This document shows, in pieces, positions 1 to 51,139 of a DNA stretch of 51,139 nt. The first letter of the stretch is position 1. The number at the start of each line of letters is the position of its first letter. The stretch is from IMG/VR virus record IMGVR_UViG_3300048886_000450, positions 1 to 51,139 of that record; one strand, 5' to 3'. The stretch is from a virus. Lineage: Duplodnaviria > Caudoviricetes. The position numbers and the translations under genes were made by a program. A model generated the notes under the pieces. It had not been told where the DNA came from and did not search any database. It saw only the letters and a program-made list of their open reading frames with translations.

Positions 1-1362
1 TCCAACACTCTGAGCAACCGTCCGACCCAAAATAGGATTGCTGGTACTCCGCGAACTACCAGAACTATCCCCTACGGCCAGATAAGTATTACTCCGGGCA
101 TTAGACGCCGTCGTAGCGCCAGTACCACCACTGGCAATTGGAAGAGTTCCAGTTACACCACCGGAACCACTCGCAGCCAGATTGGAAGCATCGGCAGAAA
201 GAACACCGGCAGTGAAGGAAATTCCCGTACCGGCGATATCGCTTTTGATTGCCAAACCGCTACCGGTAGTAGCCAAACCGGCCACACCAGAATCAAGTTT
301 GATTTGAAGACTGTCGGAAGAAGTTTCAAGACCACCAGCAGCAACAATATTCACAGAAATAACGCCACTGGCGATTCCTAGACCATCGCCCGCAGCAGAA
401 GTAGAAATCGAAAGAACACCACTAGTGAATGTGATCCCGTCACCAGCCGTGGTGCTTGCTAGAGCAACATCGTTGGCATTTACCGTGATGCCGTCGCCAG
501 CGCCCACGTTAAGTTGATCACCAGTCTTAGTTAGACCAGCACCAGCATCGATCTGACCGGCTCCTGAAAACTGTGAAAAAACTAGATCGTCTGTGCCTAC
601 CGTGTAAGACCCGCCGCCGGACTTGGCTTGAAGGACGTAACCACGGTTTGCATTGTCTGTTCCTCGTTCTACGAAGAAAAAAGCGCCAGCCGTGACCTCT
701 GCGGCAGTATCAAAATCTGCACCCCGTGTTGGAGCGCCAGAAGCATTTACCGTATAAACACCATTTTCTGAAGCGTCTGCCTGATCTTTGAGAAGGATAC
801 GATTCCCTGTCGCAAGAGTGATTCCGTCAATGGTGTCACCATTTTCAAAACTACTGGCAAGAGTTCCTGCTGCTGTTGTAGCAACAACAACTGACTCTTT
901 GGGATCCAAGCCAGCAGCCCGATCATCGACATAGCCTTTGTTTGCTGCATCGGAAGCATTGGTTGGCGCTGCCAGACCTGTAACTTTTGTAACAGTGACA
1001 GCATTGCTCCCGTCACGCTTCATAAGCGTAGAGGCAGTATCGGCCTCTGTAGCATTGTTGACTAGGGTATAATGCGCTGTGGGCATAAGCCCATCTGTGC
1101 TACCATTAGCATTAGCAACGGCTAGTGCCGGAGCGCCAGATGACCCATTAGTAACAGTTAATGCTGTAGTACCAGAAGAAACCTCAGTCAGAATTTGTTT
1201 CCACGCAGAACCGTTATAGACCTTTAAAATGTTGTTGGTTGAATCATAAATCGTCCAACCTTCAAACTCACCAGATCCGGGGTCGCCAGCAGAGAACTGC
1301 AACTTCGCGTTCTGTAGTTCATTCTGATTAAGATTTAAATTAGTAACGAACTTTTGTGCCAT
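1..1362 (-). CDS. Tail fibre protein, 3'-truncated by the window edge (absent from the ORF track)
   Basis: ATG at 1362 opens a frame with no stop to base 1: MAQKFVTNLNLNQNELQNAKLQ...LKVYNGSAW...DAANKGYVD...DGITLATGNRILLKDQ..ENGVY...AGAGLTKTG..AGDGI repeats...GTLPIASGGTGATTA. These are typical fibre segments. Confidence 0.85.
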   Translation of the reverse strand, partial: MAQKFVTNLNLNQNELQNAKLQFSAGDPGSGEFEGWTIYDSTNNILKVYNGSAWKQILTEVSSGTTALTVTNGSSGAPALAVANANGSTDGLMPTAHYTLVNNATEADTASTLMKRDGSNAVTVTKVTGLAAPTNASDAANKGYVDDRAAGLDPKESVVVATTAAGTLASSFENGDTIDGITLATGNRILLKDQADASENGVYTVNASGAPTRGADFDTAAEVTAGAFFFVERGTDNANRGYVLQAKSGGGSYTVGTDDLVFSQFSGAGQIDAGAGLTKTGDQLNVGAGDGITVNANDVALASTTAGDGITFTSGVLSISTSAAGDGLGIASGVISVNIVAAGGLETSSDSLQIKLDSGVAGLATTGSGLAIKSDIAGTGISFTAGVLSADASNLAASGSGGVTGTLPIASGGTGATTASNARSNTYLAVGDSSGSSRSTSNPILGRTVAQSVG

Positions 1363-1375
1363 ATTAACCCCAGAA

Positions 1376-1861
1376 CTACGTCAAATAAGCCGACCCTGAA
1401 AATGCCGCAGAAAACGTAATAGTAACCTGCGTATCACTGTTGTATGATACATCACCTACTACCACCGTGCCGGTAGAATCAACGACTGTTACCGACGGCC
1501 TACCTCCTAATGTGTGCGTAACCGTCCAAGTTGCCGCAGCGCTAGCCTGATCGTGGACATGCCGATTGGAGCCAGTGATCGTAATGTATGTATTAGGCCA
1601 CGTTCCTTCTTCTTTCGGTCCATATAAACGTGCCTCCCCAGTCGCTGCGACTTTGTAGATATACCAATTTCCATTGGCTCCGGTAGCAGCCGTCGGTTCA
1701 ACCGTCCCAGATAGAACAATTCCTGACGAAGAAGCAATCGAAGAAACTATTTTTACATAGATCTTGTTGGGTTCTGACGCCGTTGTAGTAACAACATTAC
1801 GCAATTCCTCTGCCGTAATATTATTTACAACTTCTGTAACAGTTACTGTATAATCACTCAT
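1376..1861 (-). CDS. Putative minor virion / fibre-associated protein
   Basis: Thr/Val-rich beta protein (HDQASAAATWTVTHTLGGRPSVTVVDS...TITFSAAFSGSAYL); overlaps the upstream stop by 4 nt. Confidence 0.65.
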   Translation of the reverse strand: MSDYTVTVTEVVNNITAEELRNVVTTTASEPNKIYVKIVSSIASSSGIVLSGTVEPTAATGANGNWYIYKVAATGEARLYGPKEEGTWPNTYITITGSNRHVHDQASAAATWTVTHTLGGRPSVTVVDSTGTVVVGDVSYNSDTQVTITFSAAFSGSAYLT

Positions 1862-2205
1862 GTCGTTACATTCTCGTCAAGATAAAAGTTTCCTTGTAGA
1901 ACACGTTCTACTGATCCATTTGAAGCCACAACTTCTAAATCATAGATGCCACCGAACTGTAAGGCCGCAGTATCCGCAGCCGAAATGATCAAAGATATTG
2001 TTCCAGCATTAGAATCGAATGTCATTCTGTTATTTTCAGTAGTTAATTCAATCAATGCAGAAGAAGCCTCTATATCCTTCCGAACTTGCATACGACCCGT
2101 TTTGCCACTGAGATCAACAATGGAGTCGTCATAGTTAGTGATTTCTATAACCCGGTCAAAGGTAGCACCCTGATCACAGGTAAAATTGTAAATACCAGCG
2201 GGCAT
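1858..2205 (-). CDS. Small Ig-like virion protein (BppU/fibre-connector-like)
   Basis: DQGATF...DLSG.TGRMQVR...GTISL.ISA.DT...YDLE pattern common in phage fibre regions; GAGGT RBS upstream. Confidence 0.6.
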   Translation of the reverse strand: MPAGIYNFTCDQGATFDRVIEITNYDDSIVDLSGKTGRMQVRKDIEASSALIELTTENNRMTFDSNAGTISLIISAADTAALQFGGIYDLEVVASNGSVERVLQGNFYLDENVTT

Positions 2206-2279
2206 ACTATTACCTCATTAAAGATAGTTTGGAAAATCTGACCTCTGCTTTGACAGATCTCCTCAAAGAAAAGTCTACA

Positions 2280-2543
2280 TCATGCATCATTGATCTCTGG
2301 GTTAAAGTTTGGGTTGTAAAACTGATCATCAAAAAAGCGTTCGCCGTACTGCAACAGCCCGTAGATAGCCCACGGAGTGCTTTGAGGACTGGTGGAAACT
2401 AAAAGAGTGTTTCCTTCATCTGTCATGACCTCTGCGATCACGACGTAATCCTTTACGACAACAGGAAGATCTTCACCGAACTTGTCGGCAACTTCAACAT
2501 CTACAATCTGCTTGCCGGGGTCTTGAGAGTTATCGTCTGCCAT
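2280..2543 (-). CDS. Small acidic hypothetical protein
   Basis: 87-aa ORF co-directional with the operon and filling the gap between neighbours. Confidence 0.6.
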   Translation of the reverse strand: MADDNSQDPGKQIVDVEVADKFGEDLPVVVKDYVVIAEVMTDEGNTLLVSTSPQSTPWAIYGLLQYGERFFDDQFYNPNFNPEINDA

Positions 2544-2565
2544 TTGCAGATACTACTTCATCGCT

Positions 2566-3312
2566 TCAAAGATTCGCGTCAGCATCCCTTTGATGCTTGC
2601 GGTAAAGACCCTTCATAGAAAATTTTCTGATTCCCCCGTAAGAAAGGCCACGATTATTACCCGATTCGTGCATTTCTGCATCACCAATAATAATCTTGCC
2701 AATGGTGTCACTTCTCTTGAACGGAATTAACTGATATATCGGTGTTCCGGCTTTAATCACAAAAGTTTCCTGTGTCATCACCCGTAAAACAACATTTATA
2801 TTGTGGTAAAAGTCCGTGTGAACTATCGCTGGTAAAACCTGATAACGCTCATCCGGCTCATACGCGATAGGCAACATCAGTGTGGAGTACCCCGGAGCGG
2901 TCTTATACAGAAACGGTGAAATAATCTTCGGAAACCCCGCCTCATCGAAAGCCCTACCATGGCTAATGGGACATCCCTCCGCCATTCTCCCACCGAAATG
3001 ATCAACGTTAAAAGCCTGATCGCTAGCGCTTCCCCGAACATCATTCATACCTATTTGAAATATTTCAATGTCGCACCATAAGGGAACTGTCAAACCAATA
3101 GACAGATAATCTTGGATACCCTTACAACTGACTATTGTGTCTGGCTTTGCTATTTTGGGACTTCTGTACCATTCCGGCCAACCGGCTGTACCTAACGTGG
3201 GAGGGTTTTCAATCAGTCGATTGTCCTTTGGAACAATCAGAATCTCTCCCTTTTTGACCTTTGGCCAATCTAGGTACGATCGGATTTTATTGAAGGTCTT
3301 CAAGCGCTTCAT
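2566..3312 (-). CDS. Conserved hypothetical protein of the type found with phage 2OG-oxygenase clusters (possibly dUTPase-like beta fold)
   Basis: PEWY..TIVSCKGIQDYL..G..VPLW, SPF.YKTAPGYS.L, PAIVHTD, IKAGTPIYQLIPFKR; overlaps the halogenase stop by 26 nt. Confidence 0.6.
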   Translation of the reverse strand: MKRLKTFNKIRSYLDWPKVKKGEILIVPKDNRLIENPPTLGTAGWPEWYRSPKIAKPDTIVSCKGIQDYLSIGLTVPLWCDIEIFQIGMNDVRGSASDQAFNVDHFGGRMAEGCPISHGRAFDEAGFPKIISPFLYKTAPGYSTLMLPIAYEPDERYQVLPAIVHTDFYHNINVVLRVMTQETFVIKAGTPIYQLIPFKRSDTIGKIIIGDAEMHESGNNRGLSYGGIRKFSMKGLYRKHQRDADANL

Positions 3313-4765
3313 GATGATCCATTACTGGGTAAGCGGATTGGCCTTCCCGTAGTTTCCATATGACATCCTCTACGGACTTTCCCCAATTCAAAGCCTGTAT
3401 TGCCCTAGAAGCCGAATCAGGATTCAAAACTCCCTGTCCTTGCCCTACATGGTAGAAATGTGGCATTCCAAACATCGCCAATTCCCCATGGACAAAATCC
3501 ATCTGTTGGGGTGGGCGTTCTGACCAAAGACCCAACAGTCGTTCCAAATTTTCCGGAATGGGCACATCCTGTAAGGCAGACCAAAATGGAGTATCAGTTC
3601 GATCACTAATGTAATGCAATCGAATCATGTCAAGAATATTAGCCATCATATTATTGAACTGTCGGTTGTATTCTTTCGGAATCCATTCGTCGCCCTTCTG
3701 AAAAGACGCCAAATAACAGATCAGAGATTGTGCCTGAGTTATTGTTGACCCTATGGAAGTCGCTTCTAGCGGTTCCACAAATGATCCTGCCAGACCGACC
3801 GCTACACAATTGCCGACCCATGCTTCCTCTAAATGACCCGGATCAAATTGAAAGTGTCGGTAGTCCGATATTTGGACATCCAACAATTCTTCCATTTCCG
3901 CTACTGCTTCTTCTTCAGTGCAGAACGAAGAAGAATAGACATATCCATTGCCTCGTTCTATTTGAGTTGGAATTTCCCATGCCCAACCGCTATTTAATGC
4001 CCTAGCACGAGTGTATGGCCTGATCTCTCCGCTTTCGTCCGCTGGTGTTCGGAAGGCAATTGCTGAATCTGTCAACAAATAATCACTGAAAGAGTTCCAT
4101 GTCTGTTTGGAAAGATGCGAAATCAAAACTTTGTTGAAACCAGAGGCATCTATCCAGAAGTCTGCTTTAATCGTTCTCTCGGCTGCCGCCGATGGATCGT
4201 CTAGTTCTACGGTAGTAATCCAATCATTTTTTACAACAACCCTCTGAACTTCACCCTCTACAATTTTTATATTACGATTCTTTACCTTAACTCTAAGAAA
4301 ATCATTCAACTCTTGAGTGTCGAAATGAAATTGGTTGACAGTCCTGTGAGGATTGTGCGCTGGAACCTTGTTTTCCAATAATCCTTTATGAGCAGTGTGT
4401 TGAGTCAACAACCATTCCTTAGACAAGAGTCCAGCGTATGCTCCGTTGAAGCCAAACATATGAGGAACAAAATCAGGCAACCCAGAAGTCACATGAAAAT
4501 AATCAGGGGTGTGATCAGTCCATCCTTCAAAACGAATACCCTTTTTGTGAGTGGCTAGCGCAGCAACAATCAATTCTGCGGGTTCTATCCCACAAAAGTT
4601 CATAAACCCTAACCAATGCTCCGTGGAGCCTTCCCCTACTCCTATGGTGCCAATCTTGTCAGACTTGACAACTGTGATTTCATGATCGGGAAGACCGGAA
4701 CGCAGAATAAGCGCTGCGATCAACCCTGCGTTTCCTCCCCCAACAATTCCAATACTTTGATTCAT
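3287..4765 (-). CDS. Flavin-dependent (tryptophan-halogenase family) halogenase
   Basis: GGGNAG FAD motif, IGVGEGS, ATHKKGI (catalytic-Lys region), WAWEIP (WxWxIP), FVEPLEATSIG, LHY..R.DTPFW. Confidence 0.9.
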   Translation of the reverse strand: MNQSIGIVGGGNAGLIAALILRSGLPDHEITVVKSDKIGTIGVGEGSTEHWLGFMNFCGIEPAELIVAALATHKKGIRFEGWTDHTPDYFHVTSGLPDFVPHMFGFNGAYAGLLSKEWLLTQHTAHKGLLENKVPAHNPHRTVNQFHFDTQELNDFLRVKVKNRNIKIVEGEVQRVVVKNDWITTVELDDPSAAAERTIKADFWIDASGFNKVLISHLSKQTWNSFSDYLLTDSAIAFRTPADESGEIRPYTRARALNSGWAWEIPTQIERGNGYVYSSSFCTEEEAVAEMEELLDVQISDYRHFQFDPGHLEEAWVGNCVAVGLAGSFVEPLEATSIGSTITQAQSLICYLASFQKGDEWIPKEYNRQFNNMMANILDMIRLHYISDRTDTPFWSALQDVPIPENLERLLGLWSERPPQQMDFVHGELAMFGMPHFYHVGQGQGVLNPDSASRAIQALNWGKSVEDVIWKLREGQSAYPVMDHHEALEDLQ

Positions 4766-4766
4766 G

Positions 4767-5354
4767 TTACGAATACCAAGTAACTAGTGAATACTTAGTT
4801 CCTTCTTCTACCGGATGGGCAATATGACCGTAAGGGAAGTTGGAAGGAAATAAAACTATCGTTCCTGCCACCGGGGTGATCTTCAAATCAAAGTAAGGAA
4901 ACTCCAACTCGCCGCCCACGAAGTCATCATTAAGAAAACACACCATGCTCAATGCTCTCTGATTTTGTTCCGCGTGATCATGATGAAAATGGTACTCCGC
5001 CTTATTCTGGTAGCGAATAACCGTAAATCCTTCATCTCTTCTTAGATGAAGGTCATAAACAGATCTGAAATCGTTTACCTTCTCATTCAGTTCTCTACAA
5101 AACGCTTTGAGTTCTGTTTCCAGCGGTAAAAAATCCTTATCGTTGTATCCAAAAACAGCACCGATGTTGCTTTCCACACTGCTTCTATAATCGGTTTGCT
5201 GCTGTTTACCCTCAACTCCTGTTGACGACCGTTTCCACGATGTAATCGAATATTCCAATTGTGCGGCCTTCAATGTTTCACCTAACAATTTGCCCGCATC
5301 GGCATACCAGCCCTCGTGAATCAATACTCCCGGTGCAGGATTTTTAACTGCCAT
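4767..5354 (-). CDS. 2OG-Fe(II) oxygenase (prolyl-4-hydroxylase-like)
   Basis: RY....Y..HHD, LNDDFVGGELEF, FPS...YGH..HPV..G.KYSLVTW. Confidence 0.9.
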   Translation of the reverse strand: MAVKNPAPGVLIHEGWYADAGKLLGETLKAAQLEYSITSWKRSSTGVEGKQQQTDYRSSVESNIGAVFGYNDKDFLPLETELKAFCRELNEKVNDFRSVYDLHLRRDEGFTVIRYQNKAEYHFHHDHAEQNQRALSMVCFLNDDFVGGELEFPYFDLKITPVAGTIVLFPSNFPYGHIAHPVEEGTKYSLVTWYS

Positions 5355-6114
5355 GTTTCACCCACTTAATTTCGTCTTGTTGAACGTCTAAATACATATT
5401 ACCACCGGGACAAATCAACATTTCGTGTTCCAAAACTCCATAACGTATACTGAAATCTGGAATATCTCCCTGACAGAAACAAGTCAAATTTACTATTCGG
5501 TGCCCTGCCAAAACAGGATCGACTTGATGAGAATAAACGAAATTTGCTGGATAGATGAGAAGATCGCCTTTTTGGGGTTCGTGTGTCACTCCCACATACG
5601 GCCATGAAATCTCCCCGCCAGTGAAATCATCTCCCTCTGGATCGTCGTCAGGCACCCAATCACTCAAAAATTGCAAAGCACATAAAACTCTCACAGGAGC
5701 GACAAGATCCTTGTACGTTTTTCCGTCTCTGGAATGCTCTCCGGGGGTGTTATCAGAATGAGTGCCCATACGGGCACCGGGCTGATAATAAAGAAGTCTG
5801 TGAGCCTCTTGCCATTGAATATCTTGAAAACTAGTCGGATACTCTTTCATATACTCCAAGAGGCATTCCATCATCACATCCTGAAGCATGAAAACATATT
5901 TGTCTTCTTCGCTATCTTGCAATCCAGTCTCAGGAAAGTTTCTACAACGAATAGGGCCGCTAATCTCATATGAACGACGGATCCCTTCTCGGGGGTCCAC
6001 CCATGGCTCCAAGCGTTCCATTTCGTACCGGCTTTTCCAAAGAACATCGGCATATCCGTCCGGAACTTTAAAGGCGTTTCGCCATAACCCGATAGCAGGA
6101 AAAAGTGTTTCCAT
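5344..6114 (-). CDS. 2OG-Fe(II) oxygenase (prolyl-4-hydroxylase-like)
   Basis: YQPG..M..HSD, FTGGEI.W, PQKGDLLIYP..F.YSHQVDPV..G.R; ATG at 6114 overlaps the upstream TGA (TGATG), so it is preferred over TTG at 6117. Confidence 0.88.
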   Translation of the reverse strand: METLFPAIGLWRNAFKVPDGYADVLWKSRYEMERLEPWVDPREGIRRSYEISGPIRCRNFPETGLQDSEEDKYVFMLQDVMMECLLEYMKEYPTSFQDIQWQEAHRLLYYQPGARMGTHSDNTPGEHSRDGKTYKDLVAPVRVLCALQFLSDWVPDDDPEGDDFTGGEISWPYVGVTHEPQKGDLLIYPANFVYSHQVDPVLAGHRIVNLTCFCQGDIPDFSIRYGVLEHEMLICPGGNMYLDVQQDEIKWVKHGS

Positions 6115-6587
6115 CAATTTGCGCTTTCGCCCCGAAACACTGGTTTCCGCTTAAACGCAAAAAATAACGCTGTTGCCAATTCGTCGCCATCGGACTTAAA
6201 CGACACTTCGTACTTTCCAATATCTGAAACAAGAAAAACCCAACGCGCCCGATGTTTTTCACACCATGACGGAATTAAATCTTCATACGCCATTTCCTTC
6301 TTGCGGGTGTTAAAAACAGAAATAGTAGCATTTGCTTCTCGTAAATCAACAAACTCATTCGACCATACAAACGCCTGATGGCTCCCTACATTGATTTCAC
6401 TATCAACCATCGCAACACCTGCTAGTTCGGGAACTTTAAAAATTCCGGCCTTAGACGGCGTTATATCAGGATGATCTTTAAGGATTTTCGGTGGTATACC
6501 TTGAACGATTGGTATACCCCATAGTTTTGCCTCAGCGGCGTGCGGCTCTACTTCTTCGTCCGTAGGAACGTAATAAAAAGTCTTCAT
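6114..6587 (-). CDS. Hypothetical protein
   Basis: 157 aa, coupled on both sides (TAAATG upstream, TGATG downstream). Confidence 0.7.
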   Translation of the reverse strand: MKTFYYVPTDEEVEPHAAEAKLWGIPIVQGIPPKILKDHPDITPSKAGIFKVPELAGVAMVDSEINVGSHQAFVWSNEFVDLREANATISVFNTRKKEMAYEDLIPSWCEKHRARWVFLVSDIGKYEVSFKSDGDELATALFFAFKRKPVFRGESAN

Positions 6588-8204
6588 TTAAATGTTGGCA
6601 GTGTCAAGGGCAATGCTTCTGCCATTTACTCCTGTGTTAATAGAATAACTCGGTGTGCCAGCATTTCTGGTGACCACAATCAAAACGCCACCTCCGCCGC
6701 GACCGCCTCGTTGCCCCTGATACCCGGTTCCACCTGCTCCACCGGAGTAATCAACCGCCGCCGCATGACCCACATTGGGTGGAACAGCGTGACCGGCTGT
6801 AGTGTCTGAAACAAGATGATGCGTGGTGTGATTATTTGTTACCGCCGCATCAGGATTACCTGTTGGCGGTGGTGCCGCACCCTGCACCGGATCAACACCG
6901 TGATGATTTGTAATCGTGTGATGATTTTGAACGGGATTCGGCGGCACCGGGGTGATTTCTGACGCGGTGTGATGGTTCTGAGTCGTGTGATGGTTTGTGT
7001 ACGGGTTTCCGGGGGTGTGATGATGAGTGCCCGGTTGAACCATGTGGTTTGTCGGATTGTGGTTTCCGGGGTTGTGATGCGGAAACGGTTGATAATTGTG
7101 ATGACCCGGATTTTCAGTACCCGGAGTTGTGACATGCACAGGATCATTAGTTACTGGTGAATCAGGATTCACACCAGATGTGCTGGCATGATGATGCGCC
7201 GCAACGTTGTGATTGTTTGTCACAGGCGGCTGATCGACATGATGATGTTGAGTATTGTGATGATGACTAGATGCAGGCGGCTGCGGATGATGGTTAGGCG
7301 GATAATTCGTGGGAGGTGTCCCATGATGATTCTGCTGTGATCCCGTGCCGGATGCATGGTGATGGTTTTGCACGGGCGGATTTGGCGGTTGAGGGACAGC
7401 ATGATTTCTCGCAGGATCGGTATACGTCGGAGCGGGTGTCCCGCTCGTTCCGGCAGCGCCATCGCTTGCTGCTCCACCCTCACAGTACAAACCACCTGAA
7501 CCGGTAATCTGACGAGCAGAAACCATAACTACGGCACCGCCACGGCCCCCTGTTCCTCCCGTGCCACCAGTTCCCGAAGAACCCTTACCTCCCGGCGCTC
7601 CGACCGTATTAGCGTTCGGAGGCCACGTTCCTGTCGCTCCGGCTCCCGAAACTCCTTGCGCTCCGGTGCCGCCCCCTGCGCCACCCTTGACGCGAATAAA
7701 GTCTGATCCACGCTGCTTGTAAGCATTGATTGCATCACGCAAATCATAGAAATCGTTTGCTGATACACCCACCGAAGTATTGACAGAGCCGCTGCCAGTA
7801 AATGTGTAACCCGGAACATACCCATCTGGTTCGCCTGCTCCACCCAAACCATCTGTAACGTTCTCTCCAACGGCCACAGTTCCCTCTAGAGAACCTGTAC
7901 TAACACTTGACACCGTGTCCTTGATTCCCAAGTCGCCCACCAAAGTCAAAGTGTTCTTTACGAATACCCGAAAACCATTTGGATTTAAAACAACCCCACT
8001 ATTTATACCAAGATTGTCGTAGTACATATCTTCGGTAAGAGTGGTATTCGTGGTAATTGTCACATTGCCGTCTTCACCGTTTCCGAAAATCAGTTCACCA
8101 TCGAATTGAAGATCGCCAAACTCGTCCTCAGGCAGCATTTCAACTGCGTAAGGAAGTAAGTCCTTTTCTCTACGGACACCCTGATCGTATTTCGGATCAG
8201 CCAT
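6588..8204 (-). CDS. Gly-rich putative virion/fibre-tip protein with a His/Asn/Pro-rich low-complexity insert
   Basis: FGNGEDG.VTI beta domain and GGxGG repeats flank a 213-aa segment with ~41 His; paralog of 8204..8863. Confidence 0.75.
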   Translation of the reverse strand: MADPKYDQGVRREKDLLPYAVEMLPEDEFGDLQFDGELIFGNGEDGNVTITTNTTLTEDMYYDNLGINSGVVLNPNGFRVFVKNTLTLVGDLGIKDTVSSVSTGSLEGTVAVGENVTDGLGGAGEPDGYVPGYTFTGSGSVNTSVGVSANDFYDLRDAINAYKQRGSDFIRVKGGAGGGTGAQGVSGAGATGTWPPNANTVGAPGGKGSSGTGGTGGTGGRGGAVVMVSARQITGSGGLYCEGGAASDGAAGTSGTPAPTYTDPARNHAVPQPPNPPVQNHHHASGTGSQQNHHGTPPTNYPPNHHPQPPASSHHHNTQHHHVDQPPVTNNHNVAAHHHASTSGVNPDSPVTNDPVHVTTPGTENPGHHNYQPFPHHNPGNHNPTNHMVQPGTHHHTPGNPYTNHHTTQNHHTASEITPVPPNPVQNHHTITNHHGVDPVQGAAPPPTGNPDAAVTNNHTTHHLVSDTTAGHAVPPNVGHAAAVDYSGGAGGTGYQGQRGGRGGGGVLIVVTRNAGTPSYSINTGVNGRSIALDTANI

Positions 8205-8863
8205 CAGTCAGCCTCTAAGAAATAGGTATTCCCCGCTGACCCAGTTCCGGAACCAGCCGCACTCAGCGTGTACGAATGGCTTTTGTCGGACGAAACCAAA
8301 AATAACACACCGCCGCCTGCATTACCTGCCGAAGTAGCAATGATGCTTCCACTTCCAAAGAGGTATCGTGCAGCGACTATTACCACACCACCGCCATAAT
8401 TTGTTCCATCTCCTGCCCCGCCCTTGAGAAGATTGATAGTGCCATTACTAGGATCAAATGAATACCCGTCAACAACATTCAAAGGATTCTTATACCACTT
8501 CGTTCCACCCAAAGCCGCAGTAGGAGCCGTAACGGTGTGACTAGCAGAAGCACCACCTAACGAATTGGTTACTGCCGCGTTCTGCGTTCCAATCCCCAAA
8601 GACCCTTGAGAACTAGGTCCGGCTGTCATCCCAACCGTTCCCCACAAAAACAAGTTGCGTTGAACAAATACCCGATAACCAGCAGTGTTTAATGTTTTAC
8701 CCGAATCGACTGTCAAATCCAGATAGTACATATCTGAGGTCAACGTGGTGTTGGTACTGATCGTTACAGTGCCATCTTCTCCGCTGCCGAAAATATGCGA
8801 TGGCGAATCATAAAAATCCGCTAAAGCATCAGGAGCGCCTATTCGGACAAGCCGCCCAGCCAT
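8204..8863 (-). CDS. Gly-rich putative virion protein, insert-less paralog of 6588..8204
   Basis: FGSGEDGTVTISTNTTLTSDMYY..L...SG..LN..GYRVFV aligns by eye with its neighbour; GGGVVIVAAR and GGGVLFLV. Confidence 0.75.
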   Translation of the reverse strand: MAGRLVRIGAPDALADFYDSPSHIFGSGEDGTVTISTNTTLTSDMYYLDLTVDSGKTLNTAGYRVFVQRNLFLWGTVGMTAGPSSQGSLGIGTQNAAVTNSLGGASASHTVTAPTAALGGTKWYKNPLNVVDGYSFDPSNGTINLLKGGAGDGTNYGGGVVIVAARYLFGSGSIIATSAGNAGGGVLFLVSSDKSHSYTLSAAGSGTGSAGNTYFLEAD

Positions 8864-9195
8864 TACGCCTCCTGAATGCCAAATGAATGAATTGAAACTG
8901 AACTAGCGACCGAAGCAGAAGCCTGAATAAAATCACTAGTCGCCATGACTGCCGACAGGTTGACGAAAGTTGTTGACTTGGCGTCAACACTCACATCATA
9001 AAGAATTGCATTAGTAGAACTAGCCGATCCACCATTAGGAACTAGATAAACAGCAATAGTTCTAGCGGCAGCAGCAGTGTTACACAGAGCAATTTGCTTC
9101 ACAATCGTCGTAGTGGACGCTGGCACGGTGTACAACGTCGAAGGCGACGTTCCCAACTGTGCGGGCGCATGTAGTTTCGTATGAGTCATTGCCAT
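8863..9195 (-). CDS. Small beta-sandwich virion protein
   Basis: TLYTVPASTTTIVKQIALCNT pattern typical of small fibre-associated proteins; TAATG coupling at both ends. Confidence 0.65.
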   Translation of the reverse strand: MAMTHTKLHAPAQLGTSPSTLYTVPASTTTIVKQIALCNTAAAARTIAVYLVPNGGSASSTNAILYDVSVDAKSTTFVNLSAVMATSDFIQASASVASSVSIHSFGIQEA

Positions 9196-10493
9196 TAGAC
9201 CATAACCTCCATGTAGAACTGTGTTTCTACATCGTCAATAGTAGTTTGGAACGCGTTCAACTGGGCAACACTTGCATAACCATAATTTTCAATCTTGTCC
9301 TTGATTGCCCCAGAGGTCATAATTGAAACGTCGTCGTCTGTAAAACTTGACCCAGAATCCACATTGGAGATTCCAACGCTGTCCAGTGTCAGGGTTCCAG
9401 CAATTGTCACATCGTCGGGAAGACCGATCGTGACTGCTCCGGCGTTAGTGGCTGTGTGTATTTCATCAGTAGTGCCTACAATTGAAGAAATAGCAGCAGC
9501 AGAAGTAACATAACCATAGTTTTCGATCTTGTCTGCAATGGCCGCAGAGGTCATAATCGAAGTGTTGTTATCTGCGAACGATTCACCAGAAGTCTGAACT
9601 GCCGCGACACCCACACTGTCTAAAGTAAGTGTTCCGGCAATCGTGACATCGTTCGGAAGACCAATAGCAACAGCACCCGAAGGTGCCGACACAGAAATCT
9701 GAGCAGTCGTACCCGAAATACTGTTGACGACCGCTTCCCATTTCACGCCCGCTGTTTCTGTTGAGTCAGCGATCAGTGCAGCATTGTTTGAACCTACGGC
9801 TACTCGCGTCGGAACAGTAGCAGATCGGGCATAAATGTCGCCCTTGGTTGTCAGTGTTCCCTTTTGAGTTGCATTGGAAACAGTTTCGTATCCGTATGCG
9901 AGGATCTTGTCCTGAACCGCAGCGGATGTCATCACCGAAGTGTCATTGTCAACAAACGATTCTGAACCTGTTTGAATAGTCGAAATCGCAACACTGTCGA
10001 TGGTTAGGGTGCCGATTGTTACGGCACTCGGAAGACTGATAGTAACGGCACCATAGGTAGCGCTTACATCAATATTTGATGATCCCGCAAGACTATTAAC
10101 AATGTTCGCCCACGCCAACCCGGTTCCAGCGGAGGAATCAGCAACAAGTGCTTGATTGTTCGTACCTACCGAAAGTTTTCCAACAGCATTATCCGCTGTT
10201 CCACCAAGAAGATCTCCCTTGGCGTCAACCGTAGATGACCGCATTTCATAGCCATCTCGTACCAGCACCCACTCTGTATCGCCAGTCGAATAAACCTTTA
10301 AAGTATTATCAGTAGTGTTGTAATGAAAATACCCGCTAAGGGTTCCGGACGCTGCACCATTACTTTCAGACCATCCCGCGGCCTTAGAATCTAACTGAGA
10401 AAAGGCGTCATTAAATTGGACGCGACTAAAAGAATCCAAACTGGTTGACCAGTTCGGCAACGAATCAAATCTAGATCCATATGTTACAGCCAT
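9195..10493 (-). CDS. Tail fibre-like protein with internal repeats
   Basis: YNTTDNTLKVY; two KGD....VG.NN..L.ADS....G..W units; three (S)F.D.D.S.MTS.AI.DKI..YGY units; AGGAG RBS. Confidence 0.75.
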   Translation of the reverse strand: MAVTYGSRFDSLPNWSTSLDSFSRVQFNDAFSQLDSKAAGWSESNGAASGTLSGYFHYNTTDNTLKVYSTGDTEWVLVRDGYEMRSSTVDAKGDLLGGTADNAVGKLSVGTNNQALVADSSAGTGLAWANIVNSLAGSSNIDVSATYGAVTISLPSAVTIGTLTIDSVAISTIQTGSESFVDNDTSVMTSAAVQDKILAYGYETVSNATQKGTLTTKGDIYARSATVPTRVAVGSNNAALIADSTETAGVKWEAVVNSISGTTAQISVSAPSGAVAIGLPNDVTIAGTLTLDSVGVAAVQTSGESFADNNTSIMTSAAIADKIENYGYVTSAAAISSIVGTTDEIHTATNAGAVTIGLPDDVTIAGTLTLDSVGISNVDSGSSFTDDDVSIMTSGAIKDKIENYGYASVAQLNAFQTTIDDVETQFYMEVMV

Positions 10494-10521
10494 AATGACG
10501 CTCCTGAATAGATACTACACT

Positions 10522-13500
10522 TTAAGTAGGCAGTGTCTGTCTTACTCTTTCCATATCTGCCGACGATAATGCTTCTTTAAAAATTGCGAAATGATTGAAC
10601 TGCCAACCCGGTTCATTATCAGTATGAAAAATTACATTCGCATCCGAAGAACTTCCTGTTCTATTGGAAAGCCCATTGTTTGTCGTGTCTGTGGCATTTG
10701 ATATCGCTGATCCATTCGCATACAACAAGATCTTGTTATTAGACACATCGCGAACCAAACCGACATGATTCCATTGTCCGACACGAGAAGTGTCATCCCA
10801 AGTCAACGAAGCCGTGTTGAGTGCTGTAGCCGACTTGTCGAACGCGTCCGTAACAGTAAAGGTCACCCCGCTGCTGCTGAATTTCATTTGGAAATTGGGA
10901 TGTTGAAAAACATAATTGTCATTACCGCTGTCCGTTTTAAAGCGCCGGTAATGAATTGACAAAGAGACCGGCGTATCTCGGCCTACCGATAACTGAGGAG
11001 AACAAGAACCGCCCTCCCGATTCAACTGGAATAGATCCCTGTCAATAATAGAAGAATGCTCATATGCGTCGGCGGCTTCCCATGCACGATTGATCGTCCA
11101 CGTTCCACTTGCACTATCTGTACCGGTACTCGTTGTAGCGGTATGGGCTGTAATAATACTTGGAAGAAATGTATATGTTTTTGTTCCTACTGCTTGAATC
11201 TTTTCGATCTGTTTTCCACCGTAAGTAGCAGCAGCCCAAGTAATCGTAGTTACACCCGTTGCAGTACCGGTCGCTGTGGAAGCGTCCGTATAAGTAACTG
11301 TCCAGTTGTAAGTATCGTTATCCATCGCAGAAACAACAATACTGTCGCCCGAACTGCTCTGATTTCCTAAATACAAATAGTCAGTTCCCGTATGTGGCAA
11401 ACCGATCCAATTTCCTATTGGAAGAGGATTTGCCTGATATGCGATTGTGTATGCAACATCAGTATTCTGTGAACAACTCTGAGTAAAAGTATCAATACCA
11501 TCGTACAAAACCGGAGTTGTTGTATAGGAAGTGGAAATTGTCAAATTGAGGTCTATTACTGCGGACATGGCATTTGAAAAGCCTGATAGAGAACTATCCA
11601 TCTTTCCATCAGCAATAATTGCCCTATAGCCAACGATCCCATTATTTGCGTGGGTTACCTGAAAGAACCTAGCCGTTGCCGTTTTGTCATAGCGATTAAA
11701 AGCCGCCGAAGGATGTGTCGTATTAATCAAATAATCCGTGGGATGACACACCCCATGTAGCGTTGGAGCAACATAGAAACTAATCGTCCCATTGCCGTTA
11801 TCACCGCCCGTAGTAGTGGTAGCAAACCGTATCCATCTATCGCCAAGTTTGCTGAAATCATATGATTCATCATGTGTTGCAGAATCGTATGCGGTGCTAT
11901 AAGCATCACTACCGGATCCCTTATGGAAACGAAGCCTGCCGTCTTGATAGATTTCACACTCACAATGATCAGCAGCAGAACTGGTACCTTGTTTGAACAA
12001 GGAAATGTTGGAACTGTTTCCTACTTTGACATCTGAAACATGAAAGATGTAATCTGTTTCACCAGTTGTATTCGACAGACCCGTTGACACTGTCGCTGCT
12101 TGAATAAAAGCCTCAGACCCGCTCACTCCGGACGGATAAAACGCAAATCCCGTGTTGTACCTAGCCCCAGCAATAATCCCATAACGGGAAGCCTTCGGAT
12201 CAGAAATAGACGAGTCGAATAGATTGATGTGACGGCCCGAACCCGTAACGTCAGGTATAGCAGAACAGGCATCGTTTCCGAATTTTAAAACACTCTCATC
12301 ATTAGCAGTCGCTCCTGCGCCCGGAACATTGGCTTCTAAAATATCTTTCGCCTCATAAGCGAACTCTCCCGCGTCCCGCGCTTTACTAGATTGACTGCCT
12401 ATTGTTCCCATAGCAAGGGTCGGTTCCATTTCTGTTTGAACCAACGTCCCACCAATATCAGGATCGACTGCTGCATCAAAAACATATTTAACAAGAAATG
12501 GGGACTCTCTATAATGCTTTTTGATTCTTGTAAAATAACTCGCAGGTGTTTCTGTGTCTAAAACTGTTCCAAGATACGAATTCATTGATTCCGGCTTACC
12601 AGCGTTCAACCCGTTAAACGCATACAAGATTTGTTGTCGATAAGCGTCTATATTTTCATAACTTGAAGAACGAGCCGCAGCCCAAGTGACAGAATCTTCA
12701 ACAGATTCTGCATCCAAAATATCGATTGACTGCCAATTTGTAGAATCAGTTGACAGATCCCAATCAGGTAGCGACAACCACATACTCAATCCTGTATATG
12801 GATTATTTAAAACAACACCTACCAATTGAGCCATCCATTCAAGGTTCTCTTTTTTAGTTGCCAAAGGATCAGTCAAGACGGACTTGGATTCTATGCCAGT
12901 TATTGAATCGGTACTTCTTTTATATTTCCAAGTTCGTAATTCTTCTCCTACAATCACTCCATATCCATATGCTGATGCAAGTAAACGTTTCGCAACTTGA
13001 GAAAATCCAAAACTACTATTAATATCAATATCATTATCCGATGAACGAATAAATTCAGGCAACAAATTATAGGTTGCATTCAATGTCGGATTATTAATTA
13101 TTGAAGACGCATTTATTGTTGCAACATCTGTCAAAAAGAATGACTGACCTGCTGCCGTAGCGGCATCACAAGTAAAAACAACCCTTGCATAGTTCGCTGA
13201 AGAAGGAACCCAATTCCGCTTCGCCCCGGCTAAAGGCGTCCCCCTTTGGAAACCATACGGATATGTTGCCACCGTCAAAGGATTAATAGAAGGAGAACTT
13301 GAAGTCACATCAGCATTCGTGGTGTACGTCTGTTCATGCGTATGCGTCGAAGAAACCCATGCCCCTTCTGAAGCGGCTTGTCCCACATTGTCCAGAGGAG
13401 AAGCAACACCAGAACCTACATCAAAATATTCGATCTCAATTTTGACTATTTTACCAGCCAAATCTGTACCAATATGAGTGATTCCACTGACCTGATAACT

Positions 13501-13716
13501 ATTTACTGAACTCACAGGAAAAAGAGGGGACTTTACTGAAAATTCACCAGCAGCAACAGAAGTAACAAGAAATCCAGTCGATCCGACACCACTCCCAAGA
13601 GAAGTTTCTTGAAGGCCAATATTCGTTAAAGCACGAGTAGATGCATTACCAGTCGTCCATCTTGCAGGATCAAATACAACCCCATCTTTTGATATTAGAT
13701 TAACGGAATCCGCCAT
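10522..13716 (-). CDS. Large baseplate wedge/tail protein (gpI-like segment plus C-terminal LamG/ConA-like domain)
   Basis: Directly downstream of gpJ; LLPEFIR...LEWMAQLVGV; C-terminal WNHVGLVRD...LYANG...FAIFKEALS. Confidence 0.7.
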   Translation of the reverse strand: MADSVNLISKDGVVFDPARWTTGNASTRALTNIGLQETSLGSGVGSTGFLVTSVAAGEFSVKSPLFPVSSVNSYQVSGITHIGTDLAGKIVKIEIEYFDVGSGVASPLDNVGQAASEGAWVSSTHTHEQTYTTNADVTSSSPSINPLTVATYPYGFQRGTPLAGAKRNWVPSSANYARVVFTCDAATAAGQSFFLTDVATINASSIINNPTLNATYNLLPEFIRSSDNDIDINSSFGFSQVAKRLLASAYGYGVIVGEELRTWKYKRSTDSITGIESKSVLTDPLATKKENLEWMAQLVGVVLNNPYTGLSMWLSLPDWDLSTDSTNWQSIDILDAESVEDSVTWAAARSSSYENIDAYRQQILYAFNGLNAGKPESMNSYLGTVLDTETPASYFTRIKKHYRESPFLVKYVFDAAVDPDIGGTLVQTEMEPTLAMGTIGSQSSKARDAGEFAYEAKDILEANVPGAGATANDESVLKFGNDACSAIPDVTGSGRHINLFDSSISDPKASRYGIIAGARYNTGFAFYPSGVSGSEAFIQAATVSTGLSNTTGETDYIFHVSDVKVGNSSNISLFKQGTSSAADHCECEIYQDGRLRFHKGSGSDAYSTAYDSATHDESYDFSKLGDRWIRFATTTTGGDNGNGTISFYVAPTLHGVCHPTDYLINTTHPSAAFNRYDKTATARFFQVTHANNGIVGYRAIIADGKMDSSLSGFSNAMSAVIDLNLTISTSYTTTPVLYDGIDTFTQSCSQNTDVAYTIAYQANPLPIGNWIGLPHTGTDYLYLGNQSSSGDSIVVSAMDNDTYNWTVTYTDASTATGTATGVTTITWAAATYGGKQIEKIQAVGTKTYTFLPSIITAHTATTSTGTDSASGTWTINRAWEAADAYEHSSIIDRDLFQLNREGGSCSPQLSVGRDTPVSLSIHYRRFKTDSGNDNYVFQHPNFQMKFSSSGVTFTVTDAFDKSATALNTASLTWDDTSRVGQWNHVGLVRDVSNNKILLYANGSAISNATDTTNNGLSNRTGSSSDANVIFHTDNEPGWQFNHFAIFKEALSSADMERVRQTLPT

Positions 13717-13717
13717 T

Positions 13718-15346
13718 TTAATTTACCGTAATAGTGAAAGTGCTTGGATAAGTCAACATCCCTAGATGATTCATTCTGATATCTCCGCTCAAAGCCCCTG
13801 TGCCATCAGTGGCATTAGAACCTAAAACTTCTGCCCTTACCGCTGAAGAAGTTTGGGTAAAGGAAACATTGTCGGTACCGATTGTTCCTGCTGCACTACA
13901 GGAATATCCCTTACTGCCGTTAACACTTCCGCCAGCAACCCAAACAAACTTGTTAACCACCATCTGATTCGTGGTATGTGTATCCGTGGCCCTTGTCAGT
14001 ACCCAATTGGTTGATCCATCGCCTACAGCAGACACGGTATAAATTCCATTCTGTAGTGCGGCTGTTTGATCTTTGACCAACACCCGATCATTCAAAGCCG
14101 GGGTTACTCCATCGACTGCAAACGCTGCCTGCGTGGTGCTGTTAGTCAACGTGGCTCCAACTCCAAGGGTTCCATTAGCGTAAGTTGCAGACAGATTTGC
14201 TGTCGTAGCACATACCACAGACTCTTCAGGCAAGGTCAAAACAACTGAAGTTACATACTCAACACCTGCAACACCATCCAAAAGACTCACAATTTCGTTA
14301 ACACGAACTACGCGATCTGCTTCCACATCCAACTTCCAATAATCACTGTCAAGATATTTTTCAAGCGCACTCTGAACAGCAGTCATGACTGTTCCAGAGG
14401 CTGCGGGAGTAGTTTTAGCAACCGTCACTGTCGCACCTATTCCAACAAGTTCAGCATTATGAACTTCGACAGTTACACCCGTAGCCGTCTTTGCCGTAAT
14501 CCCTGTATTAATAGTTGCAATATCCGAAGCGCTGACAGTCGCATCTTCGATCGAACGGGTATAACCGTTAACATTTTCTCCAGCGACAACAAGCAACACA
14601 TAGCCCGAATATGAACCGCCACCCGTAACTAGATTTCGATCAGCGTAACGTCGCATGTTGTAAGCCTTGGCACGAAAAACCGTTCCGGTATAATTCGTTA
14701 ACACATGAGACTTCAACTGATCTTCAGTCGCTAAAACTGAAGAATAACCAGCCAATGTGGTAGTTGCTCTAGTGAAATATTCGGTATCAGTTTCCATATC
14801 TGAACCACCAGACGGTTTAGAACTCAAAACCACACTAGAAACATAAGGAACAGTAGACAACACCTGAAGAGCAGCACCATTAGAGGGCGTATTAAATCCG
14901 GTTCCAACTGCTTGAGCAGTTACTGCCACGGAAGTTAAAGAAGACGACCCAGCCAATACCGTTGCCTGTTCATCAAGCAAATACACATACACGGATCCAT
15001 CCGTTCCATAATGTGCCATTGCTGTACCTGCGGCAATATTGTAACCAGCCGTATCAGCAAACGTAATTGTTACCGTCGCAGTTGCCTTAATACCATTCGA
15101 TCTATCAATTCCATATAACTTCAACAATGTTTCCACGGTCGAAGAGGGCAAACGATTCGCAGCATTAACCAAATTGGCAGTTTGATATGCCGTGGCCTCC
15201 ATCATCGTCGTTTCGATCTGACCCACGCGTGGAGTCCAATGAGGCATCAAGGCTCTCGCTCTTGTGAGACCTTCCTCCAAAATTGAACTAGCGGATTTAT
15301 CGAATGGAGTTAGGTCCACATAAGAAGACCAATCTGGTGAAACCAT
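13718..15346 (-). CDS. Baseplate J-like wedge protein
   Basis: L.G..R..G.KAT..VT, AQAVGTGFN, GGSDMETD.EY, VRVNEI...L..V.GV.YV; lies between the gp25-like and gpI-like genes. Confidence 0.85.
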   Translation of the reverse strand: MVSPDWSSYVDLTPFDKSASSILEEGLTRARALMPHWTPRVGQIETTMMEATAYQTANLVNAANRLPSSTVETLLKLYGIDRSNGIKATATVTITFADTAGYNIAAGTAMAHYGTDGSVYVYLLDEQATVLAGSSSLTSVAVTAQAVGTGFNTPSNGAALQVLSTVPYVSSVVLSSKPSGGSDMETDTEYFTRATTTLAGYSSVLATEDQLKSHVLTNYTGTVFRAKAYNMRRYADRNLVTGGGSYSGYVLLVVAGENVNGYTRSIEDATVSASDIATINTGITAKTATGVTVEVHNAELVGIGATVTVAKTTPAASGTVMTAVQSALEKYLDSDYWKLDVEADRVVRVNEIVSLLDGVAGVEYVTSVVLTLPEESVVCATTANLSATYANGTLGVGATLTNSTTQAAFAVDGVTPALNDRVLVKDQTAALQNGIYTVSAVGDGSTNWVLTRATDTHTTNQMVVNKFVWVAGGSVNGSKGYSCSAAGTIGTDNVSFTQTSSAVRAEVLGSNATDGTGALSGDIRMNHLGMLTYPSTFTITVN

Positions 15347-15355
15347 TATCTACCC

Positions 15356-15649
15356 CTAAGAAAAGTTAACTTCGATAGTGTCTAAAGCGCCTCGCTGCTT
15401 GATCACATCCACATTTTGAAGTTTGATAGATGTCCCATAGAACTGAATAAATTCACCCAGCAAAGAAGCAGGATCGAACTCTCCGAAAGACGGATCATCT
15501 ACCCCAAAAGTTGGAAACAACTTACGTTCATTTTTGTGAGTTGACATAAACGCATGTATTTGTTCGGCTTTATATGCGTTTGAATCTTCATCAACCTTAA
15601 CAAAATCCCCGGTATTTGTGAACCGAAGCGGTAACGAAAGTACGTTCAT
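15356..15649 (-). CDS. Baseplate wedge / sheath initiator (gp25/GPW-like)
   Basis: LSLPLRF...T.K.ER...PTFGV.D motif, size and position. Confidence 0.75.
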   Translation of the reverse strand: MNVLSLPLRFTNTGDFVKVDEDSNAYKAEQIHAFMSTHKNERKLFPTFGVDDPSFGEFDPASLLGEFIQFYGTSIKLQNVDVIKQRGALDTIEVNFS

Positions 15650-15718
15650 AGCATCCTACTTTAGCATCAACAACAATAGGATTTTACCCCCCCTGACGGC
15701 AGTAGGAACGAAACAAAC

Positions 15719-16468
15719 CTACGAGAGTGGTTCGTCTCCCCACATTTCAGCCCATGTGCCCGGACCCACAATCCCATCGGTCGTCAGGCGATTAATCCGC
15801 TGAAACTTCTTGACCTTCCTCTTAGTCCCCCAACCAAAGATTCCGTCAATCTTTCCGCAGTCGATACCCAAAGCACCTAAACGCCGTTGCAAAACCTTCA
15901 CCCGATCTGAACGTTCCTTTCTCCGAATAGGATTCGTTCTAATCTCAGCGGTAAGAGCAGCGTGATACCTCAACAATGCTCCCCAATCCATAACAGGTTC
16001 TTTTGTTTCTTCCTTGACTCCCCCACCTGTCAAGGCAGGAGCATCAAACCATTCAGTTGATGCACGAGGCTGGTGATGCCACCACTCACCCCTAACCGTG
16101 GGATGCATCCCATACTCTTTAGCAATATTGTTAACTTCCCACTTCTTGATTCCGTTACCACACAAACCAAAATCGACCGCGTAGCAAAATCCGTCGTCCT
16201 GTTCCATGTGCCAACTTCCACGCCAAATGCCTATACCATTGAGCGCCTTAGGTCCAAACCTTCTATCAGGGTTAGCGGCTAAATTAAATCCAGCCTTGCG
16301 TTTCTTGTAGCCATCATAAAAGTATTTCTGTTTTGCATAGGTGCGGCAGCCACTAGTTATTTGGACTCGGCCACTGATGCGTGGATCAGCAAAAAAGGCT
16401 TCTAACCTCTTTACAAAACGTGGATGTAGTAGCGAGAGGTCAACCCCTCGTTTAGCGGGAATAGACAT
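15719..16468 (-). CDS. Endolysin: M15-family Zn peptidase plus C-terminal peptidoglycan-binding domain
   Basis: SGCRT...Q, SWH......AVD, EWWH; VKVLQRRL..LG......DGIFG..T...VKKFQR...L..DGIVGPGTW. Confidence 0.88.
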   Translation of the reverse strand: MSIPAKRGVDLSLLHPRFVKRLEAFFADPRISGRVQITSGCRTYAKQKYFYDGYKKRKAGFNLAANPDRRFGPKALNGIGIWRGSWHMEQDDGFCYAVDFGLCGNGIKKWEVNNIAKEYGMHPTVRGEWWHHQPRASTEWFDAPALTGGGVKEETKEPVMDWGALLRYHAALTAEIRTNPIRRKERSDRVKVLQRRLGALGIDCGKIDGIFGWGTKRKVKKFQRINRLTTDGIVGPGTWAEMWGDEPLS

Positions 16469-16538
16469 TTATTACCTTTGACCGTGCAGGCCGGGTCGGC
16501 TTATGTATTCCTCTCCTCAACCACCTATTAGTATAGAA

Positions 16539-17693
16539 CTATCCGCTCTCCAAGGCCGCAATGCGAACTTCTAATTCTTGAATGGCCTTGATAATCGGTC
16601 CAATCAATTCCGTATACCGAAGTCCTTGCTCGTGATGTTCTTCCACAGCAGGAACGGCACGAACATTGTGTTCGGGGTCAGCCGGTAATTCAGGGTGTGC
16701 TTCAATCAATGCCTTAGTCCAAATGGCTGTATCAGAAGCAGCGTCCCCCAATACTGTTTCGACCTCCTGTCCGATCAGCCCATAGTGTGTCCTAACCCCT
16801 GCCCTACCTTCAGTTTCAATCCATTTGAACTTCACAGGTCGTAAGGCTTTGAGAAAGTCCAGCCCCAGATCAGAATCAACGATGTCTGTTTTCTGATTCT
16901 GATCAGATGTATTTATCGTTCCATTAACAGCGAATACCTCGCTCCATCGTGCGCCGTTGTAGCCAAGCGAGTAGTAATTGTTTGAGAGAGGATGACAACC
17001 GTACTGAAATAGGTTACCAAAGAACGAAAAATCGCCGTACTGATTATCAACAAAGAAGCCACCCCGTTCAAACCCGCCCCAGTCGTAACTTGGAGCAAAC
17101 TGAAAGTACCGCTCAAACGTGCCCGCAGTGCCCGACGTATGCGTGCCTGTAGCCCTGACAGTCAGCCCACCATTGACTACATTGGAATGGCCGGAATGAT
17201 GCAAATTGTACGCATCATTCTTCTCATCAAAAACGTACCAGTCTCCCTCCGTTCCAATCCCAGAACCATCTGTTCCCATGATCGTGTTATCCAACATGAT
17301 GGATGCACGATTAGATCCGACATACTCCGTGGGATCGATCTTCATCGTGTGCCCCCACTGTGAGGTCTGTCCACCGAAACGAACAACCCCCGATGCAGTG
17401 CCATCGTCTAGTTGATGTTGCGGGTTGATAACCAACAAGTCATCTGGACGGTTAGCAATAAAACTAACCATCACTTTGTCTCCCTTTCTTGGAGGAGACC
17501 CTATATAGAACAGTGCTGGAACGTTCTCGTGACCCAACGAATTCACAGAAACTTTGATCGTGTATGGATCCGTGGTGGAAGTAACAACCTCAGTTACTTC
17601 ACCTTCATGAAACCCTGAAGAAACAGGTGAGCCGCGAGAATATGACTTGGTAGGACGAGACCGATTATATTTTTGTCCCTTGTAATCAGACAT
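16539..17693 (-). CDS. Baseplate spike-like protein (gpV/OB-fold-like N-terminus) with C-terminal peptidase S74 intramolecular chaperone
   Basis: GEVTEV...PRKGDKVMVSF; INTSDQNQKTDI..LGL.F...LRPVKFKW...HYGLIGQEV...LRYTELIGPIIKAIQEL; follows the hub gene. Confidence 0.72.
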   Translation of the reverse strand: MSDYKGQKYNRSRPTKSYSRGSPVSSGFHEGEVTEVVTSTTDPYTIKVSVNSLGHENVPALFYIGSPPRKGDKVMVSFIANRPDDLLVINPQHQLDDGTASGVVRFGGQTSQWGHTMKIDPTEYVGSNRASIMLDNTIMGTDGSGIGTEGDWYVFDEKNDAYNLHHSGHSNVVNGGLTVRATGTHTSGTAGTFERYFQFAPSYDWGGFERGGFFVDNQYGDFSFFGNLFQYGCHPLSNNYYSLGYNGARWSEVFAVNGTINTSDQNQKTDIVDSDLGLDFLKALRPVKFKWIETEGRAGVRTHYGLIGQEVETVLGDAASDTAIWTKALIEAHPELPADPEHNVRAVPAVEEHHEQGLRYTELIGPIIKAIQELEVRIAALESG

Positions 17694-19234
17694 TATGAAT
17701 ACTTTCCATACAGAGGATGATTCGTAGGAACATCCTTTGGTTTGGAATACAACCCGCTCATGAATTTGATATCCGCAGGATCTATGGTGGATTGAATCCC
17801 TTCACTCTCTTCAAGAGCCTCCCTGCCCTCAATCTCATAAGGATCAGGCTGATAAGAACTGTTGAAAAATTTTCTATCCGCTGAATCCTCTGCCTCCGTC
17901 GCTGCTTTAAGATTTTTCAACCTGTTTTGTTCAGCCAATACTTTGGCTCTTTCAAAAAACTTTATATCAGCGGGGTCTTCTGCCTCTGTAGCGGCCTCCA
18001 TCAAAGGAAACGAAGAACCGGGCACAGCCAAAAGAACGGCCCAATCATCAGCATCTATGCACCCATCACCGATATAAGTCACAATCACGTTGCGGGTACC
18101 GAAAAAATGACGATCGGCAGGATCTATATCACTGATTAATGTCTCTGTTTTGATACCTAATTTGTTCCCTGCTTGCCATGTCTTGACATAACCTTCAGTC
18201 ATCAGACCAAAAATACCGTCCTGATCTTTTTCCGGCATACCAATGGCCATCTGCAAGCGCTTCACATCTGTTCCACTAACACCCTTGCACAAGTCTCTAG
18301 ATCCATACGGAATAACACCAAGACCTACCGATGAATCCGCCACAGTGTCATCAGTTTCTACAAGTGTGCGTGCCTGTATCTGAATAGGCTGATTATTTCC
18401 TTCACTCCAAGAAACTTCTATAATCATGTATTTGCGTGTCGTTTGGGCAGCGTCGGCATTTTCCAAGTTTTGAACGTCCTCTTGATGCGTAGTTTCACTA
18501 GGACCGAACTTGCCTACATTCTTAAATGCTACCGTCATCCCCGGTCGGAGTTTTTTCCCATTTACCCGTGGAACTAGAACTGTCGCCGTGCTTCCTTTCC
18601 AATCATCGTCATTCGTGTTAAAAGCCCAACCAAAAGGAAACCAAGCGTCATTCTCGGGAGCATCTGCATCAACCACAATGCCCGGTTGTCGTTCAATCAG
18701 AAACTCTTCAGAAGAAAAATACAAAACCCCGTATGATTCAAAGACTACATATTCCAAATCATTGGCCAAACGCTGCAAAACATCCCATGTGGACTCATCG
18801 GAATTATCGCCAGACTGACGAGTGATGTTTATCCTGTCCGGAGTCGATTGAATGAAAGCCTCTAATCCAAATTTTTCTGCCATTTGTTTTGCAAAACCGG
18901 CAGCAGAGGTATTCCAATTTGCGGCACCCTTATCTCTTCTCATTCTTTGAACAGCAGCAGAACGACATTGCAACTGAACAGAATCAGGACTGGTCGGATG
19001 CCGTTGAGCAGAAGCACTTGAGATTTCATACGCTTGACCCCGATAAGACACGGGACGACGGATTTGAAAATAATTAGCCTTCATCATTCTAAATTTAGGA
19101 TCATAGATTTGCATCGACAACTGAGAGGTCATGTTGGCAGTCAAACTGACCGTCAAACCCATAACACTTTCAGTTACTTCTGCTGTGCGTTCAGTTCCAA
19201 TTTCACCAAAACGCAATTGCCCCAAGTCTTCCAT
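17693..19234 (-). CDS. Baseplate hub (gpD/late-control-like) with peptidoglycan-binding domain
   Basis: ESTWDVLQRLA..L.Y..FES.G.LYF, LRPGMTV; G..G.DVKRLQ..IG....DGIFG..TE..VK.WQ. Confidence 0.75.
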   Translation of the reverse strand: MEDLGQLRFGEIGTERTAEVTESVMGLTVSLTANMTSQLSMQIYDPKFRMMKANYFQIRRPVSYRGQAYEISSASAQRHPTSPDSVQLQCRSAAVQRMRRDKGAANWNTSAAGFAKQMAEKFGLEAFIQSTPDRINITRQSGDNSDESTWDVLQRLANDLEYVVFESYGVLYFSSEEFLIERQPGIVVDADAPENDAWFPFGWAFNTNDDDWKGSTATVLVPRVNGKKLRPGMTVAFKNVGKFGPSETTHQEDVQNLENADAAQTTRKYMIIEVSWSEGNNQPIQIQARTLVETDDTVADSSVGLGVIPYGSRDLCKGVSGTDVKRLQMAIGMPEKDQDGIFGLMTEGYVKTWQAGNKLGIKTETLISDIDPADRHFFGTRNVIVTYIGDGCIDADDWAVLLAVPGSSFPLMEAATEAEDPADIKFFERAKVLAEQNRLKNLKAATEAEDSADRKFFNSSYQPDPYEIEGREALEESEGIQSTIDPADIKFMSGLYSKPKDVPTNHPLYGKYS

Positions 19235-19243
19235 ATGACTACT

Positions 19244-20038
19244 CTAGGAGGGTCCAGCGCCTAATAATTCATAAGAACCTAAATCATCATGTCCACGCCC
19301 TACACCTACTAAGCCAGCAAGCATTGGATGAGTTTCTTCATAATACCCTCCTAAAAATCCCCAATCTCCAATCTCCGATTCCTCCGGATCATCTTCATCA
19401 ATTTCAGCAGGAATCTCAGGTTCAAACAAGATCGCTTTCAAATGAACAATTTCCGTATTCAAAGGATACGACTCAACTAAACTAATAGATACTCTTGCCC
19501 GAATAGTTTCTCCTTGCAGACTTTTATCCAAAGATGTAATGCTCAATGCAGTCATCCGTAGACGGTAAGGAACAATCACTCCACCATATTGAAGAAGTAG
19601 ATCCTGATCTTCACCAGCAATCTGCTCAAGTGACGCTATTTGTTCCTCAATAGAATCCTTGCCACGACTCTTCCGGTCAGCCAATATCGCACCTAAAGAT
19701 ATCTTTCTATTTTGAGGCGAAACAGAACGCAACAAAGGTTTCTTACTTGGGCGCTGAATTTCCGAATACGCCAGTGCGCTTCCTTCATAGGTCATGTTTT
19801 TTGGCCCATAAGGAAACTCAAACGTCTTCAATATGACTTCAGACTCTTTATCAAACTCAAACGCTGGAAGATAAATACCTAATGCATCATTGAAATATTC
19901 TGGTGATGTTCCAGCGACTTCGCCCTTAGGCATCTGTCTCAATGTCAAACGCTGCGCTTGTGTTAAACGTTGAGCAACCAAAGAACCTGCATCAACCGTA
20001 TCGGTGAGAGAAATATAAAACCTCGCTGTGCCTGACAT
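19244..20038 (-). CDS. Tail tube initiator / gpU-like protein
   Basis: Lies between tape measure and hub; FPYGP...Y....YSEIQRP.KKPLL...RARVSISLVE. Confidence 0.65.
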   Translation of the reverse strand: MSGTARFYISLTDTVDAGSLVAQRLTQAQRLTLRQMPKGEVAGTSPEYFNDALGIYLPAFEFDKESEVILKTFEFPYGPKNMTYEGSALAYSEIQRPSKKPLLRSVSPQNRKISLGAILADRKSRGKDSIEEQIASLEQIAGEDQDLLLQYGGVIVPYRLRMTALSITSLDKSLQGETIRARVSISLVESYPLNTEIVHLKAILFEPEIPAEIDEDDPEESEIGDWGFLGGYYEETHPMLAGLVGVGRGHDDLGSYELLGAGPS

Positions 20039-23000
20039 TACCTAGGCCCTCTCTGCCAATTCTTTCCACCTGATCCAGAGGCCGGACCAGTCGGAATCTG
20101 TTTGCCGTCAGGCATCACCGTAAAGTGCTGACCATTAGAATGAAGGAACGTTGGAGGCTGACTCGCTCCACCCGCCCCAAAGGTCGCTTCATAATCAACC
20201 ATAAAATCATCATCCGCCGGAGTGTCCTCAGTAAATGACCTGTCGATGGCCGACCTTGGAGCAGCAGCAACATTCGCCATAGCAATCAAAGCCGCCGTTG
20301 CGTCAATAACAGCATCGGTTTCTGCTTTCTTAGCGTCATGCGCCGCCTTCCAGATTTCCATATTCTTTCTAGCCAACTCTTGTTCAATCGTGCCTGCTTC
20401 CCACATCGCCCTAATAGCCTTGGTTTCAAGCGGATCGCCCATCGTTTCGCTCATGTGTTGGAGTTGCTGAACCTCTTGACTCTTCACAAAATCTTGGTAA
20501 GTCTTCTCTTTGAAACTCTCAACTTCTCTAGTAAATGCTTGTGCCCCTGCACCTACGCCGCGCTTATTAGCCTCACGCTGAAAACCTGCCGCCCCCTTAT
20601 GCACAAACTCCACTAGATCGTAACCTGTCAAACCCAATGCTTGTCCTTGAGCCATAGCCGCATCTATTGCCGAAGCAGCGGTATCGTTACTAATCGTACC
20701 GGTAGTCATCAATTCTTCTAGCATCGCGTTATTCGCAGCCTTCGACTGCCCCAACGCTTCATCCACAGCAGCACCCTTATGGAAACGACTACCAAACACA
20801 ACTTGACCAAAAGACCTATTAATAGCATCTGAGAACATGGTTACGCCAGCAGCCATTGTCGTAGTTTCATAATCTGCGTAGAGGCCCATGAGGAAATCAC
20901 GCATAGAACCAGCGGTATCTCGTAAAGCAATATTCATTGCATCTGCGGCCTCTGTAATTTCACGAGCGCTCATGCCAGTCAAATCAGCCATCTCTAGTAC
21001 AGCCGCATTAAAAGAATCCATTTCTCTAATAGCCGCTTCTCCAACCTGTTTTTGAAGAGCGCCCTTATGAGCCAGCGCATCGTCCTCTTCAAAACCCTGC
21101 TGTCTTGCCCAAGCCAAGAATGCCACCTCCGCCTCCGCTCCTTGTCCGAAGGTTTTCTGAAAATCTTTCATCTTTGAAGTTATGTTTGCCCCATTCACGC
21201 CTTTCAACTCGTCTTCGATTGCGAAACCGTAATCGCCCATGGCCGATCCTGTTTCCGCCTTTCGATCTTTCTCAGCACTTTTACCCTTGAACCACCCATA
21301 AGTAGCCATCGCCGCTGCCGCTATTCCAGCCGCGGCCATGGTCGCTGGCCCCCCGGCTGGAGACATCGCCATCAGGGCTGCAACCGACAGGCCGCCACCA
21401 AGACCACCCGATACAGCACCTGACCATCTGCCCTGTGCTTGATGTGCGCCCATCATGCCACTAATACCAGCGGCAATGCCAGCGCCTTTCAGACCCCCAT
21501 ACTTCGCACCAGTCATGCCACCCATCATCATGCCCATGCCACCCAGTTGCATCATCTGGGACATATTTCTGACGATCTGGTTATCGCCTCCCATTGCCCC
21601 TAGCATCATGGCACCCATAACCATGGCCCCACCACCTAGTCCGGACATACCGCCGAAGGATGCTTTTCCAGCAGCCAACGCAGCCTGACTACGGGTCGCT
21701 CCGGGTCCAGAGGCTGTGTCGGCACGGAAATATCTATACCAATCTCTTGCGCCTCCCACACGGTTACCTACACCCCAACCGATACTACTCATCGGACCCA
21801 TACCAGCGGGCCGCACACCAGTAGGCCCAGCCGTCATACCCTGTCGCATAAAACCAGCCGCAGCCTGACCACCTCTGGTCATACTTAGCCAGCCCATACC
21901 TAATACGGCCAAACCGCCCAATCCACCGGGCATAGCAGCCATAGTTCCAATCAAACTATTCATTACTTTCAACAAAGGAAGAAACGCCGAAACCACATTC
22001 CTAATAACCGGCAAAGCAGACTTAAACGCTGTAACAAACTGGCTAACAAAATCTCCCAATACTGGAAAAACTTCATCTGTCAAAAACTTAAGAAAATCAT
22101 TCAGTTCCGGAAGAATAATGAAAAACTCATCTTTTGTTCTTGTGATGACATCCATTATCCCACCAATAGCACCACCCAAACGGGTTCCAAACAATTCAAA
22201 CTCGTCCCTATTCTCCTTAATCAACTTATTCCATGTCTTGAACCGCTCTGAAACAAAACCGCCGATACCAGCAGATCCGAAAAGATTTTTCAACATCTCC
22301 CAAGCGGCATCACCAGAATCAGAAAACTTTTTCATACTGACGCCAAGATCACCAAAGAACTTGCTAGTACCAGACTTGAAATCCCGCCACCAATCAGCGA
22401 TCTTTCCCATTACCGTTGTGAAACGCGGAAGATCCTCAATAATCAACTTGACGAAAAAGTCAGTCGCCTTCTCCATGCCACGAATCATGGCGGGCATGAA
22501 GGTTCCCAAACCATACGACTGCAAAACACCCGTAACACGCATCAACCCTGTACGAAGGATCCTCTCCACATCATTCATAGCGTCGCGTAACGGAACTAAA
22601 AATACAGAACCAATATCAGCAAGTTGGTTGTATAGCGTTGTGATCATTCCCTTGAAGCCACCCATAACGGTGTCATCAAGTTTGTCAAGAGAACCCTTCA
22701 TGGCGTCCGGAGTAAACTCTCCCCGAATCATTGCCCCGATCATGTCATTACCTTGGTAACTTTGAAACGACTTAGCCGCTTCTTTGTAGGCTGGACCCAT
22801 ACCCTTCATTTGATCAACGACAGCGGTCCTATTGCCGGTTGCCATCATTTGTGTCCAAGCCTGAGCCATGCCCTGAGTGGCTTTTACATCCCCACCAGAA
22901 AAGTTTCCAAAAGCACGCGTCAACATGCCAACATTTCTAGAATCAACACCACCACGAGACAGCGTGGAAGCGAGTTGTTGCAGATTCTGAATCCCCATCT

Positions 23001-23499
23001 GCGCCGTTGATCCCATCCTCATCCCGCTCATGGCGGTGCGGGCTGCCTGTAAGCCGCCCACAAACGGCGCTAATTGAACCTGTGAAAATTGCCTGTTGGC
23101 TGCGGCGATTGTTGAAACAAGACCGACAATGCCCGCGGTTAATCCAGCAACACCAACTTTCAAAAAGGACAGAGTAGAACCCCATGCGCGCATAATGGCC
23201 TGTCCAGTTGCCAGCGCAGCCTTCATGGCTACCAAACCGGCAGTTACAGCAAGGAGTTCTACACCAAAGGCTTTGAGGTTGATCTTGATCAACTTGGCCC
23301 CAAAGCGGCCCATCATCTGCATCGTTTTACCTAAGGCACGAGCAAAATCTCTGTCTAACGTCCGCGCCGCTTTATCAAGACTTCTATGTGCCTTTTTAGC
23401 GTTTTTATCAAATGCTGCAAGAGCAGCATTGACGGCAGCAGCCTTGCCAAGATCTGGGTCTATTTCAACCCTGATAACTACTTTCTGCTCAACCGCCAT
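20038..23499 (-). CDS. Tape measure protein
   Basis: 1153 aa, Ala/Gly/Met-rich helical sequence with hydrophobic stretches, directly after the tail chaperone. Confidence 0.92.
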   Translation of the reverse strand: MAVEQKVVIRVEIDPDLGKAAAVNAALAAFDKNAKKAHRSLDKAARTLDRDFARALGKTMQMMGRFGAKLIKINLKAFGVELLAVTAGLVAMKAALATGQAIMRAWGSTLSFLKVGVAGLTAGIVGLVSTIAAANRQFSQVQLAPFVGGLQAARTAMSGMRMGSTAQMGIQNLQQLASTLSRGGVDSRNVGMLTRAFGNFSGGDVKATQGMAQAWTQMMATGNRTAVVDQMKGMGPAYKEAAKSFQSYQGNDMIGAMIRGEFTPDAMKGSLDKLDDTVMGGFKGMITTLYNQLADIGSVFLVPLRDAMNDVERILRTGLMRVTGVLQSYGLGTFMPAMIRGMEKATDFFVKLIIEDLPRFTTVMGKIADWWRDFKSGTSKFFGDLGVSMKKFSDSGDAAWEMLKNLFGSAGIGGFVSERFKTWNKLIKENRDEFELFGTRLGGAIGGIMDVITRTKDEFFIILPELNDFLKFLTDEVFPVLGDFVSQFVTAFKSALPVIRNVVSAFLPLLKVMNSLIGTMAAMPGGLGGLAVLGMGWLSMTRGGQAAAGFMRQGMTAGPTGVRPAGMGPMSSIGWGVGNRVGGARDWYRYFRADTASGPGATRSQAALAAGKASFGGMSGLGGGAMVMGAMMLGAMGGDNQIVRNMSQMMQLGGMGMMMGGMTGAKYGGLKGAGIAAGISGMMGAHQAQGRWSGAVSGGLGGGLSVAALMAMSPAGGPATMAAAGIAAAAMATYGWFKGKSAEKDRKAETGSAMGDYGFAIEDELKGVNGANITSKMKDFQKTFGQGAEAEVAFLAWARQQGFEEDDALAHKGALQKQVGEAAIREMDSFNAAVLEMADLTGMSAREITEAADAMNIALRDTAGSMRDFLMGLYADYETTTMAAGVTMFSDAINRSFGQVVFGSRFHKGAAVDEALGQSKAANNAMLEELMTTGTISNDTAASAIDAAMAQGQALGLTGYDLVEFVHKGAAGFQREANKRGVGAGAQAFTREVESFKEKTYQDFVKSQEVQQLQHMSETMGDPLETKAIRAMWEAGTIEQELARKNMEIWKAAHDAKKAETDAVIDATAALIAMANVAAAPRSAIDRSFTEDTPADDDFMVDYEATFGAGGASQPPTFLHSNGQHFTVMPDGKQIPTGPASGSGGKNWQRGPR

Positions 23500-23528
23500 A
23501 TCACGGGCCTTTGCTAGTTCATATCAAT

Positions 23529-24232
23529 CTAACGTTTATTCCTAGCCTTTTCTTGTGCCTCCATTACAGCAGCACGTTGTTCGGCTATTACTGCACCACA
23601 TGCTACCCGAATGGCCCATTCATCTTCAGTAACATCTAGCATTTTCAAAGGATCAGTTCCAAACACTTCTCCTAAAGTAGCGGCGGTCTGAATTATAGAA
23701 GACTCTTGTAATTCCTCTATAATTCCGTCGTAGGGTTTTCCCGTGTCTCCACATCCTCGCCATACCCGGCATGATCCAAAATAGCCAAAGCCGTGGACTC
23801 AAGGTGGGGGTCGATCCCATAAAATCTACGAATGCCGTCTGGAATAGGACGAACATCGTTTGTCATTTCTAGAATCTCAGGGGAAGCAAAAGTTACATCA
23901 ATACCATTTTGGTCCTGAACAACCTGATTCTGTATCAAAATAGCCTTACAGGTTGAACCAACCACATAGCAGGCAAACTTCAACGGATCAAAACCGTCCT
24001 TGGTATCCTCGCCAGAGTTCTTCCGCCAAGCACGCAACTGGTTCTGAGTGATATTCGGAGAGAAGCGAACGGACACTCCCGGTCGCTCTGGAACGTCGAT
24101 TTCAATTTCCGGACGTTCGACCTTTTTACTGACCTCTGCTCGCAATTGTTCAAGGACGGTAGGTTTGGACTTTTTATCCTCCAACCCAGAGTCCATAGAA
24201 ATGGTTTCTTTAATGTCGGCGGATTCTGCCAT
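23529..24232 (-). CDS. Tail assembly chaperone -1 frameshift product (GT-type, ~234 aa)
   Basis: Slippery GGGAAAACCCT at 23742-23732 (A AAC CCT heptamer in the zero frame); the -1 frame stays open for 67 codons (YDGIIEELQ...EKARNKR) to TAG at 23531-23529. Confidence 0.78.
23717..24232 (-). CDS. Tail assembly chaperone (G-type)
   Basis: Between tube and TMP; acidic; ends ...RENPTTEL; AGGAG RBS. Confidence 0.8.
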   Translation of the reverse strand: MAESADIKETISMDSGLEDKKSKPTVLEQLRAEVSKKVERPEIEIDVPERPGVSVRFSPNITQNQLRAWRKNSGEDTKDGFDPLKFACYVVGSTCKAILIQNQVVQDQNGIDVTFASPEILEMTNDVRPIPDGIRRFYGIDPHLESTALAILDHAGYGEDVETRENPTTEL

Positions 24233-24267
24233 TATTCACACTCCTGATATGACATTCGGTTAAACCG

Positions 24268-24297
24268 AATATTACACCCGTACTAAAGGGTGTTTCA
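24268..24297 (-). promoter_or_regulatory. Candidate sigma70-type promoter for the chaperone/TMP genes, with overlapping inverted repeats
   Basis: TTGAAA-N18-TAATAT on the minus strand; adjacent palindrome ATTCGGTT-A-AACCGAAT (24254-24270). Confidence 0.45.
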
Positions 24298-24320
24298 AGT
24301 TTAAGTTATTGGTTATTAAA

Positions 24321-24767
24321 TTAAGCAGCCAAAGGACCAATTGAGAAGGTCAGGCTGTAAACCGCCGGAGCGCCCGAAGAGGCGTCGCCGTCTGTTTCAG
24401 TCATCCCAACGCAAAGGGCATCCGTATAGAGCCGCTGTGATGCCGGGTTGGCAAGATCGCAATCAAGTTCGACAATGGTGATGTTGTAGTAAGCCTCGCC
24501 CACTAGAGGACGAAGAATACCCAATGGGGCACCATCACGAGATGTTTCATAATGACGGGTAAGAGTAATGTCACCGATATCAGCGGGGGCACACAATGTT
24601 TCTGGGAAACGCGCCCCACCATCATAAACCTTTTCAACAGCCGCAGTGATTTCCCCACCGCTTACCTGAGCAAAATACTCCTCAAAACGAGGGAATTGCT
24701 CAACGGCATGGCCGGTTGCTGGTTCGATACTTGCAACAATTTGCCGCTGTGAAAGTTTCTTAGCCAT
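24321..24767 (-). CDS. Tail tube protein
   Basis: 148 aa after the sheath; FAQVSGGEI....EKVYDGG...DITLTR. Confidence 0.85.
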   Translation of the reverse strand: MAKKLSQRQIVASIEPATGHAVEQFPRFEEYFAQVSGGEITAAVEKVYDGGARFPETLCAPADIGDITLTRHYETSRDGAPLGILRPLVGEAYYNITIVELDCDLANPASQRLYTDALCVGMTETDGDASSGAPAVYSLTFSIGPLAA

Positions 24768-24782
24768 TTAAACTACACTCCT

Positions 24783-26282
24783 TTAAAGAACACCGGCTGT
24801 CAAATTAGACTTAGTGATGTTGACTGTGATTTTATCACCAACAGCCGATACCCTGACTGCAACATCTGCGGTAACTTGACCAATATTTAAATTGGTATCA
24901 CTGTTATTGGTACTATCTACAATCACTGAATAGCCCGGATCTAGTCGAACTCCATCTGATCCATAAGCCTCATACAAGCCTCCTGACTTGCGAATAGGCT
25001 CAAGAATACTAACAATTGAATTCTTGATCTTCAAGAAAAGAGCGCCACGCCCATCAATTGTTTGAAACACATGATCCTCAAGGCGCTTCTCACACTGATA
25101 AACAACATGGTTCAAAGTGTCTCGTGAAGTAATGAAACGCCAATCGTTTTCCGTAGCGGAAGCAGACCGTGCGCCATACACACGAACCTTGCCGTTGATA
25201 ACTCGCAAAGCGTTGATGCGAGCATTATCCAACTCGTCACCAGTGGCCTTGTCCATCAACTGTGTGGCAGGCATTGACAAACCAGTCACATACTTGGCTT
25301 CCGAAACCAAACCTGCTCCTACCCGCCACGGTCCACCAGCAGCATTAGCAGCCTTGGAACGAGTAGCGCAAACGTAGGCATCCGGAGCAATCGATACCGC
25401 CAACCCGGCCTCAGCCGGATCCGGAACCTTTACCCACGGATAGTAAAAAGCAGCGTAATGAGCATCAGTGTCCGTATAAATAGCGGGAGATGCCGAATTG
25501 AGAGCCGTTTTAGAACCTGTCGCCGTATTTGTAGATGCAAATGAACAAATAGCAATTCGATCATTCGTTTTGGCATGATCAATAAGGGCGTGCCAATAAC
25601 CAGAAGCCGTAGCAATACCGGGAATAGCCACAGCGCCCGGACCAACGTCCTTATTTATTTTGGCCAGAGCCTCAACATAATTGTCTGTCGCACCAGCATT
25701 TGTAACAAGCGTTCCCTCAGCGCCACTAGTCATCGCATTTACAACCGTAGTGACAGGCATATTTGTTGCACCAGATTCTTTGGCAACGGTCACAAGATGC
25801 TTCACATCGTTAGAAGCATTAATTGTGTTAATAACCTCATCCAAAGTCGAAAGGTCAGCAGTTGTCAAAACCGTTTCCCCATCTAGAACAACCTTGATCC
25901 GAACACCAGCAACATCACCGGCAATAACCTGAACGCTCAAATTGGCTGCCCAAGCGCCCACATCAGCAGCAGTGAAAGTAGCCACCGTGGAACCATTACT
26001 GTCAAGGATCGCCCTTGTGCCTGCAACGGCATCGTCGGCTACAGCACGCATAACCTGAAGGCGAGAACCGCCCTCTTCAAAGTACGTCTGAGCATGTGCG
26101 TATAAATTCCCAGAAACATGCCCACCGAAATACTTTTTGTATTCGGTAAGATTCCGAACAAGGGTAGGTTCAGTTGACTTACCCCTAACGGTCGTTCCTA
26201 CGAAAAACGCCTGACCCGAGATTGCTTCTCCAACAGTCGCTGGGCCACTGCGAACTGCGGTATTTACTACGATCCCCGGCAT
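24783..26282 (-). CDS. Contractile tail sheath protein
   Basis: MPGIVV, AFFVG.T.RG....LV.....Y...FG, YFEEGG, AAFYYPWV, RINAL...VRVYGARS, WRFI..R. Confidence 0.93.
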   Translation of the reverse strand: MPGIVVNTAVRSGPATVGEAISGQAFFVGTTVRGKSTEPTLVRNLTEYKKYFGGHVSGNLYAHAQTYFEEGGSRLQVMRAVADDAVAGTRAILDSNGSTVATFTAADVGAWAANLSVQVIAGDVAGVRIKVVLDGETVLTTADLSTLDEVINTINASNDVKHLVTVAKESGATNMPVTTVVNAMTSGAEGTLVTNAGATDNYVEALAKINKDVGPGAVAIPGIATASGYWHALIDHAKTNDRIAICSFASTNTATGSKTALNSASPAIYTDTDAHYAAFYYPWVKVPDPAEAGLAVSIAPDAYVCATRSKAANAAGGPWRVGAGLVSEAKYVTGLSMPATQLMDKATGDELDNARINALRVINGKVRVYGARSASATENDWRFITSRDTLNHVVYQCEKRLEDHVFQTIDGRGALFLKIKNSIVSILEPIRKSGGLYEAYGSDGVRLDPGYSVIVDSTNNSDTNLNIGQVTADVAVRVSAVGDKITVNITKSNLTAGVL

Positions 26283-26324
26283 TCGTGCGCCTCCACTTGG
26301 CTTATTGCGGACTTACGTTTGAAA

Positions 26325-26356
26325 ATCTTACATGCCATAAACTGTGTTTCATTGCA
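26325..26356 (-). promoter_or_regulatory. Candidate late promoter upstream of the sheath gene
   Basis: TGCAATGAA-N17-TAAGAT; same 9-mer and spacing as upstream of the MCP. Confidence 0.55.
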
Positions 26357-26393
26357 TGTATCAACGGCATTACTTTATCACTTAAGGCTGCCA

Positions 26394-27281
26394 CTAAGCA
26401 GAAGGTGTTACAGATAATGAAGCAGATGAATAAGCACCTGTTCCTGCACCGTTTAAAGCAGCAACTCTAAATAGATATGTAGTTCCGTTAGTTAGACCCG
26501 TTACCGTATGGGCAGGGTTGGTCGTACCCGTATCAGCGACCGTTGTAGACCATGTGGTCCCGTTATCTACCGAATATTGAATTGTGTAGCCAGTGATTGC
26601 GTAAGTTCCTCCACCGTCCCAAGTGGGTGCTTTCCAACTCAACAAGGATTGGGTATTCCCTCCGCCAGCCCCAAGGTTTGTCGGAGCGTTAGGAACCTTT
26701 TCCATGAGAGTTTCATTGACAATATTTGTCAACACGGCTCCCTTAACAGCGCGAGTAACTGTTTCGTAAAGACTCAAGTCATAACTCAAAAATGATGCTG
26801 CTAAAAAGCGTTCCCCTTTAAGAAGTGTTAAGTCAGAAAAATCTTCCGTAATTGTTCCCTCATCGATCTTAATATCGCAATCCTCACCCACCGCCTCTGC
26901 CCCACGAAGGGCTGGTCTATCTAGTAAGGCATCACGAACAACCATCGTCATGTGGTCGCGAGAAGTAGTAACAACATCCGGACCCGTAGCCCGAACCCAA
27001 ACATACGTTCGCATCCTGTAAATAACTTGATATGTCGGATCAAGCGTGCTTGACATACTTTCACGAACAATCTGAGACGTTGATTCAACCAAAGTGATAA
27101 TCGTTGGCCAGTTGTCCATTGTCAACGGCTCAAATGTCAAATACTTAACTGGATTTGGAAGTTCAGTTGACGACAAACCCAAATTATTGCGATAGTTCAA
27201 CACCCGCGTAGGCAGGTCAGACGCTAGAAAATCGCTGACATACTTTTTGGCCGCTGCTGGGCCTTCCATTGTTGCAGGCAT
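26394..27281 (-). CDS. Tail terminator/completion protein with C-terminal fibronectin type III domain
   Basis: Position before the sheath; PNAPTNL...LSWKAP..DGG..ITGY.IQYS...GLTNGTTYLFRVAALN..G.G.YS. Confidence 0.75.
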   Translation of the reverse strand: MPATMEGPAAAKKYVSDFLASDLPTRVLNYRNNLGLSSTELPNPVKYLTFEPLTMDNWPTIITLVESTSQIVRESMSSTLDPTYQVIYRMRTYVWVRATGPDVVTTSRDHMTMVVRDALLDRPALRGAEAVGEDCDIKIDEGTITEDFSDLTLLKGERFLAASFLSYDLSLYETVTRAVKGAVLTNIVNETLMEKVPNAPTNLGAGGGNTQSLLSWKAPTWDGGGTYAITGYTIQYSVDNGTTWSTTVADTGTTNPAHTVTGLTNGTTYLFRVAALNGAGTGAYSSASLSVTPSA

Positions 27282-27775
27282 CAGTCAAACACCATCGCCT
27301 TGATTCTCTTGTATCCTTGCATTCCCTTAGTACCATACAACAGATATTCACCCACCTTTTCACCCAAATCATGGGCAAATCCTTTAGGGACGAACACTAG
27401 TTTTCGGGCTGGCATAAAACGAGTACCATGCTGATGAAACCTTGCGTACTCTAAATCTGTACCAAAAGTTGCAGACCTATGACCAATACGATTAACCCGC
27501 CCGGACAGAGTCGTTAAATACCAGTACAAATCTCCTTCACGAATCATGGTCGGAAGCGCCCCGTAATGAGCAATCTTCCAAGACTGGTATTCCATGTCCA
27601 GAGTGTTCCACGCTTTACCAGAAGCGAGACCCTGAGTGGCAAAATTCAGTCTGTTGGCTTTTTTCATTTCGTCCCGCGCCCACCTCAACACAGAATGAAA
27701 ACTCACAGACCGTCGAACCATTCCAGCAAAATAGGCTTTGACCCGCAGCGTTCCCCGTGCTTCTATCTTGCTCAT
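27281..27775 (-). CDS. Neck / virion morphogenesis protein (gpG/gpS-like)
   Basis: NF..QG..SG..W..L...Y...K, FGTDLEYARFHQHGT..MPAR. Confidence 0.85.
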   Translation of the reverse strand: MSKIEARGTLRVKAYFAGMVRRSVSFHSVLRWARDEMKKANRLNFATQGLASGKAWNTLDMEYQSWKIAHYGALPTMIREGDLYWYLTTLSGRVNRIGHRSATFGTDLEYARFHQHGTRFMPARKLVFVPKGFAHDLGEKVGEYLLYGTKGMQGYKRIKAMVFD

Positions 27776-27776
27776 A

Positions 27777-28415
27777 TTAAGCCACTCTGACGCGACGCCA
27801 TCGTTTGACGGAATTCAGTTCCTCTTGAGTGAAGCCTGTTTGGACAGGGGCAACATTTCTCGTAGTCAAATCTTTCATACCGACTACATCATCGTGGAGG
27901 TTCTGTACCTCCCTAGAGGCGGCGCGTAGAACTATTAATTTCAATGCACTCGTATTATCATTCGTAGCGTCTAAGCCAGCCGTGTAGGTAATAACAATCT
28001 TGTCATTATCTTGCACGTTAAACATATCTACGCCATATCTTCGTACTACATAATGTTCACCAACTGTTTGAGTCGTAGCGGAACTCTCTGTCTGCCCTTG
28101 AACAGTCAACGACTCCACAGAAACGACCGGCGAACGACGCGTGTACAAAACAAATGGAGGCTTAGTCACATCAGTAACCACAGAAGATGTTCGGTCAATG
28201 TTGTAGTCATAGAAAAAACTATACGCAGAGGATCCTGAATAATTAGCCGGTGCAACATGCGATTCTGAAAAAGACGCAGCAGAAACTGGACGCCCGATGT
28301 AATGCTCCAAATCTGCCTCCAAACCGTCAATAATCATTTGAGCAGCATCTTCTTGAGTATTGCTGAACGAAATGTCCATATATTTTTTGATGTCAGAAAT
28401 AGTTACTAATGCCAT
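27777..28415 (-). CDS. Head-tail connector/adaptor
   Basis: MALVT.SDIK.Y, LE.YIGR, ITYTAG, EL..VKRWRR. Confidence 0.82.
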   Translation of the reverse strand: MALVTISDIKKYMDISFSNTQEDAAQMIIDGLEADLEHYIGRPVSAASFSESHVAPANYSGSSAYSFFYDYNIDRTSSVVTDVTKPPFVLYTRRSPVVSVESLTVQGQTESSATTQTVGEHYVVRRYGVDMFNVQDNDKIVITYTAGLDATNDNTSALKLIVLRAASREVQNLHDDVVGMKDLTTRNVAPVQTGFTQEELNSVKRWRRVRVA

Positions 28416-28429
28416 ATCTCAAGCACCCT

Positions 28430-28576
28430 TTAACGACGGTTGCGGCGAAGCCAATTGGCCGCTGCCCTAGCACCACGGGCGGCCCCACGATTAACAACAT
28501 CCATAAAACGAGGACGACGACGACGCCGCGTAGCAGTTCTAGGCTCAGTATCTGTGGAGGTATCAGGGATAGGCAA
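28430..28576 (-). CDS. 48-aa Arg-rich small protein (below the ORF-track cutoff)
   Basis: TTG start with GGAG upstream; MPIPDTSTDTEPRTATRRRRRPRFMDVVNRGAARGARAAANWLRRNRR; co-directional with the neck operon. Confidence 0.6.
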   Translation of the reverse strand: MPIPDTSTDTEPRTATRRRRRPRFMDVVNRGAARGARAAANWLRRNRR

Positions 28577-28611
28577 CTTACTCGCTCCGTTCTAATCGTT
28601 AATCATTTCAA

Positions 28612-28651
28612 AGTTTAGCCTATTGCTTGGATGCCACGGCTCTAGTATGGT
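28612..28651. promoter_or_regulatory. Overlapping divergent promoter candidates
   Basis: Minus-strand -10 TAAACT (28617-28612); plus-strand TTGCTT-N17-TATGGT (28623-28651). Confidence 0.45.
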
Positions 28652-28659
28652 TTTGTTCA

Positions 28660-28809
28660 ATGTCTTCCAAGACCATGCAAGGTAGAAATCGATTAATACG
28701 GACCTTAAGCGAAAAGGGACACAGTTTGTCCCAACTAGCAAACAGATTTGACCTTTCCAAGTCTAGAATATCTCAAATAGTCAACGAGAAAGAAAATCAA
28801 GATGAGTGA
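28660..28809 (+). CDS. Small helix-turn-helix DNA-binding protein
   Basis: RNRLIR.L..KG.SLSQLANRFDLSKSRISQIV; ATG at 28660 preferred over TTG at 28627. Confidence 0.75.
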   Translation: MSSKTMQGRNRLIRTLSEKGHSLSQLANRFDLSKSRISQIVNEKENQDE

Positions 28810-29089
28810 AGAATTCGATAAAATTATTGGACGCATGTCGCAAACCTCCGAATCGAACAAACGTTCTGGACTGGGATCCATAATCGGTTTTGCCGCTGCC
28901 GCTTGTTGTATCAGTTTCTTCGGCGGACTGCTACTCATGTGGATGAACATGATTTTGGTTAATGAGTTTCCTAACTTTTCAGAAATTCAACCGGGCATAG
29001 GCTTTCTTGCCGCCTCAAGATTCTTCTTTCTCATCTTCATAATGAGATGTGTTTTTGAAGCCCTACGAAATACTCAAAAGAATTCCTGA
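28802..29089 (+). CDS. Small membrane protein (two predicted TM segments)
   Basis: Hydrophobic stretches IIGFAAAACCISFFGGLLLMWM and IGFLAASRFFFLIFIM. Confidence 0.65.
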   Translation: MSEEFDKIIGRMSQTSESNKRSGLGSIIGFAAAACCISFFGGLLLMWMNMILVNEFPNFSEIQPGIGFLAASRFFFLIFIMRCVFEALRNTQKNS

Positions 29090-29096
29090 ATACCCC

Positions 29097-29125
29097 TTGC
29101 GAAAGCAAATCTCACTGTGTATCTT
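29097..29125 (+). promoter_or_regulatory. Sigma70-type promoter
   Basis: TTGCGA-N17-TATCTT upstream of a GAGGAGG RBS and GTG at 29170. Confidence 0.55.
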
Positions 29126-29169
29126 TTCGGCACACGGTAACTACTAACTAACATAACGAGGAGGACACC

Positions 29170-29418
29170 GTGAACGAAATGACTCAGGAAGAGCAGGAAG
29201 TCCTTAACCGGATCTTGACCTCTAACGCCTCAGAGGCCACAGAGACTGACAAGGCAGCCAAAGCGGAATCACGCAAGATCCGCCAGCGTCGCAAGATGAC
29301 GGCTGCCTACAAGGCACACAAGGCTTTGGAAACCCTCCACCCGGAGGAATACCAGAGGATTTACGAGGCTGCCTTCACGGCCTTGGGCACAGACGAGCGG
29401 TACGCCGACACCGTCTGA
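29170..29418 (+). CDS. Small helical hypothetical protein (apparently monocistronic)
   Basis: Strong RBS GAGGAGG, own promoter candidate and terminator. Confidence 0.8.
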   Translation: MNEMTQEEQEVLNRILTSNASEATETDKAAKAESRKIRQRRKMTAAYKAHKALETLHPEEYQRIYEAAFTALGTDERYADTV

Positions 29419-29434
29419 CCTAAATACGCCAGAG

Positions 29435-29463
29435 AAAAGGGAGGGCTTCGGCCCTCCTTTTTC
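29435..29463 (+). terminator. Intrinsic terminator
   Basis: GGAGGGC-TTCG-GCCCTCC-TTTTT with an upstream A-tract (may be bidirectional). Confidence 0.85.
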
Positions 29464-29477
29464 GCGTTCCACCACAC

Positions 29478-29486
29478 TGCTACAAT
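29478..29486 (+). promoter_or_regulatory. Extended -10 promoter candidate
   Basis: TGcTACAAT just after the terminator and before ATG 29505. Confidence 0.5.
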
Positions 29487-29504
29487 CTGGTGTAAGGTCT
29501 ACAA

Positions 29505-29777
29505 ATGGTTGGTCGAAGCGACGTAATTAGCATCCCCGGAGTGACATTTCTCGCTCCCGATTATGGTCCTTGTATCATCTGTGGACACCCAACTGGTGAT
29601 TGCACAGAAGAAGACCACGCCATCACTTTCATGGACGAAAACTCTGACAGCGTCCTTGTGGAAGAAGACATCGTGGAAAGGAGATGGGTAACTCCTAACC
29701 ATTTAGCGAAGGTGCTAGTAGTAGCAGCAGGAACACATATCAGCAGGTCAGAGGCAGAAAAATTAGGACTGGTTTAA
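29505..29777 (+). CDS. Hypothetical protein with Cys/His cluster
   Basis: PCIICGHPTGDC....H. Confidence 0.7.
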   Translation: MVGRSDVISIPGVTFLAPDYGPCIICGHPTGDCTEEDHAITFMDENSDSVLVEEDIVERRWVTPNHLAKVLVVAAGTHISRSEAEKLGLV

Positions 29778-29852
29778 CCCTTTTAGTATACCGGTCTAGT
29801 GTCATACTGTGAGTCCTTCTAATAAGACCTCACAGTAAGCCAGAGGATTGAA

Positions 29853-32024
29853 ATGCTTAGTAAAAAATTTGTAGACTCGTATACTCAAAAATCACCCCCT
29901 TGGGGATTCAACGGACTTGGATACATAGTCTATAAACGTACATATGCACGAATCCTTGATAACTCGTACTTCTGGCCTACCCCCACGGAAGTACAAAAAA
30001 GAGTTTCAGAATTGAAGCCCAGTCTCCACGATCTAGATGAACCCAAAGTGGACCGAATGGTGCAAGACGCTAAACAAGGGTGGAATCTTTTAGACGAAAA
30101 AATCGCTATTAGCAACGATGGATTCATCATCGACGGTCATCATCGTTGGACCGCCATGAAAAAAACAGGACTAAGCAACGAAATTATTAATACAGACGAA
30201 GTTGATTTGCCTATTGACGAGATTTGGGGACCAAAAACTCAACGAACAGAGGAATGGTGGCAAACCTGTCAACGAGTCGTAAACGGCGCTAACGAAATCG
30301 GGGCAGAACTAAGCGACGAAGAATCCGAACGTCTGTTCGACTATATGTTCAACCTCAAAGGGACGCCCGGTGGGCGAATGCTTTGGCAATTGGGAACTCC
30401 CAACAACTTCCGACTTGGTGGCGACAGCCTTTGTAACTGCTGGTTCGTAGATATTCAAAAGCCTGAAGATTTTGCATGGATGTTTGAACGCCTCATGCTA
30501 GGAGGGGGTGTCGGATTTTCTATCCTCAACCCCCACCGATTAGGAGTTGTTCGACAGGGCGCTGTGGATAACCACAATGTGTCAGATGCGGATTACATCG
30601 TTCCCGACAAGCGTGAAGGCTGGTCCGAATGTCTTCTACGCGCAATAAAAACTTATCTTGGAACCGCAAATGATCCGACAGAATTTTCATACTCCACCCA
30701 ACTTGTCCGACCAGCAGGCGCTCCTATCCGCACATTCGGAGGAACCGCATCAGGACCGGACATTCTCATAAAAGGCATTACAAAAATCTGTGCAGTTTTA
30801 AACGGAGCCATCGGACGAAACCTCCATGCTGTAGAAGTCTTAGACATCTGCAACATCATCGGATCTGTTGTCGTTGCAGGCAATGTCAGGCGCAGCGCAG
30901 AAATTGCTCTCGGTAGTCCATTCGATATCGACTACCTCAGCGCCAAACGCTGGGACATAGGGGAAGTCCCCTCACACCGCGCCATGTCAAACAACAGCGT
31001 CGTTACCTCCAATATAGAGGGCATACCTGATGTGTTCTGGGAAGGATACAAAGGTAACGGAGAACCATACGGTTTGTTCAATCTTGACGCATCACGGAAA
31101 TACGGTCGCCGTGGAGAGATCCGCGAAGACCCTTCCATCGCTGGAACTAACCCGTGCGCTGAGATCGGTTTAGCCAATCGCGAGTCTTGTAACCTCGCAG
31201 AAATCATGCTGCCCAATATCGAAAGTCAAGAAGAACTAATTGACATTTCGATGCTTCTCTACAAGGTTCAGAAAGCAGTTGCATCACTTCCATATTTAGA
31301 TCAGGAATCAGACGACATCACTAGCAAAAACATGCGTCTCGGTCTTGGCGTTACTGGTGTCGCCCAAGCCCTTGACAAACTTGATTGGCTTTCCCCCGCA
31401 TACGAAGCCCTTCGTGATTTCGACAGGCATTGGTCCTCTTACAAGGAGTGGCCAACCTCTGTCCGTCTCACAACAGTAAAACCAAGCGGAACGTTAAGTC
31501 TTCTTGCTGGCATCACTCCCGGTATACATCCGGGCTACAGCAAACATCACATTCGCAGAGTTCGCATGGCATCAACTGACCCTCTATTGGACTATTGCGA
31601 AAAACGCGGCTACCACGTTGAGTGGGTTGAAAACGATGACCGAACCAAGGTTGTCGAATTTCCTTGCGAATTTCCAGAAGGAACAACTCTCGCTCACCAT
31701 ATGACGGCAGTTGAACAATTGGAACTGCAATGTCGGATGCAAGAAGAATGGGCAGATAATGCTGTTTCGGTAACTGTTTATATCAAGTCAGGAGAATTGG
31801 AAAGCGTTCAAGAATTTCTGAAAAAGAACTGGCCGACAATGAAATCCGTTTCCTTCCTTCTTCACAACGAACACGGATTCACTCAAGCCCCCCTAGAAGA
31901 AATAAATCAAACCAAATACGAAGAGATACTTAATCGCGTCAAAGACGACAAAATTCTTGTTGGTGGTGGATTCAGTGAACTGCTTGACGATGACTGTTCC
32001 ACCGGAGCATGTCCCATCCGGTAA
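29853..32024 (+). CDS. nrdJ: Class II (adenosylcobalamin-dependent, monomeric RTPR-type) ribonucleotide reductase with ParB-like insertion
   Basis: YKRTYAR, PGGRMLW, LCNC, LMLGGGVGF, VVAGNVRRSA, TNPCAEI, ESCNLAE, TTVKPSGT, C-terminal CSTGACPIR; no small-subunit gene in the window. Confidence 0.92.
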   Translation: MLSKKFVDSYTQKSPPWGFNGLGYIVYKRTYARILDNSYFWPTPTEVQKRVSELKPSLHDLDEPKVDRMVQDAKQGWNLLDEKIAISNDGFIIDGHHRWTAMKKTGLSNEIINTDEVDLPIDEIWGPKTQRTEEWWQTCQRVVNGANEIGAELSDEESERLFDYMFNLKGTPGGRMLWQLGTPNNFRLGGDSLCNCWFVDIQKPEDFAWMFERLMLGGGVGFSILNPHRLGVVRQGAVDNHNVSDADYIVPDKREGWSECLLRAIKTYLGTANDPTEFSYSTQLVRPAGAPIRTFGGTASGPDILIKGITKICAVLNGAIGRNLHAVEVLDICNIIGSVVVAGNVRRSAEIALGSPFDIDYLSAKRWDIGEVPSHRAMSNNSVVTSNIEGIPDVFWEGYKGNGEPYGLFNLDASRKYGRRGEIREDPSIAGTNPCAEIGLANRESCNLAEIMLPNIESQEELIDISMLLYKVQKAVASLPYLDQESDDITSKNMRLGLGVTGVAQALDKLDWLSPAYEALRDFDRHWSSYKEWPTSVRLTTVKPSGTLSLLAGITPGIHPGYSKHHIRRVRMASTDPLLDYCEKRGYHVEWVENDDRTKVVEFPCEFPEGTTLAHHMTAVEQLELQCRMQEEWADNAVSVTVYIKSGELESVQEFLKKNWPTMKSVSFLLHNEHGFTQAPLEEINQTKYEEILNRVKDDKILVGGGFSELLDDDCSTGACPIR

Positions 32025-32033
32025 TATTCGGAT

Positions 32034-32270
32034 ATGCCCATTCCTGCCTCATTAACGCTGAATCAAGTTGTAGAGGCTCTAGATGCTTCTATAGATGCAG
32101 GAGCATGGACAGAAACAGAAAGCATTTGCGGACACTGCTACTACGTCGGCATTGTGTACCAAGCAGACCCCGACATCGTTGGCCCCCTACCTCCTAATCC
32201 AATATCATCTTGTAAGGAATGTCTAGTACATCGTTCCATGTGGGACTCTTATCTAGAAACACACCCCTAA
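32034..32270 (+). CDS. Small hypothetical protein with two CxxC motifs
   Basis: CGHC...CKEC. Confidence 0.6.
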   Translation: MPIPASLTLNQVVEALDASIDAGAWTETESICGHCYYVGIVYQADPDIVGPLPPNPISSCKECLVHRSMWDSYLETHP

Positions 32271-32280
32271 GATATAAACT

Positions 32281-33204
32281 ATGAAAATCTTTGAAGAAGT
32301 TACAATAGATCAGATTATTCAAAACGCTTTATATTATCGCCGGTTGTTAGCCAATGAATCAATACTCGTATTCAAACAATTAAACCTCGCCCAACCAGAT
32401 CCTGATGTTTTAGATAAAGAAGGACCAGATCACCTTCGACTCATGTGGTCTTTTTACTGTGATTATGACTTCATGAGAGAAACACCCACTGGATACAAAC
32501 CTTGGTATGAGCGAACAGATTTTTGTGATGTTCTGTCTCGCTCGGATGCAGTAGGAACGATAACCGGACAATACCATTCGTTTCTTTTAGAGCGCACTGC
32601 CGAAGAACAACCAGAAGTCATGAGATCAGATGAAATTGTGGGCAATTGGCATAAAGACCATTACCACTACTATGCTCCAACCTCTGTTATCGCAATGAAC
32701 ATGCACACATTCAAATGCCCTCCCAGTAACGGAAATACCGTTATCGTAAATCTTGAAAACGCCTACGACGATTGTCCAAAACACATACTGGACTACCTAC
32801 GAGACAGGAGTTTTATTTACACTGATGTTTGCCGCTGCGAGGATCCTCCGCTGTCAGCAGAACATCCAACATTCTCTACCCACCCAGTCACAGGAAGAAC
32901 ATCTTTGTGTTATCCCGGCAGGGATGGTGGTGGAGGTCTTGCCTGCACTCCCTCCGACGGGTCCGTGGAACAATGGCAAAAATACGAAGACTGGATCTGG
33001 GACTATATGAATGCGCCTGAAAACCAGTTCAGAATGGAATGGGAAGAAGGAGACTTTCTGATTTGGGACAACAGATCTTGCATACACAACTACTTCGGTG
33101 GCTGGAAAAAAGAGGACCGAATCTTCGATCGATTTTGTATTGGAGTTAACACTCCATTTTACAATGGGCTAGACAGTCCATATTATGAACCAGAGATACT
33201 ATGA
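32281..33204 (+). CDS. TauD/TfdA-family 2OG-Fe(II) dioxygenase
   Basis: WHKD, GNT, HP....HPVTGR.SL, WEEGDFLIWDNR...H, R...R. Confidence 0.88.
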   Translation: MKIFEEVTIDQIIQNALYYRRLLANESILVFKQLNLAQPDPDVLDKEGPDHLRLMWSFYCDYDFMRETPTGYKPWYERTDFCDVLSRSDAVGTITGQYHSFLLERTAEEQPEVMRSDEIVGNWHKDHYHYYAPTSVIAMNMHTFKCPPSNGNTVIVNLENAYDDCPKHILDYLRDRSFIYTDVCRCEDPPLSAEHPTFSTHPVTGRTSLCYPGRDGGGGLACTPSDGSVEQWQKYEDWIWDYMNAPENQFRMEWEEGDFLIWDNRSCIHNYFGGWKKEDRIFDRFCIGVNTPFYNGLDSPYYEPEIL

Positions 33205-33593
33205 CACCTGCCATTCCACAAAGAGTAGAAGTTTATCGAAACCTTCACAAAAACTGTTACAGCGTGCGCGCTCTCAATGGAGAAAACAAAGGCCGGGTTA
33301 TTGATCACGTTCAATCCATCATCCTCAAAGACGCCACATTCGTAGTTCAGCCAGCAGGAAGAGACAGAGTTCTACAGGAAAAGCGTAAAAACGTCCACGC
33401 TTTTGTTCGTGGAACAATCACAGACCAGCCCGTTTCCCACGGTCTGTCCGTAAGATACGACCCCTACCTCAATGATGCTTTTATCGTTACCCGACCCACA
33501 TGGTCAAAATATTACGATGAAATAATCCGAAAAGCCAAACAAGTCGAAATGTCCTTTGAAGAAGGACATTCAAAAATCAAAGCCTCACTCTGA
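33201..33593 (+). CDS. Conserved phage hypothetical protein
   Basis: VYRNLHK.CYSVR...GRVI.H....L..A.F.V..AGR.RVL.EKRKNVHAFVRG...V.YDPY; ATGA overlap. Confidence 0.75.
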   Translation: MTPAIPQRVEVYRNLHKNCYSVRALNGENKGRVIDHVQSIILKDATFVVQPAGRDRVLQEKRKNVHAFVRGTITDQPVSHGLSVRYDPYLNDAFIVTRPTWSKYYDEIIRKAKQVEMSFEEGHSKIKASL

Positions 33594-33956
33594 AAGTTCG
33601 GCCTCTTTCCGGGCCTTCCGATCCTCAACGGGATCTTTCACCTTACGTTCCACCTGAAGAATCTCTTTGGTATCAAAATGATGAGTACCGGATCCACGCT
33701 TCAGTTCGCCAGCCTTCGTAAATGGGCCATAGCATTCAACCCACTCAGAACCTTTGGGATTAATCACATATTCTACGAACTTGTACCATCCCGGCTTATG
33801 TGCCTTGACACGAAAACGACGACCCTTTACTAACGGCAATCCCGCTCCGTGGTACTCATCGAAATACTGCCAGCCCTCTGCTATCCGGTCGGCAAGCCAC
33901 TTCTCGCGATGCTTAATATTTGCACGCCGCGCTTTGGCGGAAATCTCTCTAGACAT
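33585..33956 (-). CDS. Basic hypothetical protein
   Basis: 123 aa with a purine-rich RBS and its own promoter candidate downstream of the MCP terminator. Confidence 0.7.
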   Translation of the reverse strand: MSREISAKARRANIKHREKWLADRIAEGWQYFDEYHGAGLPLVKGRRFRVKAHKPGWYKFVEYVINPKGSEWVECYGPFTKAGELKRGSGTHHFDTKEILQVERKVKDPVEDRKARKEAELSE

Positions 33957-33989
33957 AGCCCCTTCTCTTTCTATCTATCTTACCTAACT

Positions 33990-34000
33990 AGTATACCACA
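33990..34000 (-). promoter_or_regulatory. Extended -10 promoter
   Basis: TGTGG-TATACT on the minus strand. Confidence 0.6.
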
Positions 34001-34021
34001 CCTGTCAAATCGTCTTCTAAC

Positions 34022-34056
34022 GAGAAAGCCCCCCGGATTGCTCCGGGGGGCTTCTC
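34022..34056 (-). terminator. Intrinsic terminator after the major capsid gene
   Basis: AAGCCCCCCGGA-GCAA-TCCGGGGGGCTT-TCTC (minus strand). Confidence 0.85.
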
Positions 34057-34101
34057 TATGTCCTGTATTTCAGTCAGTCACTAGGACTCACTCCATTCGG
34101 T

Positions 34102-35412
34102 TTAGGAAGGAGCGGCGTCGAAGGTGACCTTAACGAACGACTCAGGACGCTTCACCGCAAGGGCGAGGCGCTGCTCGGCCAGAACGACGATTGCGTTCCG
34201 AACGAAGAAGTCGCTGTGCTGTTCGCTGACTCGGATTGTGGCCTCTTCCCGGTCGTACAACTGGGCACCCTGACCGAACGAACCGATAAGGGCAGTGCCC
34301 GAAGCGATCGCGGGGGTGTCCACGACAGGAATCCGCCAAATGCGGGCCTCTGCACCCTGAACGATGGAAACTGCCATCAGGTACTGACCGTTGGAATCCT
34401 TGGTCAGTTCGATGTCTTCCCAGTCGTTCGGGTTCAAAATGACGCCCGACGGCTCGTAGTAGGCGAGGAACGACAGAGTCGCTGCACGCCTAATAGCATC
34501 AGCCTTGGTGTCCTTGACCGGAAGGGTCGCACCTGCGGACCATGAGTAGGTCTGAATACCAGAGGTGTTCAGAATACCCGTAAGGTCTTCGCTGGTACCG
34601 GCACCCGAAAGGATCTGATGATCCTCATGGAGCCGAAGGCCGTAAAGGAGTTCGTTGTCGATGATCGACCGCAACTGCGGCTCATCGGCAAGAACATTAC
34701 GGTGAGCGGCTTCCCAGTGAGCAATGGTCCGAACCGGTGCCTGCACGCCCGTGAATGCCATGGTCGTCTGCGGCTTTGCGCCGAAGGCTGACGAGGCACG
34801 CTCAGGAACAACGCTGGCAGCGTTGGTGAACCCGCTCATGCGGAAATACTCAATAACAGCAGCGTTGGTGCGCCGGGTCGGGAAGAGATCCCGAACTCGG
34901 GTCCGACGATGCTGCTGCGTTACGATTGGATCACGAGTGATCGTGCCAAACGAAGCAGGGGTGCCAGACGGCAAAGCCGAATAGACATCCTTCTGGCTGT
35001 AGTCGCTCTCGTAGAGAGACTTGGTGCCATAAGGGCTGTCCATGGTGCCACTGCCACGATTCATCATCGCCTGAAACTCATCAGACTCAATGAACGCTTG
35101 ACCAAGGCTCTTAACGCCGGTAGGAACGGTGACCGAAGCCAACGTGCCATCAGCGTCTGCGACCTTTGCAAGAGATTCAACCGGAGCCTCTGTGCCCCAA
35201 TCCGAAACCGTCTGCATGTCTTCCATGGAATCAATCAAGGACTTGATCTCCTTGATATCTTTCATGTTGGTGTCAAAAGCGGCCTTACGCTCCGAATCGA
35301 TGATGATTGCACCATCTTCGGTGCGGAAGGAATCCGCAATATCGTTATTGGCTGTCATCTTCTCGCGCAATGCGCCCTGAAGTTCTGTCAGCCGACTGTC
35401 ATCAAATGCCAT
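34102..35412 (-). CDS. Major capsid protein, HK97 fold with N-terminal delta domain
   Basis: KSLGQAF, VRDLF, VPE.....KP, VRTIAHW....R..L.D.PQL...I...L.YGL...ED.QIL.G.G...L.GIL, LNP.DW....L.KD.NG.Y, F.RN...V.AE.R.AL.V.RP.SFV. Confidence 0.95.
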   Translation of the reverse strand: MAFDDSRLTELQGALREKMTANNDIADSFRTEDGAIIIDSERKAAFDTNMKDIKEIKSLIDSMEDMQTVSDWGTEAPVESLAKVADADGTLASVTVPTGVKSLGQAFIESDEFQAMMNRGSGTMDSPYGTKSLYESDYSQKDVYSALPSGTPASFGTITRDPIVTQQHRRTRVRDLFPTRRTNAAVIEYFRMSGFTNAASVVPERASSAFGAKPQTTMAFTGVQAPVRTIAHWEAAHRNVLADEPQLRSIIDNELLYGLRLHEDHQILSGAGTSEDLTGILNTSGIQTYSWSAGATLPVKDTKADAIRRAATLSFLAYYEPSGVILNPNDWEDIELTKDSNGQYLMAVSIVQGAEARIWRIPVVDTPAIASGTALIGSFGQGAQLYDREEATIRVSEQHSDFFVRNAIVVLAEQRLALAVKRPESFVKVTFDAAPS

Positions 35413-35503
35413 AGTCGCTTACTCCTGTTCGTTTCCGACTAATAAATGTTTTTATTTATTCAGTCGGCTTAGGTAAGCACCGCGGCCGATATGAACAGAA
35501 GTT

Positions 35504-35535
35504 AGTTTAGATTACGATAATACGCCTTCATTGCA
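35504..35535 (-). promoter_or_regulatory. Candidate late promoter upstream of the MCP
   Basis: TGCAATGAA-N17-TAAACT. Confidence 0.55.
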
Positions 35536-35556
35536 ACTGCTATAGGTAGTGGTCTA

Positions 35557-36330
35557 TCAATCTTTCCACTTATCAGGAAGTAGATCAATACAAGACAGCG
35601 CTCTAGCACGTTTCTTTATGTGCCTTTTAGCCGCAGGCTTATTCTTTGCTCTACCGAAGGCTTGTATAGCATTCTTTAAATCACCGACATCACGAATCGG
35701 GTATGACCCGTCAGGCATCGCAATACCCTCCTTCGCATACTCAGAACGTCGCTCATTTGTATAGAACCGCTTTCCGGCCACCAAACCTCCACCCGGCAAC
35801 GTCTCAATTCCTCGTACTCCACGATTGATCAAAGGCTCCCAATTTCTTTGTGTTGCCTTTGGCAAATTGATTATCCGTCTACGGCGACGCATCGTGGGTG
35901 TATCTATAACCAGACGCCTCTTATTTGGAGAACTTCTAACAGCGCTGAACTCCTCCATCGTCTCGCACGGCATCCATTTGCCGACCCCATGTTGATGTGC
36001 CCCAGCACAACCCAAAGGACCAGCGGCGTCTTCCGCTTCTGCACGGGTTCTGAAAACCAGTTTCTTGTCAGCATCATTTACTTTTGTTTCAGCACAACCC
36101 TCACAACAAGCAGACTTTTCTTTTCCATCTCTTGCTTCCCGATATGCCTTCGATCCCTTTTTGATGAGAATCACCAACAACTTTTCGGATTCGCAAAGAC
36201 CCCAACCATCACCCTTCCGATGGGCACCGGTACAGCCAAGCATCTTCCCTACTTTAAGGGCTTGCTTCTTCGTGGGGAGAACCGTCTTAGCGACGGAATC
36301 TTTAGCCACCTTCTTCTCCATCATCAACAA
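35557..36330 (-). CDS. Basic head-region protein with two GC.GAH...W..C repeats and a C-terminal DGSYPI domain
   Basis: LGCTGAHRKGDGWGLC and LGCAGAHQHGVGKWMPC; GIAMPDGSYPIRDVGDLKNAI...HI.KRA...LLP..W. Confidence 0.75.
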   Translation of the reverse strand: MLMMEKKVAKDSVAKTVLPTKKQALKVGKMLGCTGAHRKGDGWGLCESEKLLVILIKKGSKAYREARDGKEKSACCEGCAETKVNDADKKLVFRTRAEAEDAAGPLGCAGAHQHGVGKWMPCETMEEFSAVRSSPNKRRLVIDTPTMRRRRRIINLPKATQRNWEPLINRGVRGIETLPGGGLVAGKRFYTNERRSEYAKEGIAMPDGSYPIRDVGDLKNAIQAFGRAKNKPAAKRHIKKRARALSCIDLLPDKWKD

Positions 36331-36610
36331 CTATTGTGCTTCTATGAGGCATCGCCCGTGCTGCTTCTAACAATTCGTCATACCTACTTACACTGACAGA
36401 CTCTTCCGCAGTATCCCGATAAGGACTCTCAGACATATTAATAAACGGAAGAGGCGTCTTCAAATGTTCCTCTCTCCATGTATCTGACGTACCAAAATAA
36501 TTTAACCAGTTATTAAGAACCCCTTCATGGTCTGCATAAATGGTAAATACGTTGTCTTCAACGGCCATGATGGCCCCACCACTACTTACTACATGATTGT
36601 CATAGTTCAT
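36302..36610 (-). CDS. Small acidic hypothetical protein coupled to the 1913-aa gene
   Basis: ATGA overlap at 36610-36607. Confidence 0.6.
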   Translation of the reverse strand: MNYDNHVVSSGGAIMAVEDNVFTIYADHEGVLNNWLNYFGTSDTWREEHLKTPLPFINMSESPYRDTAEESVSVSRYDELLEAARAMPHRSTIVVDDGEEGG

Positions 36611-39600
36611 ACAAGCCCCAAGTCTGACAATATCTCATCAACAGGAAGAACTCCGTTCGGAGCAACTGTATCAAATTGACTATTTAATGCTTGCCTCATC
36701 TGGTCAACACCAGCAAGATACTCCTGACGGTTTACCATTCGTTCACGCAAATTTGGATCATTTATCATTTCCTGTAACCGACTAAGCATTTCTGTAACCT
36801 GTTCACGCAAAGCCTCTTTTCGGGCAGGATCGGCAGCCACCACCCTTCTAATATCATTAAGTATTCCGTGATCCATTGAAAAATCACTATTTGCATATCT
36901 GTTTACACGACTCCTACTCGCCCTTCCAATCCGCGCCAGATCCGCTGGATACACATGACCTTTAATTGTCTCATTCCCATTAGCATCTGTAACTTTCTCA
37001 ATATTAATCATGCCATTTCCGTGGTGTCTGTCTGAAACCCCAAGAAACCAGTTAAGCATCATGTGTCCTACGCGGCCTTCCAGCATGGCGTCTTGCATCT
37101 CTACGCTGTATGTCGCAAGATTAAAACCGCTTGACAGATCTACATCATCGAAATCTTCGGCCCCATTCCAAGCATGTTCTAAAACAATCGCACGACCTGT
37201 CTCCCCCGTAGCAAATGCGGCTGGCCCCAGCCCATTCTGACGACGACCACGACCTAACATCTCACCATCCTCACGACCGGGCATTGTTGGAAGACCCATA
37301 CGGTGAGCAATTTCTATGCCAACCAATTCGGCTAATGCGTCATAATCTCCGTTATCTCTATTGGAACCGTGTTTAGAAATTTTGATAAACACACCCTCTC
37401 TTCCAACAGTCCCATCTGGCCTACGCTGGGCCAAAACATACGTTGTTCCGATATTGCCCTTATTGGCCGCGACAAGTAGAAATCGATCATCTCCAATAGT
37501 CGCATTGTCTGCTCTAGCGGGACCATTACTTTCACCATCCGGATAAGTCAAACCAGCAGCATTATTCAAAATAGCGTTACCTAAAAAGGCATCAGGCACA
37601 TCCGACAAGTCTCCTCCACCACGAACATGCCGATCAGCATCCAATTGAACATTCATTCCATAATGGCCAACCGGAACAGAATCAATAACAACATTGCCTT
37701 GATCGTCTATATGACCCGGCAAACCCAATCCAGCAGGGCGAGGTCGTGGGTTGGCTCCTCCACCCAGCCTCCCCGGCAAAACCCGATCAGGATTATGCAC
37801 GACACCGTTTCCGATATCGACGGGGTCAACACGATCTCCAAGCGCCACATTCCTTCGGTACGATATTAAATCTTGGTGCAGTTGACCCATCGCTGCTTTA
37901 GATTCTTCTCTCCGTTGCTGCAATGTCGCGAGATTGGACACTCTAGGAAGATTTTCTAGTTCGTTCAGTATTTCCTGAACTTCAGCAAGATGAACATCAA
38001 CTTGATTTTCAAATGCCTCATCAGCATTATCTAAACTATTTCGTATCTCTCTTATGCGAGGTTCAAACTCGTCCAAAACTTCCCGAACCACCTGAGCATG
38101 AACACGCTGTTCATTGGCACGCACAAGTGAGTTAATGTCCGATTCAAGGGCAACCTTCCTATCAATCAAGGCTTGTAGGTCAGGATCAGGATTATTTGCT
38201 CCCATCCGGGGTAAAGCAGCCCGATCCAATATCCCATTTTGTATGTCAATTAGGTCTCGTGCCATCTCCATTGGGACATCAGCATCCTCAGGCATATTAT
38301 TGATATGCCTTTCGATCTCTCTGAACCTTGGTTCATTCGCATTCACAAAGTCCCGGTTCATGCGAAAGATTTGACGCTTCTGAACGACTTCTTTCTTTCT
38401 ATGCAGCGCCGCCAAAATTTCTCTACCCCTCTCGGCCACCGCTTCAAAATCGGAGGGTGCTTCGCCTTCATCGGGATCCCAATTATGAGGCCGCAGATTC
38501 TGCAAATGCTGGTTCAGAACAATCTCATCTGCGACGATACGAGCCAAAACTGCTTCATCATCCATGTTGTTCGCTACCGCATCATCCAAATCGGCTTCAT
38601 CCCAGCCCCGATTGAATGCCCCAACTTCCCTGTGAGCCGCCACAAGTTGTTGATGCCTTGTACGGCGCTGTGCAGCCTGCGCGTCGATACGCTCTTGACG
38701 CCTCTGACGCTCCGCAGGAAGTTTATTTTCTTTCAGATTACGCAACGACCTCTTTATACCTTGCAGTTTTCGACGTTCATCTTGCCTCTGCCCTCGTGGA
38801 AGCAACGCGAGCCGCCGGTCGATATCCAGTAAGGCACGGTCAACATTCGCCTCATGCCCTTCTATTTTCGCTACACCATCACGGAAGCCGTCGTTTCGTC
38901 GCGTCGGCCTTCCATTCCGCATACCGATCGCACGTTGAATCTTTTTGATATCAACCTTGTAGTTGTATACGGCATCAGGATTGGAATCCAGCCGACGATT
39001 CTGTTGACGGATACCGCCTACAGGAGAAATGTCCGTCGCTACCTCAGGTGTCTCCGGATCTGGTTGATCCACAACACCCTCAGGACGATCATCCGCATAA
39101 GGTGCGTCTAGACGATCAGGATGTCTAACAATCATTCCACCAGAACCACGAAGCCGTGGTTGTTCCGGGTCCATAGGACGCGCAGCAGCCTGCTCATCCC
39201 ACAAATCGTTATAGCGCCTAGCGACCCAATCGGGAATATTTGGTTGGTTATCGTAGTTGTTACGAAGTACCTGCATCTCGTCCCGAAGTTCCAGATGATC
39301 CATTTGATTGACAGGACGGCCATGCTCTTCAGGCACCGGTACACCATCCGCGTCAACAAGCAACCGATCTATCACCGGCTCCTCCGCTACCCCTTCGTCA
39401 AACGCTTCCCTGCCATTCCGCATGGCTATGGCCCGCGCCAACTCGGAAGCAGCAGTTCGACGCCTTAAGACATCACCAGAATCATCAAAATTTAGAATGT
39501 GGTTTCGTTGACGCTCAACCCACTCCGCCAACTCATCGTCATCCATATTGGCAAGTATTTCCATACGTTCACGATGGTACCGATTTACATCATCCCCCTC

Positions 39601-42348
39601 CATCTCTGCCATCAATTCTCCATGACGATCGGCAAAGCGCCGCATCAAATCTCTATCTTCGTTATCGCCAACAGGATCAGCCTGCACCGCTGCAATTATC
39701 CTCTCAGCCAAACCCGAACGATCCAGTTCCTCTAACCCATCACCAAGATCTTCTGGTCTGCCAGCCTCACGACCTTCATCACCCATATGCATCCGGACGT
39801 ACCTTTTGGCACGAGACACACCTCCTTGATTGGGTCGTGGACCTAGCGCTTCCGTTGGCCACTCATCATTCAAAATCTGTGCCCGCTGCTTGTCATTCAA
39901 ACTGGCGATACTTTCCCTACGCTGGCGTCGGCTTTCCGGATCAAGATTGGGGCTGTCCCAATTCAAAAACTTGATTGCAGGAACACCCTCTGGAACATCT
40001 ATTTCATCTCTGGTGTCTTGCCGTGGATCAGTATCACCACGTTCCGGATTTACATTTAGCCTCCGCAACTCGTTCAAACGAGCCTGATAAGAACGCCTCA
40101 AACGACCATGCACAAGCCCGTCTTGAACATCCACAGCGTTCTCAACAGCCTCCGCCAGATGTTCCAACCGCTCCAACTCAAATTCCGGCTCTTCCGCAAC
40201 GGCTTGGACAAACCTCTGAACCTCCGCCTCCGTCCAGTCGATGTCCCCATCTACGCCCAGTTCGATCTGGTGTCGAATCCCATCCATAATGATTTCGTCG
40301 CCAGATCTAACCCCCGACGGGAGACCGCCTCCTTGACTTTCAGGAGTCGCCGGAGCCACGCCACCGGCACCGTCACGCTGCAACCTTGCTGCTAGATCGC
40401 CTTCTCCGACAAAGTTGTTGTAGCGCTGGAATTCTTCGGCATAAGCCGCCGCCACATAAACACCTTCCTCGTCCATTGGTTCAGGACCAGCGGCTTCCGG
40501 CCACCCCGCAAGGACATCCGTGCCATCAGGACCAAGATGTTCCTCCGCACGCATACCTGCGGCACTGTCGATTATTTGCTGACGCTCCTCCGGAGACAAA
40601 TTCCGTATGATCTCTTGTCTACGGCTATCCGCTTCTACATCGAAGTTCTCCCATGGGTTGTTGGGATCTTGGCCAGTGAACTCATAGCCACGCCCTTCAG
40701 GTGTAGCATTCGCATCCCGCCTATTACTTTGTTCTTGAAGTATCAAGTATCGTTGATTGAATAGCCGACGGCCCTCATCGTCATCCATAAGCGAAACGCC
40801 TTCTGGGAGGAGCGCAATCCTCTCTTCAATATGACGCTGGAGTAAGACGCGATCTTCTTCAATCTCTTCATCTGACATGCCCCGGATAGTGCGGCGGCGA
40901 CTTTCTAGTGATGCCATTTGACGCCACTCCTGACGCATCTCAGTATCCATATTGTCGATACGAAGACCCGCCGCTTCAAAGCCGGAATCATTATCTGTAA
41001 TTATGTCCCAAAGCGCTTGTTGATCGGCTTGCGTTAACAAATATTCCATTGCCTCAGGACGCATACGAACACGCTCTGGTTCCTCGTCTGGAAGGTCAGC
41101 CTCAGGATCAGGAGGACCGCCTCCTTGACTTTCAGGAGTTTCAGGAAGATCATCTGGACCAAACTCGGCAGCCCTACGACGAGCCTCCGTAGCCTCCTCA
41201 GCGGCCGCACGACTATCCCTCTCTGCTATCAGCCGGTCGTAATAATCCGGGTCATGACTACGCGTGTCACCGTCAATCGGACGCATTCCAGCACCCGGTC
41301 GATCCCTCTCTCTCAAACCCTCTTGCGTCCTGATGTGTTGAGCAATCTGCTCATCAGTAGCATTAGAAACGTTGATTAATTGTCCTTGTCCGGGCCGGTG
41401 ATCGCCCGGACGGCCACCGGGCGTTACCCCGGTACCCGGCCTATCCGCTGATTCAGGAACCAAATCCTCTACCGCTTCCGCCACATCCTCCGTAGCCTCC
41501 TCAGCGGCCTCCTCCTGACCCGGAACAACAACCTCTCCCTCAATCAGTGAATTAATAAACGCTTCCCGATACTCCGGATCCTCACGCAACCGACGCTCAT
41601 GCTCTTCTAAATCCACACCATCCGGCAAACCAATCTCATCGAATTCTGCTTCCCTCTCCCAGTCAGGCTCATTGCCAGCAGCATCACCGGCTTGACGACG
41701 CTCCCCCTCCAACCGCAATGCTTTCCGCACCGCAGCAAGAGCCGGATCACCGTCTCTCTGCTTTACCCCACTAAATCCTTCAATAAACCCATCCCAAAAC
41801 CCCCGATAGTCCTCGTCCATAGGATGATCACCACGAGCAGCCTCAGCGGCAAGCAAACGCTCACGGCTTCCCTCACTAACAGCAGCATCAATACGAGCAA
41901 TCAACTCATCCAAGTTTTCAATTTCACTAGCCCTCGCCTCTTGGCGATCTGCTCTAGCCAAACGCCTATCAGCACGACGCAACCGGCGCTGGCCGCGCCT
42001 AGCCAGCCGTCCCTCACGACCACGCGCACCTACAGAACGATCACCCGGCTTGTAATCAATATCATTCCCATCCCCATCAACCAGACGCGACGCAGACGGG
42101 ATAGACCTCAAACCAGCAGCCAACTCTTCTCCAAGTTTGCTGAGAAAACGGCTACCAGCAGGACGCTCCCAAATCGTGCCCTCCTGAACCAACCCGTCAC
42201 CATCTGCATCACGGGCACCAGCCTCATAAGGAACAACCTTAGGAACCGCCCTCAATGGATTGCGAATCTTTACTTCAAACTCAGCCTGATCAAATAGACG
42301 CGCACGAATCCCTACCTCATTGACATGCGATTCACGATTCAAATTCAT
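36607..42348 (-). CDS. Giant head-region protein with C-terminal HipA/PI3-4-kinase-like domain
   Basis: 1913 aa, largely D/E/R-rich; C-terminal GNIGTTY, VFIK, AELVG.EIA..MGLP, NWFLGVSDRHHGN, PADL. Confidence 0.75.
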   Translation of the reverse strand: MNLNRESHVNEVGIRARLFDQAEFEVKIRNPLRAVPKVVPYEAGARDADGDGLVQEGTIWERPAGSRFLSKLGEELAAGLRSIPSASRLVDGDGNDIDYKPGDRSVGARGREGRLARRGQRRLRRADRRLARADRQEARASEIENLDELIARIDAAVSEGSRERLLAAEAARGDHPMDEDYRGFWDGFIEGFSGVKQRDGDPALAAVRKALRLEGERRQAGDAAGNEPDWEREAEFDEIGLPDGVDLEEHERRLREDPEYREAFINSLIEGEVVVPGQEEAAEEATEDVAEAVEDLVPESADRPGTGVTPGGRPGDHRPGQGQLINVSNATDEQIAQHIRTQEGLRERDRPGAGMRPIDGDTRSHDPDYYDRLIAERDSRAAAEEATEARRRAAEFGPDDLPETPESQGGGPPDPEADLPDEEPERVRMRPEAMEYLLTQADQQALWDIITDNDSGFEAAGLRIDNMDTEMRQEWRQMASLESRRRTIRGMSDEEIEEDRVLLQRHIEERIALLPEGVSLMDDDEGRRLFNQRYLILQEQSNRRDANATPEGRGYEFTGQDPNNPWENFDVEADSRRQEIIRNLSPEERQQIIDSAAGMRAEEHLGPDGTDVLAGWPEAAGPEPMDEEGVYVAAAYAEEFQRYNNFVGEGDLAARLQRDGAGGVAPATPESQGGGLPSGVRSGDEIIMDGIRHQIELGVDGDIDWTEAEVQRFVQAVAEEPEFELERLEHLAEAVENAVDVQDGLVHGRLRRSYQARLNELRRLNVNPERGDTDPRQDTRDEIDVPEGVPAIKFLNWDSPNLDPESRRQRRESIASLNDKQRAQILNDEWPTEALGPRPNQGGVSRAKRYVRMHMGDEGREAGRPEDLGDGLEELDRSGLAERIIAAVQADPVGDNEDRDLMRRFADRHGELMAEMEGDDVNRYHRERMEILANMDDDELAEWVERQRNHILNFDDSGDVLRRRTAASELARAIAMRNGREAFDEGVAEEPVIDRLLVDADGVPVPEEHGRPVNQMDHLELRDEMQVLRNNYDNQPNIPDWVARRYNDLWDEQAAARPMDPEQPRLRGSGGMIVRHPDRLDAPYADDRPEGVVDQPDPETPEVATDISPVGGIRQQNRRLDSNPDAVYNYKVDIKKIQRAIGMRNGRPTRRNDGFRDGVAKIEGHEANVDRALLDIDRRLALLPRGQRQDERRKLQGIKRSLRNLKENKLPAERQRRQERIDAQAAQRRTRHQQLVAAHREVGAFNRGWDEADLDDAVANNMDDEAVLARIVADEIVLNQHLQNLRPHNWDPDEGEAPSDFEAVAERGREILAALHRKKEVVQKRQIFRMNRDFVNANEPRFREIERHINNMPEDADVPMEMARDLIDIQNGILDRAALPRMGANNPDPDLQALIDRKVALESDINSLVRANEQRVHAQVVREVLDEFEPRIREIRNSLDNADEAFENQVDVHLAEVQEILNELENLPRVSNLATLQQRREESKAAMGQLHQDLISYRRNVALGDRVDPVDIGNGVVHNPDRVLPGRLGGGANPRPRPAGLGLPGHIDDQGNVVIDSVPVGHYGMNVQLDADRHVRGGGDLSDVPDAFLGNAILNNAAGLTYPDGESNGPARADNATIGDDRFLLVAANKGNIGTTYVLAQRRPDGTVGREGVFIKISKHGSNRDNGDYDALAELVGIEIAHRMGLPTMPGREDGEMLGRGRRQNGLGPAAFATGETGRAIVLEHAWNGAEDFDDVDLSSGFNLATYSVEMQDAMLEGRVGHMMLNWFLGVSDRHHGNGMINIEKVTDANGNETIKGHVYPADLARIGRASRSRVNRYANSDFSMDHGILNDIRRVVAADPARKEALREQVTEMLSRLQEMINDPNLRERMVNRQEYLAGVDQMRQALNSQFDTVAPNGVLPVDEILSDLGLV

Positions 42349-42608
42349 GTTCCGTCGTCCTCCGCCTCTTCCGCCTCAGGCAGATTCGCCAATGCTTCCG
42401 GATAAAGAATTTGTAAATCCTCCATGCCGCGATCCGTGGACAAATGGAACCGCGCCAACATCAACGCTTCTTCTCTGTCCAATTCTTTAGGTAGATCATC
42501 TAGCACATAGTTGGCTACAAGTTCTACAATACTCAACCTTTGAGGGTTATTGCGAGCAGTGACATACTCCTGCATTTTGGTGAGAGTTTCTTCGCTTACT
42601 TTACCCAT
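42345..42608 (-). CDS. Small acidic helical protein coupled between the two giant genes
   Basis: Starts 1 nt after the 2083-aa stop; ATGA overlap with the 1913-aa start. Confidence 0.7.
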   Translation of the reverse strand: MGKVSEETLTKMQEYVTARNNPQRLSIVELVANYVLDDLPKELDREEALMLARFHLSTDRGMEDLQILYPEALANLPEAEEAEDDGT

Positions 42609-42609
42609 A

Positions 42610-45600
42610 TCAAACTACCGACCTTCCTAGCGCATCAGGCCGTCGCGCTCCTGCTGGGGCAGCACGATCATAAGCATCCACAAGCGCCTCGTAACGCTCC
42701 CTTATCTCATCAGGAATATTGATGAGGTGGCGGTTGTTCCACCTACTAAGCATTGACGCCATCTCAGCCCACATCTCCCGATGAGTCATCGCTTCTAGTG
42801 AGGGGCGGAGCGGAGCGAACCTGTCGGGAACTATGCCGTCCTCACCCGGACGATAAGCCGACCTTCCTACATATATTCTCTGCACATCCGCACCCGAACC
42901 AATTTCTCGGAAGAGTTTCGTTGTTGGACCGTCTTCCGGACGAACACGCTGATATTCCTCATACAACGCATCAAAACGATTTACCACATCTGGATCAATT
43001 GATTGTCGGCCATCCCACTCTTGACGAATGGCATCCATCTCAGCCATCATCTCATCAGGGTCCATGCCAATCGGTTGAACCCGTGCTGCAAGAAGTCGAT
43101 CGTGTGATTCTGTCCATGGTGGCTCAAGACCATCAACCGCACGGCCACCGCCGTGGCGAGGCATCCCGTGATCCAAGCGCCACGCTTCCCTCATCGGCTC
43201 TGACCAACCGTCTTGTTCGTCAGCGGCATAGCGTTGTCCCACTCCGGCCCTCCATCCGGGGCCTACCTCATCCACCGGGTTCGGAGTCTCAGGAGTCGGA
43301 GATCGGGGACGATCCGCTTCCGGAATCTGTCGTTGATCCGCACGAATAGAAGCAATCGTTTCACCAAAAATGCGAGCAATCTCCCCCTCACCAATAACAA
43401 AAGAACTAGAATTTGTCGCGGGAGAATACGCTGTACCATCAACTGTCTCCCTTTGTACCCACCATTGTCCGTATTTGGTGCCTATAGCACCCGGAAACTG
43501 GTTTTCCCCCAAAGGTCTACCAGCGGTATCTAACCGCTCCCACGGGTGACGACCTTCAGCCGCCAAAATAGAATGCCCCATCATCACAGTGGCATTTGCA
43601 GGATCACGATAATACGCCCCAACGAGGCGTTCCGCTTCATCCCTCATGTTTTGACTTTGAAGAATAGTTTCTGCGCCTGCATCGAAATTACTAACCTCTT
43701 TTTGAAGGAAATGAACCATTCCCTTCGCTGCGGTACGATCATCGAAACCGTGTCGTCCCCAAATGACAGGACCATCGGTGACCGGACCAACACTGACCTT
43801 CCGTGCCAACCCTGTCTCAACTAAACTAGCCCACGCATGATTGTTGTAAATAGTCGCAAAACCAAGACCCTTAGCACCATGGTTGTACATTGTTCCATTG
43901 CTGATAGTTCCAGATCCATCACCCTTCAAATATACTGAACGACTTGTAGAACCAGTAGAATCCCAATCACCCCATGAGCCATCATCATTTCTTTTTCTCA
44001 TATAGATGTTGGAACTAAACGAAGCCGTAATTGTCCCACCACTTTTACTAATACTTACATCTGGTCTTGAACCAGAACCATTCGCGGCAATCATGAATTC
44101 AGCATTGGGATTACCCGGTGCGGTAAACCGATAATCAACCCCCAATAAATATGCTTCCGCTATCAATTCCTTAACTGCTTCTCTCCGCTCCCCTGTCAAA
44201 TTGCGACCCTCTGCAAATACGTCCCTGTCCAAACCAAAGTCTTCTAAACCAAACCTTCCGGGGCGTCCAAGTCGTGCAGCACGCTCACCGACAACAGCGC
44301 GAATCTTATTCATTCGCCTACCCATGATCGCTTGCGAAACAGACTGAAGCCACGGCAAATCACGATCCGGAACACCGGGTTCATTAGCAGGATTTGCCCT
44401 TTGAATAGCGTTGCGATCCCAATTGTCTAAAACCTGAATAATCTCATTCAAAGCGTCAGGAGGACCACCGGCACCTGACCGCCTTACGTCTTGCAAATGA
44501 CGAACCATCTGCGTCAACACTCGCTCTTCAAGCAACTCGCCAGAATCAGGACTTCCAGCGGCTTCCCACTCCCTGCGCCTACGAACAGCCAAATCGTTCC
44601 ATTCAACGCTGTATGCTCTTGCCGCTACCTCTCTGCCATTCAAAGTTTCTAAACGCTGCCGAAGAATAGCCAACTGCTCCGGGTTGTCTCCCTCCATGGT
44701 CGCCAACTTTGTGCGAATGGCAGACAAAATGTCATCTATATGATCAGAGTCCGGAACCGGAGGATCATCACCCCAAATATCTGCACCTAAAAGAATGCTT
44801 GCTGGATTATCTATTGCTTGCTGATCTCCCCTAAACCAATCCACCGCACTACGAATTGGATACAACAGTCGCTCTCCTGCACCGTCACGGCTATGTTGGG
44901 CTTCCATCGCTGCCCAATCATTGAACACCTGCTGTAATGCTTCTTCACCTATTTGGTCAATAATTCGCTGCCGGACCTTTTCCACAACCCGCTGGGCAGG
45001 ACGTTCACTATCTGAAACAGCAGCAATGCGGCCTTCTGCATCCAACACACGCTGCTGCGGGTCCGAAGGAGTCGGAGGAGGAGTCGGAGGAATTGTCGTC
45101 GCTTGCTCCGGTGCATCGGGTGTCTCCGGCCCGCGCGTCTGGCGCTCTTGAAGTTCTCTGCTCCGTAGACGGTCATAAATACCGGGGTTCTCAACATTGT
45201 CCAACTGATTAGGCGGAGGCATGTGATTCATGAGCAATCGTGCTTCTGCACGCATGTCGTCATCCCATTCTTCACGAGTCAACAAGTCTTCCGCTGCGGC
45301 GACCAAACGCTCTCTATCTGCACGCCGTTCGCCGGGTTCAGCAGGGGAATTGAACCGCTCCGCTAGTTTCTGAATTTGATCCACCGACAGGCGATCGCCG
45401 TCAACGACGGCAGGTTTCAGCGCCGCCTCCAACTCGTCGTACCGCTGGGCGGCCAAAAACTCACGATCCAGTATGTCGGGGAAGACAGCGTCAATCTCGT
45501 CCATCTCGGCTTGGATGGCCTCTTGAGACATATCAACCGGTCTGTTGGGATAAGCCTCCGCCATCACTTCAGATATATCTCGGACATCGTCCGGAGCCAG

Positions 45601-48600
45601 TTCGGGTGCCTCCGCTGCTTCCCTTTGCTCTTCCAACAACTTGTTAACTAAAAGACCCCGGTCATTGATGTTCCCGTCCTCATCGAAATAGCGACCAAAA
45701 CGACGGTCGTGGAGGTGCCTCTCTTCCACAGCATCGCGTCCGGCACCCGGGCCATAGGCATCATCACGCCAAAACGCCCGCTCTGGTAGACCATGTTGTG
45801 GAAAACGATTGCCTACATTCCGTAGAGAACGATCGTCTGGCAGGCTGCCGTCGTCTTCGACACGAACCGCCTCAATCAGATCCTGAACATTTCTTGCTTC
45901 CTCATCCGGCGTCGGATCCAAAATTGTGGCAGACCCTTCCACCACGGCATCCAGATGTTCTTCAACGGAATGCCCGGTTCTTTCCCTGACCTCTTCATTA
46001 TCCTCTTGCCGTCGCTCTTCGTGCCCACGCTCTCCAAAGAGTCGGCGCAATGGACGGGTTATCCTGTCAATGATTCCGTCCACCTCTTCCCGATCGACCC
46101 GCGCTTGTTCTTCACGATCACGACCTTCGATGGCCTCATCTTGACCTTCAGCAAAACGATCCAATCGGGCAGCCCTGCGTTCCCGACGTTCAGCCCGACG
46201 GCGGTCACGTTCTGAGAAATCGACTTCAGCGCCCTCACGCTCATCTCGCCTCCGAATCGCCCCCTCTCGTCCGCGAGCAAACCTTTCCAAAAGACCAGTT
46301 CTTTCTCTGGCCGGTTCAGCCTCTTCTTCTTCGGCTTCCGGCTCTCCCCTACGCCTCTGCCTACGATCGCGACGCCGCGGATCCCTCTCCATCAAACCTT
46401 CACGCTCTTCGCGGTGACGTTCATCCAACTCCGCTACTTCTCTATCAAAAGCATCACGCTCTTCACGAAGACGGCGCAATTCGCCAGCACGCTCTACATC
46501 ACTTTGGGCACGAGCAACATCCCTGTCAGCCCGCTCCCTCTGTCGTCCTGCCCGCGCACGACGCCTCTCAGGACTACCCATAGCCCGAAGAACACGCCGA
46601 CGAACACGATCAACCGACTCGTCTACTTCGCCCCTGTCAACCGCTTCGCCTTCGTCAATAAGACGACGATCACGAGCGCTGATACGATCTTCCTGCCCGA
46701 CAGCAATACGATCTGCCCGACTAGCCCTACGAGTCTGCCCACGAGACATTTGCCGTAGAGGAGAACGTTCGTGATCTCCCGGCTTATAGTCAATTCGCCT
46801 TCCATCGGAATCTTCAAGGATGGCACTACTAACCATACGCCTTGCCCCTTGGGTGATGCCTCTGAAGACGGCACCCGAAGGGCGTTCCCAAATGGTCCCC
46901 TCTTGGATAATCCCATCGTTGTCGCCGTCACGAGCGTGCCGATCGTAAGGAACAACTTTCGGCATCCGGCGAGCAAAGGAAGAAATCCTACCTATACCCC
47001 TCCGACGACGACCAAAAACTTTTACGGAAATATCAGAATCATTAACAGCACGACTAAATAAAGCCGCCTTCATCTCTATGAGGGAATCTTTACTTAGTCC
47101 TGTTGTTTGACTTATACGAACCAAAGAAACGCTCTGCTTACGAACAGGCAGAGGACTCACATACTTAGCAAGTGCCTTTTGTTGAACAAATGCAGCAACA
47201 TACGGGCTTCTTTCAGGCCGCAGGCTTTTCCCTTCCGGCCTCCGGCCACGTTCTTCGATCTGGGGCTTTGCTAGATAATGAGGCTTTTTATTCCCCATAC
47301 GGCGCGGTGCCCGTTCCGACAGGTACAACTGGAACACCCACCGTGGAACGATCTTCCGCATTCCAGCCGGATCATAAACAACAATCCTGTCGTTGCCGTT
47401 TTTAATTTTTCCGGAGTATTTAATTTGTACTTCGTTTTTAAATTCGGTAATCCACCTCTCCATAGCAGTGACCGGATTATCTTTAACATCCGGATCTCTA
47501 CTAATTGCAGCCCACCGGGTACGCATCTTTGCCGCAACCCCAGCGGAAATTTCTCCCTGACGTTCGACCTTTACAATTCCCTCAGGAAAAACATAATTAA
47601 CCGACTTAACGCCCTTAGTCAGTAGACGCACTTCATCCCCAGCCAACGATCCGCGCCGTGGAATCTTTGATGTGACCCAAGCCCCATCCTTAAAGGCATC
47701 GTGGTCTTGCATCCTGACCAACTCTTCCGGCCCTACTCGCGGCTCATATACAACCCCGTCTCTGCGAACAACACGGGTTGTATTGGGATTGTCCCTTGCA
47801 TATTCGACTACATCTTTAACGGCGCTGTCTCGCCTTTTTATGTTCGGCCTTGACTTTGGTTTCGTCGCCGCCTCGCGAACAACAGCAAACGGATCACCCT
47901 TGGGTGCCTTTGAAACCACATCCCTAGCCACAGATGGCAGGTCATCCCCACGATCAAATCGACGCTTCATCTTCTTCCTGTCAACAGCCGTAACGGCTCC
48001 CGGCCCCACTTCCGGAGCGTCAAGAATAAGACCGCCGCAATTAGTCAACTTAGGATCAGTGAAACGACCACCGTTCAAATATCCGGAGGGACAACGCAAG
48101 GCAGACCCACCGATAGAACCAAGACCCCCACCTAATCCGCCACGGCCACCGCCTCCACCGGGAGTCAACGCACCGTAGAGTGCAGACCTGCCCGGATTAC
48201 GATATTTGCCCATGTCACCGGGAATGAAGAACGAAGCAAGACTCTGCAATGTTCGGCCCAACCGCCCGTGGCTTCTGACCAAACCGACCTTTTCGTGGAC
48301 AGTCAGATCACGGGGTTTATGGTTCTCGTCCCAATCGAATGAACCGGGCACTGGCACAGACTTGGTGCCAGCGATAAACCTTGCAGCCTTATATTCAATA
48401 GCGTTCTGATCACCATTAATTGGCCTAGTCGTAACGCCTTTGATTTCTCGTGACCAACGACGATACAGACGCCAACTTGCGATTTCTACACCGCAGTCAT
48501 CGCTTTTTCTACCTCGCCGTTTGCGCTTGCCGGGGATCGCCCGTCTAGCCACACGCAGAACGGGTCCAAGTTTTCCACCCGCATGATGGTTCCCCTCATT

Positions 48601-48861
48601 CGGCCATTGGCCGGTGGTTTCATGGTGGAGCCATGCACATAAAGGTTGCAAGGGATACAACTCAGGATGATTGGCCAAGATGATTATGCAACGACGAAAC
48701 CCACCCGGCTTCCGCATAATGGGACGCCAGTATTTAATGAGTTGTTCTAAATTCCCGCGACGCGGCCCCCGGCCACGAAGAATGTCGCCAGTAATCCGCT
48801 CCTGTGGGAGAATATCAATTGCGTCTTGAGGTGCCTTGACCTCAAGTGTCATCTCAGTCAT
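42610..48861 (-). CDS. Giant multi-module head-region protein with GNAT-like domain
   Basis: 2083 aa; N-terminal GGFRRC..LCAWLHH.TTG.WP and RCP.G..NGGRFT modules; GAKGLGFAT...DGPVIWGRHGF near the C-terminus; GGGAG RBS. Confidence 0.72.
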   Translation of the reverse strand: MTEMTLEVKAPQDAIDILPQERITGDILRGRGPRRGNLEQLIKYWRPIMRKPGGFRRCIIILANHPELYPLQPLCAWLHHETTGQWPNEGNHHAGGKLGPVLRVARRAIPGKRKRRGRKSDDCGVEIASWRLYRRWSREIKGVTTRPINGDQNAIEYKAARFIAGTKSVPVPGSFDWDENHKPRDLTVHEKVGLVRSHGRLGRTLQSLASFFIPGDMGKYRNPGRSALYGALTPGGGGGRGGLGGGLGSIGGSALRCPSGYLNGGRFTDPKLTNCGGLILDAPEVGPGAVTAVDRKKMKRRFDRGDDLPSVARDVVSKAPKGDPFAVVREAATKPKSRPNIKRRDSAVKDVVEYARDNPNTTRVVRRDGVVYEPRVGPEELVRMQDHDAFKDGAWVTSKIPRRGSLAGDEVRLLTKGVKSVNYVFPEGIVKVERQGEISAGVAAKMRTRWAAISRDPDVKDNPVTAMERWITEFKNEVQIKYSGKIKNGNDRIVVYDPAGMRKIVPRWVFQLYLSERAPRRMGNKKPHYLAKPQIEERGRRPEGKSLRPERSPYVAAFVQQKALAKYVSPLPVRKQSVSLVRISQTTGLSKDSLIEMKAALFSRAVNDSDISVKVFGRRRRGIGRISSFARRMPKVVPYDRHARDGDNDGIIQEGTIWERPSGAVFRGITQGARRMVSSAILEDSDGRRIDYKPGDHERSPLRQMSRGQTRRASRADRIAVGQEDRISARDRRLIDEGEAVDRGEVDESVDRVRRRVLRAMGSPERRRARAGRQRERADRDVARAQSDVERAGELRRLREERDAFDREVAELDERHREEREGLMERDPRRRDRRQRRRGEPEAEEEEAEPARERTGLLERFARGREGAIRRRDEREGAEVDFSERDRRRAERRERRAARLDRFAEGQDEAIEGRDREEQARVDREEVDGIIDRITRPLRRLFGERGHEERRQEDNEEVRERTGHSVEEHLDAVVEGSATILDPTPDEEARNVQDLIEAVRVEDDGSLPDDRSLRNVGNRFPQHGLPERAFWRDDAYGPGAGRDAVEERHLHDRRFGRYFDEDGNINDRGLLVNKLLEEQREAAEAPELAPDDVRDISEVMAEAYPNRPVDMSQEAIQAEMDEIDAVFPDILDREFLAAQRYDELEAALKPAVVDGDRLSVDQIQKLAERFNSPAEPGERRADRERLVAAAEDLLTREEWDDDMRAEARLLMNHMPPPNQLDNVENPGIYDRLRSRELQERQTRGPETPDAPEQATTIPPTPPPTPSDPQQRVLDAEGRIAAVSDSERPAQRVVEKVRQRIIDQIGEEALQQVFNDWAAMEAQHSRDGAGERLLYPIRSAVDWFRGDQQAIDNPASILLGADIWGDDPPVPDSDHIDDILSAIRTKLATMEGDNPEQLAILRQRLETLNGREVAARAYSVEWNDLAVRRRREWEAAGSPDSGELLEERVLTQMVRHLQDVRRSGAGGPPDALNEIIQVLDNWDRNAIQRANPANEPGVPDRDLPWLQSVSQAIMGRRMNKIRAVVGERAARLGRPGRFGLEDFGLDRDVFAEGRNLTGERREAVKELIAEAYLLGVDYRFTAPGNPNAEFMIAANGSGSRPDVSISKSGGTITASFSSNIYMRKRNDDGSWGDWDSTGSTSRSVYLKGDGSGTISNGTMYNHGAKGLGFATIYNNHAWASLVETGLARKVSVGPVTDGPVIWGRHGFDDRTAAKGMVHFLQKEVSNFDAGAETILQSQNMRDEAERLVGAYYRDPANATVMMGHSILAAEGRHPWERLDTAGRPLGENQFPGAIGTKYGQWWVQRETVDGTAYSPATNSSSFVIGEGEIARIFGETIASIRADQRQIPEADRPRSPTPETPNPVDEVGPGWRAGVGQRYAADEQDGWSEPMREAWRLDHGMPRHGGGRAVDGLEPPWTESHDRLLAARVQPIGMDPDEMMAEMDAIRQEWDGRQSIDPDVVNRFDALYEEYQRVRPEDGPTTKLFREIGSGADVQRIYVGRSAYRPGEDGIVPDRFAPLRPSLEAMTHREMWAEMASMLSRWNNRHLINIPDEIRERYEALVDAYDRAAPAGARRPDALGRSVV

Positions 48862-48879
48862 TCCACTCCCTACAGGTGA

Positions 48880-49107
48880 TTAGTTCTTCGTGTTCTTCTT
48901 CTTTTTCTTAGGAGTTTTTCCGTCCTTATACGCTTCATTCACATCAGGGGTGCTTTCGTCATCTTTAACAAAATGGCCCTTCGCTGTCCGCGCCCGTTCG
49001 CCCGTGGCCTCAGCCGCAGGTTCCGGCTCCGGAGCAGGAGCCTCAGGCTCTTCTCCGACCGTGACGATTCGCCCAAGATTGGGATCGAAATAACTTTTCT
49101 TATCCAT
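48880..49107 (-). CDS. Small protein with RAR..KG.F..DD.STPDVNEA motif
   Basis: Motif recognised from small phage structural-region proteins; Lys-rich tail. Confidence 0.7.
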   Translation of the reverse strand: MDKKSYFDPNLGRIVTVGEEPEAPAPEPEPAAEATGERARTAKGHFVKDDESTPDVNEAYKDGKTPKKKKKNTKN

Positions 49108-49351
49108 TGGTATTACCTTCCATAGAGGAATTTTGTTGGGTCATCATCTCTTCCCTTGCATGTATTAGTCCCATCAATGGTTTCAATAATGGTGTACATG
49201 CAGGGTCATTCAGCATCTCCCGATAAGCCATCAAAAGCAAAGTCATAACGTCTTTGCCCGCAGAAGTGGGAGGAGGAACCCGCTCAACGCGAGTCATCGT
49301 CCCGTCCCTATTGAGCCTTACAACGGCTTTTGCCTCATCAGAATCGAACAC
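49100..49351 (-). CDS. Hypothetical protein
   Basis: 83 aa, GTG start, co-directional with and overlapping the next gene. Confidence 0.6.
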   Translation of the reverse strand: MFDSDEAKAVVRLNRDGTMTRVERVPPPTSAGKDVMTLLLMAYREMLNDPACTPLLKPLMGLIHAREEMMTQQNSSMEGNTNG

Positions 49352-49357
49352 TGAATA

Positions 49358-51139
49358 TCACTCCGATGACTTTTCGTCTGTTTCCATTTCAAGCATCTGA
49401 AGTTCCATCAGCGAAGCAGTGAACTCTGCTTCTTCAGCGGTTTTCTTCTCTGACCACTCAGTCGGGAGGAGTTCAACCTTGCCCATTTCTTCGGCTCTCT
49501 TGGTGATGTGATCCCTCACCTCAGGAGACTTGCTCCTAAGTGAAGCCTTAATGGCATTCTCTAGATCCTCACCGCTTACGATTGGATAAGAACCATCTGT
49601 CATAGCCATGCCATCGCTGATTAGATCTTCCGTCGCTTCGCTGGTGTGGGCCATCTTCAAACGGAGTTCCGCCTCAATGGATTCCTTCATGTCGCGTAGC
49701 GTCTTGATCTCATCTTCTTCCTCTTCAGTTAGTTCGATCATGTCCGAACCAAGGAACTTGCCATCAACACTGACGTATGCGTCATACGACTTGCCGTCTG
49801 CACCATCAATTTCGACAACGTAAGCATCCTCGCCTTGGAAGATGTCAACATCGACACCAAGGGACTTGCCCTCAATGTTTCGCAGGGCTTCTACTTCAGC
49901 CTCATTGAATGAAACAATTACACGATCAGTTCCTTCGGCAGACTTTTCTTCCACCTCTGGATCCAACATGATCCAACCTAGAGAAGAACCGTTTCCGGCG
50001 TAATACGCCTCCACGATTCCATCATCGGTCTTCAGATCAAGAACAAAAATGTCGTCCTTGGGCGCATAGCCAGAATCGACAACCTGACCGCCGAACTCCG
50101 TCTCAGCAGAAACCTCTACCTCAAGCAAACCGGGAAGACCCTTTTCGCTGACGCAACCACCACGACAGAAGTTGCAAACGTCTCCTTTGAGAATCTTGCG
50201 TTCGATGGCGCACAAAAAGCCACCACCTTCCAAGGATTTGGTGTCTGTATCCAATCGGGCTAGACGATTTTCCAAAGCATCTGAATCCAAAGCGTCCATT
50301 ACTGTCATGGATTCGTCATCTTCTTTACCAATAAGAACAGCCATTGGAAGAGCCGGGACCATGTTCTTTTCGTCATCGTCCTCCTCTTCGTCCGGATCTT
50401 CCCCATTGGCTAGAGCCATCAAACGAGCGAGACGGTTCTTACCCGGTTTCTTACCGAAGCCCTTCCCGTCGTCATCGTCCTCGTCAGGGACAAACGGAGG
50501 AGCCACTGTCCCTGCGCCAACAGGCGTCATTGGAGACGCACTAGGTACAGCCTCCGCAGGTACGGCCTCCATGGGCGGCTTAGGTGCGACCATGGGCATG
50601 GGCGGAGGGGGCAACTCTCGTTCATGATCCGGAACATGCACTTTGGGATCATCATCATCAACCTCAACGACATAAGCCTTCATGTCGTCAGTGATCTCTG
50701 AAGGATCCATTTCCACGACAACTACCCGTCGCTTGGCAGGAACCTCGTTCTTTTCGTCTTCCTCCTCATCAAACTCAGGTGCCCCCGGCTGCATTTCAAC
50801 CCGGTCATACGGGTAGCCAGTTGATACAGGATGCTGACGGGTAACAGCCTTTTCGTCGGCTTCACCCGTTTCCTCTCCACTTTTCTCCTCTACCTCTTGC
50901 ACCTCTTGTTCGCCTTCAGCAAGAACTTCTTCGACTGCTGCCGCAACCTTCTCTTCGATGTCCTCTTCTGGGGCGTCCTCAGCGGGAGCATCCTCGTCTG
51001 AGGCATCCTCAGCGGGGGCGTCCCCTTCTGGGGCGTCCTCAGAGCCATGCTCTTCACAGTCATCATCTTCACACTCTTCAGCAGAATGATCCGACTTGGT
51101 TTCCGTGTCTGGCTCCAAAGAGGCTGCAACCTCCTCTAG
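49358..51139 (-). CDS. Very acidic scaffold-like head protein with PepSY-like and DGSYPI domains (start uncertain, possibly beyond the window)
   Basis: Frame is open from 51139 (LEEVAASL-EPDTETK...); TTG 51118 with GAGGAGG upstream is an alternative start; D/E-rich linkers, C-x11-CxxC-x3-C cluster, PepSY-like VSFNEA..ALRNIEG.....D......Y.VEI...DG......V..DG..L. Confidence 0.75.
   Translation of the reverse strand, partial: LEEVAASLEPDTETKSDHSAEECEDDDCEEHGSEDAPEGDAPAEDASDEDAPAEDAPEEDIEEKVAAAVEEVLAEGEQEVQEVEEKSGEETGEADEKAVTRQHPVSTGYPYDRVEMQPGAPEFDEEEDEKNEVPAKRRVVVVEMDPSEITDDMKAYVVEVDDDDPKVHVPDHERELPPPPMPMVAPKPPMEAVPAEAVPSASPMTPVGAGTVAPPFVPDEDDDDGKGFGKKPGKNRLARLMALANGEDPDEEEDDDEKNMVPALPMAVLIGKEDDESMTVMDALDSDALENRLARLDTDTKSLEGGGFLCAIERKILKGDVCNFCRGGCVSEKGLPGLLEVEVSAETEFGGQVVDSGYAPKDDIFVLDLKTDDGIVEAYYAGNGSSLGWIMLDPEVEEKSAEGTDRVIVSFNEAEVEALRNIEGKSLGVDVDIFQGEDAYVVEIDGADGKSYDAYVSVDGKFLGSDMIELTEEEEDEIKTLRDMKESIEAELRLKMAHTSEATEDLISDGMAMTDGSYPIVSGEDLENAIKASLRSKSPEVRDHITKRAEEMGKVELLPTEWSEKKTAEEAEFTASLMELQMLEMETDEKSSE

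Follow-up and report, generated by a model that had tools for sequence, protein, structure and literature searches.

Related systems

The closest described gene set is a cluster of cyanophage Syn9, in which 2OG dioxygenases occur beside halogenases and a Cys protein of dUTPase fold, and for which a role in secondary metabolism was proposed (Iyer, Abhiman, de Souza and Aravind, 2010; PMC2938197). In the excerpts of that paper, collagen-like or tail-collar substrates are proposed only for other, bacterial operons. In reviews, as excerpted, the tryptophan halogenases and 2OG oxygenases of viruses count as auxiliary genes, their function a matter of speculation (PMC2984593; PMC10452541). The enzyme set of the phage block analysed here is already known from Syn9, since 2OG dioxygenases, a tryptophan-halogenase-family protein and a conserved-Cys dUTPase-fold protein share one neighbourhood in both. 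Unlike the Syn9 cluster, which in the excerpts comprises ten tandem dioxygenases, among them a JmjC/MINA enzyme, and two halogenases, the present block contains two PF13640 oxygenases, one halogenase and no JmjC protein, and it is fixed behind a His-rich scaffold gene and changes with that scaffold. VirX1 of cyanophage Syn10 was reportedly described by Gkotsi in 2019 as a viral flavin-dependent halogenase. VirX1 (PDB 6qgm) falls in one family with the present enzyme (profile E 1e-66), yet ranks only 29th among 32 solved relatives; the present halogenase is adjoined by a candidate protein substrate.

Protein modification by comparable enzymes is known from the Skp1 pathway, in which the hydroxyproline GlcNAc-transferase Gnt1, a GT60 enzyme, acts on the protein after a prolyl hydroxylase (PMC6939170, excerpted). 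As with PhyA and Gnt1 of that pathway, a P4H-type oxygenase would act here on a protein, and the His-free relatives of the block pair an oxygenase with a PF11397 glycosyltransferase. Unlike the Skp1 pathway as excerpted, the present system is phage-encoded and has a repetitive candidate substrate, and the cassette of the window (the whole 51,139-nucleotide stretch analysed) has a halogenase and no glycosyltransferase. P4H-type likeness to the window oxygenase extends to the bacterial and viral prolyl 4-hydroxylases 3itq, 5hv0 and 5c5t.

Among the proteusin RiPPs, PoyE performs Asn N-methylation and the FkbM-like EreM works with the oxygenase EreI (PMC11285071, excerpted). Similarly, oxygenases and methyltransferases would repeatedly modify a repetitive ribosomal chain here, with FkbM found in Asn-rich relatives. 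Unlike in the excerpted proteusin systems, an internal stretch of a structural protein is the candidate substrate here, and neither a leader/core precursor nor a peptidase or transporter turned up in the block or in the 28 neighbour families scanned, for which reason a RiPP cluster was rejected. The RiPP-like organization suggested in the initial annotation thus holds as an analogy only, the candidate substrate being the 538-aa protein.

Adhesins of the gp38 type combine a beta-helix with a polyglycine-II sandwich. The T-even adhesin gp38 of S16 (PDB 6f45) resembles the 538-aa protein in its predicted short beta-helix, Gly-rich strands and hypervariable insertion (VIA Z 5.3, rmsd 3.5, 117 residues aligned). 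The 538-aa protein gives only this weak match, at rank 45 and below generic beta-solenoids, has no sequence match to gp38 and carries an insert of 228 aa. We know of no tailoring enzymes for gp38.

Organization of the gene block

The block comes from an uncultured marine phage (Table 1). The initial annotation had described a His-rich gene followed by genes for a 157-aa protein, two oxygenases, a halogenase and a 248-aa protein, with overlaps or gaps of at most 1 nt. All of these genes were found, in this order on the minus strand, and the spacing holds down to the 248-aa gene. Between successive genes for the 219-, 538-, 157-, 257-, 195-, 492-, 248- and 87-aa proteins, the distances are -1, 0, -4, -11, +1, -26 and +22 nt. 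Tail genes of a contractile-tailed phage flank the block: upstream lie a baseplate wedge gene (phrog_6) and a sheath gene (phrog_23), downstream a fibre-assembly gene like phrog_3304. A single contig from the probable source run spans positions 2200-8857 with zero differences, and three other runs have contigs on the block, mostly 90-99% alike.

Table 1. Features of the block and its edges (window positions)
Feature	Position	Strand	Basis or remark
110-aa gene, family c0, module head	8863..9195	-	Just outside the block as first delimited; weak phrog_1276/20100 match
219-aa short, insert-less scaffold paralogue	8204..8863	-	50% identity over 88 residues to 538-aa protein, E 3e-20
538-aa Gly-rich scaffold protein, candidate fibre-tip/adhesin and candidate substrate	6588..8204	-	AlphaFold2, beta-solenoid matches
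His/Pro/Asn/Thr-rich hypervariable insert, residues 260-487 of 538-aa protein	6744..7427	-	Composition, arm lengths
157-aa protein, module-confined as far as seen	6114..6587	-	Beside 61/73 insert-bearing scaffolds
257-aa 2OG-Fe(II) oxygenase, TTG start	5344..6117	-	PF13640; H-D-H-R alignment pattern
195-aa prolyl-4-hydroxylase-like 2OG-Fe(II) oxygenase	4767..5354	-	PF13640; nearest structures prolyl 4-hydroxylases
492-aa flavin-dependent halogenase, tryptophan-halogenase family	3287..4765	-	PF04820 E 2e-101
248-aa DUF6065-like protein, dUTPase fold, invariant Cys63	2566..3312	-	Structural look-alikes, Foldseek, relatives' profile matches
87-aa gene, window-clade-specific	2280..2543	-	13 loci of window's clade only

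The 110-aa family forms one cluster across 77 loci from the first scans and was absent from the insert-less loci L083-L136. In most cassettes the 219-aa paralogue accompanies the long form. The 87-aa gene probably lies outside the enzyme module; it is kept at two loci, L154 and L369, where enzymes have been lost. No assignment was found for families c4 (358 aa) and c8 (307 aa) or for a 235-aa methyltransferase-like family.

Scaffold protein and its insert

The 538-aa protein matched no Pfam or NCBIfam family and no PDB sequence, and 50,697 annotated phages, searched by tblastn with low-complexity filtering, yielded no match either. AlphaFold2 modelled 200 of its residues at pLDDT >=90 and predicts a beta-solenoid with Gly-rich strands. 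The model had zero Foldseek matches at E <= 0.001 and only middling beta-solenoid matches in the VIA search. The protein is predicted to be a fibre-tip adhesin, and its presence on the virion is suggested by its position among tail genes only.

Every His of the protein falls inside the insert, which contains 41 His, 38 Pro, 28 Asn, 5 Tyr and no Trp, with 19 HH pairs and only 5 HxH. The insert was modelled at pLDDT <50, a value uninformative on disorder. The lengths of the two arms flanking a conserved tip motif were found to co-vary (r=0.94 across 16 unique clade members, one mis-anchored row left out). Because the arms change length together, the insert is probably a folded out-and-back hairpin, and a disordered low-complexity linker is disfavoured. 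Of the low-complexity insert originally proposed, the His/Pro/Asn richness stands, and a hairpin is probable instead of disorder.

Oxygenases and halogenase

Both oxygenases match PF13640, one with E 3e-15 and the other with E 1e-5 (26.9 bits; the cut-off is 27). The iron triad and basic 2OG ligand are intact in the 257-aa enzyme (H120, D122, H197 and R207, residues counted by eye) and in the 195-aa enzyme (H124, D126, H177 and K187), in agreement with their early description as two P4H-like 2OG oxygenases. The nearest solved structures to the 195-aa enzyme are the prolyl 4-hydroxylases 3itq/5hv0 (E 5e-6). Among relatives, the HxD...H triad and basic ligand are intact in 233 of 246. Seven oxygenases without the triad adjoin His-free inserts, a second case of decay besides that of the Cys-rich loci described below, and two extra degenerate copies (L207, L289) adjoin His-bearing inserts. 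This retention of degenerate copies in two lineages and at L207 and L289 hints at non-catalytic roles.

The 492-aa protein is, by sequence, a flavin-dependent halogenase of the tryptophan-halogenase family, as first annotated, with FAD and catalytic motifs present. Among 26 relatives K74 and E334 are invariant and GxGxxG and WxWxIP invariant or almost so, and the motifs are kept in 102-105 of 105 (GxGxxG in 105, WxWxIP in 103). In alignments with solved halogenases, K74 and E334 fall on the conserved Lys and Glu, presumably K79 and E346 in PrnA. Free-tryptophan halogenases of the PrnA/RebH/PyrH type have a substrate-stacking stretch, HxF(G/E). Two solved Trp halogenases that were compared show it as H-A-F and H-P-F; the window enzyme (H-V-T) and its relatives (H-S-V/I) do not keep it. 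Most solved relatives of the window enzyme are tryptophan halogenases acting on small molecules; QhpG and LodB, flavoproteins that modify proteins, were matched weakly. Members of the subfamily are 43-64% identical to one another, and their identity to annotated phage halogenases does not exceed 39%. Speaking against a fixed link to fibre genes, the more distant halogenases of P-SSM2, HTVC008M, S-H38 and S-SCSM2R lie amid oxygenases or hypothetical genes, with no annotated fibre gene ahead.

Regarding the target residue, Trp was rejected as the halogenation site of the insert since the window insert has none and Trp-rich Cys inserts occur without halogenase; Trp is also absent from 26/78 halogenase-linked inserts. 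Tyr is unlikely, the Tyr-rich inserts being the halogenase-free ones (median 15.6% vs 4.3%). HH is present in 76/78 halogenase-linked versus 0/46 halogenase-free inserts, and histidine is the likely target. No report of a protein-histidine halogenase was found in the literature.

The 248-aa and 157-aa proteins

The 248-aa protein resembles dUTPases in Foldseek (E 1e-5; TM 0.33-0.39 by query, 0.42-0.68 by target), and all 11 of its weak profile matches are dUTPases or Wsv112. Its structural look-alikes in the Atlas are DUF6065 proteins; PF19541 (DUF6065) gave no match for the window protein and weak matches in 19/51 relatives, and PF00692 was matched by 6/51. C63, S143, D167, R200 and Y237 are invariant across the 51 relatives. 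In trimeric dUTPases, the motif-3 catalytic Asp is the first Asp of G-x-I-D-x-D-Y. The corresponding position 165 is His in the window and H in 19, E in 12, D in 11 and N in 9 of the 51 relatives. With this Asp not kept, a true dUTPase was rejected, and the protein is probably not a dUTPase, as judged from sequence.

The 157-aa family forms 223 clusters at 50% identity, and the best 150 of these are all stand-alone proteins of 104-171 aa. Atlas scores were <0.8, and no family, fold or PDB profile match and, among the matches listed, no fused form was found.

Co-occurrence across relatives

Loci were seeded with the scaffold, giving 114 non-redundant proteins with at least 5 kb of flank (best 80 matches per scan). 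Among the matches listed, a 2OG oxygenase and a DUF6065-like gene lay beside 73/73 insert-bearing scaffolds and beside 0/40 insert-less ones (29 loci), the latter being from other phage lineages and without the 110-aa gene. The block is thus a conserved module, not a one-off, and was seen in both sheath-bearing and siphovirus-like tail regions. At one locus, L366, the insert is present with no cassette enzyme in 9 kb downstream, the contig ending just upstream. Three full-length GTDB matches sit on phage-like contigs from two assembled bins, one gammaproteobacterial and one verrucomicrobial, and name no host.

Among the matches listed, halogenase presence follows insert His content: 43/43 at >=12 His per 100 aa, 2/19 at 5-11 and 0/11 at <5. 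No halogenase occurred anywhere in the full records of 10 His-poor phages, of which 5 are >=90% complete, whereas each of four His-rich control records had it once. Conversely, an insert-bearing scaffold was in the locus for 62/62 halogenases with enough upstream DNA, 59 of them with His-rich inserts. On the scaffold tree, halogenase presence switches only three times, and independent pairs (two the same way, none opposite, one without difference; p=0.5) are not significant. The neighbourhood comparison envisaged in the initial annotation therefore bears out the association, on a basis of three changes and of controls from other lineages. Since the halogenase is missing from 17 non-redundant cassettes whose tip is of the HxHxH type (9-10 His per 100 aa) and present in four with 6-11, His count alone is not predictive. 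Relatives that no longer have the histidines are also without the halogenase, which makes it likely that the enzymes decorate the histidines and prolines of the 538-aa protein.

Alternatively, the enzymes might make or alter a small molecule, such as a halogenated secondary metabolite or cell-surface precursor, with the fibre gene a mere co-passenger in a variable tail island. The Syn9 cluster was so read by Iyer et al. (2010; PMC2938197), as was another cyanophage cluster by Iyer et al. (2021; PMC7824862), both as excerpted. The solved relatives of the halogenase, a dUTPase fold suggestive of nucleotide chemistry and the small number (three) of independent changes behind the His link also favour this reading. 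We nevertheless consider it unlikely, as the cassette families scanned included no synthetase or transporter, the enzyme set shifts with insert composition even inside one clade, and the HxF(G/E) stretch is replaced. Moreover, the two tandem cassettes of locus L279 each keep their own halogenase, which groups with its own scaffold's clade.

Natural variants of insert and enzyme set

The enzyme set was observed to shift with insert composition. Within the window clade (support 99*), Cys-rich inserts carrying 7-9 Trp and 4-8 His occur at L154 and L369, where the halogenase, DUF6065-like gene, 157-aa gene and one oxygenase have been lost. The oxygenase that remains is orthologous to the 195-aa enzyme; both of its iron His are missing, and it is catalytically dead beside a Pro-containing insert. 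A search of IMG/VR for further Cys-rich loci gave only L366, a different variant, among the matches listed.

Asn-rich relatives carry an FkbM methyltransferase, and an alternating HxHxH tip marks the FkbM clade. It is the clade whose HxH needle is clearest that has no halogenase. Such tips favour a metal-stapled needle free of covalent decoration, its neighbours being folding or metal-loading partners, or the flavoprotein oxidizing or cross-linking instead. The T4 gp37 tip is a precedent, and co-varying arm lengths as in a hairpin needle, the dead oxygenases kept in two lineages and the QhpG and LodB matches agree with it. This explanation is improbable given the conservation of catalytic motifs in oxygenases and halogenases, WxWxIP and Lys included, the missing halogenase in the HxH clade and the preponderance of HH over HxH in the window insert. 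Metal binding is nonetheless compatible with modification.

His-free cassettes carry, in 11/11 cases, a PF11397 glycosyltransferase (which we take to be GT60) in place of the halogenase, and GT1, GT2 and PF11397 glycosyltransferases and methyltransferases join many cassettes. Surface-conversion modules carry such enzymes, so that the block could instead modify the host receptor bound by the adhesin, for masking or superinfection exclusion, and co-vary with the adhesin for that reason. This is very unlikely: it leaves the link between halogenase and His in a phage protein unexplained, and the genes are tightly coupled within the tail operon. WhiB was found in 5/5 relatives of other clades and in 0/3 window-clade fragments (21-34% complete).

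Proposed function

Overall, the reading we favour, with some reserve, is that of a co-inherited tail module for dedicated fibre-tip tailoring, in which the oxygenases and halogenase likely modify the insert of the 538-aa protein, His being the likeliest halogenation target. The substrate and tailoring-enzyme cassette first envisaged is thereby upheld in its co-occurrence and in the clade-internal Cys swap with enzyme loss and decay, and is tempered by the small number of changes. The block would be co-expressed late, placing the 538-aa protein on the virion together with the 219-aa paralogue and 110-aa protein. The oxygenases would hydroxylate Pro and probably His or Asn, and the halogenase, with reduced flavin from a host reductase, may halogenate His imidazoles, HH pairs being the best candidate site. 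The dUTPase-fold and 157-aa proteins might be assembly or presentation partners. The modifications may serve to adjust the surface of a hypervariable needle that binds the host, with binding, stability or protease resistance as the property at stake.

More tentatively, a phage protein-His halogenase and His hydroxylases could decorate a virion needle, the kit (halogenase, GlcNAc-transferase or FkbM) being swapped as the needle sequence changes, to give chemically diversified host recognition; this possible but doubtful extension would be the natural job of many viral 'auxiliary metabolic' halogenases and 2OG oxygenases. The module offers a candidate substrate, points to His, probably in HH pairs, as the residue and has Cys-rich and His-free variants that act as natural negative controls, so that the question becomes one for co-expression and mass spectrometry. 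If the proposal is true, viral halogenases gain a testable natural target, protein-histidine halogenation joins phage biology, a new biocatalyst for imidazole halogenation becomes available, and viral halogenase and oxygenase genes move from 'host metabolism' to virion maturation. The family is large, with ~1,200 IMG/VR stretches matching the halogenase patterns besides the 223 clusters of the 157-aa marker.

Gene block and its enzymes

The minus-strand block of the window comprises eight genes, whose overlaps agree with the initial annotation except that a 22-nt gap precedes the 87-aa gene. In alignment, both window oxygenases (257 and 195 aa) were found to have the H-D-H triad and the basic residue intact, and the 492-aa halogenase keeps GxGxxG, K74, WxWxIP and E334. 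The 248-aa protein is DUF6065-like, with a dUTPase fold and an invariant Cys63, and carries His at the motif-3 Asp position, which we take to be catalytic in dUTPases. The genes scanned include no flavin reductase, and the halogenase would thus rely on reduced flavin from the host. Two further families recur adjoining the halogenase gene: family c4 (about 360 or 220 aa; L017, L042, L233, where L numbers denote loci gathered by homologue scans) and a 235-aa family (L050, L054, L069) that appears methyltransferase-like by eye and had no Pfam or PDB match.

Features with coordinates
Feature	Record	Coordinates	Strand
Proteins of 1913 and 2083 aa, both very large, between portal region and capsid gene	window	36607-42348 and 42610-48861	minus
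Class II ribonucleotide reductase and TauD-family dioxygenase, on the opposite strand inside the structural region	window	29853-33204	plus
Cys-rich insert scaffold with single oxygenase-like gene	L369	870-3242	
Cys-rich insert scaffold with single oxygenase-like gene	L154	809-3457	
Two complete tandem cassettes, each with its own halogenase	L279	6030-21446	
Enzyme genes inverted relative to scaffold	L345	~11400-17200	
Distant halogenase and glycosyltransferase behind collagen-like fibre genes, without scaffold	L007	10507-17570	

The scaffold and its insert

A homologue search with the 538-aa Gly-rich protein, the scaffold, returned 112 matches. The closest 32 have the N- and C-terminal Gly-rich parts in common and vary in the middle, which is His/Pro/Asn-rich, Glu/Pro/Gly-rich or Cys-rich (24–40 Cys in three counted); more distant homologues are His/Tyr/Asn-rich, His-free or insert-less. 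AlphaFold2 placed 200 scaffold residues at pLDDT of at least 90 and modelled the insert poorly, with residues 280–472 under 50. Fold searches with the model gave only generic beta-solenoids (S16 gp38 at Z 5.3, rank 45), so that calling the protein an adhesin is guesswork based on its architecture and location. An account in which the enzymes mask the host receptor is very improbable in our estimation.

Arm lengths before and after the conserved tip motif of the insert were observed to co-vary across the window's clade (22 rows; Pearson 0.53, Spearman 0.76). After de-duplication and removal of one mis-anchored row, r was 0.94 and the difference was 19–29 residues in 14 of 16; in the Tyr/Asn clade it was 18–19 in 27 of 31 rows. 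The coupling fell short of significance in a third set of nine rows, one of them mis-anchored, and all p-values for arm length are inflated by kinship of the rows. Matched length changes on both arms are predicted by an out-and-back hairpin, and the insert, which is not random, is probably such a structure.

Enzymes accompany the insert

Loci came from four IMG/VR scaffold scans, one metagenome scaffold scan, a halogenase scan, a Cys-rich-query scan and a genome scan, the large scans contributing the best 80 of 272–608 relatives. The scaffold-seeded set, which leaves out the halogenase-seeded, Cys-rich-query and genome-scan loci, comprised 136 non-redundant scaffolds of at least 290 aa, 114 of them with at least 5 kb downstream. 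An insert was called at 24 or more His/Asn/Tyr/Pro in 80 residues; four Glu-rich loci from within the clade of the window were added by hand. The neighbourhood comparison suggested by the initial annotation, of oxygenase presence against the insert, came out in its favour: an oxygenase and DUF6065 lie within 9 kb of 73/73 insert-bearing scaffolds and beside 0/40 insert-less ones (29 loci), as labelled by HMMs built from these loci, which unrelated oxygenase families could escape. A 41st insert-less row, a short paralogue inside a cassette, is not among the 40. The insert-less controls belong to other lineages without the 110-aa gene, and the comparison speaks to specificity, not to cause.

The module is real and widespread; the enzyme set was known, and what is newly specified is its candidate substrate. 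We consider it fairly probable that the enzymes, which would be produced late, together with the tail genes, modify the insert as the fibres assemble or earlier. For the same enzyme set in Syn9, secondary metabolites were proposed, and collagen-like or tail-collar substrates were put forward for other, bacterial operons only (Iyer 2010; PMC2938197). Metabolic or speculative roles recur in further articles (Iyer 2021, PMC7824862; PMC2984593; PMC10452541). A small-molecule pathway is, in our judgement, unlikely, and the preferred proposal, modification of the insert, is directly testable.

Many bacterial genomes (Solirubrobacterales, Planctomycetota, Patescibacteria; L370–L419) also encode insert-less versions of the scaffold, without any of the enzymes; none was found in these 50 further bacterial or archaeal loci, several of which are short.

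Halogenase and histidine

The halogenase was found beside 43/43 inserts with at least 12 His per 100 aa, 2 of the 19 with 5–11, and 0/11 with fewer than 5. A PF11397 glycosyltransferase lies beside all 11 of the last group, and an FkbM methyltransferase beside 17/19 of the intermediate one. PF04820 was absent from the whole records of 15 phages (10 His-poor, 5 insert-less) and present as one copy in each of four His-rich control records (4/4). In the reverse direction, all 62 distinct halogenases with at least 4.5 kb upstream have an insert-bearing scaffold, which is His-rich in 59. HH dipeptides occur in 76/78 halogenase-linked versus 0/46 halogenase-free parsed inserts (rows not de-replicated), a rule that accounts for the FkbM clade, in which His alternates as HxHxH. 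A 103-row tree of the N-terminal part of the scaffold showed three changes in halogenase presence. Independent pairs at the 5-His threshold gave two the same way, none opposite and one without difference (p=0.5), and at the 12-His threshold one or two the same way and none opposite. The direction is consistent; the events are too few to support statistical inference. In cultured cyano- and pelagiphages, distant halogenases have no annotated fibre gene ahead of them within 9 kb, so the link to a His-rich scaffold is shown only for the halogenase subfamily studied.

Histidine is tentatively put forward as the halogenase target on three grounds: the His-only aromatic content of the window insert (5 Tyr, no Trp), the loss of the enzyme where inserts are rich in Trp or Tyr, and the altered substrate stretch of the enzyme itself. 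Bromohistidine has been reported in sponge skeletons (PMC8659048), and a 2026 preprint mentions a predicted histidine-halogenase subnetwork (10.64898/2026.08.03.742642). In the main texts of the open-access literature, no phage halogenase was found tied to a fibre protein rich in His; neighbours of this kind may be listed in the Iyer 2010 supplements.

Natural experiments among the cassettes

L154 and L369 fall inside the window's clade (99* support) and have Cys-rich inserts with 7–9 Trp and 4–8 His. Between scaffold and 87-aa gene, they hold a single gene, orthologous to that of the 195-aa oxygenase, in which both iron-binding His are replaced (in L369 as judged by eye); the two loci are one event. 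This gene would be a retained pseudo-enzyme, perhaps a chaperone. Chaperoning or oxidising partners figure in the rival account of the insert as a metal needle, which we likewise regard as unlikely. Within the His-free clade, all 7 sequences of the oxygenase that follows the 157-aa gene have lost the triad, and the second oxygenase is intact. Triad-less oxygenases number 13 of 246: eight are these Cys-rich and His-free-clade cases, three are truncated or apparently frameshifted, and two are extra copies beside His-bearing inserts. Decay beside His-poor, Pro-containing inserts, in two events, suggests that the target of at least one oxygenase is His or Asn, not Pro.

The two halogenases of L279 belong to separate clades, and each groups with the relatives of its own scaffold. 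In L366, a His-poor insert has none of the enzymes downstream; the contig stops close by on the upstream side.

Other arrangements were also observed. L014, L062, L319 and relatives have a Tyr/Asn/Ser insert with 7-residue repeats around an HxHxH-type tip, accompanied by an FkbM methyltransferase, extra oxygenases, several DUF6065-like genes and often a Fer4_15 ferredoxin; they are candidates for an Asn-methylated, metal-stapled needle. L036, L301, L304–L306, L329, L336–L341 and L352 have Pro/Tyr/Thr inserts free of His, PF11397 GlcNAc-transferases, and an intact oxygenase that is often joined by a dead one, possibly a phage version of hydroxyproline glycosylation. Enzyme genes are inverted relative to the scaffold in L345, L347 and L267 and lie upstream of it in L349.

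Source and host

On its minus strand the 51-kb record carries genes for capsid, neck, sheath, tube and baseplate. Most sequencing runs with window DNA bear a seawater or marine metagenome label (20 rows from 11 studies in all), and contigs from three runs besides the probable source overlap the block piecewise, mostly 90–99% alike. WhiB is present in 5/5 relatives from other clades, which points to an actinobacterial host, and was found in 0/3 incomplete records of the window's own clade. The two very large window proteins had no PHROG or NCBIfam match; a C-terminal motif of the 1913-aa one appears kinase-like by eye. The window ribonucleotide reductase appears to carry an insertion that follows roughly residue 60. 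The cultured Actinomycetia phage DSL-LC01 (L007) is a possible bench system.
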